Source: Actinomycetota bacterium (GTDB taxonomy: Bacteria > Actinomycetota > UBA4738). Taken from it: 64,000 nt of DNA. Made by a program: the position numbers and the translations under genes. The notes below the pieces were generated by a model. The model saw nothing but the letters and a program-made list of their open reading frames with translations, made no database searches and was not told where the DNA came from. Positions 1 through 64,000 of this stretch are shown piece by piece; position 1 is the stretch's first letter; each line of letters starts with the position of its first letter. The DNA lies in NCBI GenBank assembly GCA_050692195.1, contig JBOGVA010000093.1, positions 5,459 to 69,458 on the forward strand. The letters run 5' to 3'.

Positions 1-501
<501 letters not shown>

Positions 502-559
502 GCCTCACTCCTCGATGTCCCGGGCCCTCTCGTTAGGGCCTCGGAGGCGCAATTACCTC

Positions 560-1102
560 ATGCGCGTGGTTGAGCCCCCGGGCCTGGGGATCGACGGCGT
601 CCAACTGGTCCCTCTCACATCCCACCAGGACGATCGAGGGTCGGTCACCGAGGTGTACCGGCGGTCATGGACCCCCGGGGTGAGCGAGATGGTCCAGGGG
701 AACCTCTCCATCTCTCGGGCCGGAGTGCTCCGGGGGCTGCATTTCCATCGCAAGCAGGCCGACTACTGGTTCGTGGTCAGTGGGATGGCCTTCATCGGGC
801 TCTACGACCTGCGGGTCGGCTCGCCCAGCGAGGGCAGGAAGGCGGAGATCCGGCTCTCCGCGGATGAGCAGCGTTCCGCCCTGTATATCCCGAAGGGCGT
901 CGCCCACGGCTTCTACGCGGAGACCGACCTGGTCCTGCAATACCTGGTCGATCAGTACTTCGCGGGGGAGGATGAGTTCGGGATCGCCTGGGATGACCCC
1001 GAGGTGGGCATCGAATGGCCCGGGAGACATCCGGTGCTGTCCGAGCGTGACCGGAGGAGCCCGACGCTTGCCTCGGTCCGCGAGAGGGCCCCGGCATTCT
1101 GA
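560..1102 (+). CDS. rmlC: dTDP-4-dehydrorhamnose 3,5-epimerase-like cupin
   Basis: The ORF translation contains DDRGSVTEVYR...RGLHFH...YIPKGVAHGF...EDEFGIAWDDPEVGIEWP, as expected for RmlC. I chose ATG 560 (GGAGG sits 11 nt upstream) over the ORF-track start at 515. Confidence 0.8.
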   Translation: MRVVEPPGLGIDGVQLVPLTSHQDDRGSVTEVYRRSWTPGVSEMVQGNLSISRAGVLRGLHFHRKQADYWFVVSGMAFIGLYDLRVGSPSEGRKAEIRLSADEQRSALYIPKGVAHGFYAETDLVLQYLVDQYFAGEDEFGIAWDDPEVGIEWPGRHPVLSERDRRSPTLASVRERAPAF

Positions 1103-1164
1103 GGGCGGCAGCGGCGGGCCACTCTAGCTCCAGGGCCGGAAAGACATTTCCGCAGGTCGGTGCG

Positions 1165-1194
1165 TTGACATCGCCCCTTCCCGGTAGGTAGCAT
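1165..1194 (+). promoter_or_regulatory. Candidate sigma-70-type promoter for the rpsL-rpsG-fusA-tuf operon
   Basis: TTGACA at 1165-1170, an 18-nt spacer, then TAGCAT at 1189-1194. This would give a 5' leader of about 165 nt, which contains a GGGAGC/GCTCCC hairpin at 1253-1276. Confidence 0.45.
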
Positions 1195-1358
1195 CTGTGG
1201 TTGCGGCTCGGTCGCCGAGTCGTATGTTTTGCGCGTCTTGAAGACCCCTAAAGGGAGCGCGATCCTGATTGCTCCCTGGGCCGGACCGACCGGTCCGCCT
1301 TGAAGTCCGATTTGAGACGGGGCGAGACAACGAGAGCACGAGTGCAGACGAGAGAGCT

Positions 1359-1730
1359 ATGCCGACCGTACAGCAGCTTGTCAGGAATGGGCGACGCCGC
1401 CCGCGGAGGAAGACCAAGAGCCCAGCGCTCAGGGGATCTCCGCAGCGACGCGGCGTCTGTACTCGCGTCGCCACGATCACCCCGAAGAAGCCGAACTCCG
1501 CGCTCCGCAAGATAGCTCGAGTCCGCCTGACCACAGGCGTCGAGGTCACGGCCTACATCCCAGGCATCGGCCACAACCTTCAAGAGCACTCCATCGTCCT
1601 GGTGCGCGCAGGGCGGGTCAGAGACCTCCCCGGCGTCCGGTACAAGATCATCCGTGGGACTCTCGATACCGCGGGAGTCCGAGACCGCAAGAAGGCCCGT
1701 TCCCGATACGGCGCCAAGGCGAGCGCATAG
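1359..1730 (+). CDS. rpsL: 30S ribosomal protein S12
   Basis: [13 protein letters not shown]...[10 protein letters not shown]...; ATG at 1359 lies inside the longer track ORF 1269..1730. Confidence 0.97.
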
Positions 1731-1740
1731 GGAGAAGGCC

Positions 1741-2211
1741 ATGCCCCGAAAAGGACCGGCGACCAAGCGCGAGATCCAGGCGGATCCCATCTATCAGAAC
1801 CCGCTGGTCACGCAGTTGATCAACAAGATCCTGCTGAACGGCAAGAAAGCACTGTCCGAGCGCGTTGTGTACAAGGCTCTGGAGATCATCAGCGAGCGCA
1901 CGGCGAACGACCCGGTCATCACGCTGAAGAAGGCAGTAGACAACGCGCGGCCCCTGCTGGAGACACGGTCACGCCGGGTGGGAGGTGCCTCCTACCAGGT
2001 CCCCGTGGAGGTCCGGCCTCACCGAGGGACCACGCTGGCCTTGCGGTGGTTGGTGAACTACTCCAGGGCCAGGAAAGAGCACTCGATGGCCGAGCGGCTG
2101 GTGGGCGAGATCATGGACGCGGCCAGTAGCCAGGGGGCATCCGTGAAGCGGCGCGAGGACATGCACAAGATGGCCGAGGCGAATAAGGCCTTCGCCCACT
2201 ACAGATGGTGA
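1741..2211 (+). CDS. rpsG: 30S ribosomal protein S7
   Basis: [31 protein letters not shown]...; ATG at 1741. Confidence 0.97.
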
Positions 2212-2282
2212 CGGCCAAGGTGATCGAGGAGGAAGACGTGGCCGGGCCTGAGAGCCCGGCGCTACGGGGGGAGGCCCTCTAG

Positions 2283-4454
2283 ATGGCCACCCCGGCGAGG
2301 AAGTTGCAGATGGCGCAAGCGGCGAAGGAACCGGTGAGACAGGCACCCGGAGGGGCCCGCAAGGCCCTGGTCATCCGGGAGTACCCGCTCGTCCGCACGC
2401 GCAACATCGGGATCATGGCCCACATCGACGCGGGCAAGACCACCACCACCGAACGGATCCTGTATTACACGGGCAAGTCCTACAAGGTCGGAGAGGTACA
2501 CGAGGGCACCGCTCAGATGGACTGGATGGTGCAGGAGAAGGAGCGGGGCATCACCATCACCTCCGCCGCCACCACCTGCCGGTGGAAGGACCACTGGATC
2601 AACATCATCGATACCCCCGGCCACGTCGACTTCACGGTCGAGGTCGAGCGTTCGCTTCGAGTGCTGGACGGGGCGGTGGCCATCTTCGACGCGGTGGCGG
2701 GGGTGGAACCCCAGAGCGAGACGGTGTGGCGGCAGGCCGATCGGTACCACGTGCCTCGGATCTGCTTCGTCAACAAGATGGACCGGGTGGGGGCCGACTT
2801 CGAGCGAACGGTCGGGATGATCGAGGACCGCCTGCACGCGGTCCCGCTGGTGATCCAGTTGCCGTGGGGGGTCGAGTCCTCGTTCGTCGGCGTCATCGAC
2901 CTAATCGAGATGAAGGGTCTGCGCTGGGAAGAGGGCATGGGGGAGTCCTGGGAGACGGTCGAGGTTCCCCCGGAGCTCGAAGAAAAGGCTCAGGCCGGCC
3001 GGCACCGCCTGTTCGAGCAACTCGCCGACCACGACGAGGCCCTGTTCGAGAAGTACGTCCACGGCCGGGAAGCCACTCCGGACGAGCTGCGGAGGGCGCT
3101 TCGGAAGGCCACGCTGGAGGGCACCGGCACGCCGGTGCTTTGCGGATCGGCGTTCAGGAACAAGGGGATCCAGCCGCTGCTCGACGCCGTGGTGGCCTTC
3201 CTGCCTTCTCCTGCGGACGTGCCTCCCATGCGCGGGATGGCCCCCCACGGCCGCGAGGAGATCGTGAGGCCGGCAAGCGACGACGAGCCGTTCTCGGCAC
3301 TGGCCTTCAAGATCATGTCCGACCCCTTCGTCGGCAGACTCACCTACATCCGTTTGTATTCGGGGACCTTGAGGGCAGGCGCGCACGTGGAGAACTCGAC
3401 CAAGGGCCGGAAGGAACGAGTGGGGCGCATCCTCCAGATGCACGCCAACCACCGCGAGGACATGGATGCCGCCTTCACCGGAGACATCGTGGCCGTAGTT
3501 GGACTGAAGCACACCACCACGGGTGACACGCTGTGCGACCCGGCCACCCCGATCATCCTCGAGGCGATGTCGTTCCCCACGCCGGTGGTGTCCGTGGCCA
3601 TCGAGCCAAAGACCAAGGCAGACCAGGACAAGCTGGCCACCGCCCTGGCCAAGCTGGCAGACGAGGATCCGACCTTCATCGTCAGGTTCAACGACGAGAC
3701 CGGGCAGACCCTGATCTCGGGGATGGGCGAGCTTCACCTCGAGGTGCTGGTGGACCGCCTGACCCGCGAATTCAACGTGGGGGCAAACGTCGGGAAGCCT
3801 CAGGTGGCCTACCGGGAGACCATTCGGAAGGCCGTTCGTGGAGTGGAGGTCCGGTACATCCGCCAGACCGGCGGTCGGGGGCAGTACGGTCACGTGGTCA
3901 TCGACCTGGAGCCGACCGGCCCGGGCGGCGGCTACGAGTTCGTGAACAAGATCGTCGGCGGAACGATCCCGCGCGAGTACATCCCCTCGGTGGACCAGGG
4001 GATCCAGGAGGCACTCGAGTCGGGGGTCCTGGCCGGGTACCCGATGGTGGACGTAAGAGCCACGCTCGTCGACGGCTCCTATCACGAGGTGGACTCTTCC
4101 GAGATCGCCTTCAAGATCGCAGGCCAGATGGCCTTGCGCGAGGCCGCCCGTAAGGCCGACCCGGTCCTGCTGGAGCCGGTCATGTCGTTCGAGATCCTTA
4201 CGCCGGAGGAATTCATGGGCGAGGTCATGGGCGACGTGACCGCCCGCCGTGGCCGGATCGAGCACATCGACGAGCGCGGCGGGATGAGGGCGATCAGGGT
4301 GTTGGTCCCCCTGGCCGAACTGTTCGGCTACGCCACGGACCTGAGGTCGAAGACGCAGGGGCGTGCATCCCATACGCCCATGCAGTTGCACGCGTACCGG
4401 GAGGTCCCTGCCCAGATCTCCAAAGAGATCGTGGCACGGGTCAGAGGTGAATAG
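2283..4454 (+). CDS. fusA: Elongation factor G
   Basis: [24 protein letters not shown] and DTPGHVDF G-domain motifs, 723 aa. It has about 25 more N-terminal residues than typical EF-G. GGGGGAGG lies upstream of ATG 2283. Confidence 0.95.
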
Positions 4455-4498
4455 GTAGAGAGGAAGGTGGGGCCGGGGGGCCCCGGAAGGAGCAGGAG

Positions 4499-5683
4499 AT
4501 GGCGAAGAAGAAGTTCGAGAGGACGAAGCCGCACGTCAACATCGGGACGATCGGCCACATCGACCACGGCAAGACCACCCTGACCGCGGCGATCACCAAG
4601 GTGCTGGCCGAGAAGGGTCTGGCCGATTACACGCCGTTCGACCAGATCGACAAGGCGCCCGAGGAGAAGGAGCGAGGCATCACGATCGCCATCGCCCACG
4701 TGGAGTACCAGACGGAGAACCGCCACTACGCGCACGTGGACTGCCCCGGCCACGCCGACTACATCAAGAACATGATCACCGGAGCCGCTCAGATGGACGG
4801 GGCCATCCTGGTGGTCTCGGCGGCCGACGGCCCGATGCCGCAAACGCGCGAGCATGTCCTTCTGGCTCGCCAGGTCGGCGTTCCGTACATCGTGGTCTTC
4901 CTCAACAAGGCCGACATGGTGGACGACCCCGAGCTGCTCGACCTGGTCGAGCTGGAAGTCCGGGAGCTCCTCACGTCCTACGAGTTCCCCGGCGACGACG
5001 TCCCGGTCATCACCGGCTCGGCCCTGAAGGCGCTGGAGGGCGACGCGGAGGCCAAGGCCAAGATCGAGGAGCTCCTCAGCGCGTGTGACAACTTCGTCCC
5101 CGAGCCGGTCCGCGATGTGGACAAGCCATTCCTCATGCCGATCGAGGACATCTTCTCGATCACCGGGCGCGGCACCGTGGCTACCGGACGGGTGGAGCGC
5201 GGAAAGCTCAAGAAGATGGAGGAAGTGGAGATCGTCGGGATCCGGCCCACCCGCAAGACCGTGGCCACGGACCTGGAGATGTTCCGCAAGCTCCTGGACG
5301 ACGTCCAGGCCGGCGACAACGTGGGCGTCCTGCTCCGCGGGATCGACAAGGACGAGATCGAGCGCGGCCAGGTCCTGGCCAAGCCCGGGTCGATCACGCC
5401 GCACACAGAGTTCGAGGCCCAGGTGTACGTACTGTCGAAGGAGGAAGGCGGTCGGCACACGCCGTTCTTCGCGAACTACCGCCCGCAGTTCTACTTCAGG
5501 ACGACCGACGTCACCGGCACGATCAAACTCGCCGAGGGAACCGAGATGGTGATGCCGGGCGACAACACGACGATGACCGTCGAGCTGATCAGCCCCATCG
5601 CGATGGAAGAGGGACTGCGGTTCGCGATCCGCGAGGGCGGCCGCACCGTTGGCGCCGGAAGGGTTACCAAGATCCTCACATGA
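4499..5683 (+). CDS. tuf: Elongation factor Tu
   Basis: [33 protein letters not shown]...DCPGHADY...; 394 aa. Confidence 0.98.
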
Positions 5684-5855
5684 CGTGCTGGACGACGACG
5701 CTCGCCTTCGCACCGCGTGGACTCACGCCTGGTCGCCCGCTGCTCCGGCGCGTAGCCGCCGGGGGCCCCCCGCGATCGAGCCGAAGGCGAGCGAGTGGGG
5801 GTGGCGGCGTCAACAGCCGGCCGTCGGCCCAGCGCGCTTCCGAAGGCGGGGCGTG

Positions 5856-6164
5856 ATGGCTGGACCGCGGATCCGGATCAAGCTTCGCGGGTATGACCAC
5901 CAGATCCTCGACGCGGCTGCCCGGGACATAGTCGACCACGTCACTCGCACGGGAGCCAGGGTAGTGGGGCCTGTCCCGCTGCCTACCGAGAGGAACCTCT
6001 ACACGGTGATCCGTGGCCCCCACAAGGACAAGGACAGCCGCGAGCACTTCCAGATGCTCACGCACAAGCGGCTCATCGACATCATGGATGCCACCTCGAA
6101 GACGGTTCAGGAGCTCCAGCGCCTGAACCTCTCGGCGGGCGTGGATATCGAGATCAAGCTGTAG
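5856..6164 (+). CDS. rpsJ: 30S ribosomal protein S10
   Basis: [19 protein letters not shown]...; ATG at 5856 lies inside track ORF 5649..6164. Confidence 0.96.
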
Positions 6165-6173
6165 GGGCGGACC

Positions 6174-6836
6174 ATGGGAGCGGCCAAGGGGATCATCGGG
6201 ACCAAGCTCGGGATGACCCAGATCTTCACGGACGACTCGAGAGCGGTTCCCGTCACCATCATCCAGGCGGGCCCATGCCTGGTCACGCAGGTCAAGACCA
6301 CGGAGCGGGACGGATACGAGGCCGTCCAGCTCGCCTACGCCGAGGCCCGCCGTGGGAAGAGCTCAAAGCCGATGGCAGGTCACTTCGACGCGGCGGGAGT
6401 CAAGCCGGCCCGCCACCTGGTGGAACTTCGCACCGACGGGGCGTCGGAGTTCAGTCCGGGCCAGCGGATCACGGTCGACATCTTCCAGCCGGGTGAGCAC
6501 ACCGACGTGGTGGGTGTCTCCAAGGGGAAGGGATTCGCCGGAGTCATGAAGCGCCACGGGTTCGCCGGGATGGGGGCTTCGCACGGCACCAAGCGCAAGC
6601 ACCGCTCACCCGGCGCCATAGGTGCGTGCGCCACGCCTTCGCGGGTATTCAAGGGCACCAGGATGGCCGGTCAGATGGGCAACGAGCGAGTGACGGTGCT
6701 CAACCTCGAGGTGGTCGAGTCGGACCCCGAACGCAACCTCCTCCTCCTCAGGGGCGCCGTTCCCGGCCCGCCGGGCGGTCTGGTCATGGTCCGATCGAGC
6801 GTCAAGACCGGTGAGACCGGGCGGAGGCACCACTGA
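6174..6836 (+). CDS. rplC: 50S ribosomal protein L3
   Basis: [16 protein letters not shown]...[14 protein letters not shown]...; S10-operon position. Confidence 0.96.
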
Positions 6837-7528
6837 TGTCGACCGTCGACGTCCACGACGTGAAGGGGGCGGTCCTGGAGCAGCGGGAGCTCCCAGCCGA
6901 ACTCTTCGACGGGCCCATCAGCATCCCGGTGATGCATCAGGTGGTGGTGGCCGGAGCGGCCGCGCAGCGCGCGGGCACTCACTCCACCAAGACGCGAGGC
7001 GAGGTCCGGGGCGGGGGCCGCAAGCCGTGGCGACAGAAGGGGACCGGGCGTGCCAGGCATGGCTCGATTCGATCCCCCATCTGGTCCGGCGGAGGCGTGG
7101 CTCATGGGCCGGTGCCCCGCGACCACGCCAAGAAGGTGAACAAGAAGATGAGGAGGGCCGCCCTGCGTTCGGCGCTCACCGACGCTGTCCAGAGTGGCAA
7201 GCTCGCCGTCGTCCAGGGACTGGCGTTCGACGGGCCCCGAACCAAGGACGCCCAGGCCGTCCTGGAGGCCCTCGGCCTCGAGGGGCTCGTTCTGGTGGTC
7301 ATCGCCCGTCCCGACGAAGCGGTGGAGAAGTCCTTTCGGAATCTCCCCCAGGTGAAGATCGACTACCCGGGGAACCTGTCGACCTATGACCTGCTGTATG
7401 CCGACCGGGTGTTGTTCACCACCGACGCGCTCGACGTCCTCTCCGGCGTGGTCAGAGGGCAGCCAGACGCCGGAGGTGCGGGGACCGACACAGGCGGATC
7501 GGCGGCGGACACGGAGGTGGAGCGGTGA
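6836..7528 (+). CDS. rplD: 50S ribosomal protein L4
   Basis: ...[46 protein letters not shown]...; TGATG overlap with rplC. Confidence 0.95.
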
Positions 7529-7818
7529 AGAGCCCGCGTGACGTCGTCATCCGCCCCGTCGTCTCGGAGAAGTCCTACGCGGGCCTCGAGCGCAACACCT
7601 ACACGTTCCTCGTGGACGGGAAGGCCAACAAGACCGAGATCAAGGAGGCCATCCAGCAGATCTGGAACGTTCGGGTCGTGAACGTGAACACCCTGAACCG
7701 CCAGGGAAAGGTGAAGCGAACCCGGGTGGGCACCGGGCGCCGGCCTGACCAGAAGCGCGCCATCGTGACCATCGCGCAGGGGGACTCGATCGAGATCTTC
7801 GAGGCGAAGGGACCGTAG
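7525..7818 (+). CDS. rplW: 50S ribosomal protein L23
   Basis: ...[11 protein letters not shown]...[18 protein letters not shown]...; operon position. Confidence 0.95.
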
Positions 7819-7820
7819 GC

Positions 7821-8648
7821 ATGGCCGTGCGCAAGTACAAGCCGACCACCCCTGGAAGACGAGGGGCCAGCGTCTCCGACTTCGCCGAGATCACGCGGAA
7901 CCGGCCCGAGAAGGCGCTGACCAAGCCGCTGAAGAAGCGGGCCGGACGGAATGCCCAGGGGCGAATCACCGCCCGGCGTCAGGGGGGAGGCCACAAGCGC
8001 CAGTATCGGGTGATCGACTTCCGGCGGAACAAGGACGGGGTTCCGGCAAGGGTCGCCGCCATCGAGTACGACCCCAACAGGTCGGCCCGGATCGCCCTCC
8101 TGCATTACCTGGACGGAGACAAGCGGTACATCCTTGCCCCTCAGGGCCTGGCGGTCGGCCACCGTCTGGTATCGGGGGCCGCCGCGGACATCCGCCCGGG
8201 CAACGCCCTGCCCCTGGCCAGCATCCCGGTCGGCACGATCGTGCACGCGGTCGAGCTGAAGCCGGGGGCAGGCGCGAAGATGGCGCGCTCTGCCGGGACC
8301 GGGGTCCAGCTCCTGGCAAAGGAAGGCGGCTTCGCCACCTTGCGGATGCCGTCCGGCGAGATCCGCTTGGTGGACGCCCAGTGCCGGGCCACCGTCGGCG
8401 AGGTGGGAAACCCCGAGCACGAGCTCGTATCCTGGGGAAAGGCGGGTCGCCGTCGCTGGCTTGGGACACGCCCCTCGGTTCGTGGCGTGGCCATGAACCC
8501 GGTGGATCATCCCATGGGCGGAGGGGAGGGCAAGTCGAGCGGCGGGCGCCACCCGACCAGTCCCTGGGGAAAGAAGGAAGGCCGGACCCGCCAGCCCAAG
8601 CCGTCGGACAAGCTCATCGTGCGGCGGCGTGGCAAGCGGAGAAGCTGA
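7821..8648 (+). CDS. rplB: 50S ribosomal protein L2
   Basis: [15 protein letters not shown]...[13 protein letters not shown]...[18 protein letters not shown]... Confidence 0.97.
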
Positions 8649-8669
8649 TCGGCAGATTGGAGGATCGGT

Positions 8670-8954
8670 ATGCCCCGTTCCATCAAGAAAGGGCCGTTCG
8701 TCGATGACCATCTGATGTCGAAGGTCGTCGAGATGAACCGGCGCGGGGACAAGCGGGTGATCAGGACGTGGTCGCGCCGCTCCACTGTGGTGCCCGAGAT
8801 GGTCGGCCACACCATCGCCGTGCACGACGGAAGGAAGCACGTGCCCGTGTTCATCACCGAGTCCATGGTCGGCCACAAGCTCGGAGAGTTCGCTGCCACG
8901 CGAACCTTCCGGACCCACGGCCATCACACCGAGCGCAGCACGGCGCTGAAGTGA
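8670..8954 (+). CDS. rpsS: 30S ribosomal protein S19
   Basis: [19 protein letters not shown]...[29 protein letters not shown]... Confidence 0.97.
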
Positions 8955-8973
8955 ATAGGAAAGTGGGGGTCAA

Positions 8974-9059
8974 GGGGGGCAGCAGCTCCGCGGAGCGAAG
9001 CGGAGCGGATCAAGCTGCTGCAGTCCCCCTGGTCGAAGGGATCCGCCGGCAGGCGGATC
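8974..9059 (+). other. Two stable hairpins in the unusually long rpsS-rplV spacer
   Basis: Hairpin 1: GGGGGGCAGCAGCT (8974-8987) pairs with AGCTGCTGCAGTCCCCC (9013-9029). Hairpin 2: GATCCGCC (9040-9047), loop GGCA, GGCGGATC (9052-9059). The rplV RBS GAGGGAG follows directly. Confidence 0.5.
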
Positions 9060-9072
9060 ACTGAGAGGGAGC

Positions 9073-9432
9073 ATGGAAGCCCAGGCAACGGCACGGTTCG
9101 TCCGGATCTCGCCACGGAAGTTGCGGCGATCGGTCGACCTCATCCGGGGGCAGCACGTGGAAGACGCCCGCCGGATCCTGCACCTATCCCCGCTCGGAGC
9201 CAACCGGACGCTGGTCAAGGTGCTGGACTCCGCGGTGGCCAACGCGGAGCAGAGGCAGGCCATCCCGGAGAACCTGGTGGTGTTGCGGGTTTGGGTGGAT
9301 GAAGGGCCGACGCTGCGCAGATGGCGCCCGCGCGCGTACGGCCGGGCTGCCAGGATCCGCAAGAGGACCAGCCACGTCACCGTGGTCGTCAGGTCGTTGG
9401 AGGAAGAGGTGAGCGGTGGGGCAGAAGGTTAA
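9073..9432 (+). CDS. rplV: 50S ribosomal protein L22
   Basis: [32 protein letters not shown]...; operon position. Confidence 0.95.
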
Positions 9433-10294
9433 TCCATACGGGTTCAGGCTGGGCGTGATCTACCCGTGGAAGTCCAAATGGTACGCACGGAAGGACTACG
9501 CCCAAGCGCTCCACGAGGACGTGAGGATCCGGCGCTATATCACGGGCAAGCTGACCCGGGCCGGCATCTCCAGCGTCGACATCGAGCGGAAGGGCGATCA
9601 GGTCCAGGTGTTCGTCCGGACCGCTCGTCCGGGCATCGTGATCGGCCGAAAGGGAGCCGAGGTCGACCGGATCCGCAAGGACGTGGAGAAGATCACAGGC
9701 AAGCGCGTGGACGTGAAGGTGGAGGACATGAACCAGTCCGCGAGCGAGCTGCGACCCGAGACCGACGCGGCCCTCCTGGCCCAGGGGACGGCCGAGCAGT
9801 TGGTTGGGCGGGTCTCCTTTCGCCGAGCGATGCGCCGGACCGTGCAGACCGCGATGAAGTCGGGAGCCTTGGGGGTGCGCGTCCAGTGCGGTGGCCGTCT
9901 GGGCGGTGCGGAGATGTCCCGCCGCGAGTGGTATCGGGAGGGCCGGGTCCCCCTGCACACGATTCGGGCGAAGATCGACTACGGCACGGCGGAGGCAAAG
10001 ACGACGTTCGGAGTCATCGGCGTGAAGGTCTGGGTGTATCACGGGGATGAGATCCCGACGCAGGAATTGGAGATGGAGCGAGCCAGGGCCCGAGCGCTGG
10101 CCGGGGTGCCCGTGGGGAGTTCGGGCGGAGCCTCCACGGGAGCGCTGATCACCGACGTGCGCGAGATCGAGGAAGGGGTGCCGGTCCCCGCGACCGAGCC
10201 CCGCGAGGAAAAGGCGGAGCCGGCGCGCCCCGCCGGACGCAGGCCGGGCGGGACCAGGTCGGGCGCTTCGAAGCGGCCGGGAGGACGTTCCTAG
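9416..10294 (+). CDS. rpsC: 30S ribosomal protein S3 with a Pro/Gly/Arg-rich C-terminal extension
   Basis: [23 protein letters not shown]... (KH domain). GTG start at 9416. 292 aa. Confidence 0.95.
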
Positions 10295-10714
10295 GTGCTG
10301 CAGCCGAAGAAAGTCAAGCACCGCAAGCAACACCGCGGCCGCATGCGCGGCCGAGCCAAGGGCGGCACCGAAGTGCACTTCGGGGACTACGGCCTGCTCG
10401 CGCTGGAGCCCGGATGGATCACGAACCGCCAGATCGAGGCCGCCCGCGTGGCCATGACCAGACACATCCGCCGGGGCGGAAAGGTCTGGATCAACATTTT
10501 TCCGGACAAACCGGTCACCAAGAAGCCCGCGGAGACGCGGATGGGCTCCGGGAAGGGAAACCCGGAGGGATGGGTAGCGGTGGTCAAGCCCGGGAGGGTC
10601 ATGTTCGAGCTCTCAGGAGTTGCCGAGCCGATCGCGCGCGAGGCGATGAGTCGCGCCGCGCACAAGTTGCCGATCAGGTCGAAGTTCATCGTGCGGGCGG
10701 GGGTGAGCGCCTAG
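10295..10714 (+). CDS. rplP: 50S ribosomal protein L16
   Basis: [24 protein letters not shown]...; GTG start. Confidence 0.96.
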
Positions 10715-11083
10715 ATGAAGCCGGCGGAGCTTAGAGACCTTCCGGACGAGGAGCTGCTGACCCGTCTGGAAGGCCAGAAGGAAGAGCTGTTCAACCTTCG
10801 TTTCCAGTCGGCCACCGGGCAGCTCGACAATCCGATGCGGGTCAAGCAGGTCCGACACGATATCGCCCGCATCCTGACGATCCTGCGCGGTCGGCGGTCC
10901 GAGGAAGAGCTGAGGGAAGCGGTCGCGGCGGCCGACCGAGCCTCGTTGGAGCAGCGTCGCGATGCCATCGCCAGCGGTGAGCTCAAGGGCCGATCCCTCG
11001 GCGAGATGGCCGAAGAGTCCTTGATCGAGCAGGAGGCGGCGGAAGGGGCGACGGTGGTTCCAGACCAGGAGGAGAAACAGTGA
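10715..11083 (+). CDS. rpmC: 50S ribosomal protein L29 with a C-terminal extension
   Basis: [55 protein letters not shown]...; 122 aa, longer than the usual 65-80 aa. Confidence 0.9.
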
Positions 11084-11337
11084 CGGACCGGAGCGCCCGA
11101 AAGGTGCGGACGGGAGTGGTCGTCTCCGACGCCATGGAGAAGACCGTTGTCGTGCGGATCTCGTCCCAGCTCCGCCATCCGCTCTACGGAAAGACGGTGC
11201 GACGCTCCACCAAGCTCAAGGCTCACGATGAGGGCCAGACCGCCAGCGTCGGTGACACGGTCCGGATCGTGGAGACCCGCCCGTTGTCCAGGACGAAGCG
11301 CTGGCGGGTCGTGGAGATCGTTGAGAAGGCCAGGTAG
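11080..11337 (+). CDS. rpsQ: 30S ribosomal protein S17
   Basis: ...[21 protein letters not shown]...[29 protein letters not shown]... Confidence 0.95.
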
Positions 11338-11363
11338 ACGGCTGAGAGGGGACCCACGAGCTC

Positions 11364-11732
11364 ATGATCCAGCAGGAGACCCGGTGTCGGGTCGCGGACA
11401 ACACGGGGGCCAAAGAGGTCCTGTGCATCCGGGTGTTGGGCGGCTCCGCCCGGCGCTACGCAAGCCTGGGCGACATCATCGTGGGTTCGGTGAAGGACGC
11501 GCTGCCGGGAGGCGGAGTGAAGAAGGGGGAGGTTGTCCAGGCGGTCGTGGTCAGGACGGCCAAAGAGCGTCGCCGCCCAGATGGCTCCTACATCAAGTTC
11601 GACGACAACGCGGTCGTGCTGATCAACGAGCAGCGCAACCCTCGCGGCACCCGCATCTTCGGGCCGGTGGCCAGGGAACTCCGGGAGAAGCGCTTCATGA
11701 AGATCATCTCCCTCGCGCCGGAGGTGCTGTAG
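11364..11732 (+). CDS. rplN: 50S ribosomal protein L14
   Basis: [27 protein letters not shown]... Confidence 0.97.
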
Positions 11733-11751
11733 CCATGGCGGAGGACATGCG

Positions 11752-12081
11752 ATGAAGGCCGACATCAGGAAGAACGACGAGGTGCATGTGATCTCGGGGA
11801 AGGACCGTGGCAAGCGAGGCCGCGTGGTGAACGTCTATCCCAAGACGAGCAAGATCATGGTGGAGGGCATCGCTCGGGCCTCGAGGCACATGCGGATGCG
11901 CCCATCGCGGTCGTCGACCCGCGGGGTGCGAGAAGGCGGCATCATCAGCCAGGAGCTTCCCATCGACCTGTCGAACGTTCAGCTCGTCTGCAAGTCCTGT
12001 GGGAAGCCCACCAGGATCGGGCACCGGATCGAGAACGGCGTGAAAGCCCGCATCTGCCGCCGGTGCGAGTCGGAGACTTAA
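11752..12081 (+). CDS. rplX: 50S ribosomal protein L24 (KOW domain) with a CxxC...CxxC C-terminus
   Basis: [26 protein letters not shown]...; the C-terminus reads [28 protein letters not shown]. Confidence 0.93.
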
Positions 12082-12084
12082 GAC

Positions 12085-12696
12085 ATGGCGGAGACTGTAT
12101 CGAAGCAGCCGGCGCCTCCTCCCAGGCTCAAGGAGCGATACCTGAGCGAGGTCCTGCCCGTCCTCCAGCAGGAGCTCGGGATCTCCAACCGCATGGCGGC
12201 CCCGCGGCTGGAGAAGATCGTCATCAACATGGGGACGGGGGACGCCATCCGCGACGCGAAGCTGCTCGAGGCGGCCATGGCGGATCTGGCCACCATCACC
12301 GGGCAGAAGCCCGCCGTGACCCGGGCTCGAAAGTCGATCGCCCAGTTCAAGCTCCGGACCGGAATGTCCATCGGGGCGAAGGTGACGTTGCGGGGAGCCC
12401 GCATGTGGGAGTTCCTGGACAGGCTGCTCTCGACGGCGCTTCCCAGGATCCGGGACTTCCGAGGGCTCGACCCGGGGGCGTTCGATGGGGGCGGCAACTA
12501 CACGATCGGGGTGACCGAACAGCTGATCTTCCCGGAGATCGACTACGACAAGGTAGCCAAGGTGCGGGGCATGGACATCACCATCGTGACGACTGCCCAG
12601 GATGACGAGGAGGGGAGGGCGCTGCTTCGTGCGCTCGGCTTCCCCTTCACCGGACAGCCGGCGGTCGCGACCGCGGCGGCAGCGGGAGGCGGATAG
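12085..12696 (+). CDS. rplE: 50S ribosomal protein L5
   Basis: ...[20 protein letters not shown]...[30 protein letters not shown]... Confidence 0.96.
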
Positions 12697-12722
12697 AGGT
12701 TGATGGACGTCGAGAGGAAGCT

Positions 12723-12911
12723 ATGGCGAAGAAATCGCTGATCGAGAAGCAGCAACGTGCCGGTGCGAAGTTCAGGGTCCGCGCGTATACCCGGTGCGCC
12801 AGGTGCGGTCGTGCCCGGGCCGTCTTCCGGCGGTTCATGCTGTGCCGCATCTGTTTCCGGGAACTGGCCCACCAGGGCGAGATCCCCGGTGTGACCAAGG
12901 CCTCGTGGTGA
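12723..12911 (+). CDS. rpsZ: 30S ribosomal protein S14, zinc-binding type Z
   Basis: 62 aa with two Cys pairs: [12 protein letters not shown]...[39 protein letters not shown]. Confidence 0.95.
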
Positions 12912-12927
12912 GGAGGAGAGTGGCGCC

Positions 12928-13326
12928 GTGGTCATGACCGACCCCATCGCGGACATGCTGACGCGGATCCGGAATGCCAACATGGCCTACAAGGACGAGA
13001 TCGTCCTCCCCTCCTCTTCGGTCAAGGAACGCATCGCCGAGATCCTGGCACGCGAGGGCTACCTCGCCGAGACCTCCGTGGGCGGGGAAGGGAAGGATCG
13101 AGCGATCACCATCCGGCTGAAGTACGGCCCCAACAGGGAACGAACCATCTCCGGATTGGAGCGGGTGTCGAAGCCGGGCCGTCGGGTCTATGCGGACAAG
13201 GAATCCGTCCCCAGAGTGCTGGGAGGGCTCGGTATCGCTATCCTGTCCACTTCCCGGGGTCTCCTCACGGACCGCCAGGCGAAGAAGCAAGGTGTCGGCG
13301 GCGAGGTTCTGGCTTACATCTGGTAG
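12928..13326 (+). CDS. rpsH: 30S ribosomal protein S8
   Basis: [18 protein letters not shown]...; the start may instead be ATG 12934 rather than GTG 12928. Confidence 0.95.
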
Positions 13327-13342
13327 GGGGAAGTAGGAAACC

Positions 13343-13888
13343 ATGTCTCGGATCGGCAAGCAGCCCGTCGTCCTCCCGGAAGGGGTGGAGGTTGCGCTCG
13401 AGGGGTCCCGGGTCACCGTCAAGGGGCCCAGGGGCTCCCTCGAGCAGACCTTCCATCCGGATATGCGCATCCAGTTGGAGGAGGCGACGCTGCGGGTGGA
13501 ACGCCCCAGCGACGAGCGGTCCCATCGTTCCCTTCACGGACTGACCCGCTCGCTCATCGCCAACATGGTGGAGGGGGTCACGGCCGGCTTCGAGAAGCGG
13601 CTGGAGATCGTGGGCGTTGGCTATCGAGCGGCCCTGAAGGATTCCGACCTCGAGCTGGCCCTGGGCTTCTCTCACCCCGTGAGGTTTCCAGCGCCCTCCG
13701 GGATCGAGTTCGAGGTCCCAGCCCCCAACCGGATCGTCGTTCGGGGGATCGACAAGCAGCAGGTGGGAGAGGTGGCCGCGGAGATCCGCAAGATCCGCAA
13801 GCCTGAGCCGTACAAGGGAAAGGGCATCCGGTACGAAGGAGAGTACGTGCGGAAGAAGGCTGGCAAGGCCGCGAAGGGAGCGGCGTGA
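13343..13888 (+). CDS. rplF: 50S ribosomal protein L6
   Basis: [17 protein letters not shown]...[22 protein letters not shown]... Confidence 0.96.
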
Positions 13889-14235
13889 TGCGGGCCGGAG
13901 CCAAGCGCCTTGCGAGGATCCGCCGGCACCTCCGGGTCCGAAAGACCGTTACGGGGACGGCCGCCCGCCCGCGGCTGGCCGTGTACCGTTCGAACCGGCA
14001 TATCTACGCCCAGCTGGTGGACGACGGATCCGCCCGAACCCTGGCCGCGGCCTCCGACCTGGCAGTCAGCGAGGGCGACAAGGCGGCCAAGGCCAAGCAT
14101 GTGGGAACGGCGATCGCCCAGCAGGCCCGGGAGATCGGCGTGGATCGCGTGGTATTGGACCGCGGAGGACGCCTCTATCACGGGCGGGTGAAGGCGCTCG
14201 CCGACGCTGCACGAGAGGGAGGTCTGAGGATTTGA
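13885..14235 (+). CDS. rplR: 50S ribosomal protein L18
   Basis: ...[20 protein letters not shown]...[25 protein letters not shown]... Confidence 0.95.
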
Positions 14236-14828
14236 GACGCTACGACCAGGCCGCCGAGCGAAGCCCGTACGAGGAGCGGGTGGTCTCGATCAATCGCGTT
14301 GCCAAAGTGGTGAAGGGCGGGCGCCGGTTCAGCTTCGCCGCCCTGGTCGTGGTCGGCGACAAGGCTGGCCGGGTCGGCGTCGGATACGGCAAGGCAAAGG
14401 AGGTCCCCGCAGCCATCCAGAAAGGTGTGGAGGAAGCAAGGAAGGCCATGATCGAGGTTCCCATGATGCATACGACTATCACCCACCAGGTGGTCGGTCA
14501 GGACGGCGCCGGGATCGTCCTCATGAAGCCGGCCGCCCCGGGGACCGGCGTCATCGCGGGCGGGCCGGTCCGTGCTGTGGTGGAGGCGGCCGGCATCAAG
14601 GACATCCTGTCGAAGTCCCTCGGCTCCGGGAACCCGATCAACATCGTGCACGCCGCCATGGCGGGGTTGCGCTCGCTCAAGCGGCCGGAGGATATCGCTC
14701 GGCTCCGAGAGCGGGATGCCAGTGAGATCGCCCCGCGCCCGATGCTCGAGGCCATCGCCAGGGCCGATCAAGCGACGGCCGCTGCGCGCGCCGAGTCCGA
14801 GGTGGAGTGGAGAGATGGCCAGACTTAG
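14232..14828 (+). CDS. rpsE: 30S ribosomal protein S5
   Basis: ...[29 protein letters not shown]...; TTG start at 14232. Confidence 0.94.
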
Positions 14829-15000
14829 AGTGACCCAGGTCAGGAGCGTCGTGGACCGCCCGCGGGACCAGAAGGCTACGGTCCGCAGGCTCGGCCTGCA
14901 CCGCATCCGAGACTCGGTCCTCAAGGAGGATCGCCCCGAGATCCGGGGAATGATCGCCAAGGTGTCGCATCTCGTCCACGTCGAAGAGGTCGAGGAGTGA
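14815..15000 (+). CDS. rpmD: 50S ribosomal protein L30
   Basis: [35 protein letters not shown]...; ATG 14815 lies inside track ORF 14572..15000. Confidence 0.92.
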
Positions 15001-15007
15001 GGCTCGG

Positions 15008-15457
15008 ATGAAGCTCCATCACCTCAGGCCCAACGAAGGCGCCGTCCGGGAACGCAAGCGAATGGGCCGTGGACGGGCCGCCGGGCAGGGCAAGACGGCC
15101 GGTCGTGGCACCAAGGGGTACAACGCCCGGCACAACCCGAGGCTCGGCTTCGAGGGGGGGCAGGTGCCCCTCCAGCGCCGCACCCCCAAGCTGAAGGGAT
15201 TCGCCAATCCAAACCGCTTGGAGTGGTCTGTCGTCAACGTGGAGAGGCTCGGAGATGCGTTCGAGGCCGGCAGCGAGGTCACACCGGAGCGGCTTCGGGC
15301 CCTGGGGATGGCCCGGAAGTCCAGGCCGGTGAAGGTCCTGGGACGGGGAGAGCTGACCACTGCATTGACGGTGCGGGCACACGCGGTTTCGGGGACCGCT
15401 CGGGCCAAGATCGAGCGGGCCGGTGGGACCGTTGAGATCATCGAGCCTGTACACTGA
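15008..15457 (+). CDS. rplO: 50S ribosomal protein L15
   Basis: MKLHHLRPNEGAVRERKRMGRGRAAGQGKTAGRGTKG... Confidence 0.95.
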   Translation: MKLHHLRPNEGAVRERKRMGRGRAAGQGKTAGRGTKGYNARHNPRLGFEGGQVPLQRRTPKLKGFANPNRLEWSVVNVERLGDAFEAGSEVTPERLRALGMARKSRPVKVLGRGELTTALTVRAHAVSGTARAKIERAGGTVEIIEPVH

Positions 15458-15488
15458 CTTCTCGGCGGTCCCTGGAGGCGTGTCTTAG

Positions 15489-16784
15489 ATGCTGAAGGCG
15501 TTCGTCAACGCGTTCAAGATCCCCGACCTGCGCAAGAAGATCCTCTTCACGCTGGGCATCATCGCCGTGTTCCGGCTGGGCTCGCACGTCCCCGTACCCA
15601 ACGTCGACCTGGACAGGCTTCAGGAGCTCCAGAACGCGACAACCGGGGAAGGGCTGTCCGCCCTGCAGTTCATCGACCTCTTCTCCGGCGGGGCTCTGAC
15701 CAGGTTCGCGGTCTTCTCGCTCGGGATCATGCCCTACATCACGAGCTCGATCATCATGCAGCTCCTCACGGTGGTGATCCCGAAGCTCGAGCAGTGGCAG
15801 AAGCAGGGCGAGATCGGCATCAAGAAGATCACCCAGTGGACCCGCTACATGACGGTTACCCTGGCCCTGCTCCAGTCCACGGGCCTGGTCTTCCTGTTCA
15901 ACAGCAGCCAGTTCTCGACGACCGGAGGGGAGTCCGGGATCGTCCGGGACTTCACCCCTCCCCGGGTCGCGCTTATGGTCCTGACCCTGACCGGCGGGAC
16001 GGCCATGATCATGTGGCTGGGTGAGCTGATCACCCAGCGGGGGATCGGCAACGGGATGTCCCTGTTGATCTTCACCAGCGTGATCTCGACCCTTCCGGCG
16101 GAGGGCCTGGCCATTCTCCGGCAGGCCGGACCTGCCAAGTTCTACTTCCTGCTCGGGCTCGGAGTGGCGATCATCCTGGCCGTGGTGTGGATGGAGCAGG
16201 GCCAGCGTCGGATCCCGGTGCAGTACGCCAAGCGAGTCGTGGGGCGACGGATGATGGGGGGCCAGAGCACCTACATCCCGCTCAAGGTCAACCAGTCCGG
16301 TGTGATCCCGATCATCTTCGCTTCATCGGTCCTGTACTTCCCGACGCTGCTTCAGAACGTGATCCACGTCGAATGGTTCCAGGACTTCGTGAACAATCAC
16401 TTGCTCAGGCAGTCCAGCCTGTTGTACATGATCATCTACGGCGGCCTCGTCGTGTTCTTCGCGTACTTCTATACCGCGATCACCTTCAATCCGATCGACA
16501 CGGCCGACAACATCCGAAAGTACGGAGGGTTCATCCCGGGCATCCGGCCCGGCAGGCCCACCGCCGAGCATCTTTCGGGCATCCTCAACCGCATCACGCT
16601 GCCGGGCTCGCTCTTCCTCGCCGCCATCGCTCTGATCCCCTCGATCTTTCTGGCCATCTGGGCCATCACGGCATTCCCCTTCGGGGGGACCACCATCCTG
16701 ATCACGGTTGGGGTCGCGCTCGAGACCATGAAGCAGCTCGAATCCCAGCTGATGATGCGTCACTACGAGGGATTCCTCCACTAA
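15489..16784 (+). CDS. secY: Preprotein translocase subunit SecY
   Basis: 431-aa polytopic membrane protein: ...DLRKKILFTLGIIAVFRLGSHVPVPNVD...GIMPYITSSIIMQLL...; spc-operon position. Confidence 0.96.
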   Translation: MLKAFVNAFKIPDLRKKILFTLGIIAVFRLGSHVPVPNVDLDRLQELQNATTGEGLSALQFIDLFSGGALTRFAVFSLGIMPYITSSIIMQLLTVVIPKLEQWQKQGEIGIKKITQWTRYMTVTLALLQSTGLVFLFNSSQFSTTGGESGIVRDFTPPRVALMVLTLTGGTAMIMWLGELITQRGIGNGMSLLIFTSVISTLPAEGLAILRQAGPAKFYFLLGLGVAIILAVVWMEQGQRRIPVQYAKRVVGRRMMGGQSTYIPLKVNQSGVIPIIFASSVLYFPTLLQNVIHVEWFQDFVNNHLLRQSSLLYMIIYGGLVVFFAYFYTAITFNPIDTADNIRKYGGFIPGIRPGRPTAEHLSGILNRITLPGSLFLAAIALIPSIFLAIWAITAFPFGGTTILITVGVALETMKQLESQLMMRHYEGFLH

Positions 16785-16796
16785 GGGAGGGGCCCG

Positions 16797-17453
16797 ATGC
16801 GCATCGTGCTGCTGGGCCCCCCCGGGGCCGGGAAGGGAACGCAAGCCAAGCGGATGGCCGAGCGCTACGGCCTGGTTCACGTCGCCACCGGGGACATCTT
16901 CCGGCGCAACGTGCAGGAAGGGACCGAGCTGGGCAGGCTGGCGAGGCCCTATATGGGCGCCGGCGAGCTGGTCCCGGACGACATCACCGTTCGGATGATG
17001 GTCCGCGCGTTGGAGGAGGTCCCTCGGGGCTACATCCTGGACGGCTTCCCCCGGACCGTGGCTCAGGCCGAGGCCCTCGAGGCAGCCCTGGCCGCCTTGG
17101 GGCGACCTCTCTCCGTGGCGCTGGCGTTCTTGATCGACGACGAGACCGCCGTAAGGCGCATCGCCGGACGACGGACGTGTGCCAGGTGCCAGCGCCCCTG
17201 TCACGTCGATTTCGATCCACCGCGGGTCCCGGGGGTCTGCGACGTGTGCGGCGGAGGTCTGATCCAGCGGCCGGACGATGACGAGGAGACGGTTCGGCGC
17301 CGAATTCAGGTGTACCACGAGAGCACCGAGCCGCTCCTTAAGTTCTATTCCGAACGGGGCCTCCTGCGAGAGGTCGAGGCGACGGGTACCGTGGACGAAG
17401 TGGCCGACCGAGCCACCGCCGCGCTGAGCGACCTGGCACCATCCGTCGGGTAG
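16797..17453 (+). CDS. adk: Adenylate kinase (Cys4 lid)
   Basis: MRIVLLGPPGAGKGTQA...; the lid reads CARCQRPCH...CDVCGG. Confidence 0.96.
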   Translation: MRIVLLGPPGAGKGTQAKRMAERYGLVHVATGDIFRRNVQEGTELGRLARPYMGAGELVPDDITVRMMVRALEEVPRGYILDGFPRTVAQAEALEAALAALGRPLSVALAFLIDDETAVRRIAGRRTCARCQRPCHVDFDPPRVPGVCDVCGGGLIQRPDDDEETVRRRIQVYHESTEPLLKFYSERGLLREVEATGTVDEVADRATAALSDLAPSVG

Positions 17454-17470
17454 CGGGACCCAAGCGTTCG

Positions 17471-18229
17471 ATGATCATCTTCAAGTCGCCCGATGAGATC
17501 GAGAAGATGCGGCGGGCCGGTCGCATCGTCGCCCTGACCATCGACCGGTTGATCGAGGCGGTCCGGCCCGGCATCACCACGTCGGACCTGGATCGGTCGG
17601 CGGAGAGGATCATTCAGGGAGAGGGAGCGCTGCCTTCCTTCAAGGGGTATCGAGGATTCCCCGCCACCATCTGCACCTCGTTGAACGAACAGGTCGTCCA
17701 CGGGATCCCCGGTTGGAGGATTCTGGAGGCCGGAGACATCCTTTCGCTGGACGTCGGGGCGATCTGGGAGGGCTACCACGCCGACAGTGCCGTGACGGTC
17801 TTCGTCGATGGATCGCCCTCCGACGTGGCCACCCGGCTCGTCGACGTGACCGCGAGGTCTCTGGAGGCGGGGATCTCCCGGCTCAACGCCGGCGGACGGC
17901 TGGGAGACGTGGGGCATGCGGTTCAGCAGGTCGTGGAGGACGCCGGGTTCAGCGTCGTCCGGGAGTATGCAGGCCACGGGGTTGGGCGAGCGCTGCACGA
18001 GGACCCTCAGGTGCCCAACTACGGAGAGCCCGGCCGGGGTCCCCAGGTCAAGCCCGGGTTGGTCGTGGCCATCGAGCCCATGGTCAACGTGGGCGACTGG
18101 CCCACCCGCGTGCTCGCCGACCGGTGGACGGTCGTCACGGCCGACGGCAGCCACTCGGCCCACTTCGAGCACACCGTCGCCGTTACCGACGAAGGCCCGG
18201 AGGTCCTCACTCGCCGGGGCTCTGCGTAG
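17471..18229 (+). CDS. map: Type I methionine aminopeptidase
   Basis: ...[23 protein letters not shown]...[18 protein letters not shown]...EHTVAVT... Confidence 0.95.
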
Positions 18230-18259
18230 CCCGGCCTCGAGCCCGACCAGGGCCAGAAG

Positions 18260-18288
18260 TAGACGCCTCGCAGCTGGGACTCTATACT
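18260..18288 (+). promoter_or_regulatory. Candidate promoter for infA-rpmJ-rpsM
   Basis: TAGACG at 18260-18265, a 17-nt spacer, then TATACT at 18283-18288. A short GC hairpin at 18301-18318 follows in the leader. Confidence 0.35.
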
Positions 18289-18360
18289 TTGAGTGTCGCT
18301 CCGGGGCAGGGAGCCCGGGGCGTGTTTTGGCGTGCTCGGATCGAGAGGTCAACCCGGAGA

Positions 18361-18579
18361 TTGGCGAAGAAGGATGCGATCGAGGTCGAGGGGACGGTCG
18401 TGGAGCCCCTGCCAAACGCCATGTTCCGGGTCGAGCTCGATAACGGACACAAGGTGCTGACCCACATCTCGGGGAAGATGCGGATGAACTACATCCGGAT
18501 CCTCCCGGGAGACCGGGTCCTGGTGGAGCTCTCCCCGTACGATCTGACCCGGGGGAGGATCATCTACCGGTACCGGTAG
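18361..18579 (+). CDS. infA: Translation initiation factor IF-1
   Basis: (L)[74 protein letters not shown] start at 18361, inside track ORF 17713..18579. Confidence 0.93.
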
Positions 18580-18602
18580 GGTGTCCCGAGGAGGCGACAG
18601 TC

Positions 18603-18716
18603 GTGAAGGTTCGACCTTCGGTCAAGAAGATATGCGAGCGCTGCAAGCTGATCCGCCGGGGCGGCCGGGTCATGGTGATCTGCTCCAACCCACGGCACAA
18701 GCAGCGGCAGGGATAG
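18603..18716 (+). CDS. rpmJ: 50S ribosomal protein L36 (zinc type)
   Basis: Not in the ORF track because it is too short. My hand translation is (V)[36 protein letters not shown], with a GTG start. Confidence 0.92.
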
Positions 18717-18731
18717 CGAGGGAGATCGCTC

Positions 18732-19106
18732 ATGGCCCGAATCGCCGGCGTCGACCTCCCCCGTGACAAGCGGGTGGACATCGCGCTCAGATACATCTAC
18801 GGCATGGGCCCCAGCAGGGCGCTCCAGACCGTGGCGGCGCTCGAGCTCGACGGAGGGCGGAAGGTCCGGGACCTCACCGAGGAAGAGGTCGTTCGGATCC
18901 GCGAGTGGATCGAGCGCAACTACAAGGTGGAGGGAGACCTTCGCCGTGACGTCGCGCAGGACATCAAGCGGAAGATCGAGATCAGCTCGTATCAAGGCAT
19001 CCGGCATCGGCGGAGCCTTCCGGTCCACGGGCAGCGGACGCACACGAACGCCCGCACCCGCAAGGGCCCGAAGAAGACCGTCGGCGTCAGGCGGAAGAAG
19101 GTCTAA
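18732..19106 (+). CDS. rpsM: 30S ribosomal protein S13
   Basis: [26 protein letters not shown]...[26 protein letters not shown]... Confidence 0.97.
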
Positions 19107-19121
19107 GGAGACGAGGCCAGG

Positions 19122-19514
19122 ATGGCGAAGCCCAAGACCAAGAAGCCCCGGCGGCGGGAGAAGAAGAGCGTCTCGCATGGCCAGGCCCACATCAAGTCGA
19201 CGTTCAACAACACGATCATCAACATCACCGACCTGGAGGGAAACACCCTGTCATGGGCCAGTGCAGGCAACGTCGGGTTCAAGGGCTCTCGCAAGTCCAC
19301 GCCATTCGCGGCCCAGCTCGCGGCCGAGGCCGCGGCTCGCCGTGCCCAGGAGCACGGCTTGACCAAAGTGGACGTCTTCGTAAAGGGTCCGGGCTCCGGG
19401 CGAGAAACGGCCATCCGTTCCCTGGCCGCAACGGGGCTGGAGATCCTGGGCATCCAGGACGTCACTCCAGTACCGCACAACGGTTGCCGGCCCCGGAAGA
19501 GGCGGCGCGTCTGA
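19122..19514 (+). CDS. rpsK: 30S ribosomal protein S11
   Basis: ...[46 protein letters not shown]... Confidence 0.97.
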
Positions 19515-19613
19515 GACGTTGTCGTAAATAGGCAAGACCCTCGGCTCGAAGGCCGGGGGAGGCAGACTGACTGCGGGGCAGAAATGGATGATCCCCCGCC
19601 AGGGAGGTGCACG

Positions 19614-20546
19614 TTGCTCATCGTCGCTCGACCCCAGATCCATGAGGAGAGCCTCACGCCCACACGCTCGAAGTTCTCCATCGAACCGCTCCAGCCGGGC
19701 TTCGGTTACACGCTCGGCAACGCGCTCCGGCGAACGCTGCTTTCGTCGATCCCCGGCGCCGCCATCTCCTCGGTGAGGATCGACGGCGTCCTGCACGAGT
19801 TCTCGACGATCCCGAAGATCACCGAGGACGTCACCGACATCATCCTCAACCTCAAGCAGCTCGTGATTCGATCCGAGGTGGAGGAGCCGGTCACCGCCTT
19901 CCTGAAGGCGAAGGGCCCCGCCGACGTGACCGCGGGCGACGTCCAGCCGCCCGCCGGCGTGGAGATCCTCAACCCGGACCTGCACATCGCCACGCTCGGC
20001 AAGGGAGCGACGATGGAGCTCGAGCTGGTGGTGCAGCGTGGGGTGGGGTATGTGCCCGCGGAGAAGAACAAGAATCCCCGGGACCCGATCGGAGTGATCC
20101 CTGTCGACTCGCTGTTCTCGCCGGTGCGCCGGGTGACGTACTCGGTGGAGAACACCCGCGTGGAGCAGATGACCGACCGGGACCGGCTGATCCTGGACGT
20201 CGAGACGGACGGTTCGATCTCCCCACGGGAGGGCCTGGCCTCTGCCGGCACCACGCTGACGGAGCTCGCGAACCTGTTCGGGGAGCTGGCGGAAAGCCCG
20301 GGCCTCACGGTCGGTCCGGCCGCCACCGAGTCGGCCCTGACCGGGGATCTGGCCTTGACCATCGAGGACCTCAACCTGACGGTACGCTCCTACAACTGCC
20401 TGAAGCGGGAGGGAATCAACACCGTCGGAGAGCTGGTCGAGAAGAGCGAGGCCGAGCTCATGGACATCCGCAACTTCGGACAGAAGTCCATCGAGGAGGT
20501 CAAGTCCAAGCTCGACGAGCTCGGGTTGACCCTTCGGGAGGAGTAG
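19614..20546 (+). CDS. rpoA: DNA-directed RNA polymerase alpha subunit
   Basis: (L)[49 protein letters not shown]... I chose TTG 19614 (GGGAGG sits 6 nt upstream) over the track start at 19584. Confidence 0.93.
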
Positions 20547-20549
20547 GGA

Positions 20550-20918
20550 TTGCCCAGGCCCAGGAAGGGACCGCGACTGGGGTCCGGCCCGGCGCACGAG
20601 CGCCTGCTTCTGGGCGGGCTGGCCGCACAGCTTTTCCAGCACGGCCGGATCCGTACTACGGAGGCAAAGGCCAAGGCTCTCCGTCCCCTTGCCGAGCACC
20701 TGATCACCTTCGCCAAGCGGGGTGACGTTCAGGCCAGGCGGCAGGTCCTGAAGACGGTCCCGGACCGAGACGTCGTCCACAAGCTGTTCTCGGAGATCGG
20801 GCCCCGGTACGCGGAGCGCAACGGTGGCTACACCCGGGTCCTCAAGCTTGGGCAGCGCAAGGGCGACGGCGCCGCCATGGCGCTCATCGAGCTGCTGCCG
20901 GCAGAAGAACAGGAGTAG
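20550..20918 (+). CDS. rplQ: 50S ribosomal protein L17
   Basis: [46 protein letters not shown]... Confidence 0.95.
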
Positions 20919-20935
20919 GCACGCCCCGAGAACCG

Positions 20936-21685
20936 GTGGCGGACGTCATCAAGCTGGTTCTGGCCTACGACGGGACCGGCTTTCACGGGTGGGCTCGGCA
21001 GCCGGGTGTTCGTACCGTCCAGGGCGTGCTGGAGGAGGCCTTGGGGCGGATGCTCCGCCAGCCCCCCAGGCTCTCCGTGGCGGGGCGGACAGATGCCGGT
21101 GTGCACGCCGAGGGGCAGGTCGCTTCGTTCGCGGCGCCGGCGGGCACCGACCCCGCCCGGATCCAGGTCGCCCTCAACGCGATGCTGGGGCCGGAGATCG
21201 TGGTCATGGGTGCGGAGGTCGCTCCGGAGACGTTCGACGCCCGGCACAGCGCCACCGGCCGCGAATACCTCTACCGGATGGACACCGGCCCACTGCCCGA
21301 TCCCTTCACCGCCAGATTCGTATGGCACCGCCCCGCCCGGCTCTCGCTGCCCCGGATGCGGGCTGCGGCGCACACCCTGGTGGGCGAACATGACTTCGCC
21401 TCCTTCTGCCGCGCTCCCAAGCTCCCTTCGGGCGCCGTCCGGAGGCTGATCCGATTGGCGGTGAGCGCCCGAGACGATCGGGTGGAGTTCAGGGCCCTTG
21501 CCGACGGCTTCCTCCACCAGATGGTGCGGAGCGTGGTCGGCACGCTCGTGGCGGTGGGCGAAGGCAAGATCGAACCCCAGGCGATGGCGGACATCCTCAG
21601 TGCCCGGAGCCGGTCGGCCGCCGGCCCGGTCGCCCCTCCCCAAGGTCTTTCGCTGGTCCGGGTCCTGTACGGGCATCGTCGCTGA
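20936..21685 (+). CDS. truA: tRNA pseudouridine(38-40) synthase
   Basis: ...LAYDGTGFHGWARQPG...VAGRTDAGVHAEGQV...; conserved position after rplQ. Confidence 0.93.
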   Translation: MADVIKLVLAYDGTGFHGWARQPGVRTVQGVLEEALGRMLRQPPRLSVAGRTDAGVHAEGQVASFAAPAGTDPARIQVALNAMLGPEIVVMGAEVAPETFDARHSATGREYLYRMDTGPLPDPFTARFVWHRPARLSLPRMRAAAHTLVGEHDFASFCRAPKLPSGAVRRLIRLAVSARDDRVEFRALADGFLHQMVRSVVGTLVAVGEGKIEPQAMADILSARSRSAAGPVAPPQGLSLVRVLYGHRR

Positions 21686-21709
21686 TCACGCGGCCATACG
21701 CAGGACGCC

Positions 21710-21737
21710 CCGGCGGTTACCGAACCGTAACTGCCGG
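21710..21737 (+). terminator. Hairpin after truA (no U-tract)
   Basis: CCGGCGGTTAC (21710-21720), loop CGAACC, GTAACTGCCGG (21727-21737). The stem is 11 bp with one G-U pair. Confidence 0.35.
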
Positions 21738-21776
21738 GTGAAGGCGGCGTTGCTACGTGGCCCCACCATCAGACGC

Positions 21777-22622
21777 ATGACCGATCGAAAGGACACCGCG
21801 ACGAAGCGGCTCGTCTCTATCTTCGTCGGCCTGGGGTTGCTATCGGCCGCGTGCGGTGGGCCGGCGCGGCCCCCCAAGCCCATGTCGACCCCCCCTGCGA
21901 AGGAGTGGTCCACCGCCCCGCCCAGCCCGGCTCCGGCTCCCAGTCCGACCGAGACGGAGGAGCCGCCGGGCGACACCGGGGAAACGATCCCCGCCTCGCT
22001 GATCGGGACTCAGTGGTACACGCTGCCCACCACCGAGAAGGTCGTGGCGCTCACCTTCGACGCCGGTGCCAACGCCCAGGGGATTCCATCGATCCTGGCA
22101 ACCCTGGCCGCGCACGACGTCCCGGCCACCTTCTTCCTTACGGGTAAGTGGGTGGAGGTCTATCCTGACCACGCGGCCCGGATCGGCGCGGCGTATCCCG
22201 TCGCAAACCACAGCTACAGCCACCCCGACCTGACCCAGTTCTCCGACGGCCTGGTGGAGCGAGAGATCACCGGGGCCAACGACCGAATCGAGCGGGCAAC
22301 GGGCCGGGACACCCGTCCCATCTTCCGTTTCCCTTTCGGGGCCAGCGACCGGAGGACCATTGGCATCGCCAACTCGCTCGGATACGGGTGCATCAACTGG
22401 ACGGTGGACACCCGCGGGTGGCAAGGAACGTCTGGGGGGCAATCCGTGGCCCTGATCGTGGACCGCGTACTGAACGCACTCCAGCCGGGCCAGATTGTCA
22501 TCATGCACGTCGGGTCCCATCCCGCCGACGGCTCGACCCTGGATGCGGATGCCTTACCGCGGATCATCGAAGAGATCCGGGCCCGCGGCTACGGATTCGT
22601 GACGATCGATCAATACCTTTGA
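21777..22622 (+). CDS. Polysaccharide deacetylase (NodB homology domain) lipoprotein
   Basis: The N-terminus MTDRKDTATKRLVSIFVGLGLLSAAC has a lipobox. It is followed by a Pro/Ser-rich linker and NodB motifs ...ALTFDAGAN...HSYSHPDL...FRFPFG... Confidence 0.8.
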   Translation: MTDRKDTATKRLVSIFVGLGLLSAACGGPARPPKPMSTPPAKEWSTAPPSPAPAPSPTETEEPPGDTGETIPASLIGTQWYTLPTTEKVVALTFDAGANAQGIPSILATLAAHDVPATFFLTGKWVEVYPDHAARIGAAYPVANHSYSHPDLTQFSDGLVEREITGANDRIERATGRDTRPIFRFPFGASDRRTIGIANSLGYGCINWTVDTRGWQGTSGGQSVALIVDRVLNALQPGQIVIMHVGSHPADGSTLDADALPRIIEEIRARGYGFVTIDQYL

Positions 22623-22665
22623 GGGCTGCGTTCTCGCCATAACCGGAGATTCAGCGTCTGCGTCT

Positions 22666-22695
22666 TTGACGATGCCGCGAATCCCCAGGTAAACT
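22666..22695 (+). promoter_or_regulatory. Candidate promoter for rplM-rpsI
   Basis: TTGACG at 22666-22671, an 18-nt spacer, then TAAACT at 22690-22695. Confidence 0.35.
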
Positions 22696-22737
22696 CCCCC
22701 GTCGGCCGGTTCCGGCCGCTCGCCTCATCAAGGACCA

Positions 22738-23559
22738 ATGAAGACCTTCTCGCCGAGACCGCATGACATCGTGCGTCGCTGGTACGTCGTCGACGCCAAT
22801 GGCGCCGTGCTCGGCCGCCTGGCGTCGGAGGTGGCGAAGATCCTCCGGGGCAAGCACAAGCCGATCTTCTCGCCGCATATGGACACCGGCGACCACGTCG
22901 TCGTGGTCAACGCGCGCAGCGTCCGTGTCACCGGAGGGAAGGAGACGGAGAAGACCTACTACCGGCATTCGGGCTACCCGGGAGGCCTTCGGGAGATCGG
23001 GTACGCCAGGCTATTGGCGGAGCGGCCGGTCCTCGCTGTGGAGAAGGCCATCCGGGGGATGCTCCCGAAGAACCGGCTGGGCCGGCAGATGTTCCGGAAG
23101 CTGTCGGTATACGAGGGAGCCGAGCACCCCCATCAAGCCCAGAAGCCGTCGGCCCTCAGGCTGGGCGAGATTCCCAAGTGGGAAGGGCTGCCCGAGCGCG
23201 AAGCCGCTCGCCCGCCCGAGCCGGCGTCAAGCGGCCGGGCCCGTGGGAGAGGTGAGTCGGCCGCCGCGACGGAGCAAGCCGAACGAAGGAAGCCAGCCAA
23301 GAGGCCGTCTGCCAAGAGGCCTTCGGCCAAGCGAGCTTCGGCCAAGCGAGCTTCGGCCAAGAGCGCTTCCGGCGGCGCCACGGCCAAGAGCGCTCCAGCC
23401 AGGGGACGACCGGCCAGGAGATCCGCACCGAAGACCTCCTCGGCGAAGAGCCGGGCGACACCCCGGCGGGCGGCCAGGACCGCGGCCAAGTCCGAGAAGG
23501 TCGCCGAGAGCAAGAGGAGCTCCTCCACCCAGCGTTCCAAATCGAAGAAGGAGTCGTGA
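22738..23559 (+). CDS. rplM: 50S ribosomal protein L13 with a Lys/Ala/Ser/Pro/Arg-rich C-terminal tail of about 125 aa
   Basis: The L13 core reads [42 protein letters not shown]... The tail contains [25 protein letters not shown]... Confidence 0.92.
23296..23370 (+). repeat. Five tandem 15-nt in-frame repeats (GCCAAGMGNSCNTCN) inside the rplM tail
   Basis: The copies are gccaagaggccgtct, gccaagaggccttcg, gccaagcgagcttcg, gccaagcgagcttcg and gccaagagcgcttcc. A further related copy lies at 23383-23397. Confidence 0.9.
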
Positions 23560-23963
23560 TGGCAGAGGTCAGAAGCTCCGGGGTCGCGATGGGCACCGGC
23601 CGGCGCAAGGAGGCGGTGGTTCGGATACGGCTGGTGGAGGGCACGGGCAAGATCTTGCTCAACGGCCGTGCGCTCGAGGATTACTTCCCGTCGCGGGCCC
23701 ACCGTATGATCGTCACGTCTCCGCTGCGGCTGGCCGGCCGAGAGAAGGATTTCGACGTCATCGCCCGGCTCGACGGCGGCGGCGTCTCCGGGCAGGCCGG
23801 AGCACTTCGCCACAGCATCGCGCGGGCGCTCATCGACTACGACCCCGAGCTTCGCCCCCAGCTCAAGAAAGAGGGATTCCTGACGCGGGATGCTCGTGAG
23901 AAGGAGCGCCGGAAGTACGGCCTGAAGAAGGCTCGCAAGGCTCCGCAGTACTCGAAGCGCTAA
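23556..23963 (+). CDS. rpsI: 30S ribosomal protein S9
   Basis: ...[33 protein letters not shown]...[17 protein letters not shown]. Confidence 0.96.
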
Positions 23964-24220
23964 TTGTCTCTGGCATTCCCTGCGGCGTCGGCTGCGTCGT
24001 GGCCGGCCTCCTCCAAGAGGGCCTTGGCCTGCGCAACCGATTCCTCGGGGATCCACAGGTCGACGGGGCCCATCCGGTAGGGTCCTTCGCTCTCGCCCTT
24101 GAGCATCACGTGGATGCCTTCTGACTCCAGCAGACCCTTGACCAAGTGTCCTTCCGGGATGGTCGGTGCGGTGAAGAACAGCACCATGCGGGAGGCCGAA
24201 GATGGGTCGGGGTGTCCCAT
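23960..24220 (-). CDS. Small DUF2007-like (putative signal-transducing) protein
   Basis: 86 aa: ...[60 protein letters not shown]... The family assignment is from memory of the motif pattern. The gene is convergent with rpsI and overlaps it by 4 nt. Confidence 0.55.
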
Positions 24221-24246
24221 ATCGATGCCCGTAAGATAGCCGAACC

Positions 24247-25590
24247 ATGGGCCGGCTGTTCGGGACGGACGGGGTCAGGGGCGTCGCCAACCGGGACCTG
24301 ACGGGGGAGCTGGCCTACCGGCTCGGTCGGGCCGCGGTGGTCGTGCTGGCCGAGAGCGGTAAGAGCCGGCCCCTCATCGCCGTTGGGCGGGACACACGCG
24401 CCTCGGGCGAATTCCTGGAGGCGGCGCTGGCCGCGGGCATCTGCTCCGCAGGTGGCGACGCCGTTCTCCTGGGAGTCTGCACGACCCCCGGGGTAGCCTT
24501 CCTGACCCAGGATCTGGAGGCCCAAGCCGGCGCAGTCATCTCCGCCTCCCACAACCCCGCCGAGTACAACGGGATCAAGTTTTTCGGATCGGGCGGCTAC
24601 AAGCTCCCCGACGAGGCGGAGTTGGAGATCGAGCGGATCGTCGAGGGCGATCTGGGCCCGCGTCCTGCGGGCCGCGGCGTCGGGCGAATCGTTGTCGCGA
24701 GGGATGCCGGAGAACGCTACATCGCGCACCTCGCCGAGACGGCGAACGGCTCGCTCGAGGGTTTGCGGATCGTGGTGGACTGCGCGAACGGGGCCGCTTC
24801 GGGCGTGGCTCCAGATCTGCTGCGGCGACTGGGCGCCGAAGTCGTCCCCATCAATGCCGAACCCGACGGCTGGAACATCAACCAGGGGTGCGGGTCGACG
24901 GTGCCTCAGGTGGCCGGCCTGGCGGTCGTGAAGGAGGACGCCGATGTCGGCGTGGCCCACGACGGGGATGCCGATCGGGTCATGTTCGCCGATCACGACG
25001 GCAACGTGATCGACGGTGATCAGGTGCTCGCGGCGTGTGCCCGCGCCATGCATGAGGTGGGCGAGCTCGCCCAGAACACGGTGGTGACGACGGTCATGGC
25101 CAACCTTGGGTTCCGCCTCGCCATGCAGGAGGCCGGCATCGAAGTGGTCGAGACCAAGGTCGGGGACCGGTACGTGCTGGAGGAGATGTTGCGAACGGGC
25201 GCCATGCTTGGTGGCGAGCAGTCCGGACACCTGATCTTCCTGCGCCACGCCACCACCGGCGACGGGCTGCTCACCGCCGTCCAGTTCCTGACGCTGGCCC
25301 AGCGCAAGGGGATCCCGGTGGCCGAGCTGGCCTCCGCCATGAAGAGATTCCCGCAGGTCCTGGTGAACGTCTCGGTCCCCAACCCGAACAGCCTGGACGA
25401 CTCGAGGCCCGTGTGGGAGGCGGTAGCGAAGGCCGAGGAGGCGCTCGGGGGCGCTGGCAGGGTACTGGTCAGGGCCTCCGGCACGGAGCCGCTCATCCGG
25501 GTGATGGTGGAGGCCGCCACCGAGGAGGAGGCGCGAAACCAAGCGGAGGCCATCTCGTCGGTCGTCCAGGGTCTCCTCGGCCGTTCCTGA
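24247..25590 (+). CDS. glmM: Phosphoglucosamine mutase
   Basis: MGRLFGTDGVRGVAN...ISASHNPAEYNGIKF...DGDADR... Confidence 0.96.
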   Translation: MGRLFGTDGVRGVANRDLTGELAYRLGRAAVVVLAESGKSRPLIAVGRDTRASGEFLEAALAAGICSAGGDAVLLGVCTTPGVAFLTQDLEAQAGAVISASHNPAEYNGIKFFGSGGYKLPDEAELEIERIVEGDLGPRPAGRGVGRIVVARDAGERYIAHLAETANGSLEGLRIVVDCANGAASGVAPDLLRRLGAEVVPINAEPDGWNINQGCGSTVPQVAGLAVVKEDADVGVAHDGDADRVMFADHDGNVIDGDQVLAACARAMHEVGELAQNTVVTTVMANLGFRLAMQEAGIEVVETKVGDRYVLEEMLRTGAMLGGEQSGHLIFLRHATTGDGLLTAVQFLTLAQRKGIPVAELASAMKRFPQVLVNVSVPNPNSLDDSRPVWEAVAKAEEALGGAGRVLVRASGTEPLIRVMVEAATEEEARNQAEAISSVVQGLLGRS

Positions 25591-25623
25591 ATCGGGTTTG
25601 CTCGCTGCTACGATTGACCTCTC

Positions 25624-27450
25624 ATGTGCGGAATCGTCGGCTATGTGGGTCCTGACCAGGCCCTTCCCATTCTGATCGAGGGGCTGCGCCGCCTGGAGTA
25701 CCGCGGCTACGACTCGGCCGGCGTGGCGGTGATGGACGGTGGCCTGACCGTCGTGAAGCGCGCCGGGAAGCTCTCGGAGCTCGTGGCCGCGCTCGAGGAG
25801 CGTGGAACGGTCACGGGCCGCATCGGGATGGGCCACACGCGGTGGGCCACCCACGGGCCCCCCACCGACCGCAACGCGCATCCACATGTGGACTGCTCCG
25901 GCCGGATCGCGGTGATCCACAACGGGATCATCGAAAACTTCCAGGTCCTCAAGGAACGCCTGGCCAAGGGTGGCCACGAGTTCGTCTCGGATACCGACAC
26001 CGAAGTGGTGGCCCACCTGATCGAGGAGACGTATCAAGACGATCTCGCCGGCGCGGTGAGGGACGTCGTGCGCCAGCTCACCGGGGCGTATGCGCTGGTC
26101 GTGACCGTCGCCGACGAGCCCGGCCTGATCGTCGGGGTGAAGGTGTCTTCCCCGCTGGTGATCGGGCTTGGGCGCGGAGAGAACATCATCGCCTCCGACA
26201 TTCCGGCGGTCATGCAGCGGACCAAGACCTTCGTCCCGGTCGCCGAGAACCAGGTGGTCGAGGTGCGGGCCGAATCGGTGCGCATCACCGACCTCGAGGG
26301 GAACGAGGTTCCGATGAAGCCGCTGGAGGTGGAGTGGGACCTGGCGGCCGCCGAGAAGTCTGGTTTCGAGGACTTCATGCTCAAGGAGATCCACGAGCAG
26401 CCGGCGGCCATCCGCGACACCCTTCGTGGACGGTTCGACGCGAGGGGGCGGCTCGTTCTGGACGACCTGCGGATGCGAGAAGAGCAGATCGTAGGCGTGG
26501 ACAAGGTATTCGTGGTGGCATGCGGCACGGCGTTCCACGCGGGGCTCGTGGCCAAGTACGCCATCGAGCACGTGACCAGGCTTCCCGTGGAGATCGAGAT
26601 CGCCAGCGAGTTCCGCTATCGCGACCCCGTGCTCGATGGCGGCACGCTGACGCTCGGAATCTCGCAGTCGGGCGAGACCATCGACACACTCGAGGCCGTC
26701 CGGCACGCTCGACACCAGCAGTCCCACGTCATCGCCATCACCAACACCGTGGGTTCCTCGATCGCTCGCGAGGCCGAAGCCGTGATGTACACCCACGCTG
26801 GCCCCGAGATCGCCGTCGCCGGAACCAAGACATTCGCCACGCAGATGGTCGCGCTCCACCTCCTCGCGCTGTACCTTGCGCAGGTTCGCGGTGCGATGTA
26901 TCCCGCCGAGATCTCGGAGTACGTGGATCTGATGCGCTCCTTGCCCGATCAGGTCGCGCGCGCTCTCGAGCTGGGCGACCAGGTGAAGGAGATCGCCGGG
27001 CGATATCAGGCCGCTCGGGACTTCCTGTTCATGGGCCGCCACACGGGGTACCCGGCCGCCCTCGAGGGCGCCCTGAAGCTCAAGGAGATCTCCTACATCC
27101 ATGCCGAGGGCTACCCCGCGGGAGAGCTGAAGCACGGTCCCATCGCGCTCGTCGAGCCGGGCGTCCCTGTCGTGGCCGTCGCCACCGAGTGCCACGTGTA
27201 CCCCAAGGTGCTGTCGAACATCCAGGAGGTGAAGGCGCGGGGGGCGGAGGTGATCGCCGTGGCCACCGAGGGTGACTCCGAGATCGTGGGGCTGGCCGAC
27301 CACGTCTTGTACGTCCCCCGTACCCACGAGCTGCTCTCGCCCGTCGTGGTGACGGTCCCGCTCCAGCTGCTCGCTTACCACATCGCCAAGCTGCGCGGCT
27401 GCGACGTGGATCAACCTCGGAACCTGGCAAAGAGCGTCACCGTGGAATGA
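25624..27450 (+). CDS. glmS: Glutamine--fructose-6-phosphate aminotransferase
   Basis: MCGIVGYVG... (N-terminal nucleophile Cys), two SIS domains, C-terminal ...DVDQPRNLAKSVTVE. Confidence 0.97.
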   Translation: MCGIVGYVGPDQALPILIEGLRRLEYRGYDSAGVAVMDGGLTVVKRAGKLSELVAALEERGTVTGRIGMGHTRWATHGPPTDRNAHPHVDCSGRIAVIHNGIIENFQVLKERLAKGGHEFVSDTDTEVVAHLIEETYQDDLAGAVRDVVRQLTGAYALVVTVADEPGLIVGVKVSSPLVIGLGRGENIIASDIPAVMQRTKTFVPVAENQVVEVRAESVRITDLEGNEVPMKPLEVEWDLAAAEKSGFEDFMLKEIHEQPAAIRDTLRGRFDARGRLVLDDLRMREEQIVGVDKVFVVACGTAFHAGLVAKYAIEHVTRLPVEIEIASEFRYRDPVLDGGTLTLGISQSGETIDTLEAVRHARHQQSHVIAITNTVGSSIAREAEAVMYTHAGPEIAVAGTKTFATQMVALHLLALYLAQVRGAMYPAEISEYVDLMRSLPDQVARALELGDQVKEIAGRYQAARDFLFMGRHTGYPAALEGALKLKEISYIHAEGYPAGELKHGPIALVEPGVPVVAVATECHVYPKVLSNIQEVKARGAEVIAVATEGDSEIVGLADHVLYVPRTHELLSPVVVTVPLQLLAYHIAKLRGCDVDQPRNLAKSVTVE

Positions 27451-27451
27451 A

Positions 27452-27826
27452 GTGGAGGTCGTGGGGATTGGCGTCGATCTCGTCGACGTCGAGCGAGTGC
27501 GCGGCATCCTGAGCCGGCACGCCTCCTTCGCCCGGCGGGTGTTCAGTCCCGAGGAGATCGCCTACTGCGAGCGGCAGGCCACGCCGGCCGAGGCCTACGC
27601 GGCACGGTGGGCGGCCCGCGAGGCGTGCCGGAAGGCTCTCGGCGGGATCAGGGGCATGCGCTGGCAGGACATCAGGGTCGAGCGGGCCCCCAGCGGCGCT
27701 CCCAGCCTGGTGCTTAGCGGAAGCTCACGTGCGCGCGCGGAGGCCCTCGGGGTGGCTCGGGTGCTGATCGCCCTGACCCACGAGCGGCGGATGGCCGCCG
27801 CGTTCTGCGTTGCCGTGGGGGGCTGA
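27452..27826 (+). CDS. acpS: Holo-[acyl-carrier-protein] synthase
   Basis: ...VVGIGVDLVDVERV...FSPEEIAYC...AARWAAREACRKALG...; GTG start. Confidence 0.9.
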   Translation: MEVVGIGVDLVDVERVRGILSRHASFARRVFSPEEIAYCERQATPAEAYAARWAAREACRKALGGIRGMRWQDIRVERAPSGAPSLVLSGSSRARAEALGVARVLIALTHERRMAAAFCVAVGG

Positions 27827-27827
27827 G

Positions 27828-29363
27828 ATGCTCCCCATCCTCACTCCCTCCGAGAGCGCCGCGCTTGATCGGGCCAGCGGAGAGCGCGGTGTCTCGGTCG
27901 GGGAGCTCATGGAGAACGCCGGCTGGGCCGTGGCCCGGGCCGCCACGATGATCGCTGGGGGGGCTTACGGGCGCCGGGCCGTGGTGGTGTGCGGAAAGGG
28001 AAACAACGGCGGCGACGGGCTGGTCGCGGCCAGGCACCTGGAGCGCTGGGGGATGGGAGCGAGCGTCGTCCTCATGGCTGATGCGGCGAGCCTCCGCGAC
28101 GCATCCGCCCTCAACTTTCGCCGGTTCGCCCACCGAGGCGGTCGCTGGCGGGGATACGATCCTGAGTTCCTCGATCGCGAGCTGGCCCGGTCGGACGTCG
28201 TCGTCGACGCCATCTTCGGCACGGGGTTCCGGGGATCTCCGGAGGGGGATCTGGCCGAGGCCATCCGGGCGGTCAACGGGAGCCTCGCGCCCGTCGTCGC
28301 CGTGGACATCCCCTCCGGCGTGGAGGGAGAGACCGGCGCCGTTCGGGGCGAGGCCGTTCTCGCCGACCTCACGGTGACCTTCGGCGCGCTCAAGCCGGGC
28401 GTCGTGTTCTATCCGGGCGCGGCCCACGCCGGCGAGCTCGAGGTGGCCGACATCGGGTTCCCTCCGGACCTGGTCCGAACGGATCTGTGGCTGGCGGAAC
28501 GAGGCGACATCGCCCGGCTGCTGAAGCCGCGGGGCCCGGAGAGCCACAAGCGCGCTGCGGGATGGGTGCTGGTGCTGGCCGGCTCACGGGCGATGACCGG
28601 CGCCGCCGTCCTCACCGCGACCGCCGCGTACCGCGCCGGCGCAGGACTGGTCACCCTGGCGGTCCCGGAAGGCATCTTGCCGGTCGTCGAGGGAGCCATC
28701 ACGGAGGCCACCTTCCTGCCCCTGCCGGAGACGGACGAGGGAAGCGTCTCCGAGGAGGCGTGGCCCCTGATTCGGAAGCGGCTGGGGGAAGTGCAGTCAG
28801 CGGCTGTGGGCCCCGGCCTCACCACGGAACCTTCCACGGTCGAGCTGGTCCGCCGCGTCGTGGCGGAGTCCCCCGTGCCGTTCGTGCTCGATGCCGATGG
28901 GCTGAACGCATTCGCCGGGAGGGGAGCGCTCCTGGCCGAGCGCGCATCGGACGCGCTGCTCACCCCCCATGCCGGAGAGTTCGGCCGCCTCACGGGCCTG
29001 ACCTCCGCCGAGATCCTGGAGGATCGGGTCGGGCAGGCCCGGAAGGCGGCGGCCGAGTTCCGGTGCCCGGTTCTGTTGAAGGGATCCCGGACGGTCATCG
29101 CCGAACCGGATGGCCGGGCCGTGGTGAGCCCCACGGGCGGGCCCTTCCTGGCTACGGGGGGAACGGGAGACGTGCTCATCGGGGCCATCGCCGCGTTCAT
29201 GGCCCGAGGGCTCGGTCCGGCCGACGCGGCGCTGGTCGGCGCGTACGGCCACGGTTTGGCCGGCCGGCTGGCCTCCGACGAGATGGGCGAAGGCACCGTG
29301 GCCTCCGACGTGGCGGCCCGGCTCCCCCACGTGTTGGCCCGGCTCAGCGAGGGCGACCTGTGA
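27828..29363 (+). CDS. nnr: Bifunctional NAD(P)H-hydrate epimerase / ADP-dependent dehydratase (YjeF N+C)
   Basis: ...VVCGKGNNGGDGLVAARHL... in the N-domain and ...GGTGDVLIGAIAAF... in the C-domain. ATG 27828 follows directly after the acpS stop. Confidence 0.9.
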   Translation: MLPILTPSESAALDRASGERGVSVGELMENAGWAVARAATMIAGGAYGRRAVVVCGKGNNGGDGLVAARHLERWGMGASVVLMADAASLRDASALNFRRFAHRGGRWRGYDPEFLDRELARSDVVVDAIFGTGFRGSPEGDLAEAIRAVNGSLAPVVAVDIPSGVEGETGAVRGEAVLADLTVTFGALKPGVVFYPGAAHAGELEVADIGFPPDLVRTDLWLAERGDIARLLKPRGPESHKRAAGWVLVLAGSRAMTGAAVLTATAAYRAGAGLVTLAVPEGILPVVEGAITEATFLPLPETDEGSVSEEAWPLIRKRLGEVQSAAVGPGLTTEPSTVELVRRVVAESPVPFVLDADGLNAFAGRGALLAERASDALLTPHAGEFGRLTGLTSAEILEDRVGQARKAAAEFRCPVLLKGSRTVIAEPDGRAVVSPTGGPFLATGGTGDVLIGAIAAFMARGLGPADAALVGAYGHGLAGRLASDEMGEGTVASDVAARLPHVLARLSEGDL

Positions 29364-30499
29364 TCGGGGGACTACTCGGCACTCGCGCCACGCGCCATCG
29401 CCCCACGGTTGCGGTGGTCGACCTGGACGCCATCCGCCACAACGTGCGAGCGGTGAAGCCCGAACGCTCGGAGTTCATGGCCGTGGTGAAGGCGAACGGC
29501 TACGGCCACGGCGCCGCGCCCGTGGCTCGGGCGGCGCTCGAGGCCGGAGCGACGTGGCTGGGCGTGGCCCTGGTCGAGGAAGGAGTGAGCCTGAGGGAGG
29601 CCGGGCTGGCGGCACCCATCCTTGTGCTGACGGAGTTTCCCCCCGGCTCCGAGAAGGATGCGCTGGCAGCGGGGCTCACCCCCACGCTGTACACGGACGA
29701 GGGCTTGTCGCGGCTGAGCTCCTCCGGCCGGCCCGAGGAAGCGGCTATCGGTGCGCACGTGAAGATCGACACCGGCATGCATCGCGTGGGGCTTCCGCCG
29801 GAGCGGGCCGTGGAGTACCTCCGGGCGGTCGCCGAGGCGGGGCTTCGGATCGACGGGGTCTGGACCCACCTGGCCACCGCCGAGAAGCTGGACGATCCCT
29901 TCGCGGAGCGCCAGCTCGATCGCTTCGCCGATGTGGTTCGGGGGCTGGCCGCCGCCGGGATACGTCCCCGGTACTTGCATGCCGCTAACAGCGCCGCGGC
30001 CATCGCCCGGCCATCGGCGCACCTGGACCTGGTCCGGGTGGGCCTGGCCATGTACGGGCTCACCCCCGGACCGCGGCTGGCGGGGCCGGCCGCTCTTCGG
30101 CCGGCGATGTCCCTCCGGAGCGCGGTGGCAATGGCGAAGCGGGTCGGCCCAGGAGAGGGCGTCTCCTACGGGTTGCGCTACCGGCTCGAGCGAGAGTCGA
30201 CCATCGCCACGATCCCTGTGGGCTACGCCGACGGCTACAGCCGGCTGGTGAGCGGCAGGGCGGAGGTGCTGGTCCGGGGCCGCCGATACTCGGTGGCCGG
30301 CAACGTGACGATGGACCAGGTCATGGTGGACTGCGGCAACGACCCCGTCGAAGCTGGCGACGAGGTGGTGCTGATCGGTCGGCAGGCAGGCGAGGAGATC
30401 TCGGCTGACGACGTGGCTGCCTGGATGGGCACGATCAGCTACGAGGTGATGTGCGCGGTGAGCCAGCGCATCCCACGCGAGTACGTGGGCGCCCGATGA
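29360..30499 (+). CDS. alr: Alanine racemase
   Basis: ...VVKANGYGHGA... (PLP lysine motif). GTG 29360 overlaps the nnr stop (GTGA). It lies inside track ORF 28487..30499. Confidence 0.93.
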   Translation: MIGGLLGTRATRHRPTVAVVDLDAIRHNVRAVKPERSEFMAVVKANGYGHGAAPVARAALEAGATWLGVALVEEGVSLREAGLAAPILVLTEFPPGSEKDALAAGLTPTLYTDEGLSRLSSSGRPEEAAIGAHVKIDTGMHRVGLPPERAVEYLRAVAEAGLRIDGVWTHLATAEKLDDPFAERQLDRFADVVRGLAAAGIRPRYLHAANSAAAIARPSAHLDLVRVGLAMYGLTPGPRLAGPAALRPAMSLRSAVAMAKRVGPGEGVSYGLRYRLERESTIATIPVGYADGYSRLVSGRAEVLVRGRRYSVAGNVTMDQVMVDCGNDPVEAGDEVVLIGRQAGEEISADDVAAWMGTISYEVMCAVSQRIPREYVGAR

Positions 30500-31593
30500 G
30501 ATCGGATCCCGGCAGCCGGGCTCGCACACGAACCGGCCTGCGGCGGGCGGCGCGAACGGCGATCATCGCCACAGGGGTGACCGCCGCCGCCGCGGGCGTC
30601 GGGGTGGCCGGCGAACGCTACCTGATCCGGCGAGCCCGGTCCCGGCCGGACTCCCAGCGGGGCGAGCCTCTCGGCGAGCGCCCGGGATCGGAGCGCCGGA
30701 TCGTCTCCTTCGACGGGACGGAGCTGGCCGTGAACGTGGTCGGTCCAGAAGCTGCCACGACCATGCTCTTCGTGCACGGGTTCAGCGCCGACATGACCGT
30801 GTGGCACTACCAGTGGAAGCGGTTCTCTGAGGACCACCGCTGCGTGCTGTTCGACCAGCGGGGTCACGGCCGGAGCGGACCAGCCGCCGGGGGCGACTAC
30901 TCGCTCCAGGCGCTCGGTCGCGATCTCAAGTCGGTGCTCGACGCCGAGGCCCCCACCGGACCGGTCGTCCTCATGGGCCACAGCATGGGAGGCATGTGCA
31001 TCCTGGCCCTTGCCGACGAGTTCCCGGAGGAGTTCGGGACCCGCATCTCGGCCGTGGTCCTGGCCAACACCGCCGCCGCCGACCTGGTGAGAGCCGTCCT
31101 CGGCGGCCTGGGCATCCACGCGGGGACCCTCCTCACGCGGGGAGCTCGCCGGCTGCTTGCCAACCGCGACCGGGCCTATCGCATCCGGGCCAGGGCGCTG
31201 GCGGGGAGGGGCGACCTGGCGTTCCTGCTGGCCCGGGCGACGAACTTCGGCCCGAGCGCTCCTCCCTCCATGGTCGAGTACGTGACCCGTCTGGCGGCCC
31301 GGGCTCCGGTCGAGGTGTGGACCGACCTGGTGGGAAGCCTGATCGACATGGACCTGGGGGACGCGCTCGAGAACATCACCTGCCCCGCCCTCGTCATCGT
31401 GGGGGACGTCGACAGGCTGACGCCCCCCTCCTCGGCTCTGGCCCTGAAGCGACGCCTCCCGGATGCCAGGATGGTCGTGCTGAAGGGATCCGGCCACTGC
31501 TCATTGCTCGAGCGCCATGCCCAGTTCAACGAAGCGATCGAGCGCTTCATCCATCAAGCTCTCGAACGCCGGCCGCACCGGGCTCCAGCTTGA
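30496..31593 (+). CDS. Membrane-anchored alpha/beta-fold hydrolase
   Basis: ATGA overlap with alr. N-terminal TM segment (AIIATGVTAAAAGVGVAG), HGF oxyanion motif, GHSMGG nucleophile elbow, and a C-terminal GSGHCSLLE motif. Confidence 0.8.
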   Translation: MRSDPGSRARTRTGLRRAARTAIIATGVTAAAAGVGVAGERYLIRRARSRPDSQRGEPLGERPGSERRIVSFDGTELAVNVVGPEAATTMLFVHGFSADMTVWHYQWKRFSEDHRCVLFDQRGHGRSGPAAGGDYSLQALGRDLKSVLDAEAPTGPVVLMGHSMGGMCILALADEFPEEFGTRISAVVLANTAAADLVRAVLGGLGIHAGTLLTRGARRLLANRDRAYRIRARALAGRGDLAFLLARATNFGPSAPPSMVEYVTRLAARAPVEVWTDLVGSLIDMDLGDALENITCPALVIVGDVDRLTPPSSALALKRRLPDARMVVLKGSGHCSLLERHAQFNEAIERFIHQALERRPHRAPA

Positions 31594-31621
31594 CGAGCAC
31601 CGGGCGCCCTGGGGCATCCCC

Positions 31622-32545
31622 ATGATCACCCTGGTGGCCGGTATCCGGGTGGGGAACTGGACCGACCCGGTAGGGCTGACCGGATGCACGGTCGTCCTCT
31701 GCCCTCCCGGCACCGTCGGGTCGGGCGAGGTGCGGGGAGGGGCTCCGGGGACCCGTGAGACCGACCTCCTGCGGCCGGGGATGCTCGTGCACGAGGTGCA
31801 TGCCGTACTGCTGACCGGTGGGAGCGCGTTCGGCCTGGCCGCCGCGGACGGCGTCATGAGGTATCTGGAGGAGCAGGGGATCGGGTTCGACGCGCGAGTG
31901 GCGAGGGTCCCCATCGTGCCGGCCGCCGTGCTGTTCGACCTCGGCGTGGGCGATCCGTCGGCCCGCCCCGGCCCCGATCAGGGCTACCAGGCATGCGTTG
32001 CCGCGGGCGAGGAGGTGGCCGAGGGGAACGTGGGGGCAGGGACCGGGGCGACGGTGGCCAAGCTCCATGGGCGGGACGGCGCGGTGAAGGGTGGCCTCGG
32101 AAGCGCTTCGGCCCAAGAAGGCGCCGTGGTCGTGGGCGCGCTCGCGGCTGTGAACGCGTACGGCGAGGTGCTCGGAGAGGACGGCGATGTGCTGGCCGGC
32201 TCGCGTGCGCCGGGGGACCTGGCCGACGCGGCTGCGGACCCTTGGGATCCGGGCCCGACGAACACCACGCTCGTCGCGGTGGCCACCAACGCTCGCCTCT
32301 CCAGGGAACGGGCCCACCTGCTCGCCAAAGCAGCCCACGACGGCATGGCCAGGGCGATCAGCCCGTCGCACACGACGTGGGACGGGGATGCCGTCTTCGC
32401 CCTCGCCACGGGCGAGGTGGAAGCCGATCAGCGGACCGTCGAGCAGCTCGCCGAGGCGGTGGTCGCCGATGCCATCCGCCGCGGGGTCCTCGCCGCCGAA
32501 TCGGTGGGGGGCGTCCCGGCCGCTCATCCCGACCGGAGGCTGTGA
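31622..32545 (+). CDS. P1/S58 (DmpA-like) family peptidase
   Basis: MITLVAGIRVGNWTDPVGLTGCTVVLCPPGTVGSGEVRGGAPGTRETDLL...TNTTLVAVATNA... Confidence 0.75.
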   Translation: MITLVAGIRVGNWTDPVGLTGCTVVLCPPGTVGSGEVRGGAPGTRETDLLRPGMLVHEVHAVLLTGGSAFGLAAADGVMRYLEEQGIGFDARVARVPIVPAAVLFDLGVGDPSARPGPDQGYQACVAAGEEVAEGNVGAGTGATVAKLHGRDGAVKGGLGSASAQEGAVVVGALAAVNAYGEVLGEDGDVLAGSRAPGDLADAAADPWDPGPTNTTLVAVATNARLSRERAHLLAKAAHDGMARAISPSHTTWDGDAVFALATGEVEADQRTVEQLAEAVVADAIRRGVLAAESVGGVPAAHPDRRL

Positions 32546-32637
32546 TGCCGTCCGGCCCGGCCATAGAATGAACACGGGCGCCACCGGGATGGCGCCTTGG
32601 GTTCGGGACTTCCCCCCGGCAAGGGAAGGAAACGATC

Positions 32638-33246
32638 ATGACCTTCACCCTCCAGGAGCTGGGCAGGGAAGCGTCCACGTGCACTCGATGCCGTCTCTCC
32701 CAGGGGCGGACCCAGGTGGTGTTCGGCGTGGGCAATCCGAATGCACACGTGGTGTTCATCGGCGAAGGGCCCGGCTATTACGAGGACAAGCAGGGCGAGC
32801 CATTCGTCGGCGCGGCCGGCCAGCTCCTGACCAAGCTCCTCGACGAGATCGGCCTGCGCCGGCAGGATGTCTACATCTGCAACGTGGTGATGTGCCGCCC
32901 TCCAGGCAACCGCGACCCGCTGCCCGACGAGATCGAGTCCTGCCGCCCGTACCTCGAGGGACAGCTCGAGAACATCCACCCCCGGCTGATCGTCACACTC
33001 GGAAACTTCGCCACCCGGGTCATCCTGGACCGCCAGGTCTCGATCAGCAGGGTGCGCGGCCAGCGATTCGTCGTGGATGGACGGAGCGTCATCCCAACGT
33101 TTCACCCCGCGGCGATCCTGCGGGGAGGAGGAGAGGCCAGCACCCAGATGGCCGCGCTTCGCTCGGACTTTCGAACGATCAGGTCGGTGCTGGAGGAGCC
33201 CCAGCCGGTGACCGTGGCCGCTCAGGAGCAGCTGGGGCTGTTCTGA
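32638..33246 (+). CDS. Uracil-DNA glycosylase, family 4
   Basis: ...CTRCRLSQGRTQVVFGVGNPNAHVVFIGEGPGYYEDKQGEPFVGAAGQLL...HPAAILR... Confidence 0.88.
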   Translation: MTFTLQELGREASTCTRCRLSQGRTQVVFGVGNPNAHVVFIGEGPGYYEDKQGEPFVGAAGQLLTKLLDEIGLRRQDVYICNVVMCRPPGNRDPLPDEIESCRPYLEGQLENIHPRLIVTLGNFATRVILDRQVSISRVRGQRFVVDGRSVIPTFHPAAILRGGGEASTQMAALRSDFRTIRSVLEEPQPVTVAAQEQLGLF

Positions 33247-33253
33247 ACCGCCG

Positions 33254-33742
33254 ATGACCGCCTTCCTCGAGGTCACCACCCGATCCCCAGACGAGACGAG
33301 AGCACTGGGCCAGGCCATGGCCGGAGTGCTCGGCTCCGGCGATGTGATCTCGCTTACCGGAGATCTGGGGGCAGGCAAGACCACCTTCGTCCAGGGGGCT
33401 GCACGGGGGCTGGGCGTCGAGGAGCCGGTCCTCTCCCCGACGTTCACCCTCGTCCGCGAGTACCAGGGGATCTCTCGCGTCTACCATCTCGACGTGTACC
33501 GGCTCGACCGGCTCCAGGACGTGCTCGACCTGGGGTTCGAGGAGATGCTCGACGTGGGCGGTGTGGTCTTCATCGAGTGGGGCGACGCCATCGGGGCGCT
33601 GCTCCCCGAGGACTATCTTCAGATCGAGATGACGATCCCGGAAGACGGCGACGGCAGGCGGCTGGAGCTGTGGTGGCAGGGCCGATCCTGGACGGATCGG
33701 TGGGAGCGCCTGGCCGAGGCGATCGAGCCGTGGAAGTCGTGA
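33254..33742 (+). CDS. tsaE: tRNA t6A37 biosynthesis ATPase TsaE
   Basis: ...ISLTGDLGAGKTTFVQGAARGLG...SPTFTLVREY...HLDVYRL... Confidence 0.9.
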   Translation: MTAFLEVTTRSPDETRALGQAMAGVLGSGDVISLTGDLGAGKTTFVQGAARGLGVEEPVLSPTFTLVREYQGISRVYHLDVYRLDRLQDVLDLGFEEMLDVGGVVFIEWGDAIGALLPEDYLQIEMTIPEDGDGRRLELWWQGRSWTDRWERLAEAIEPWKS

Positions 33743-33749
33743 CGTCCCC

Positions 33750-34454
33750 ATGATCGTGCTCGGGATCGAGACCTCCACTCCCCAGACCACGATCGCCCTG
33801 GGGAGCGAACAGGGGATCATCGCGGCCACGCTCATCTCCAGTGGCAAGCCCAACCACGAGGTGGTCCTCCCCAACATCGCGTACCTGTTGAAGTGGTCGG
33901 ACATCCCGATCTCGGCGCTCGGAGGCGTCGCCGTTGGCCTGGGCCCCGGCCTGTTCACGGGCATGCGGGTGGGCATCGCCACGGCGAAGACGCTCGCCCA
34001 GGTGCTGTCCGTGCCGATCACCGGCCTCGCCTCCCTCGATGTGGTGGCCTTCTCGGTCCGATACACCCCGGCGCTCATCTGCGCCGCCATCGACGCCAAG
34101 CGCAAAGAGCTCTTCTACGCGTTCTACCGCCCGGTGCCGGGAGGAGTGACCCGGCAGACCGAGTTCGAGGTGGGCTCCCCGGATCGGCTCACGGCAGACC
34201 TGGAGGCCACGGCGGAGGATATCCTGCTGGTCGGGAACGGCGCGCTCGTGTACCGTCGGCAACTGGAGAAAGCGGGCAACCACGTTCAGTTCGCCTCCGC
34301 CGCCCATGCCTTTCCTGCGGCGACGGCGCTTGTCGAACTGGCGATCCCCCGCTTCCAGCGTGAGGAGTTCGAACGGCCTTACGACCTGAGGCCGTACTAC
34401 GTCAGGAAGGCGGATGCGCAGATCGCCTGGGATAACCGTCGACGAGCCGGTTGA
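33750..34454 (+). CDS. tsaB: tRNA t6A37 biosynthesis protein TsaB
   Basis: MIVLGIETSTPQTTIAL...GVAVGLGPGLFTGMRVGIATAK... Confidence 0.9.
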   Translation: MIVLGIETSTPQTTIALGSEQGIIAATLISSGKPNHEVVLPNIAYLLKWSDIPISALGGVAVGLGPGLFTGMRVGIATAKTLAQVLSVPITGLASLDVVAFSVRYTPALICAAIDAKRKELFYAFYRPVPGGVTRQTEFEVGSPDRLTADLEATAEDILLVGNGALVYRRQLEKAGNHVQFASAAHAFPAATALVELAIPRFQREEFERPYDLRPYYVRKADAQIAWDNRRRAG

Positions 34455-34965
34455 GCTCGAGATCACCCGGATGCGCCGGCGCCATCTGAAGGGCGTGATG
34501 GCGATCGAGCGCCTCGTCTACCCGAGGCCGTGGAGCCCGAACCTGTTCCTCTCGGAGATGAGCGAGCTCCGAAACCGGACCTACCTGGTGGCCCGGATCG
34601 GCCGGGACGTGGTCGGCTACGGCGGCATCATGTGCTACGGCGAGGAGGCCCACGTCACCACGATCGCCGTGGACCCGAACCACCAGCGCCGGAAGATCGG
34701 CACTCGCCTGCTGTACGACCTGGTGTTGGAAGGCATCCGCCTGGGGGCGAGCGCCGTCTCCCTGGAGGTCAGGGTGTCGAACTGGGGCGCGCAGGAGCTG
34801 TACCGGCTGTTCGGGTTTCGCCCGGTGGGCACCCGCAAGAACTACTACCAGGAGACCGGGGAAGACGCGCTGATCATGTGGGCGGAGGGCGTGCGCACAC
34901 CGGCGTACCGCGGTCAGCTCGAGCGGATCATCAGCCAGACCCCGGACGGGGTCCGTCCGCAGTAG
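34414..34965 (+). CDS. rimI: Ribosomal-protein-alanine N-acetyltransferase (GNAT)
   Basis: ...AIERLVYPRPWSPNLF...VTTIAVDPNHQRRKIGTRLL...LEVRVSNWGAQELYRLFGF... The start is uncertain: ATG 34414 overlaps tsaB by 41 nt, and ATG 34471 is the alternative. Confidence 0.85.
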   Translation: MRRSPGITVDEPVELEITRMRRRHLKGVMAIERLVYPRPWSPNLFLSEMSELRNRTYLVARIGRDVVGYGGIMCYGEEAHVTTIAVDPNHQRRKIGTRLLYDLVLEGIRLGASAVSLEVRVSNWGAQELYRLFGFRPVGTRKNYYQETGEDALIMWAEGVRTPAYRGQLERIISQTPDGVRPQ

Positions 34966-34979
34966 CCCCGGACGCCGGC

Positions 34980-35981
34980 GTGAAGGTCCTCGGCATCGAG
35001 ACATCATGCGACGAGACGGCCGTGGCCGTGGTGGAGGACGGGCGGAAGATCCTGGCAAACCTGATCTCCAGCCAGGCCCATCTGCATCAGCGGTTCGGTG
35101 GGGTCGTCCCGGAGGTGGCCGCCCGGGCCCATCTCGAGAACATCAACCCGCTCACCGAGCTTGCCCTGAAGGAGGCGGGCGTCTCCCTCAGGGACATCGA
35201 GGGGGTGGCCGTGACCGTGGGGCCGGGCCTGGTCGGGGCGCTGCTGGTGGGGATCGCGTCGGCCAAGGCGGTGGCTCTGGCCCTGGACCTGCCGTTCGTG
35301 GGGATCAACCACCTCGAGGGGCACATCCTCGCCAACATCCTGGACCATGGGCCGATCGAGGAGCCCTTCGTCTCCCTCGTCGTGTCCGGGGGGCACACCA
35401 TGCTGGTGTACTCGCCCGAACCCCTGCGCTACGAGCTGATGGGCCAGACCCTCGACGACGCGGCGGGAGAGGCCTTCGACAAGATCGCCCGGTTCATCGG
35501 GCTCGGGTTCCCCGGAGGCCCGGCCCTCGACCGGCTGGCGCAGAAGGGGAACCCGAACGCGGTGAGGTTCCCCCGGGCGGCGACCGAGCGCGGTTACGAC
35601 TTCTCGCTGTCGGGCCTGAAGACGGCCGTGGTCCGCCACGTGAAAGCCGAGCGGGCCAGGGGGCACCGCACCTCCCCGGAGGACCTGGCGGCGTCGTTCC
35701 AGGAGGCCGTCGTCGACGTGCAGGTGGATAAGACGATCGCCGCGGCCCAGGAGAAAGGCGTGCGCAAGATCGTCCTGGGCGGGGGCGTGGTGGCGAATTC
35801 GCGCCTCCGGGAGCTGATGCTGGAGCGGGCCAGCCGGCATGGGCTGGAGCTGCTGATCCCTCCGCCGGAGCTGTGCACCGACAACGCTGCCATGATCGCG
35901 TGCGCCGGCCACTACCGGCTCCTCCGGGGGGAGCGCACGGAGCTCGAAGTCGGCGCGTCGCCAAGCCTTCCCCTGGGATGA
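34980..35981 (+). CDS. tsaD: tRNA N6-adenosine threonylcarbamoyltransferase
   Basis: (V)KVLGIETSCDETAVAVVEDG...GINHLEGHIL...VSGGHT...; GTG 34980 lies inside track ORF 34530..35981. Confidence 0.94.
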   Translation: MKVLGIETSCDETAVAVVEDGRKILANLISSQAHLHQRFGGVVPEVAARAHLENINPLTELALKEAGVSLRDIEGVAVTVGPGLVGALLVGIASAKAVALALDLPFVGINHLEGHILANILDHGPIEEPFVSLVVSGGHTMLVYSPEPLRYELMGQTLDDAAGEAFDKIARFIGLGFPGGPALDRLAQKGNPNAVRFPRAATERGYDFSLSGLKTAVVRHVKAERARGHRTSPEDLAASFQEAVVDVQVDKTIAAAQEKGVRKIVLGGGVVANSRLRELMLERASRHGLELLIPPPELCTDNAAMIACAGHYRLLRGERTELEVGASPSLPLG

Positions 35982-35999
35982 CATGAGCGGCGGGCCCAC

Positions 36000-36938
36000 G
36001 TGACCACGCTGCTGGTGACCGGCGGCGCCGGGTTCATCGGGTCCCACCTGTGCGACCGCCTTCTGGCGGAGGGCCACCGGGTGGTGGCGATCGACGACCT
36101 CTCCTCGGGCCATCTTTCGAACATCGCCGAGGCTCGCGGGTACGGGCGGGCGTTCACCTTCTACAACCTGGACGTCAGGGCCGAGGGCCTGGGTGACCTC
36201 ATCCGGCGCCACCGCCCCGAAGCCATCCTCCACCTGGCGGCCCTGCGGCGGCCCGACGCGCGGCTGGAACCCCTCGTCGAGGCGCGGGTGGGGCTGATGG
36301 GCCTGCTGGCCGTGCTGGAGGGGGCCGTGAAGGCGGGAGTGCGCAAGGTGGTGTTCGCCTCGTCGGCCGCTGCGTACGGGGAGGTCCGGAAGCTTCCCAT
36401 CAAGGAGACGGCCTTGGTCGGAGCGAGGCCCCCGAGCCCTGGTGCCATCTCGAAGAGGGTGGCCGAGGACTACCTCCGCTTCTACCGTGGATCCAGGGGC
36501 CTGGACTTCACCTCGCTCGTCCTAGGCAGCGTGTACGGCCCGCGTCAGGTCCCCACCGAAGACTCCGGTGTCGTCGCCGTCTTCGCCGGGAAAATGGTGG
36601 CCGGCCTCCGGCCGGGGATCTTCGGCGAGGGGAACCAAAGCCGGGACTTCCTGTTCATCGACGACGCCGTCCACGCGCTGGCCCTGGCCATCGAACGGGG
36701 GTCGGACAAGACCATCAACGTCGGTACGGGCGTCGAGACCAGCGTGAACGCCCTGTACCGGATGCTGGCGGACATCACGGGCTTCAAGGGCGAGCCGCTG
36801 TACGGCGCGGGTCAGCCCGGCGACGTCGGCCGGGTCTGCCTGGACAACGAGCTGGCCGAGCGGGAGCTCGCGTGGAAACCATGGACCCATCTGGAGGACG
36901 GGCTCAGGGAGACCGTGGCTTACCTTCGCGGGCCCTAG
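36000..36938 (+). CDS. NAD-dependent epimerase/dehydratase (GalE-like, extended SDR)
   Basis: LVTGGAGFIGSHLCDRLL (Rossmann motif) and ...YGEVRKLP... The sugar specificity cannot be determined. Confidence 0.8.
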   Translation: MTTLLVTGGAGFIGSHLCDRLLAEGHRVVAIDDLSSGHLSNIAEARGYGRAFTFYNLDVRAEGLGDLIRRHRPEAILHLAALRRPDARLEPLVEARVGLMGLLAVLEGAVKAGVRKVVFASSAAAYGEVRKLPIKETALVGARPPSPGAISKRVAEDYLRFYRGSRGLDFTSLVLGSVYGPRQVPTEDSGVVAVFAGKMVAGLRPGIFGEGNQSRDFLFIDDAVHALALAIERGSDKTINVGTGVETSVNALYRMLADITGFKGEPLYGAGQPGDVGRVCLDNELAERELAWKPWTHLEDGLRETVAYLRGP

Positions 36939-36940
36939 AT

Positions 36941-37777
36941 ATGCCGGGCCGCACCTCGCACACCGACGAGGTGGAGGCGTGGCGAGCACGCAGGCTGGCC
37001 CGCCTCACGGCGCCCGACGGCTGGCTCACGCTGGTCGGGCTGGAGTGGCTACAAGAGGGGGCCAACCCAATAGGGTCCGATCCTTCGAACCTCGTGGGGC
37101 TCCCGGGGGGAAAGGCCCCGCCCCAGCTCGGGTCGATCGAAGTCTCGGAAGGCAAGGCGACCATCGAGGTCCGCCCCGGCTCGGGGGTCACGCACGAGGG
37201 AAGGCCGATAACGCGGATGGGACTGCGGGACGATACCGACGGCGATCCAACGGTCCTGCGGCTCGGCACGCTCAGCTTCCATGTGATCAACCGCGAGGGA
37301 GCGCTGGCGGTGCGCATCAAGGACCGCCACAGTCCCATCCGCACCGGGTTCCGGGGCATCGACCACTACCCCGTAGACCCGCGGTGGAGGATCGAAGCCC
37401 GCTTCGACGCCTACGACCCGCCGAAGGAGACGCTGGTGCCCGACGTGCTTGGTCGGGGGCAGACCTACCGGCTGCCAGGCGCCGTCGTCTTCGAGGTCGA
37501 GGGCATGACGCACCGGCTCGAGACCTTCCTGGAGGCCGGGGAGAGAGACCTGTTCCTGGTGTTCGGCGACGAGACGAACGGAGATGAGACCTACGGGGGC
37601 GGCCGCTACCTCTATGCGGCGCCACCGGACGAACGCGGCATCGTGGTGGTCGACTTCAACATGGCCTACAACCCGCCCTGCGTGTTCACGCCATACGCGA
37701 CCTGTGCCCTCCCGCTGCCGGAGAATCGGCTCCCGATCCGGATCGAAGCCGGCGAGAAGCGGTATCGGCAGAGGTAA
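36941..37777 (+). CDS. DUF1684 domain protein
   Basis: ...WRARRLARLTAPDGWLTLVGLEWL...FNMAYNPPCVFTPYATCALPLPENRLPIRIEAGEK..., the pattern I remember for DUF1684. Confidence 0.75.
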   Translation: MPGRTSHTDEVEAWRARRLARLTAPDGWLTLVGLEWLQEGANPIGSDPSNLVGLPGGKAPPQLGSIEVSEGKATIEVRPGSGVTHEGRPITRMGLRDDTDGDPTVLRLGTLSFHVINREGALAVRIKDRHSPIRTGFRGIDHYPVDPRWRIEARFDAYDPPKETLVPDVLGRGQTYRLPGAVVFEVEGMTHRLETFLEAGERDLFLVFGDETNGDETYGGGRYLYAAPPDERGIVVVDFNMAYNPPCVFTPYATCALPLPENRLPIRIEAGEKRYRQR

Positions 37778-37942
37778 CGACAGAGATGGCGCTCGCATCG
37801 GATGTCACGGTATTCATGTTGCCGCCCCATTCGCTCACCGTGTACCTTCCAGGTCTCGAAACAGGACCAAAGCTCTGCTCGGCTTCGGTTGCCTGCCCCC
37901 CGTGCTCGGCGCTCGACCGATCAGAAGGAAGGAGCGTCGATC

Positions 37943-40900
37943 TTGCGCTGGGCCGCCCGCCGAAAGCCCGGATCCGTCCGTCGCCCGCCCTCCTCCCTGG
38001 CTTGGCTTGCTGCCCTCCTTGCCTGCGTCATGCTCGCGGCGACCCTTGCCCCTGGCCCACAGGCTCCGCCTGCCGCCCTGGCATCGACAGGGACACCCCT
38101 GCCCGAGGAGGTCCCGCCCGGGCCGCCGCCCGATCCGCTCCCCGACTCGGAGCGGGAGGTTCCCCCTCCGGCCATCCCCGAGGTCCCCGATCACGTGCCC
38201 CTGCCTTCTCTCGAGGAGCTCTTCGCTCCGGAGGACTCGGCCCGGGACCTCATCGCCACGCTGGAGGAGAATTTCGCCGAGGCCACGGAGACAATGTCCG
38301 TCTACGAGCAGGGAGGGGCCGACCACTGGCTGGCGGCCACCGTCCAGCCCCAGAACTACTTGGACGACCAGGGCAACTGGCACGACATCGACACCTCGCT
38401 CGTGCACCTCCCGGAAGGGAAGCACGAGCCGGTCGACCTGATCCCCCCCGACCTCCCCGGCTTCACCAACGCCGAGGGGATGGTGCAGGTGCTCTTCCCA
38501 GACGTCCTGTCCGCGCTCACGCCCCTGATCTTCGCTCTGCCCGAGGGGCGCCTGGACATCCTTCCCTCAGGCCTGTTCCCTGCGGTGCCGGGGGTGAGGG
38601 AGGGGGAGTCCGTCCGGTACTCCGACGCGGCCGAGAGTCTGGACCTGGTGTACACCGCCACCCCACTCGGCTACGAAGAATGGGTGGTGCTGAAGGAGCC
38701 GCCACCCGGCGACCGGGCGAGCTGGAGGATCCAAGCCACTCATCTCGCCCTCCGCTTAGAGGAGAGTGGCGAGATCTCGATCCTGGCCGGCGACGAAGTG
38801 GTAGGGGCCTTCCCACCAACCCTCGTTGGGGACTCGAGCCAGGAGCCCGAGTCCGCGGGTGCCACGACCTCGTTCCCATACGAACTCCAGGACTTGGGCG
38901 GGGGGCGGTACGAGCTCTCGGTGCTCTACGACCAGGCCTGGCTGTCTGACCCCGACCGGGTCTACCCCGTGGTGATCGACCCCGGCCCGCAGGAGCGGAC
39001 CCGCTACCCCACCGACGACACCTTCTCCTACTCGGCGAGCCCCGACACTCCGCAGGGCTCGTGGTGGAACGTCCAGGCCGGAGGGGGCGGAGGGCAGCGC
39101 ACCTTCGTCAACTTCGACACCAAGATCTACGAGAGAGCCAACCGAGTGGTCTACTTCGCCCAGCTGTCCCTGGCCCCCTATCCGGCCCAAGACTCCACCA
39201 CCGAGGGCACGGTGTACGTGAGGCGGATCACCTCCTCCTGGTCGGAGGACACCCTCACCCACAACTTCCAGCCGTCGGTGGGCACGGCCAACTGGGACTC
39301 CGCCGACGAGGGGGACGTTGACGGGGGCTGGCAGAACTTCACCGGCCTGGGAGCCCTGTACCAGAGGTTCCTGGATACCTCCGACCCGAACCACTACACG
39401 GCCCACCGCGGCGTCCGCCTGCACTCGGCCAACTCCAACTGGCACGTGTGGTGCTCTTCCAACTCCAACCTCAACTGTCCTTCCTCCGCCAAGCCCATCC
39501 TGTTCCTGACCTTCAACGATCTCCCCGCCGCCGCCGCTCCCGACCCCAACGGGCCGATCGGCACGGAGGCCGACCCCGGGATCGTCACGGTGGAGTCTCC
39601 CGAGCTGGTGATGCTCGCCATGCCCACAGACTTCAACAACGACCCAACCAGGCTCAACTTCCAGGTGTCCAAGAGCGGCACGAGCTGGGAGGCCCCAGAC
39701 CTGGTGGCCCAGTCGGGATGGATCAACTCCACGACCTGGGCGGTGCCGGCAGGAGCCCTCAAGGACGGACAGAGCTATCACTGGCGGACCCAATCCGGGG
39801 ACTGGTGCGGGGACTGGGACGACATGTGCTCCAACGAGGATGCCTCCGGCAGAATCCACCCCTGGAAGACCTCGGCGGTGCAGACCATCAAGGTGAACCT
39901 GCCCAAGTACGGCTCGGACGAGCGGTGGGCCATGTGGTCGGACCAGCTCGGCAACGGGATGTCCCTTCAGGTGAACCAGGCCAACGGCAACCTGTACCTG
40001 GACTATCCCCTGGACACCCTGCAGACCCCGGCCGGGCCCCTGGACCTGGCCCTCACCTACAACAACCAGCAGACGGCCGACATCGGCCTGGGGCCGGGAT
40101 GGAACGTCTCGGCCGGCCCGCTCTCGGACTCGCTCAAGCTCCCCACCACCCTCACCGTCGTGGCCAAGAACAAGGGAGGGGGGGTGCTGATCGCCTACGG
40201 GGACGGGGACCGGGCCCACTTCCCCAAGCTCGCCGGCACCACCTACCAGAGCGCCGGGGTGGGGACGGTGTTCAAGAACGACGGCTCGCAGGGATGGACC
40301 TACGTCACCGACGCCGGGGGGACCTTCACCTTCGACTCGGACGGGGCCCTGCTCACCGCGGCCCCCAGCTCTAACCAGTACGGGGACCCCGGGTTCTCCT
40401 ACCTGTTCGAGCCGGACCCCTCCCGCCCGGGCGTGCTCAACCTGAAGCGGGTCGCCGATCCCCTGGGCCGGGCGGTCGACTTCGCCTGGACGGGGAGTCC
40501 CACCCACCTCACCTCCATCACCACTTGGGTGCCCAAGAAGGGCGGCGGCGGCAACCAGACCTGGACCCTCGCCTACTCATCCGACCGCCTTTTCGAGGTC
40601 GCCGACCCGGTGTCCCAGACCGTGCGGTTCACCCACGAGGGAGGCCTGCTCACCGGGATCCAGGACGGGCAGCTGGTGGCGGACGCCCGGGATGAGAAGA
40701 CGGCCATCACCTACGTCCAGGAGACCCTTCCCGATGACCGGGTGATCTACCGGGCAAAGACGGTGACCGCCCCGCCCACCGTCCAGGGAGGGCAGGTGCA
40801 CCCCACGGAGTTCGTCTACGACCCGCCGCTCAACGGAGACATCGTCACCCGGACCGCGGCCATCGACCCCAGGGGCCCGACCACCCCCGAGAACGCCACC

Positions 40901-43900
40901 GACTACATGACGTGGACCGACTTCAACGACATGGGGTTGCCGATCCGGGTGGAGGGGCCGTACGACCAGCTAGGAAAGGCCCCCATCACCCGGATGTTGT
41001 GGAACTCAGAGGGCAATCTGCTGTGCTCCCGGTCTCCGGCGGCCAACCGAGACGGCGGGGTGAACGAGAAGTGCAAGGCTGGTGAGTCCGACATACCCAC
41101 CGAGCCTCTGAACACGGCATATGAGTACCAGGCCGTCGCCCCGTTCAAGCCGACGAAGGTCACCGGCCCGGCCCCCAACCCAGACGGATCGGGGGAACGG
41201 GCCGTCACCGAGTACCAGTACGACCAGGGCATCGAGGGCCTGGCCCTGTCCGAGTACACCAACGCGACCATGACGGGGCTTCCCTACAACAAGCGGATCG
41301 CGGGGCCCATCAACGGCCTGTCCCCGGACTGGGACTGGGGCCCCCACGGCCAGCCCGGCACCCTTCCGCCCGACACCACCGACTTCTCCCTCCGGTTCAC
41401 CGGGACCATCACCGCAGCCTCGACCGGCACCTACAAGTTCAGAGTGAGGGCCGGCGGGGGTTCCCGGCTGGTGGTGGGGCCGGAGGTCATCGACTGCTGG
41501 GCCGTGGGGGCCTACCCCAACTGCGGCGATACCCAGACCCTGGTGATCAAGCTCGAGGCGAACAAGTCCAAGCCGGTCAGCCTGGAGTACCGCTACGTCG
41601 ACGCGGGCTACGGGGCCAGGCTGGCATTTCAGTGGGACCCACCCGGCAGCCAGTCGTGGGAGAACGTGCCGGCCACGGCGATGGACTCCGCCCTGAGCCT
41701 GGTGACCTCGGTGGTGGATCCCAAGGGGACCACGACCCGGAGCTACCCCGACGATCCCTCCAAGTTCCGGGAGCTTCCCGCCTCCACCACCCGGGCCGGG
41801 CGCACCACCACCTATTCCTACGGCTCCGATCCCTACGGAAGGGTCCTCAGCCAGAGCGTCTCTCACCCTGACGGCCCGTTCACCACGTCCTACGTCTACA
41901 CCGATACCTCGACCACCTCCTGCCTGACGCGGGTGACCGATCCCACCGGTGCGGTCACCGACTACACCTGCGACGAGGCCGGGCAGGTTACCCAGGTCCG
42001 GGTCTCGGTGCCGGCCGTGCCCGGTACCAACCAGAACACCGACCAGGTCCGGATCACCGACACGAAGTACGACGACCTGGGCCGGCCGGAGTCGGTCACC
42101 GTGCCTCACCCGGAGGGGCAGGGGCCGTTCCCGGACACCCAGTACGACTACGACCGGGCCGGAAGGCTCACCCAGACCACCGACCCCATGGGCTTCGTCA
42201 CCACGAACGAGTACGGCCTGGACGGGCGCCTGACCAAGACCCTGCTTCCCTCCCCGGACGGCTCGAGCCCTCGCCCGGAGACCACGTACGGCTACGACGG
42301 AGAGGGGAACCGGACCTCCGTCGTCGATCCCCGGGACCACACCTGGACCACCTCCTACGACGCCCTGAACCGGTTGACCTCCACCACCACCCCGGCGGGG
42401 ACTGATGCAGATCCCGCCCCCACGTACACCACGAATACCGTCTACGACCTGCTCAACCGGACCACCACCGTCACCACCCCGGGGGGCCTGGACGCCGCGG
42501 GGAACCCCGTTTCGATCACCCAGGTCACCACCCACGACATCCTGGGGAGGGCGATCTCGGCCAAGGTAGGGGACCTGACCGCGGACACCTTCTCCTACGA
42601 TGTGGTCGGCAACCAGATCTCCCAGACCGCCGACGGCATCACCACCATCACCGAGTACAACGCCTACAACCAGCCGACCAAGGAGACCTGCCAGGGCTGC
42701 GCGGGAGGCCAGGACGCCGTCACGCACTTCGCCTACGACCAGTCCGGCCGGCTCGTCGAGGAGGTGGACGCCCGGGGCTCGGGCCCCACCGACCAAAGTC
42801 ACATGTGGAAATACGGGTACGACGGGGCAGGGAGGCTCACCTCCGCCCAGCTCCCCGCGCCCATTTCCGCCACCACCTCCATCGTCTACGACGCGGCCGG
42901 GGAGCAGGTGAAGGTGACCGATGGGGCCGGCTACGTCCGCAACTACACCTACGACGAGCGGGGACGGCTGGCCACGCTGGCCACCGCCCGGGGAACGATC
43001 GCCTACGTCCATGACGTCAATGATCGGCTCGTCCGGGTGGACCTCCCGACGAGCACCCCGCCCCTTCCTGTGGCCTCGCTCAACTACGCCTACGACAACC
43101 TGGGGCAGCGGACCCGCCGGTGGGGCCTGACCTCCGGCGGCCAGACGGTGTCCGGGGAGAACTTCAGCTTCGATTCGGCCGGCAACCTCACCCGGGCCTC
43201 CTCCGACTCGCTCACCATCCCGGCGGTGGTCATGGACTACGACTTCGCCCACCGCCCCTGGCGGGTGACCCAGGGAACCACCGTCACCACCCTCGCCTAC
43301 CAGGGGACTCAGCTTTCTTCTCGCTCGGTGGTGGCCGCGGGCTCCACGCTGACCAACAACTACCGGTACCGGACCGGCGACGGCCTGCTCGCCACGATCT
43401 CCCCCGCCTTCGGGGGGTCGAACGTCGCCTACGGCTACGACCCATACGGGCGCGCCACCAGCCGGCAGGATCCCTCGGGGCTCACCTCCGTGGTGGCCTA
43501 CGACCAGACGGGAAGGGTGAAGTCCAAGCAGGTGAACCTGCCCTCGAGCTCCCCCCTGGTGTGCTTCGAGCGGGTGTACGACCCGGTGGGCAACGTGATC
43601 CAGGAGGCCCAGAGGCCCTCGACCGCCTGCGCCACCCAGCCAGAGGGGTGGAACACCTACGCATACGACAACGCCAACCGGCTGGAGTCGGCCACCGAGG
43701 GCGGGGTCACCACCGCCTTCGGCTACGACGGCGCGGCGAACCGGACCTCCGTCCAGGTGGGTGGAGATCCCGCGGTCACCACCTCCTACGACGACGCCGG
43801 GTACCCGGACTCTGCCTCGGACGGCACGGACTATGTCACCGACGCCCTCGGTGAGCTCATGTCCATCACCAAGGGAGGATCCACCTCGTCGTTCGTCTAC

Positions 43901-45148
43901 GACGCCTGGGGCAGGACCTCGAGCGCCGCCACTCCCTCGGGGAGCTTCACCTACGTCCTGGACGCCCTTGACAGGACGATCAGCAAGGCGGCGGGCCTGA
44001 GCTCCACCAGCTTCGCCTACGTGGGGACGACCGAGGACCCCGCGGCGGTGACCTCCGGAGCCACCACCACCCACTTCGACTACACGACCGGAGGGCCTCT
44101 CGCCGAGAGGACCGGGGCCACCGTGCGCTACGACCTCTTAGACCTGCACGGGGACGTGGTGGGGCTGGCCCTCTCGGGGGGCTCCTCGGAGGGGTCGGCC
44201 ACCTTCGACGCCTGGGGGACCAAGACCGCCTCCTCCGGGGTCCAGAGCGTGCTGGGGTTCCAGGCAGACCTCACCGATACTGCCACCGGCCTGGTGGACA
44301 TGGGGACCCGCCAGTACCTGCCCTCCCTGGGCCGGTTCACCACCTCTGACGTCCTGTTCGGGGACCCCCGGAACCCCACCTCCCTGAACCAGTTCGTCTA
44401 CGCCCACGACAACCCGGTGTCCCTTTCGGATCCCGACGGGATGTGCCCCAGGGACCCCGACAACCCCGGGGCCTGCTCGGTGACCGCCCCCCGAAGAGAG
44501 GTCAAGCGGTTCCTGCGCCGGATGCGGGTCCTGACCCGCCCGGTGCACAACTTCACCACAAGGAGGCCCCTCGGGATCAACGGGCCAGAGCCCAGGCTCG
44601 ACCTCCGCCGGATCCTCCGCCCTCCCCGACCCCACACCGCCCCCAAGAAGGGAGGGGGCGGACTCGGGGGGTTCCTGAACATCCTTCAGACAGGGCTCGA
44701 CGTGGTGGGGCTGATCCCGGTGGTGGGCGAGGTGGCCGACCTGGCCAACGCCGGGATCTACCTGGCCCGAGGAGACAAGGTAGGGGCCGCGCTTTCCCTC
44801 GCTGCCATGGTTCCGATCGGCGGGCAGGCAGCGACGGCAGGAAAGTTCGCGCGGACTGCGTTGAAGGCAGCGGATGCCCTGCCCGCAGGAAAGGTGAACA
44901 GGATCTATTCGGCCCGAGTCCTAAAGAGAATGGCGGATGAGCCCGGTTCATTCCACAATTTCCCAGGGTCATTTGACGATGAAATATTCGAACGAGGAGC
45001 GCGTCAGGTCGTGCCGAACGAATTCAAGAAGGCCAAGCCACATCTAACAAACGACTCAATCCAGTATCGTCTTCCCGGCTCGATCGGGAGACGGGCGGGA
45101 ACGTTCGAGATCTTCACCCGTCCCTCGCTCTCCGGCCTAACGAAGTGA
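37943..45148 (+). CDS. Secreted RHS/YD-repeat polymorphic toxin
   Basis: TTG 37943 sits 8 nt after GGAAGGAG; the track ORF starts at 37802. Signal peptide: RRKPGSVRRPPSSLAWLAALLACVMLAATLAPG. DNRLRE-like domain at about 38970-39525 (...RRITSSWSEDTLTHNFQP...). PA14-like segment at about 41290-41650. There are dozens of YD motifs (YxYDxxGR/N). The RHS core ends ...GRFTTSDVLFGDPRNPTSLNQFVYAHDNPVSLSDPDGM (44429-44443). A PT-TG-like segment lies at about 44670-44860 (GLIPVVGEVADLANAGIYLARGDKVGAALSLAAMVPIGG). The final tip of about 95 aa is unassigned. Confidence 0.93.
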   Translation: MRWAARRKPGSVRRPPSSLAWLAALLACVMLAATLAPGPQAPPAALASTGTPLPEEVPPGPPPDPLPDSEREVPPPAIPEVPDHVPLPSLEELFAPEDSARDLIATLEENFAEATETMSVYEQGGADHWLAATVQPQNYLDDQGNWHDIDTSLVHLPEGKHEPVDLIPPDLPGFTNAEGMVQVLFPDVLSALTPLIFALPEGRLDILPSGLFPAVPGVREGESVRYSDAAESLDLVYTATPLGYEEWVVLKEPPPGDRASWRIQATHLALRLEESGEISILAGDEVVGAFPPTLVGDSSQEPESAGATTSFPYELQDLGGGRYELSVLYDQAWLSDPDRVYPVVIDPGPQERTRYPTDDTFSYSASPDTPQGSWWNVQAGGGGGQRTFVNFDTKIYERANRVVYFAQLSLAPYPAQDSTTEGTVYVRRITSSWSEDTLTHNFQPSVGTANWDSADEGDVDGGWQNFTGLGALYQRFLDTSDPNHYTAHRGVRLHSANSNWHVWCSSNSNLNCPSSAKPILFLTFNDLPAAAAPDPNGPIGTEADPGIVTVESPELVMLAMPTDFNNDPTRLNFQVSKSGTSWEAPDLVAQSGWINSTTWAVPAGALKDGQSYHWRTQSGDWCGDWDDMCSNEDASGRIHPWKTSAVQTIKVNLPKYGSDERWAMWSDQLGNGMSLQVNQANGNLYLDYPLDTLQTPAGPLDLALTYNNQQTADIGLGPGWNVSAGPLSDSLKLPTTLTVVAKNKGGGVLIAYGDGDRAHFPKLAGTTYQSAGVGTVFKNDGSQGWTYVTDAGGTFTFDSDGALLTAAPSSNQYGDPGFSYLFEPDPSRPGVLNLKRVADPLGRAVDFAWTGSPTHLTSITTWVPKKGGGGNQTWTLAYSSDRLFEVADPVSQTVRFTHEGGLLTGIQDGQLVADARDEKTAITYVQETLPDDRVIYRAKTVTAPPTVQGGQVHPTEFVYDPPLNGDIVTRTAAIDPRGPTTPENATDYMTWTDFNDMGLPIRVEGPYDQLGKAPITRMLWNSEGNLLCSRSPAANRDGGVNEKCKAGESDIPTEPLNTAYEYQAVAPFKPTKVTGPAPNPDGSGERAVTEYQYDQGIEGLALSEYTNATMTGLPYNKRIAGPINGLSPDWDWGPHGQPGTLPPDTTDFSLRFTGTITAASTGTYKFRVRAGGGSRLVVGPEVIDCWAVGAYPNCGDTQTLVIKLEANKSKPVSLEYRYVDAGYGARLAFQWDPPGSQSWENVPATAMDSALSLVTSVVDPKGTTTRSYPDDPSKFRELPASTTRAGRTTTYSYGSDPYGRVLSQSVSHPDGPFTTSYVYTDTSTTSCLTRVTDPTGAVTDYTCDEAGQVTQVRVSVPAVPGTNQNTDQVRITDTKYDDLGRPESVTVPHPEGQGPFPDTQYDYDRAGRLTQTTDPMGFVTTNEYGLDGRLTKTLLPSPDGSSPRPETTYGYDGEGNRTSVVDPRDHTWTTSYDALNRLTSTTTPAGTDADPAPTYTTNTVYDLLNRTTTVTTPGGLDAAGNPVSITQVTTHDILGRAISAKVGDLTADTFSYDVVGNQISQTADGITTITEYNAYNQPTKETCQGCAGGQDAVTHFAYDQSGRLVEEVDARGSGPTDQSHMWKYGYDGAGRLTSAQLPAPISATTSIVYDAAGEQVKVTDGAGYVRNYTYDERGRLATLATARGTIAYVHDVNDRLVRVDLPTSTPPLPVASLNYAYDNLGQRTRRWGLTSGGQTVSGENFSFDSAGNLTRASSDSLTIPAVVMDYDFAHRPWRVTQGTTVTTLAYQGTQLSSRSVVAAGSTLTNNYRYRTGDGLLATISPAFGGSNVAYGYDPYGRATSRQDPSGLTSVVAYDQTGRVKSKQVNLPSSSPLVCFERVYDPVGNVIQEAQRPSTACATQPEGWNTYAYDNANRLESATEGGVTTAFGYDGAANRTSVQVGGDPAVTTSYDDAGYPDSASDGTDYVTDALGELMSITKGGSTSSFVYDAWGRTSSAATPSGSFTYVLDALDRTISKAAGLSSTSFAYVGTTEDPAAVTSGATTTHFDYTTGGPLAERTGATVRYDLLDLHGDVVGLALSGGSSEGSATFDAWGTKTASSGVQSVLGFQADLTDTATGLVDMGTRQYLPSLGRFTTSDVLFGDPRNPTSLNQFVYAHDNPVSLSDPDGMCPRDPDNPGACSVTAPRREVKRFLRRMRVLTRPVHNFTTRRPLGINGPEPRLDLRRILRPPRPHTAPKKGGGGLGGFLNILQTGLDVVGLIPVVGEVADLANAGIYLARGDKVGAALSLAAMVPIGGQAATAGKFARTALKAADALPAGKVNRIYSARVLKRMADEPGSFHNFPGSFDDEIFERGARQVVPNEFKKAKPHLTNDSIQYRLPGSIGRRAGTFEIFTRPSLSGLTK

Positions 45149-45173
45149 TCGCGCACCGGTTCTTCAGGCCTCT

Positions 45174-45737
45174 ATGAGCGTAAACGACCATGAGTTCCCT
45201 GCTTCGTATAGCGCCCGGACTATCCATGAGGTCGTGGGGAAGCATCCGCGCTTTTACTTCCAACGTCCTGGAGAAAGAGAAGGTGCCGACATCCTCGTCG
45301 AGGTAACCACTAATGAGCACAACAAATGGATCGGTTCGTTTCGTCGTCCTCCCCGGGAGGTTGGTCGGACACACTCGGGTATCCACTCGACCCCCAATCC
45401 AGCTCGCGTGTGCGTCGTTGTGAGTGGCGACGCCTACTTAATTCCCGTCTTCGATCCTGAAAAGTATGAGCTTCTGGCGACTGGAGGGCCGGTGCTGCAC
45501 GTGCTTGCCGCGAAAGAGGAAGGTCTGCTTCTGCTCGCTAGCCCGTGGGTTGTCACTGGCGTCGGAAGCGAGGGCGTTGGGTGGCAGACAACTCGCCTGG
45601 CCGTGGATGGAATCCGTCTCGATGAGATCCGAGAGGGGTGGCTCGCGGGTGTCGCCGACCCCGAAGACGAACAGCCCATAGATTTCTTCATAGACCTGCG
45701 GACTGGGCGCCATGAGGGAGGCGCTCAACTCGGCTAG
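45174..45737 (+). CDS. Candidate cognate immunity protein (hypothetical, no family recognised)
   Basis: 187-aa ORF starting 25 nt after the RHS stop, on the same strand. It has the same lowered G+C as the toxin tip. No signal peptide or TM segment. The call rests on position only. Confidence 0.55.
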   Translation: MSVNDHEFPASYSARTIHEVVGKHPRFYFQRPGEREGADILVEVTTNEHNKWIGSFRRPPREVGRTHSGIHSTPNPARVCVVVSGDAYLIPVFDPEKYELLATGGPVLHVLAAKEEGLLLLASPWVVTGVGSEGVGWQTTRLAVDGIRLDEIREGWLAGVADPEDEQPIDFFIDLRTGRHEGGAQLG

Positions 45738-46552
45738 ACGGTTCGGCGGTAGCGCCACACGGCGAGCGGGGCGGAGACGATGATGATGCCCGCCAGCCAC
45801 CCCATCGACTGCAGGACGTACGAGGCGGTGGGTCCCCCGAGCACCAACGCGCGCACGGCCGAAGCCGTGACCGAGACCGGTTGGTGCTCGGCGAAGACCT
45901 GCAACCACCCCGGCATCGTCTCCACCGGAACGAAGGCTGAGGAGGCGAACACCAGCGGCGCCATGATCGGGAAGGCCGCCGCCTGGGCCGTCTCGGGATC
46001 ACCCACCGCCAGTCCGACGGTGGCGAAGACCCACGAGAGGGCATACCCGAACAGCAGGACGAGGGACATGCCGGCCAGGAAGCCCAGCGCATGGGTGTGC
46101 ACGCGGAAGCCGACGGCGAAACCGACCCCGCTCACCAGGGTCATGACGAAGACGTTGCGGGCGAGGTCGGCCGTGGTTCGGCCGGCGAGGACCGCCGATC
46201 GAGCCATGGGAAGGGACCGGAACCGTTCGAGCAGCCCCGTCTTGAGGTCGGCGGCCAACCCCACGGCGGTGCCCAGTGCCCCGAAGACCGCCATCTGGAC
46301 GAAGATGCCCGGCATCAGGTAGTCGACGTAGGGGACATCGAGCCCGGTGGAGACGGCGCCCCCGAACACGTACCTGAACAGCAGCACGAAGATCACCGGC
46401 TGGATGGTGCTGAAGACGAGGAGCTGGGGCACGCGGCGCAGCGTGATCAGGTTCCGCTCCGTGAGGGCGAGCGCGTCGGACACGGCCCCGGTCACGCGGC
46501 TCAGGCCATGACGCTCGATCGGGAGAGGGGCGGCGATGGCGCTCTGGCTCAT
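45734..46552 (-). CDS. ABC-2 type transporter permease (DrrB-like)
   Basis: 272 aa with about 6 hydrophobic helices. ATGA-type overlap with the upstream ATPase gene. Its stop overlaps the stop of the convergent 45174..45737 gene. Confidence 0.8.
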   Translation of the reverse strand: MSQSAIAAPLPIERHGLSRVTGAVSDALALTERNLITLRRVPQLLVFSTIQPVIFVLLFRYVFGGAVSTGLDVPYVDYLMPGIFVQMAVFGALGTAVGLAADLKTGLLERFRSLPMARSAVLAGRTTADLARNVFVMTLVSGVGFAVGFRVHTHALGFLAGMSLVLLFGYALSWVFATVGLAVGDPETAQAAAFPIMAPLVFASSAFVPVETMPGWLQVFAEHQPVSVTASAVRALVLGGPTASYVLQSMGWLAGIIIVSAPLAVWRYRRTV

Positions 46553-47538
46553 GCGGAACCTCCGGTATGCACGATCTCCTCCGCTACGTCGACCGGTTGA
46601 GCGTGCCGGCCGGTGAGCCGGAGGAACACGTCATCCAGGCTCGGTTCCCGAACCGCCAGCGTCGTGGGGACCAGGCCCTCCGAGTCCAGGGAACGCAGCA
46701 CGTCCATGAGCACCTTGGCGCCGTCGCCCGAGGGGAGCCGGATCCGGGTGCCTTCGCGCTCCAAGCCGTCGGAGGCGAACCTGGCCAGCACGCTCTGAGC
46801 TCGCTGGGCATCGCCTTCCGCGCTCAGGCCGATCTCGATGACCGTGCTGCCCAGCCGGGCCTTCAGCTCCGACGGCGTGCCCTCGGCGATGACCTTGCCG
46901 ACATCCACCACGGCGATACGGGCGGCCAGCCGGTCGGCTTCCTCCAGGTACTGGGTCGTCAGCAGTACGGTGGTGCCCTCGGCCACCAGCTCTCGGATCA
47001 TCTCCCACAGCGCGTTTCGGCTGTGGAGGTCCAATCCGGTGGTCGGCTCGTCCAGGAAGAGGACGGGCGGGCGCGACACCAGAGCAGCAGCGACGTCGAG
47101 GCGACGGCGCATGCCACCCGAGTAGGTGCGGACGGGGCGGTCGGCGGCGTCGGCCAGCTCGAATCGCTCCAGAAGCTCATCCGCTCGTGGCCCGATCCAC
47201 CGGCGTGGGAGCTGCGCCAGGCGGCCGACCAGCCGGAGATTCTCCCGGCCGGTGAGGTTGGGATCGACGGCCGCATACTGCCCGGCCAGCCCGATCCGGT
47301 AGCGGACGGCTTCCGGACTCCGGACGACGTCGAAGCCGAGGATCTCGGCCCGGCCTTTGTCTGGAGGCAGGATGGTCGTGAGGATGCGGACCGCGGTGGT
47401 CTTGCCGGCTCCGTTCGGCCCGAGCAGCCCGAACACGGTGCCGGTCGCCACCTCGAAGTCGACGCCATCGAGGGCCACCACCGACCCGAACCGCTTGACC
47501 AGGCCCTCGACGGCGATCGCAGTGTGGTTCTGAGCCAA
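46549..47538 (-). CDS. ABC transporter ATP-binding protein (DrrA-like)
   Basis: Walker A GPNGAGKTT, signature YSGGMRRRL, Walker B VLFLDEPTTGLD, and a C-terminal extension of about 100 aa as in DrrA-type exporters. Confidence 0.9.
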   Translation of the reverse strand: MAQNHTAIAVEGLVKRFGSVVALDGVDFEVATGTVFGLLGPNGAGKTTAVRILTTILPPDKGRAEILGFDVVRSPEAVRYRIGLAGQYAAVDPNLTGRENLRLVGRLAQLPRRWIGPRADELLERFELADAADRPVRTYSGGMRRRLDVAAALVSRPPVLFLDEPTTGLDLHSRNALWEMIRELVAEGTTVLLTTQYLEEADRLAARIAVVDVGKVIAEGTPSELKARLGSTVIEIGLSAEGDAQRAQSVLARFASDGLEREGTRIRLPSGDGAKVLMDVLRSLDSEGLVPTTLAVREPSLDDVFLRLTGRHAQPVDVAEEIVHTGGSA

Positions 47539-47552
47539 GCCCCCGCGCCTCG

Positions 47553-48122
47553 TCAGGAGGGAGTGACCGGCGCCTTCGCCCGGAGCACGTCGATGAACTC
47601 ACGCATCCAGGCGGGGTGGTCCGGCCAGGCCCGAGCCGAGACCATGACGCCGTCCACGACCGCTTCGGAGTCCACGTACTCGGCCCCGGCGGCCCGAACG
47701 TCCGGCGCCAGCGCGGGATAGGCGGCCGTTCGCCGGCCCTGAAGGACACCCGCGGTCGCCAGAGCCAAAGGCGCGTGGCAGAGCTGGGCCACGGGCTTCT
47801 CCTCGGCGAAGAAGTGCTTGATGATGCGCTGGAAATCCTGGTCGTTTCGTATGTACTCGGGCGCTCGGCCCCCCGGTACGACGACCGCCACGTACTCCGC
47901 GGGGTTCACGTCCGCAAAGGCCACGTCCGCCGGCCACGTGTATCCCGGCTTCTCCGTATAGGTGTCGTAGCCCTCCACGAAGTCGTGCACCACGAACTGA
48001 AGCTTCTTCTTGCTGGGTGCGGCGACGTGCACTTCGTACCCTTCTTCCTTCAGCCGCTGATACGGGTAGAGGACCTCCAGGGACTCCGCCGCGTCACCGG
48101 CCAGGATCAGGACCTTTGCCAT
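47553..48122 (-). CDS. DJ-1/PfpI family protein
   Basis: MAKVLILAGDAAESLEVLYPYQRLKEEGYEVHVAAP...PVAQLCHAPLALATAGVL (nucleophile-elbow Cys-His). ATG 48122 has GGAGG upstream. Confidence 0.85.
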   Translation of the reverse strand: MAKVLILAGDAAESLEVLYPYQRLKEEGYEVHVAAPSKKKLQFVVHDFVEGYDTYTEKPGYTWPADVAFADVNPAEYVAVVVPGGRAPEYIRNDQDFQRIIKHFFAEEKPVAQLCHAPLALATAGVLQGRRTAAYPALAPDVRAAGAEYVDSEAVVDGVMVSARAWPDHPAWMREFIDVLRAKAPVTPS

Positions 48123-48150
48123 GGCGCTCACCTCCGGGCCCGACTATAGT

Positions 48151-48181
48151 GTTGGTCTGACTAACAGTCAAACTGACCAAC
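48151..48181. promoter_or_regulatory. Candidate FadR/GntR-type operator in the divergent DJ-1 / gntR intergenic region
   Basis: GTTGGTCtgactaacagtcaaactGACCAAC. The outer 7-nt arms are inverted repeats. Inside are TGGTCTGACTA and AGTCAAACT half-sites resembling the t.GT...AC.a GntR motif. Confidence 0.45.
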
Positions 48182-48192
48182 AAGGGGCGGAG

Positions 48193-48948
48193 ATGGCGTT
48201 CAAGCCAGTCGTCGCGAACCCCGCGTACCAGCAGGTGGCCGAACGGATCGCCGAGGCAGTCGTGGCCGGGGAGCTGCCCCCAGGCGAGCCGCTTCCGAAC
48301 GAACGGGACCTCTCCCGCCAGTTCGGGGTGAGCAGGGCCACGATCCGCGAGGCCCTCCGAGCGCTTCAGGCGCGGGGTCTCGTCGTGTCCTCGGGCAGTC
48401 GCACCAGGCCTCTTCGAGCCGCGGACCTGGCCGAGGGCGCCGGCGGGCCGCTGAAGGAAGCCCTTGCGAACCTGGTGAAGCTCCGGCGAGTTCGGCTCAA
48501 CGATCTCGTGGACCTTCGGTGCTCCCTCGAGGCGGCCGCCCTCGAACGCGCTGCTCAGGACCCGGAATCGCCCCACCTCGACCGGGCCCGCCGAGCGCTG
48601 GAGGAGATGCGCGGGGACGACGTGACGGTCGATGCGTTCGACGAAGCAGACGTTCGGTTCCATCTCGAGCTCGTGGCCGCGTCCGGAAACGAGGCCATGC
48701 ACCTGGTCATGCTGGCGGTCCGCGACTCGATCGCCCAGCATCTCCTGGAGGCGCTGCGGCAGCTCCCCGAGGCGCCGGAGACCCTTCGGCGACTCGCCGG
48801 CCAGCACGCGGCCATCCTCAAGGCGGTGGAGGCGGGCGACGCGGCCCGGGCGAGAAGGCTCGTCCGGCGGCACATCGAGGGTTTCTACGAGCGCTTCGTG
48901 GAGCAGGACCTCGAAGACTCCGGGACTCGGGTGGCGAGGGAGGGGTAG
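48193..48948 (+). CDS. GntR-family transcriptional regulator, FadR subfamily (FCD C-domain)
   Basis: ...LPPGEPLPNERDLSRQFGVSRATIREALRALQARGLV... (winged HTH) followed by a helical C-domain. ATG at 48193. Confidence 0.88.
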   Translation: MAFKPVVANPAYQQVAERIAEAVVAGELPPGEPLPNERDLSRQFGVSRATIREALRALQARGLVVSSGSRTRPLRAADLAEGAGGPLKEALANLVKLRRVRLNDLVDLRCSLEAAALERAAQDPESPHLDRARRALEEMRGDDVTVDAFDEADVRFHLELVAASGNEAMHLVMLAVRDSIAQHLLEALRQLPEAPETLRRLAGQHAAILKAVEAGDAARARRLVRRHIEGFYERFVEQDLEDSGTRVAREG

Positions 48949-48953
48949 CGGCC

Positions 48954-50351
48954 GTGGAGACAGGCGCGAGTCGGACGGCCCTCAGCACAGGCGTGCTCGC
49001 CGAGCTGGCCCGCTCCCTTCCCGCCTCCGCCCTCATCACCGATCCGGACGTCCTGGAGACCTTCCGCCGCGACCAAGCCACCCTCGTCGACGCGGGTGTT
49101 CCCCTGGCGGTCGTTCGCGCGGCCTCCACCGCCGACGTCCAGGAGGTCATGCGGACCGCCTCCGGGCACAACGTGCCGGTCGTGCCACGGGGGGCAGGGT
49201 CCGGCCTGTCCGGAGGAGCCAATGCCGTGGACGGATGCCTGGTCCTGTCGCTGACCGGCATGGACCGGATCCTCGACATCGATCAGCGGAACCTATTCGC
49301 CGTGGTCGAGCCGGGCGCGATGAATGCGGACCTCTCGAAGGCCGCGGCTGAAATGGGGCTGTGGTACCCGCCGGACCCGGCGAGCGCCGAGTTCTCGACC
49401 CTCGGCGGAAACATCGCCACCAACGCCGGCGGCCTGTGCTGCGTGAAGTACGGGGTCACCGGGAACTTCGTCCTGGGCCTCGAGGTGGTCCTGGCCGACG
49501 GATCGGTGGTCCGCACGGGTCGGAGGACGGTGAAGGGGGTGGCAGGCTACGACCTCACCAGCCTGTTCGTCGGCTCCGAGGGAACGCTCGGCGTGATCAC
49601 CCAGGCCACGCTGCGCCTGCGGCCGGCGCCGGAGCCGCCGGCCACGCTGGTGGCCTTCTTCCCGGATCTGAAGACGGCGGGGGTGGCGATCGCCGAGATC
49701 GCCACGACGGTCGTCCCTTCGCTCCTCGAGCTGATGGACCGGACCACCGTCAGGGCCGTCGAGGAGTGGAAGCACATGGAGCTGGATCTCGACGCGGCGG
49801 CCTTGGTGCTGGCCAGATCGGATGCCGGCGGCGAGCAGGCGGCGGGGGAGATCGAGCGGATGGCCCGGGCGTGCGAATCGGCGGGGGCCACGTTCCTGGC
49901 TCGGTCGTCCGATCCCATGGAGAGCGAGCTGCTCATGGAGGCCCGTCGTCTGGCCTCTCCCGCTCTGGAGCGGCAGGGCGCGATGCTCCTGGACGACGTG
50001 GCCGTGCCGATCGGCCGGATCCCCGACCTGCTGGAGGCCATCCAGGGCATCGCCGCTCGCCGGGACGTGCTCATCGGGACGTTCGGCCACGCCGGGGACG
50101 GCAACATGCATCCGAGGATCGTGTTCGACCCTCGCGACCCGGAGCTCGCGGCCCGAGCCAGGTCCGCGTTCGAGGACATCCTGCGGACCGCCCTCGAGCT
50201 GGGAGGGACGATCACCGGGGAGCACGGGGTGGGCCTGCTCAAGCGGCCCTATCTGCGTGCGGAGATCGGGGAGGAGAGCCTTCGGCTCCATGCCACCATC
50301 AAGCAGGCCTTGGACCCTCTGAACATCTGCAACCCCGGCAAGGTCCTCTGA
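48954..50351 (+). CDS. FAD-binding oxidoreductase, GlcD / D-lactate dehydrogenase-like
   Basis: ...VVPRGAGSGLSGGA... (FAD_binding_4) and C-terminal ...GGTITGEHGVGLLKRPYL...LDPLNICNPGKVL. GTG 48954 lies inside track ORF 48519..50351. Confidence 0.88.
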   Translation: METGASRTALSTGVLAELARSLPASALITDPDVLETFRRDQATLVDAGVPLAVVRAASTADVQEVMRTASGHNVPVVPRGAGSGLSGGANAVDGCLVLSLTGMDRILDIDQRNLFAVVEPGAMNADLSKAAAEMGLWYPPDPASAEFSTLGGNIATNAGGLCCVKYGVTGNFVLGLEVVLADGSVVRTGRRTVKGVAGYDLTSLFVGSEGTLGVITQATLRLRPAPEPPATLVAFFPDLKTAGVAIAEIATTVVPSLLELMDRTTVRAVEEWKHMELDLDAAALVLARSDAGGEQAAGEIERMARACESAGATFLARSSDPMESELLMEARRLASPALERQGAMLLDDVAVPIGRIPDLLEAIQGIAARRDVLIGTFGHAGDGNMHPRIVFDPRDPELAARARSAFEDILRTALELGGTITGEHGVGLLKRPYLRAEIGEESLRLHATIKQALDPLNICNPGKVL

Positions 50352-50373
50352 GGGATCGCGGCGAAGCCTGGCC

Positions 50374-50658
50374 TTATCGCTTGCGCCGAGGATCTGCTAG
50401 ATGCGCCTGGGCTGAAACGAAGGACAGTAAGTGTCTTTCGACTGGCTTCCTCGCGAACGGATTGTGGGGCCACAGCAACCCGAGCGTCTCGAACAGCACC
50501 CGACTGCCATCGTCCCCGATTCGGTAGACGCGCGTCTTGATCGACACACGGCCTTTCGTCGTGACTTCCACCTCAACGCGGCCACGGAGGATGTCCCAGA
50601 TGAAGGAGAGTGCTTCGTCAATCCACTTCCGACGGTACTGCGTCTCATCGAAATGCAC
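50374..50658 (-). CDS. Hypothetical protein, possibly 5'-truncated
   Basis: 94-aa ORF with a GTG start. The same frame stays open up to 50756, 25 nt after the vapC stop, but has no ATG/GTG/TTG start there. G+C is lower than the neighbours. No family recognised. Confidence 0.4.
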   Translation of the reverse strand: MHFDETQYRRKWIDEALSFIWDILRGRVEVEVTTKGRVSIKTRVYRIGDDGSRVLFETLGLLWPHNPFARKPVERHLLSFVSAQAHLADPRRKR

Positions 50659-50780
50659 ATGGTCGTAACCGAAGCTGACAGCAATGTCCTTCTTCGCGAC
50701 CGTGATGAGCAGAGAGTGCTCGCCTATCCTCTCGACCTCAGGCTCGCGGGCCTTCCCTCATCAGCGGCAGAACGGGCTCG

Positions 50781-51218
50781 TCAGGGTTGGTCCTCGAGCG
50801 GATGGCGCCACCTCAGCCCGGGGAACCGCGCGTAGTCACGATCGGTCGTGATCCACTCGCTTCCCGACTCGATGGCGAGAGCAGCGAGGTAAGCGTCCGG
50901 GACGAGGTTCCCCTTGACGCCGGCCGCACGGCACAGCCTCATGAAGATGCTCCAGTGCCGAGGGCCGGGAAGGACGAGGACGCTGTTCGGCTGGCTCCTG
51001 AGTTCCTCCACGAAGCGGATCGCGTGTCTCATTGGGCTCGGCACGGTGAAAACGCCTGGGTGGGTGACGACGCGGAGGAATCCGCTCAGGACGAGATCGG
51101 AGGTCCCATAGGCCGCGTCCGCGTTGACGGCGCCTTCCAGCCACTCTCGGTAGAGAGCATGGTCCGTCGCATCCTCACGGTAGGCGTAGACGAGGACGTT
51201 AACGTCGACCAGGAGCAT
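50781..51218 (-). CDS. vapC: Type II toxin, PIN-domain ribonuclease VapC
   Basis: MLLVDVNVLVYAY...(D5)...SDLVLSGFLRV...DAYLAALAIESGSEWITTDRDYARF; the acidic PIN residues are in the expected order. Confidence 0.88.
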   Translation of the reverse strand: MLLVDVNVLVYAYREDATDHALYREWLEGAVNADAAYGTSDLVLSGFLRVVTHPGVFTVPSPMRHAIRFVEELRSQPNSVLVLPGPRHWSIFMRLCRAAGVKGNLVPDAYLAALAIESGSEWITTDRDYARFPGLRWRHPLEDQP

Positions 51219-51456
51219 GGTCCTCCATCAAGTCGATCAGCGAGGCGATGTCATCGAGGTCCACACCCGGTTGGAGGCCCTTTCCGGCGAATGTGGGGAG
51301 CCTGGCGGGACGCTTCCTGCCCTCGCTGGCGCCACGGCGGGCGAGGACCTCTCGCAACGCGTCCTCGATCACCTTAGTCAGCGTGCGTCCGGTGCGTGTG
51401 GCCAGCTGCTTGGCTTCAGCGAGCAGCCCATCGTCAAGGCGGATCGTCGTTCTCAT
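51199..51456 (-). CDS. vapB: Type II antitoxin (VapB-type; DUF2191-like in my recollection)
   Basis: MRTTIRLDDGLLAEAKQLATRTGRTLTKVIEDALREVL... It overlaps vapC by 20 nt. I chose ATG 51456 over the track start at 51477. Confidence 0.82.
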   Translation of the reverse strand: MRTTIRLDDGLLAEAKQLATRTGRTLTKVIEDALREVLARRGASEGRKRPARLPTFAGKGLQPGVDLDDIASLIDLMEDHAPGRR

Positions 51457-51546
51457 GCATCGAAGCATACATTCCAAGCATCAATATGTCACGAGCCCCC
51501 GCCCCAGGATGGCTTCACCCCGCCATTCCGGGCCTCCTCAGCCGCG

Positions 51547-51576
51547 TTGACTCGCTGGCGGCCTCCTCGCTAGACT
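51547..51576 (+). promoter_or_regulatory. groES-groEL promoter
   Basis: TTGACT at 51547-51552, an 18-nt spacer, then TAGACT at 51571-51576, directly abutting the CIRCE element. Confidence 0.6.
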
Positions 51577-51577
51577 G

Positions 51578-51604
51578 TTAGCACTCTAAGGACCAGAGTG
51601 CTAA
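51578..51604 (+). promoter_or_regulatory. CIRCE operator (HrcA binding site)
   Basis: TTAGCACTC-taaggacca-GAGTGCTAA is a perfect match to the TTAGCACTC-N9-GAGTGCTAA consensus. It lies 15 nt upstream of groES. Confidence 0.93.
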
Positions 51605-51618
51605 GTAAGGAGGAGGGA

Positions 51619-51918
51619 ATGGCCAAGAAGTTCAGCCTGCAGCCGCTGGAGGACCGCGTGGTCGTCAAGCCCAGCGAGGAGGAGGAGACGACCGCCTCCG
51701 GCATCGTCATCCCGGACACGGCCAAGGAGCGGCCCCAGGAGGGCGAGGTCATCGCCGTCGGGCCCGGCCGGTTCGAGGACGGCAACCGGATCCCCATGGA
51801 CGTGAAGGCGGGGGACAAGGTCATCTATTCCAAGTACGGCGGCACCGAGGTCAAGGTCGAAGGTGAGGAGTACCTGATCCTCTCGGCCCGTGACGTTCTC
51901 GCCGTCATCAGCAAGTAG
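51619..51918 (+). CDS. groES: Co-chaperonin GroES
   Basis: [51 protein letters not shown]... Confidence 0.97.
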
Positions 51919-53556
<1,638 letters not shown>

Positions 53557-53579
53557 ACGCGCCGAAACACAGGAGCGTA

Positions 53580-53612
53580 ACGAAGGGGCAGGTTCATGAC
53601 CTGCCCCTTCGT
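53580..53612. terminator. Bidirectional hairpin terminator between groEL and the convergent secreted-protein gene
   Basis: ACGAAGGGGCAGGT (53580-53593), loop TCATG, ACCTGCCCCTTCGT (53599-53612). The stem is a perfect 14 bp and is followed by TATATAT. Confidence 0.8.
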
Positions 53613-53659
53613 ATATATGGAACGCAGGGAGGCCGCGGCCGCGCCCCCCGCTAGCTGCC

Positions 53660-54427
53660 CTAGACCGTGTCCTGATCGTTCTCCAGCGTCCGGTTCTCGT
53701 ACGTGAAGAGGTCGTAGTGGGCCTCCCCGCAGGAAGTCGGGGCAAATGAACACGAGTCGTCCACCAGCGAACCGGAGATGACTCGATGGTTGGGGAAGCC
53801 TGTCATGATGAATGCCTCGGCGGTGTCCCAGGTCATCGTCATTCCGCCACCGAGCTGCGACAGGTCCCAGCGCCCGATGTTGTCCGTCATGTCGATGATG
53901 TCCCACTCGCCGGTGATGCAGCCGGTCCCGAACGGAGCGTGCCCGACGTAGCCGAACGCATTTGCGTCGAAATCCCCGTCGCCGTCCGTGTCGATCGCCA
54001 CTTGGATTCGAGGTGAGCCGCCCGAGCACGTGCGGGGCGCCATCGGGAAGAAGTACTTGAGGTTGATCTGGTGGTCGAGCGCCCCGATCTTGAAGCCGGG
54101 GGGCGTGTTCCTAAACGCGACGCCGATCCCTGCGGGATAAGCCATCGTGGTGACGACCGAGATCGTATCGTTCGTCGGATTCTGCGGATCCTGGTCGTCC
54201 AACATCGCGAACAGGAGCTCGAACTTGTGGCCAAGCCCCGGAAGCTCCTCCTGCGTACTTTCCGGATTGCTCAAGGGCCCCAGATCGGTAGTGGCCAAGA
54301 CGAGCTTTCCGATCCAATCGGGAATTTCGTTGTCCTCCGCTTGCCCAGCCGGCATCATGGCCAGCAGAATCAGCAGAGCGAGCAGCGGGATGGCGAAGCG
54401 CGGTCGGATTGTCCTTTTCGTCTTCAT
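53660..54427 (-). CDS. Secreted hypothetical protein with a DxDxDG-type acidic loop
   Basis: ATG 54427 has GAGGGGG 6 nt upstream. Signal peptide MKTKRTIRPRFAIPLLALLILLAMMPAGQA/ED. It contains IDTDGDGDFD and several Cys pairs. No family recognised. Confidence 0.7.
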   Translation of the reverse strand: MKTKRTIRPRFAIPLLALLILLAMMPAGQAEDNEIPDWIGKLVLATTDLGPLSNPESTQEELPGLGHKFELLFAMLDDQDPQNPTNDTISVVTTMAYPAGIGVAFRNTPPGFKIGALDHQINLKYFFPMAPRTCSGGSPRIQVAIDTDGDGDFDANAFGYVGHAPFGTGCITGEWDIIDMTDNIGRWDLSQLGGGMTMTWDTAEAFIMTGFPNHRVISGSLVDDSCSFAPTSCGEAHYDLFTYENRTLENDQDTV

Positions 54428-54629
54428 CGAAGACCCCCTCACTCTCCTGCTTCCTACTGAGTCGTTGGTCCGCAGCAACCCAAAGGCCTGGGTCCCCGAA
54501 CGATGCATCCACCTCCTCCCCGCGCTGGAGAGGCCGGGCTGCCGCCGGATCGCCGCATGGTAACTAGTGCTGGGTATGCAGTCAAATGAGGGGGGTTATC
54601 CCGTTGACACAACTTAGCCTAACCAGTCC

Positions 54630-55235
54630 GTGCTACGATTCGGCGCGATGGCAACGCTGTGGAAGTTGCTCCGGTGGGCTGGGGCCACAGTGAGCGGGCT
54701 CATGACGTTCTTTGGCGTGTCAGGTATCCAGGTGACCGACTGGTTCGGAAACCATCAGGAACTCTTGCGAACTCTATTAGTCTTTTTTGGGGCCATCGGG
54801 TTCCTTGCCTTTACAGTGGGTCCGAAGCTATATCGCCGCTCCGACTTCGCCACCAAGGCCGCGAGCCCGCGCTTTGAAGGTCGAAACGTTCACCCCGAAA
54901 GGAACGACTGGATACCGGGGCACGAAACCGACCCCGAGGGGGGACTCGTTCTGACCCTGGAGAAACGCGCATTCGGAGAGTTTGACCACCTCGTTTGCTT
55001 TGTCACGGATGAGAACGATGCGATGGCGGCGGAGCATGCCGCGACCGTAGGGATCGACAACCCGTTTCCCCCTCAGCAGGGTACGTCCATCGGCTGGCAC
55101 ACACTCCGTGTCCCGTACCCGGAGCGTTTCGATGATGCCTTCGATCTCCCCGTGGGTCGCCCTTGCTTCGTGTTCTGGATGGACAAGGGCTCGCCGCAAT
55201 GGGTCGCTGTCTACGAGGTCACTCGTGTTGCGTAG
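54630..55235 (+). CDS. Hypothetical 2TM membrane protein (passenger ORF inside the IS)
   Basis: Two N-terminal hydrophobic helices (WAGATVSGLMTFFGVSGI; LLVFFGAIGFLAFTVGP) and a soluble domain of about 130 aa. The start is GTG 54630 or ATG 54648. The 3' end overlaps the transposase 3' end by 17 nt. Confidence 0.6.
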   Translation: MLRFGAMATLWKLLRWAGATVSGLMTFFGVSGIQVTDWFGNHQELLRTLLVFFGAIGFLAFTVGPKLYRRSDFATKAASPRFEGRNVHPERNDWIPGHETDPEGGLVLTLEKRAFGEFDHLVCFVTDENDAMAAEHAATVGIDNPFPPQQGTSIGWHTLRVPYPERFDDAFDLPVGRPCFVFWMDKGSPQWVAVYEVTRVA

Positions 55236-56235
55236 CGGTCAATTCCTCGTAGGACAGCGCGTCGGCCTTGATGAGCGCGAGCAGCGTGTCCCGAAACAGG
55301 TAGGGGTTCTCGCGGTTATTGAACCGGAAGCTGAATTCGTCCAGGTAGGCGGGCAGGTGTTTGGCGGAAAGCTGGTGGTAGCTTCCGATGATGGACCGCT
55401 TAAGCAGAGACCACGCCGACTCCACGTTTTGAGTCCCCACGTCGCCGCGGACCCATTCCTCAGCCGAGTGATCAACCGTCTCATGGCGCGTGTTCGCGTC
55501 CGCGATCCCCTTGTAGCCCTTGTGCTGGTCCGTGTAGATCGCTGTCGCGGTCTCGGCCACAACGTCACGGAGGAAGGAATGCAGGACCCTTGTGGTGGCT
55601 TGGGTCCCGCGCTTGGTGGCGCGGAGCCTGATCCTGCCGTCTCTCTGGATCGCTCCGAGCACCATCGTCTTGTTGTCGAGAGCGCGCTGATGACCGATGC
55701 CCCGCCGCTTCCCGCCGACGTAGGTCTCGTCCGCCTCCACAATCCCGCTGAGCAATTCGACTGTGGCCTCTTTCATGGCCCATCTGATGCGGTGACACAG
55801 ATACCAAGCGGTCCCGTAGGAAACTTCGAGCGTTCGCTTCAGTTGGTTCGCGCTCATGCCCTTCTTGGACTCGCACATGAGGTAGGTGGCGAGGAACCAC
55901 TTCCACAGCGGAAGGTGGGAGTCGTGGAACACAGTCCCGGACTTGACCGAGAATTGGTAGCCGCATGACAGGCAATCGAACTGCTCACGCTTCCCGCGAA
56001 CCTCGCCCTTCTTGTGCTTCCCGTCCTTGGTGTCGCGGCGATACCTGGTCGCTGTCTGGATTCGAGAGATACGGTCGAAACCACAGTTTGGGCAACGCAC
56101 GCCGTCCGGCCAGCGGAGCCCTTCGAGGTAGGCGCGGCTCCTATCCTCATCAGCGAATTGCTCGATCAGCTTCACAAGGCTCATTGCTCCGCGATCCCTG
56201 TTCACCCTTGCGTTGTGCGCCTTGCTGGCATCCAT
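55219..56235 (-). CDS. IS1595-family transposase
   Basis: Zinc ribbon ...GVRCPNCGFDR...FDCLSCGYQFSVKSGTVF... followed by the ISXO2-like core ...IVEADETYVGGKRRG...IYTDQHKGYKGI...VESAWSLLKRSIIGSYHQLSAKHLPAYLDEFSFRFNNR. ATG 56235 has GGAGGA 9 nt upstream. Confidence 0.9.
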   Translation of the reverse strand: MDASKAHNARVNRDRGAMSLVKLIEQFADEDRSRAYLEGLRWPDGVRCPNCGFDRISRIQTATRYRRDTKDGKHKKGEVRGKREQFDCLSCGYQFSVKSGTVFHDSHLPLWKWFLATYLMCESKKGMSANQLKRTLEVSYGTAWYLCHRIRWAMKEATVELLSGIVEADETYVGGKRRGIGHQRALDNKTMVLGAIQRDGRIRLRATKRGTQATTRVLHSFLRDVVAETATAIYTDQHKGYKGIADANTRHETVDHSAEEWVRGDVGTQNVESAWSLLKRSIIGSYHQLSAKHLPAYLDEFSFRFNNRENPYLFRDTLLALIKADALSYEELTATQHE

Positions 56236-56250
56236 CGTTAGGAGTCCTCC

Positions 56251-56418
56251 ATGCCTAGAAAGCCGAAGCAGCCGCAAGAGCTGACCACGGATGAGGCCAT
56301 GCGTCGGTTGTTCGGGCGGAAGGGACTAGCCGAGGCGAAACGGGCCGCGAACCCTCCCGAGAAGGGAACCGCCAGAACGCCAAAACGCAAGGTCAAGTCC
56401 ACTAAGGGACAATTCTAA
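56251..56418 (+). CDS. Small basic ORF (55 aa) divergent from the transposase, inside the IS
   Basis: My hand translation is MPRKPKQPQELTTDEAMRRLFGRKGLAEAKRAANPPEKGTARTPKRKVKSTKGQF*. GGAG lies 6 nt upstream. It is too short for the ORF track. Coding status is unproven. Confidence 0.35.
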   Translation: MPRKPKQPQELTTDEAMRRLFGRKGLAEAKRAANPPEKGTARTPKRKVKSTKGQF

Positions 56419-56490
56419 TGACTAAGCTGTGTTGTGTCAAGTGGATAACCCCCCAAATGAGACTAGTCCCTACGCGAATACGCAAGCTGG

Positions 56491-57141
56491 TCAGGCCACC
56501 GCATCGTGGTGGAAGATCGAGCAGGGCCCTACTCTTGAGCCACCGGCTCGCTGGGGGCCTCCGTCTGCGGCGCCTCGACCGGGTGAACGCCCACGCCGAA
56601 CTGCCTCTGCCTGCGGGTCCAGGTGCGCTCGCCCATCTCGGGAGACTCGGCCGGACAGCTTGTCCATTCGCTCGCGCAGGTTGTCGAGGTACTTCTTGGG
56701 ATCCCCCCTGGACTCCGGGTACGTCGGATGGAGCGCGATCATCAAGGCGATCTCGCGGCGTATCGCTCCCCACCGGGTAGCGGCCACGCGGTGTTTCTCG
56801 GCCCGCTCGGAGAAGCGGAGGAACGTCTGGAGGCTGGCCAGGACCGCCGCCGCCACGCTGACCATGCCGACCGTGATGGCGAAGGGAACCGAGCGTTCGT
56901 CCTGCAGGGTGGCGAAGACGCTGGTTCCGACGAACGTGGTGAACATGACCACGGGCACCCCGAGCATCACGTTGTACTTCGCCAACCTTCCGGCGATCAG
57001 GTAGTGCGTGGAGGCGCTGGCGGCGGCTCGGTTGCCCCAGTCCTGGAGGAGCTCGAGGATCGTTGCGGTCCACGGAGACGAGTCGGTCCTTTCGGGCAAG
57101 TCGATGCGCTCCTCGGTTGCAGTGGTCTTGGCCTCATCCAT
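56491..57141 (-). CDS. SLATT-like 2TM protein; the 3' end is probably frameshifted
   Basis: ...THYLIAGRLAKYNVMLGVPVVMFTTFVGTSVFATL...VPFAITVGMVSVAAAVLASLQTFLRFSERAEKHRVAATRWGAIRREIALM... This is two TM helices plus a conserved amphipathic helix, as I recall for SLATT/DUF4231-type proteins. After ...MDKLS the third-position G+C collapses in this frame and rises in the +1 frame, which ends at 56529. Confidence 0.6.
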   Translation of the reverse strand: MDEAKTTATEERIDLPERTDSSPWTATILELLQDWGNRAAASASTHYLIAGRLAKYNVMLGVPVVMFTTFVGTSVFATLQDERSVPFAITVGMVSVAAAVLASLQTFLRFSERAEKHRVAATRWGAIRREIALMIALHPTYPESRGDPKKYLDNLRERMDKLSGRVSRDGRAHLDPQAEAVRRGRSPGRGAADGGPQRAGGSRVGPCSIFHHDAVA

Positions 57142-57235
57142 GGCTCCCCCTAATGGCGCGACATGCCGAGCGTTTTCCCTGAGGCTTGAATTGTCAATAC
57201 CGGACTTCGGGGGTTCTTGGCGGCCCCCGGCAGAC

Positions 57236-57661
57236 TCACGGAAGGGGCTGCTCGCGCGAAGAGACGAACAGGCCGTACAGCAGCGCCAGCGAGAAGGCCA
57301 GGGCCACAGCCGAGAAAAGCCACCACATCAGGCTCGACTGGTTGACCGATAACCCGAACGCGGCGTTCAACAGGACCACGGCCGTAGAGACCGCGGTCAT
57401 GAACGCGAACGTCCACGACCACCACCACAGCTCCTCGATGCGGTGAGCCACCAGCACCATGAGCATGGCCAGGGCGACCGCATGTACGCCGAACAGGCGC
57501 AGCCACGCGTATTCCTGGCTCTGTGGCTGGTCGAACAGTGTGACCAGGACGAATCGGGGGGCCACGGCGATGGCCAACCCTGCAAAGCCCCATACGGCTG
57601 CCTGCAGGTAGAGCGTCCGCCTCAACGCGTTCACGGCTTCGGTACAATACCTGCGCTTCAC
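57236..57661 (-). CDS. Hypothetical 4TM integral membrane protein
   Basis: Four hydrophobic helices and a Trp-rich segment (EELWWWSWTF, LMWWLF). The start is uncertain: GTG 57661, GTG 57634 or TTG 57625. The track start at 57859 would overlap the divergent gene at 57740 and its RBS. Confidence 0.6.
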   Translation of the reverse strand: MKRRYCTEAVNALRRTLYLQAAVWGFAGLAIAVAPRFVLVTLFDQPQSQEYAWLRLFGVHAVALAMLMVLVAHRIEELWWWSWTFAFMTAVSTAVVLLNAAFGLSVNQSSLMWWLFSAVALAFSLALLYGLFVSSREQPLP

Positions 57662-57739
57662 CGGAGCGCGGAGCCCCAGTGCCCGCGCTCCTTTTCGGAG
57701 GTCGTTTCCTCGCGCGAACCATGCCCGTAGGAAGGAAGG

Positions 57740-59131
57740 ATGGCTCAAGGTCCACGCGTAGCGATCATCGGACTGGACTGCGGGACACCACAGCTCCTGT
57801 TCGAGCAGCTCGCCGACGAGATCCCCAACATCAGCGAGCTGATGGGGCGCGGGATGCACGGGGAGCTGGCCAGCGTAGTCCCTCCCATCACCATCCCGGC
57901 GTGGGCCTGCGCCATGTCGGGGAAGACTCCCGGACAGCTCGGCGTGTACGGCATGCGCAACCGCAAGGACAACAGCTACGAGGGACTCTCCCTGGCCACC
58001 AGCGGCGCGATCAATGAGCCACAGGTATGGGACCTGCTAGGGCGCCGAGGCATGAAGTCCCTCCTCATCGGGGTTCCGCCGGGGTACCCGCCCAGGCCGA
58101 TCGAGGGCTGGCGCGTCTCGTGCTTCCTGACCCCGCCCTCGGCCAAGAGCTTCACCTACCCCGAGGAGCTCCGGGCCGAGATCGATGAGGAGCTGGGCGG
58201 CAAGGACTACATCTTCGACATACCGAAGTATCGGGAGAAGGGCGAGGAGGTCGTGCTGGAGCAGGTCTTCGCCATGACCGAACGCAGGTTCAAGGTGGCC
58301 CGCCGGCTGGTGAGGACCAAGCCGTGGGACTTCTTCATGCTCGTCGAGATGGGGCCGGATCGCCTGCACCACGTCTTCTGGCAGCACTTCGACCCCCAGC
58401 ACCCGAAGCACGAGCCCGGCAACAAGTTCGAGACGGCATTCCAGGACTACTACAGGTACCTGGACAAGGAGGTCGGCTCCCTCCTTGGTGCGCTTCCGGA
58501 TGATGCCGTGGTCGTCCTGATGTCAGACCACGGAGCCAGGCGCATGGTGGGTGGCGTGTGCTTCAACGAATGGCTGTCGGCCGAAGGCTATCTTCGGTTC
58601 ACGAAAGAGTTGGGCGAGCCGACGGCTATCTCCCGGGCCCCGGTCGACTGGGGCAACACGGTGGCCTGGGGGGACGGAGGCTACTACGGCCGGCTGTTCC
58701 TGAACGTCAAGGGGCGGGAGCCCGACGGAGTGGTGGAGCCGTCCCGCTACGACGAGGTCCGCGACGAGCTGGCGCAGAAGCTAGAGTCGATGGACGGTCC
58801 GGAGGGCGGGAGGCTCGGGACCAAGGTGTTCAGGCCCCAGGACGTCTACCCCGAGGTCCGCGGCGTCGCGCCCGACCTCATCGTGTATTTCGGAGATCTG
58901 GAGTGGCGCTCGGTCGGGCAGGTGGGGACGGGGGAGATCTTCACCTACGAGAACGACACGGGCCCGGACGGGGCGAACCACGATCCGATGGGAGTGTTCG
59001 CCGTCACCGGCGTTCCCGGGCAAGGGACCGGGCGCCGGGAGGGCCTGCGGCTCGTCGACGTGGGGCCCTCGATCCTTTCGCTGTACGGCCTGGGGGCCCC
59101 CGAAGGGGCTCAGGGAAGGAGCTTCCTGTGA
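57740..59131 (+). CDS. Alkaline-phosphatase superfamily protein (type I phosphodiesterase / nucleotide pyrophosphatase-like)
   Basis: ...[11 protein letters not shown]... (metal Asp and nucleophile Thr region) and ...[11 protein letters not shown]... (DHG metal site). Strong RBS GGAAGGAAGG. 463 aa. Confidence 0.75.
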
Positions 59132-59703
59132 CGTATCAACCAGAGCAGAAGGGCTTCACGGTGTGGTTCACGGGCTTGTCGGGAGCGGGCAAGTCCACCT
59201 TGGGCGAGATGCTCTTCCACGAGCTGAAGAAGCGAGACACGAAGGTCGAGATGCTCGACGGCGACATCGTCCGCACGAACCTCTCCAAGGGCCTCGGGTA
59301 CTCCAAGGAGGACCGGGACACGAACATCCTGCGGATCGGGTTCGTCGCCCAGCTCCTCACCCGGAACGGGGTGGCGGTGATCGTCTCGGCCATCTCTCCG
59401 TACAGGGAGGCTCGCAACCAGGTCCGGTGGATGATCGGGGACTTCGTTGAGGTGTTCGTCCACGCGACGGTGGAGGAGTGCGCCCGGCGGGACGTGAAGG
59501 GTCTGTATGCGAAGGCAATCGCCGGTGAGATCAAGGGGTTCACGGGGGTGGACGACCCTTACGAGCCCCCCTCCAGTCCGGAGCTCTACCTCCACACGAT
59601 GGAGGAGGCTCCCGAGGAGTCGCTTCAGCACGTGTTGGACAAGCTCCACGAGCTGGGATACATCGAGGAGAACTCCCGGCTCCATGTCCCCGACCACCTG
59701 TAG
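59128..59703 (+). CDS. cysC: Adenylyl-sulfate (APS) kinase
   Basis: ...[18 protein letters not shown]...LDGDIVR...[20 protein letters not shown]...ISPYREAR...[12 protein letters not shown]... GTG 59128 overlaps the upstream stop (GTGA), and the RBS is GGGAAGGAG. Confidence 0.92.
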
Positions 59704-59766
59704 CCGGCTCGGCTCGGCCGTCGACGGGACGCGCTCCTCCTGCTACCGTTCAGCCATGCACGTTCC

Positions 59767-59795
59767 GAACGCCTGCCCTTCCCGGGCGGGCGTTC
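59767..59795 (+). terminator. Hairpin after cysC (no U-tract)
   Basis: GAACGCCTGCCC (59767-59778), loop TTCCC, GGGCGGGCGTTC (59784-59795). The stem is 12 bp with one G-U pair. Confidence 0.5.
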
Positions 59796-59828
59796 CTCGC
59801 ATCTAGAGGGGACCCCGGGAGGCTGAAC

Positions 59829-60986
59829 GTGGACATCGAGATCGGCATGGGCAAGACGAGCAGGCGGGCCTACGGCTTCGACGAGGTGGCAATCGTCCCC
59901 TCGCGAAGGACGCGGGACCCCGACGACGTGGACATCTCCTGGGAGATCGATGCCTGGACCTTCGACCTTCCGCTCATGGCCTCGGCCATGGACGGGGTGG
60001 TGTCACCGGCCACGGCCACCGAGATCGGAACGCTGGGCGGCCTGGCCGTCCTGAACCTCGAAGGCCTCCAGACGCGATACGAGGACCCGGAACCCGTCCT
60101 GGACGAGATCGCGGCGCTCCCGGACGACAAGGCAACCCGACGGATGCAGGAGATCTACAGGGAGCCCGTCAAGGAGGAGCTCATCTCCCGCCGGATCCGC
60201 GAGATCAAGCAGGCCGGGGTCATCACCGCGGCGTCGCTTACTCCCCAGCGGGTCGGCAAGTACGCGCCCCTGGTCCTCGAGGCCGAGCTGGACATACTGG
60301 TGATCCAGGGGACCGTGGTCTCCGCCGAGCACGTCTCCACACGCACCGAACCGCTCAACCTCAAGGAGTTCATCGCGTCCTTCGACCTCCCGGTGATCGT
60401 CGGGGGCTGCGCCTCCTATCAGACCGCGCTCCATCTCATGCGGACCGGGGCGGTCGGCGTGCTAGTCGGAGTGGGGCCCGGCGCGGCCTGCACCACCCGC
60501 GGTGTGCTGGGGGTGGGAGTGCCCCAGGCGACGGCCATCGCCGACGCGGCCGGGGCTCGCATGGAGCATCTCCGGGAGACGGGGCGGTACGTTCACGTGA
60601 TCGCCGACGGTGGGATGCGCAGCGGAGGCGACATCGCCAAGGCCATCGCGTGCGGGGCCGATGCCGTCATGATCGGCTCCCCTCTGGCCAGGGCGGAGGA
60701 GGCGCCGGGGCGAGGGTTCCACTGGGGCATGGCCACGTTTCACCCGGACCTGCCGCGAGGAGCGCGCGTGAAGACCAGCCGGATCGGGTCGCTCAGGGAG
60801 ATCCTGGTGGGCCCGGCGCACGAGAACGACGGCACGCTGAACCTGTTCGGAGCCCTCAGGACCTCGATGGCCACGACCGGCTACGCCACGATCAAGGAGT
60901 TCCAGAAGGCGGAGGTCGTGGTGGCCCCGGCGATCAAGACCGAGGGAAAGGCGCTCCAGCATCAGCAAGGGGTGGGTGCGACCTGA
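59829..60986 (+). CDS. guaB3: GuaB3-family IMP-dehydrogenase-related protein (no CBS domains)
   Basis: ...[21 protein letters not shown]...[29 protein letters not shown]...; 385 aa, GTG start. Confidence 0.88.
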
Positions 60987-61000
60987 GCGACCCTCGTCCC

Positions 61001-62521
61001 GTGCTCGTCGTCGACTTCGGGGCCCAGTACGCGCAGCTCATCGCGCGACGCGTCCGTGAGTGCCATGTCTACTCGGAGATCGTGCCCTTCGACACCCCTG
61101 TGTCGGAGCTGGAGGCGAGGCGCCCGGCCGGGTTGATCCTGTCTGGAGGGCCCGCCTCCGTGTACGAGCCAGGAGCCCCCTCCGTGGATCCGGGAGTGTT
61201 CGAGCTCGGCGCCCCCGTTCTCGGCATCTGCTATGGGCAGCAGGCCATGGCTCAAGGTTTGGGAGGCCGGGTCGAGCCGACGGGGCTGCGGGAGTACGGG
61301 CGCACGGCCCTTTCCGTCCAGGACCCGGGGGTGCTCCTGTCGGACCTGCTGCCCGAGGAGACCGTGTGGATGAGCCACGCCGACACGGTGACGGCGGCAC
61401 CTCCCGGCTTCACCGTGACCGCCCGAACATCTTCGAACCCGGTGGCGGCCATGGAGGATGCGGGGCGAGGCCTGTTCGGTGTCCAGTTCCACCCGGAGGT
61501 CCACCACACCCCGCGGGGTCTGGACATCATGAAGCGCTTCCTCTACGAGGCCTGCGGTCTCCTGCCCGAGTGGACGCCCGCCAACGTCATCGAGCGAGCC
61601 GTGGAGAGGGTTCGCCTTCAGGTCGGCGACGGACAGGTGGTGTGTGCCCTGTCGGGCGGGGTCGATTCCGCCGTGGCCGCGCTGCTCGTCCACAAGGCCG
61701 TGGGGAAGAACCTGACCTGCGTCTTCGTCGACACCGGGCTGCTTCGGGCAGGAGAGGCCGAGCAGGTGGTGGAGACGTTCGGCGAGCACTTCCACGTTCC
61801 CCTGATCCATGTGGACCGAACGGAGCTGTTCCTGTCGCGGCTCGCCGGCGTGATCGATCCCGAGCGGAAGCGGCAGATCATCGGCGAGCAGTTCATCCGG
61901 GTGTTCGAGGACATCGCGCGCGCCGAGGGGCGAGAGGCGCGGTTCCTGGTCCAGGGCACGCTGTACCCGGACGTCATCGAGTCGGGCTCGCGGACGGCGG
62001 CGAGGATCAAGAGCCACCACAACGTCGGGGGTTTGCCCGAGGACATGGGCCTGGAGCTGGTCGAGCCCCTGCGCGACCTGTTCAAGGACGAGGTCCGCCA
62101 GGTGGGGGAGGAGCTGGGCCTGCGAGAGGAGATCGTGTGGCGCCAGCCGTTCCCCGGCCCCGGTCTGGCGGTGAGGATCGTGGGCCAGGTCACCTGGGAG
62201 CGCCTGGAGGCGGTCAGAGGTGCCGACCGGATCGTCCAGGAGGAGATCCGGCGGGCCGGCCTCGCCGGGGAGCTATGGCAAGCGTTCGCCCTGCTGCTAT
62301 CCGTGCAGAGCGTCGGCGTGATGGGCGACGGCAGGACCTACGAGAACCCCATCGTGATCCGCGCGGTGACCAGCGAGGACGCCATGACCGCGGACTGGGC
62401 TCGTCTCCCGCATGAGGTGCTCGAGCGGATGGCTTCCCGCATCGTGGCCGAGGTCCCCGGGGTCAACCGGGTGGCCTACGACATCTCCTCCAAGCCCCCC
62501 GCCACCATCGAGTGGGAATAA
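61001..62521 (+). CDS. guaA: GMP synthase (glutamine-hydrolysing)
   Basis: (V)[30 protein letters not shown]...GICYGQQ...[12 protein letters not shown]...[12 protein letters not shown]. The start is uncertain; I chose GTG 61001 inside track ORF 60650..62521. Confidence 0.93.
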
Positions 62522-62544
62522 TCCGCCCACCTACAATCAGAGCC

Positions 62545-64000
62545 GTGGCGACCGAGCGAGCTGAACCGCAGGTCCTGGCCGGCCTGAACCCGATCCAGAA
62601 GGAGGCAGTCCTCCACACCGAGGGGCCGGTCCTGATCGTGGCCGGAGCGGGATCGGGCAAGACGCGAGCCCTCACCCACCGGATGGCCTACCTCATCCGG
62701 GAAAAGGGCGTCAGCCCCTACGAGATCCTGGCCATCACCTTCACCAACAAGGCCGCGCAAGAGATGGCGGACCGGGTGGAGGGCCTGCTCGGGACCCGGA
62801 TCGCGAAGGGCATGTGGATCATGACGTTCCACGCCGCCTGCGTCCGGATCCTGCGGCGCGAGCACGCGCACGTCGGCATCCCCAGCCACTTCTCCATCTA
62901 CGACGAGGGGGACACCGAGCGGGTCATCGCCCTGTCCCTGAAACAGCTGAACATCGACCCCAAGCGATACCCGCCTCGCGCGGTGGCCGCCGTGATCGGG
63001 CGGGCCAAGGACAACCTGATCAGTCCGGCTGAGTTCGCCGCCGATGCCGCCACCTACTACGAGCGGACCATCGCCGACGTGTACGCCGCGTATCAGGCGC
63101 GGCTCCGGGGGGCCGGCGCCCTCGACTTCGACGACATCATCATGGAGACGGTCCGCCTGTTCCGAGGGCATCCCGAGGTCCTCGAGCACTATCAGGAGCG
63201 GTTCCGCTACGTCCTCATCGACGAGTACCAGGACACGAACCGGGCCCAGTACCATCTGGTGAACCTCTTGGCAGCCAAGCACCGGAACATCTGCGTGGTC
63301 GGGGATGCCGACCAGGGCGTGTACTCGTGGCGGGGCGCCACCATCAAGAACCTGCTGGACTTCGAGCACGATTACCCGGACTCCGCCATCTTCGTAATGG
63401 AGCAGAACTACCGTTCGACTCAGAGCATCCTGGAGCTGGCCAACGCGCTCATCGAGCACAACGTCCAGCGAAAGCCCAAGTCGCTATGGACGGAGTCCGA
63501 GCAGGGGGAGCTGGCAATTCGCTATCGCGCCGAGAACGAGCACGACGAGGCGTGGTTCCTGGCGAACGAGGTGGAGCGACTGGTCCAGGAGGAGGGCTAC
63601 CGGTATGGAGACATCGCGGTGTTCTACCGGACCAACGCCCAGTCCCGCGTGATCGAGGAGGTCCTGTCTCAGGCCGGCATCGCCTACAAGGTGGTTGGAG
63701 GGGTTCGCTTCTACCAGCGGAAGGAGATCAAGGACGTGTTCGCCTATCTCCGCGCGGTGGTGAACCCGGGCGATCTGGTCAGCCTCCGGCGGATCATCAA
63801 CACACCGAAGCGAGGGGTGGGGGATGCCACCGTGGCAGCGCTGGAGGGATTCGCCGCCCAGGAGGGAATCCCGTTTCTGGAGGCGGCCCGAAGAGTGGAC
63901 GACATCTCCCTGCTCGGGCAGCGGGCCAAGGGAGCGGTCCACGGGTTCGTCGGCGTGATCGACGCCCTGGCCTCACTCGTGGCCGACCGAACCGGTCCGG
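62545..64000 (+). CDS. pcrA: ATP-dependent DNA helicase PcrA/UvrD, 5' part (runs off the window)
   Basis: Not in the ORF track because no stop lies inside the window. My hand translation is (V)ATERAEPQVLAGLNPIQKEAVLHTEGPVLIVAGAGSGKTRALTHRMAYLI...ILAITFTNKAAQEM...VLIDEYQDTN... Confidence 0.9.
   Translation, partial: MATERAEPQVLAGLNPIQKEAVLHTEGPVLIVAGAGSGKTRALTHRMAYLIREKGVSPYEILAITFTNKAAQEMADRVEGLLGTRIAKGMWIMTFHAACVRILRREHAHVGIPSHFSIYDEGDTERVIALSLKQLNIDPKRYPPRAVAAVIGRAKDNLISPAEFAADAATYYERTIADVYAAYQARLRGAGALDFDDIIMETVRLFRGHPEVLEHYQERFRYVLIDEYQDTNRAQYHLVNLLAAKHRNICVVGDADQGVYSWRGATIKNLLDFEHDYPDSAIFVMEQNYRSTQSILELANALIEHNVQRKPKSLWTESEQGELAIRYRAENEHDEAWFLANEVERLVQEEGYRYGDIAVFYRTNAQSRVIEEVLSQAGIAYKVVGGVRFYQRKEIKDVFAYLRAVVNPGDLVSLRRIINTPKRGVGDATVAALEGFAAQEGIPFLEAARRVDDISLLGQRAKGAVHGFVGVIDALASLVADRTGP

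Follow-up and report, generated by a model that had tools for sequence, protein, structure and literature searches.

The analysed stretch of DNA (the window, 64 kb in length) carries on its forward strand one reading frame, open from stop to stop between positions 37778 and 45148 and with a GC3 of 0.89-0.91, whose product has the build of an RHS/YD-repeat polymorphic toxin and which is followed by a gene for a 187-residue putative immunity protein (Table 1). The TTG start at 37943 is preceded, 8 nt upstream, by AAGGAG, and the product counted from this codon matches the public gene call P0322 exactly, which bears out the single ORF of about 2,400 residues reported in an earlier note on this DNA. 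The 187-residue ORF was likewise found where it had been described, 25 nt past the toxin stop as encoded; the public call for it, P0024, comprises only 109 aa. The 5' neighbours are housekeeping genes (tsaE-tsaB-rimI-tsaD, an epimerase and DUF1684), and the genes on the 3' side run from an ABC-2 transporter to groES/EL. Orphan RHS-CT cassettes were absent from the 64-kb window. The host appears to be an uncultured Acidimicrobiia-like actinobacterium.

Table 1. Features of the predicted toxin gene and of the adjacent gene, in window coordinates.
Feature	Residues	Position	Strand	Basis or remark
Predicted RHS/YD-repeat polymorphic toxin gene, as encoded	2,401 aa	37943..45148	+	TTG start, premature TGA stop
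Signal-peptide-like N-terminus	1-47	37943..38083	+	R/K-rich n-region, hydrophobic LAWLAALLACVMLAATLA, then ALA/ST; translation by eye
Pro-rich spacer	48-89	38084..38209	+	translation
DNRLRE domain	358-521	39014..39505	+	NCBIfam NF033679, E 2.3e-13, 50.5 bits (cut-off 34)
DUF6531-like segment, start of RHS shell	677-723	39971..40111	+	PF20148, E 6e-4, 20.5 bits, below curated cut-off 24.1
PA14 domain	1143-1235	41369..41647	+	PF07691, E 1.3e-8, 35.2 bits (cut-off 24)
Main YD/RHS repeat run	about 1374-2087	42062..44203	+	repeat profiles and motif map
RHS repeat-associated core	2088-2167	44204..44443	+	TIGR03696 Rhs_assc_core, E 1e-17, full-length (1-76/76)
Arg/Pro-rich linker, then Gly run	2168-2243	44444..44671	+	translation; native high GC3 of 0.80-0.93
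Pre-toxin module, FLNILQTGLDVVGLIPVVGEVADLANAGIYLARG / DKVGAALSLAAMVPIGGQAATAGK		44672..44845	+	replacement breakpoint 44772/44773 inside
Candidate toxin tip, in-frame part	2317-2398	44891..45136	+	82 of about 95 residues; unnamed C-terminal toxin family
Frameshift site		45137..45138	+	two bases (CT) against a full codon (usually Arg) in the family
Out-of-frame remnant of the last strand of the tip, NEVIAHRFFRPL + TGA		45139..45177	+	three-frame translation
Putative immunity gene, without signal peptide, intact	187 aa	45174..45737	+	full-length homologues of 179-197 aa

The carrier protein and its export

Most parts of the protein named in the earlier note were recovered. The translation shows both the spacer rich in Pro and the linker rich in Arg and Pro, and the DNRLRE assignment is carried by a match above the curated cut-off, with which a CBM96 match from the profile search weakly overlaps. 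The PA14 domain, also above its cut-off, is embedded among YD repeats as had been claimed, with YD-like motifs at residues 795 and 992 before it and at sixteen positions between residues 1374 and 1984 after it. The YD/RHS shell is matched by RHS_repeat PF05593 in nine stretches (E 1.5e-49) and by YD_repeat_2x TIGR01643 (E 5e-27), and the core recognised by TIGR03696 ends in NPVSLSDPDGM, a DPxG motif immediately 5' of the variable C-terminus; by family knowledge, DPDGM is the predicted site of autoproteolytic release. The description of this domain stack as unusual was not supported, as a Sec signal, DNRLRE, DUF6531, Rhs and a pre-toxin-CT make up the described architecture of Streptococcus suis WapA (PMC12704120), from which only the PA14 insert and the missing LysM differ. 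The pre-toxin segment had been compared with PT-TG; the Pfam model of that name (PF14449) gave no match at E<=10 on the C-terminal 234 aa, but the module also precedes the AHH, GH-E and Endonuclease_NS_2 tips of other proteins and is therefore a real shared module.

Sec export is consistent with the signal-like N-terminus and with the absence of genes for T6SS, T7SS and Tc systems, as well as of sortase and SecF-like genes, among the ORFs scanned from about 21.5 to 64 kb of the window; the earlier note, too, had seen no T6SS, ESX/T7SS or Tc genes nearby. Sec is, in addition, the default route for RHS toxins with a signal peptide (Table 1 of PMC3482391). An export through a dedicated system encoded elsewhere, such as ESX/T7SS, or a free release, in either case without Sec and surface display, might be proposed, since the visible DNA is limited to 64 kb and since the partners of S. 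suis WapA were not found: Pfam and NCBIfam profiles detected neither LysM nor another cell-wall-binding or anchoring domain in the toxin protein, and the scanned ORFs held no sortase or SecF-like partner. This route is nevertheless distinctly unlikely in view of the signal-like N-terminus, the default mentioned above and the lack, in the same profile searches of the toxin protein, of WXG/LXG, PAAR, VgrG and SpvB domains.

The C-terminal cassette, the tip family and the adjacent gene

The boundary of the variable region is marked by a sister MAG locus, whose homology with positions 34030-44772 of the window covers 10,743 aligned bases at 99.93% identity, with 8 mismatches and 0 gaps. The assembly concerned bears the name Acidimicrobiia. 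The homology ends at nucleotide 44772, within the pre-toxin module, beyond which no similarity remains; the sister has another tip there, with a downstream gene of the DUF6188 type, and an RHS-core fragment that stands as an orphan. The Arg/Pro-rich linker, by comparison, differs from that of the sister by one amino acid only, at residue 2209. At the breakpoint the GC3 falls from about 0.9 to 0.5-0.65, and the in-frame part of the tip has values of 0.47-0.73. The tip and the adjacent gene make up one cassette with the latter half of the pre-toxin module, differing from that of the sister, and the C-terminus is thus variable between otherwise identical alleles and swapped together with the downstream gene. 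The difference from the sister and the much lower GC3 of the cassette mark a displacement of the C-terminus, brought about by recombination within the pre-toxin module, and the position of the breakpoint supports pre-toxin modules as recombination handles. The two strains thereby offer a clean natural case of such displacement, by a cassette swap, at 99.93% identity.

The tip is a member of a widely distributed family, with 168 matches in one search and 501 representatives (clusters at 50% identity) in another. It lies at most 10 residues from the C-terminus in all 198 full-length cases, 43 of which have an RHS-core motif upstream; among 36 long carriers, 13 contain RHS repeats and others PT-HINT or SpvB. 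Many members of the family are only 130-350 aa long and combine an N-terminus resembling a signal peptide with the tip at the C-terminus, the immunity gene coming thereafter. In one locus (L007), the neighbouring ORF has an EndoU domain and is not a protease. The tip of the window and that of an Actinopolymorpha RHS protein are 66% identical, against 23% for the shells. Copies without the lesion are carried by Aeromicrobium massiliense JC14, Actinopolymorpha pittospori DSM 45354, Cellulomonas composti NBRC 100758 and Phytoactinopolyspora halotolerans, so that the family is testable in cultured strains. The previous description of the pair as uncharacterised agrees with the searches made: Pfam and NCBIfam returned no family for the tip, its intact homologues or the immunity protein; searches of PDB sequences, by single sequence as well as by profile, turned up nothing above chance level, cullin and rotavirus VP8* being examples; and no paper with both the HNFP and the HRFF motif was found in the literature, the supplementary data of PMC9424270 ('S8-BECR' families) lying outside the scope of that search.

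A homologue of the 187-residue protein stands immediately 3' of the tip in all 19 loci, which are distributed over Actinomycetota, Planctomycetota, Chloroflexota, Desulfobacterales, Cloacimonadota and Gammaproteobacteria, and in nine of them, about half, the stop of the toxin overlaps the start of the immunity gene (TGATG, TAATG). This adjacency, together with the joint replacement of tip and neighbour relative to the sister, upholds the proposal of an immunity gene. The AF2 model of the protein (pLDDT 92) is all-beta with partial structural matches to beta-propellers, and the product would be a cytoplasmic, beta-propeller-like cognate immunity protein. Such a fold is also a general protein-binding scaffold, as would suit a chaperone or accessory factor; this reading, and likewise that of an RHS protein of Tc-like kind directed at eukaryotes and not at bacteria, is very improbable. 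They are at odds with the strict downstream adjacency and the frequent overlaps of stop and start on very different carriers, with the faster divergence of this protein than of the tip (27-47% against 57-74% identity), with homologues that occur as orphan genes without any toxin (L001 and L002), with the joint replacement of gene and tip relative to the sister, and with the absence of TcA, SpvB and TcdB_mid parts from the toxin protein and the scanned ORFs.

The frameshift in the tip

The terminal module of about 95 residues had been described as matching no known toxin family, which stood, but it is not intact. In tblastn, residues 1-82 of the tip fall in the annotated toxin frame, and the last 12 codons (NEVIAHRFFRPL) are shifted to the -1 frame; two bases in place of a full family codon imply a deletion of 1 nt. 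According to the family alignments, the frameshift removes the invariant E...HRF strand, with its E, H, R and F columns. Homologous tips stay in one frame throughout, the frameshift being confined to the window among 20 loci. With one base restored, the tip aligns with the family from end to end, and the restored-frame stop (TGA, 45175-45177) overlaps the ATG of the immunity gene at 45174 as ATGA, so that the 25-nt gap between the two genes is itself a result of the frameshift. A programmed -1 frameshift is discounted, since the sequence at the site, C TCC GGC C, does not have the X XXY YYZ form of a slippery heptamer. A near-identical copy of the tip was sought in a metagenome scan, which returned only relatives of 51-64% identity. 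As encoded, the toxin has probably lost its activity; the immunity gene is intact. The locus had been called the clearest conflict system of the window; the frameshift, overlooked at that time, makes it probably a disarmed toxin with a kept immunity gene.

The same observations might be expected from an assembly or consensus error, in which case the real tip would end in ...SLSG(R/P)NEVIAHRFFRPL, be translationally coupled to the immunity gene and belong to a fully active system. The source looks like a MAG contig, and the relatives are MAGs as well; the 7.2-kb gene is otherwise open, the immunity gene is intact, and it is a single restored base that yields both the perfect family alignment and the ATGA overlap. 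However, the two independent assemblies show no indel differences over 10.7 kb, which argues against such an error: 0 gaps in 10,743 bases correspond to an indel error rate below about 3e-4 per base and make an error within the 285-nt tip unlikely (below about 8%). Moreover, the site (GGCC/TAAC) is not a long homopolymer, and every large housekeeping ORF checked is intact. An error is hence a rather improbable explanation, and the deletion preferred here suggests that an uncultured lineage of Acidimicrobiia-like kind may be 'disarmed but immune'.

Tip activity, proposed mechanism and comparison with known systems

The activity of the tip was approached through an AF2 model of the homologue P0011, which has a pLDDT of 70 and comprises helices at residues 15-24 and 38-43 followed by four strands at 45-49, 64-73, 76-87 and 92-100, joined mostly by short turns. 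The BECR core is defined as an N-terminal helical segment followed by a four-stranded meander sheet (PMC3482391), and two-His active sites are common among BECR RNases (PMC9424270). The tip has two conserved His, that of HRFF being invariant and that of HNFP near-invariant, with Arg, Ser and Glu on its sheet; RPS and Glu are conserved as well, the Glu of the FEI motif being replaced by Gln in several members. The likeliest activity of intact members of the family, on the basis of the predicted topology only, would be that of a metal-independent RNase of BECR-like fold in the target cytoplasm, an assignment somewhat short of even odds and weak in both fold and activity owing to the pLDDT of only 70.

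The profile, AlphaFold and Foldseek checks suggested in the earlier note placed the tip in no family, left its fold unmatched and gave a beta-propeller-like immunity protein. Pfam BECR and Ntox models did not match the tip; Foldseek of the tip model against PDB gave nothing significant (best E 0.5), CdiA-CT Kp342 (6cp9; TMq 0.41, E 1.8) being a lead only; and against the BFVD viral library the E values were at least 0.09, hence not significant, with parts of polyvalent proteins from phages, one of them annotated as an ADP-ribosyltransferase protein, as further leads only. A somewhat less likely alternative is that the system is as described and the tip is not an RNase, having another activity or a new fold, for instance as a DNase, as an enzyme directed at nucleotides or NAD, or as an inhibitor without enzymatic action. 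Beside the lack of any RNase match by sequence or structure, the moderate confidence of the model, the Gln at the FEI-motif position and the weak matches to the phage proteins speak in its favour. Yet the length of about 95 aa, the helix-then-four-strand topology, the conserved His pair accompanied by Arg and Ser, the lack of Cys and of motifs for metal binding, and the cytoplasmic location of the immunity protein all fit the metal-independent BECR RNases best. Domains of the ART and NADase types, moreover, tend to be of greater size. More far-reaching, and unlikely, is the proposal that the tip founds a toxin superfamily of its own, whose fold or activity would be new and not that of BECR RNases, and that an immunity protein resembling a beta-propeller of about four blades neutralises it. 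The 2012 census (PMC3482391) had not found the beta-propeller scaffold among immunity proteins of polymorphic toxins, and, if true, the new pair would span six or more phyla, on carriers of the RHS, HINT and SpvB types and on small ones with a Sec signal.

Taken as a whole, the locus is best explained, with a probability of about three in four, as a WapA-type, Sec-type RHS polymorphic toxin with its cognate immunity gene. The putative Sec-type signal at the N-terminus would export the 2,401-residue protein, DNRLRE and PA14 may serve as surface or target-binding domains, and the YD/RHS shell would enclose the C-terminal region until autoproteolysis at DPDGM, as in the family, frees it. The cargo would consist of the pre-toxin module and the tip of about 95 aa, of a family found in no database or paper searched, which the adjacent protein presumably neutralises by binding. 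The cassette would have been acquired by recombination inside the pre-toxin module, and the deletion of 1 nt at 45137/45138 would have stripped the last beta-strand with the invariant Glu, His, Arg and Phe, the toxin being probably inactive and the immunity kept. A system of this kind is already well known and brings no new principle; what is added to the catalogue of interbacterial weapons is a widespread toxin/immunity pair of 501 representatives with no Pfam or NCBIfam model, whose immunity fold is confidently modelled as beta-propeller-like.

With the BECR RNase toxins (barnase, colicin D/E5, RelE, EndoU, CdiA-CT Kp342, Ntox19/35/47/50; PMC3482391) the tip shares the length of about 95 aa, the C-terminal position, the His pair with Arg, Ser and Glu, and a dedicated cytoplasmic immunity protein, and its model of pLDDT 70 predicts N-terminal helices followed by four beta-strands as in these toxins; the likeness is one of topology only, as the tip has no significant HMM, PDB-sequence or Foldseek match to any of them. 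The small Sec-signal toxins of Gram-positives (ABP/S8-associated; PMC13460014, PMC9424270) resemble the many tip-family members of 130-350 aa, whereas the window protein is an RHS carrier. As in the T6SS Rhs effectors (RhsA, TseI, Tse5, Photorhabdus Rhs1), a YD-repeat cocoon with a C-terminal aspartyl autoproteolysis motif is combined with a swappable tip with immunity and with orphan CT fragments, of which one lies in the sister strain; unlike them, the protein has a signal-peptide-like N-terminus instead of PAAR, VgrG-binding or prePAAR parts and belongs to a monoderm host, with no T6SS genes among the scanned ORFs. From WapA (B. subtilis WapA-WapI; S. suis WapA-CT, PMC12704120) the locus departs by the lack of LysM or wall-binding repeats and of adjacent secF-like or srtB genes, by its PA14 insert, by the unnamed families of tip and immunity protein, by the frameshifted tip and by its Acidimicrobiia-like actinobacterial host. 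It nevertheless resembles WapA in its putative Sec-type signal and has in common with it DNRLRE, the DUF6531-like start, the YD/RHS shell and the DPxG core, the pre-toxin with a polymorphic C-terminal toxin and a small cytoplasmic immunity gene directly 3', and an allelic variation between strains that is confined to the toxin/immunity cassette at the C-terminus.

RHS gene and its product

The RHS toxin gene lies in a single stop-to-stop reading frame with a GC3 of about 0.9, like that of the neighbouring housekeeping genes. The TTG start proposed in the earlier note, with AAGGAG 8 nt upstream, gives exactly the public gene call P0322. In the sister strain (locus L025) the identical gene has been called from an internal ATG (L025 4001), the TTG with its AAGGAG being the better call because the ATG would halve the signal-peptide-like region. 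The DNRLRE and PA14 domains, the RHS repeats and the core motif, all read by eye in that note, were recovered in profile searches (table), and the YD-like motifs on either side of PA14 bear out its placement within the YD repeats. Also plain by eye in the translation are a signal-peptide-like N-terminus, a spacer rich in Pro and a linker rich in Arg and Pro. The segment described as PT-TG-like has no match to Pfam PT-TG at the HMM level, but it is a shared pre-toxin module.

Coordinates of the features discussed (window positions unless a residue range or another locus is named)
Feature	Position	Strand	Remark
394-aa product	4499-5683		
Stop-to-stop RHS ORF	37778-45148	+	ORF scan
RHS gene	37943-45148	+	TTG start; 2,401 aa
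Internal ATG	38030		M30
DNRLRE	aa 358-521		NF033679, E 2e-13
DUF6531	aa 677-723		weak, under curated cut-off
PA14	aa 1143-1235		PF07691, E 1e-8
RHS repeats	nine stretches		E 1.5e-49
RHS repeat-associated core	aa 2088-2167		TIGR03696, E 1e-17; C-terminal end NPVSLSDPDGM
End of homology with sister strain	44772		after ...AGIYLARG
Two-base site	45137-45138		CT
Restored stop	45175-45177	+	TGA
Candidate immunity gene	45174-45737	+	ATG start; 187 aa
127-aa ORF	50374-50757	-	no Pfam match
PIN-domain gene	50781-51227	-	VapC-like
GroEL	51931-53556		
311-aa ORF	53660-54595	-	no Pfam match
IS1595-family transposase	55219-56325	-	DDE_Tnp_IS1595 + zinc ribbon
Sister-strain tip and downstream gene	L025 10744-11574 region		
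Sister-strain orphan core fragment	L025 11585-11745		93% identical to window 44110-44270
Immunity homologues without toxin	L001 9171-9729; L002 256-814		
Tip and immunity pair, Gaiellales MAG	L005 2299-4145		
Tip array, Nocardioidaceae MAG	L007 624-1199, 1356-2719		

Toxin tip and its frameshift

The homologues of the last 164 residues of the RHS protein fall into two groups. In the first, similarity to the window is confined to the pre-toxin module (LDVVGLIPVVGE.AD...), which leads into other toxins (AHH, GH-E or Endonuclease_NS_2), while the second shares the terminal module, which ends in ...FEIFTRPSxSGRxExxxHRFFxP in all members. The window ORF terminates as ...FEIFTRPSLSGLTK, the -1 frame at the same spot reading NEVIAHRFFRPL. 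Two bases stand there in place of a family codon that is usually Arg, and therefore one base is missing; its restoration aligns the tip with the family from end to end, including the columns in which E, H, R and F are invariant. In tblastn, query residues 1-82 and 78-95 match the window in different frames, and the tip is in a single frame in all 19 other loci. The observation of a toxin was real, with one important correction, that its terminal module is frameshifted. The 25 nt between the RHS stop as encoded and the downstream ORF are indeed present, but they are a by-product of the frameshift, since the restored stop overlaps the ATG of that ORF (ATGA); such overlaps, TGATG or TAATG, occur in nine other loci. 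In an intact homologue modelled with AF2, the segment lost here forms the final beta-strand, the fourth.

An assembly error was weighed as the source of the missing base. A near-identical copy of the tip, sought as a check, was not found. The independent sister assembly differs from window 34030-44772 by 8 mismatches and no gaps over 10,743 bases, and the two assemblies are therefore little prone to indel errors; moreover, the site is not a homopolymer and the large housekeeping ORFs checked are all open. Programmed frameshifting is unlikely because no slippery heptamer is present at the site. We put the probability that the frameshift is a genuine mutation at roughly 80%. As read from the sequence, the 1-nt deletion has most likely left the toxin of this genome inactive, with the immunity gene kept intact, so that the "clearest conflict system" of the earlier note stands as a toxin/immunity locus but probably not as an active toxin.

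A profile search against 5.8 billion proteins yielded 168 matches to the tip, all of them unnamed and free of Pfam domains, and in an exhaustive HMM search over 1.84 billion cluster representatives there were 501 matches at E<=1e-3 (141 of them at E<=1e-30). The domain is present at full length in 198 proteins, in which it stops no more than 10 residues short of the C-terminus (median 1). Of these proteins, an RHS-core motif lies upstream in 43, short proteins with a signal-peptide-like N-terminus account for 33, and the GxIPxxG pre-toxin module occurs in one other only. RHS repeats are found in 13 of the 36 long carriers, others having PT-HINT, SpvB/TcdB or other surface domains, and no Pfam family covers the tip. 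Intact members have no NCBIfam match either; the terminal module, which the earlier note could not assign to a toxin family, has no family model, but it is not intact in the window. The carriers belong to Actinomycetota, Planctomycetota, Chloroflexota, Desulfobacterales, Cloacimonadota, Candidatus Wallbacteria and Gammaproteobacteria. Compared with an Actinopolymorpha pittospori RHS protein (2,338 aa), identity is 66% in the tip and 23% in the shell. Among cultured strains, Aeromicrobium massiliense JC14 has a naturally intact tip and immunity pair (L006, about 8001-8830). A Nocardioidaceae MAG has a small toxin-cassette array, in which a 270-aa ORF that combines a signal-peptide-like segment with the tip stands between an upstream ORF for a bacterial EndoU nuclease domain and the immunity gene. 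In a Gaiellales MAG, a 105-aa tip copy that appears to be start-less and its immunity gene are followed by other small ORFs, with a weak WHH-nuclease match among them, and the whole looks like an orphan toxin/immunity array.

The AF2 model of the intact homologue P0011 reaches a pLDDT of only 70, with helices at 15-24 and 38-43 followed by strands at 45-49, 64-73, 76-87 and 92-100, the last three joined by short turns. No Foldseek match was significant. The lowest E against the PDB was 0.5; of the matches listed, the BECR tRNase CdiA-CT Kp342 (6cp9) had the highest TMq (0.41, E 1.8), and those in the viral library (E>=0.09) were to segments of phage polyvalent proteins. The conserved residues comprise the His of HNFP, the Tyr in QY.LPG, RPS.SG at the turn of strands 3 and 4, and E...HRF on strand 4, with no Cys or metal-binding motifs in the tip. 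BECR RNases often have two His in the active site (PMC9424270), and the immunity protein is cytoplasmic. A metal-independent RNase of BECR-like fold is, against the lack of a significant Foldseek match, the best, though tentative, mechanistic guess.

Immunity gene and cassette replacement

A homologue of the 187-aa protein directly follows the tip in all 19 loci carrying it, which supports the proposed role of this ORF as the immunity gene. The public call P0024 has an internal start and only 109 aa, but the full-length homologues (179-197 aa, with many invariant positions) support the 187-aa reading. Searches of Pfam, NCBIfam and PDB sequences gave no match to this cytoplasmic protein, which has diverged further than the tip (27-47% against 57-74% identity). 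Its AF2 model, one of the checks proposed in the earlier note, is confident and all-beta (pLDDT 92, 15 strands in roughly four 4-stranded blades). With TMq of 0.35-0.48 it matches parts of beta-propellers, among them BamB (E 9e-6), WD40 proteins and the propeller of acylaminoacyl-peptidase. The closest relatives (82% identity), in loci L001 and L002, have no toxin upstream and are placed after a conserved gene, that of L001 being 175 aa long with an HTH gene before it; each has its own frameshift, at different positions, and they therefore look like decaying orphan immunity genes.

The sister MAG (Acidimicrobiia bacterium GCA_050742515.1) has the same gene order as the window (tsaB, rimI, tsaD, epimerase, DUF1684, RHS), and up to aa 2277 the two RHS proteins differ in a single residue (aa 2209). 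The DNA homology then ends abruptly in the middle of the pre-toxin module, past which the sister strain has a different second half of this module and a tip of about 100 aa that is unrelated to the window's and likewise unmatched in Pfam. A different, overlapping gene follows downstream and encodes a DUF6188 protein, which suggests that DUF6188 is an immunity family. From the same breakpoint onward the GC3 of the window drops from about 0.9 to 0.5-0.65 (0.61 in the 187-aa ORF). This is a classical C-terminal displacement of a toxin/immunity cassette, with the breakpoint inside the pre-toxin module, and the comparison is direct evidence for a polymorphic toxin locus, the two strains being a clean natural example of cassette replacement. 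Downstream of the DUF6188 gene, an orphan RHS-core fragment lies at the end of the sister contig (JBOGIL010000021.1), which stops before the tip of this fragment; it could carry the cassette of the window.

Surroundings and comparison with known systems

The window belongs to the core chromosome. Ahead of the RHS gene come ribosomal protein genes, then glmM, glmS, nnr, tsaE, tsaB, rimI, tsaD, epimerase and DUF1684, and ABC-2 permease and ATPase (minus strand), DJ-1, GntR, FAD oxidase, PIN gene, groES and groEL follow the immunity gene. The PIN-domain gene, between FAD oxidase and groES, adjoins the 127-aa ORF, and the 311-aa ORF adjoins the transposase, which sits in a lower-GC region (54-58 kb, GC 0.60-0.64). 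The ribosomal protein clusters hold solely "Actinomycetota bacterium" MAG entries, and the closest relative of the RHS protein carries the name of an Acidimicrobiia MAG. GroEL and the 394-aa product are singletons at 90% identity in a collection of 15 billion proteins, and the lineage is therefore poorly sampled.

The scanned ORFs of about 21.5-64 kb contain no genes of a T6SS, ESX/T7SS or Tc system, in agreement with the earlier reading, and none for a sortase or SecF-like protein; neither the protein nor the locus belongs to the T6SS-Rhs or Tc class. The repeats, the core motif and the allele-specific tip/immunity replacement place the protein among the RHS polymorphic toxins, a system that is genuine and ordinary in kind. 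The toxin/immunity pair that it carries is widespread, has no Pfam or NCBIfam model and, to the extent that could be found, is unnamed and, as had been claimed, uncharacterised. The claim of an unusual domain stack largely fails, since the architecture is known from Gram-positive bacteria: the S. suis WapA combines a Sec signal, DNRLRE and LysM with DUF6531-Rhs1, Rhs2, PreT-CT and an immunity protein (PMC12704120). The window protein differs from it in its PA14 insert and its actinobacterial host, and it lacks both LysM or wall-binding repeats and neighbouring secF-like or srtB genes. By analogy, the RHS locus would work like WapA.
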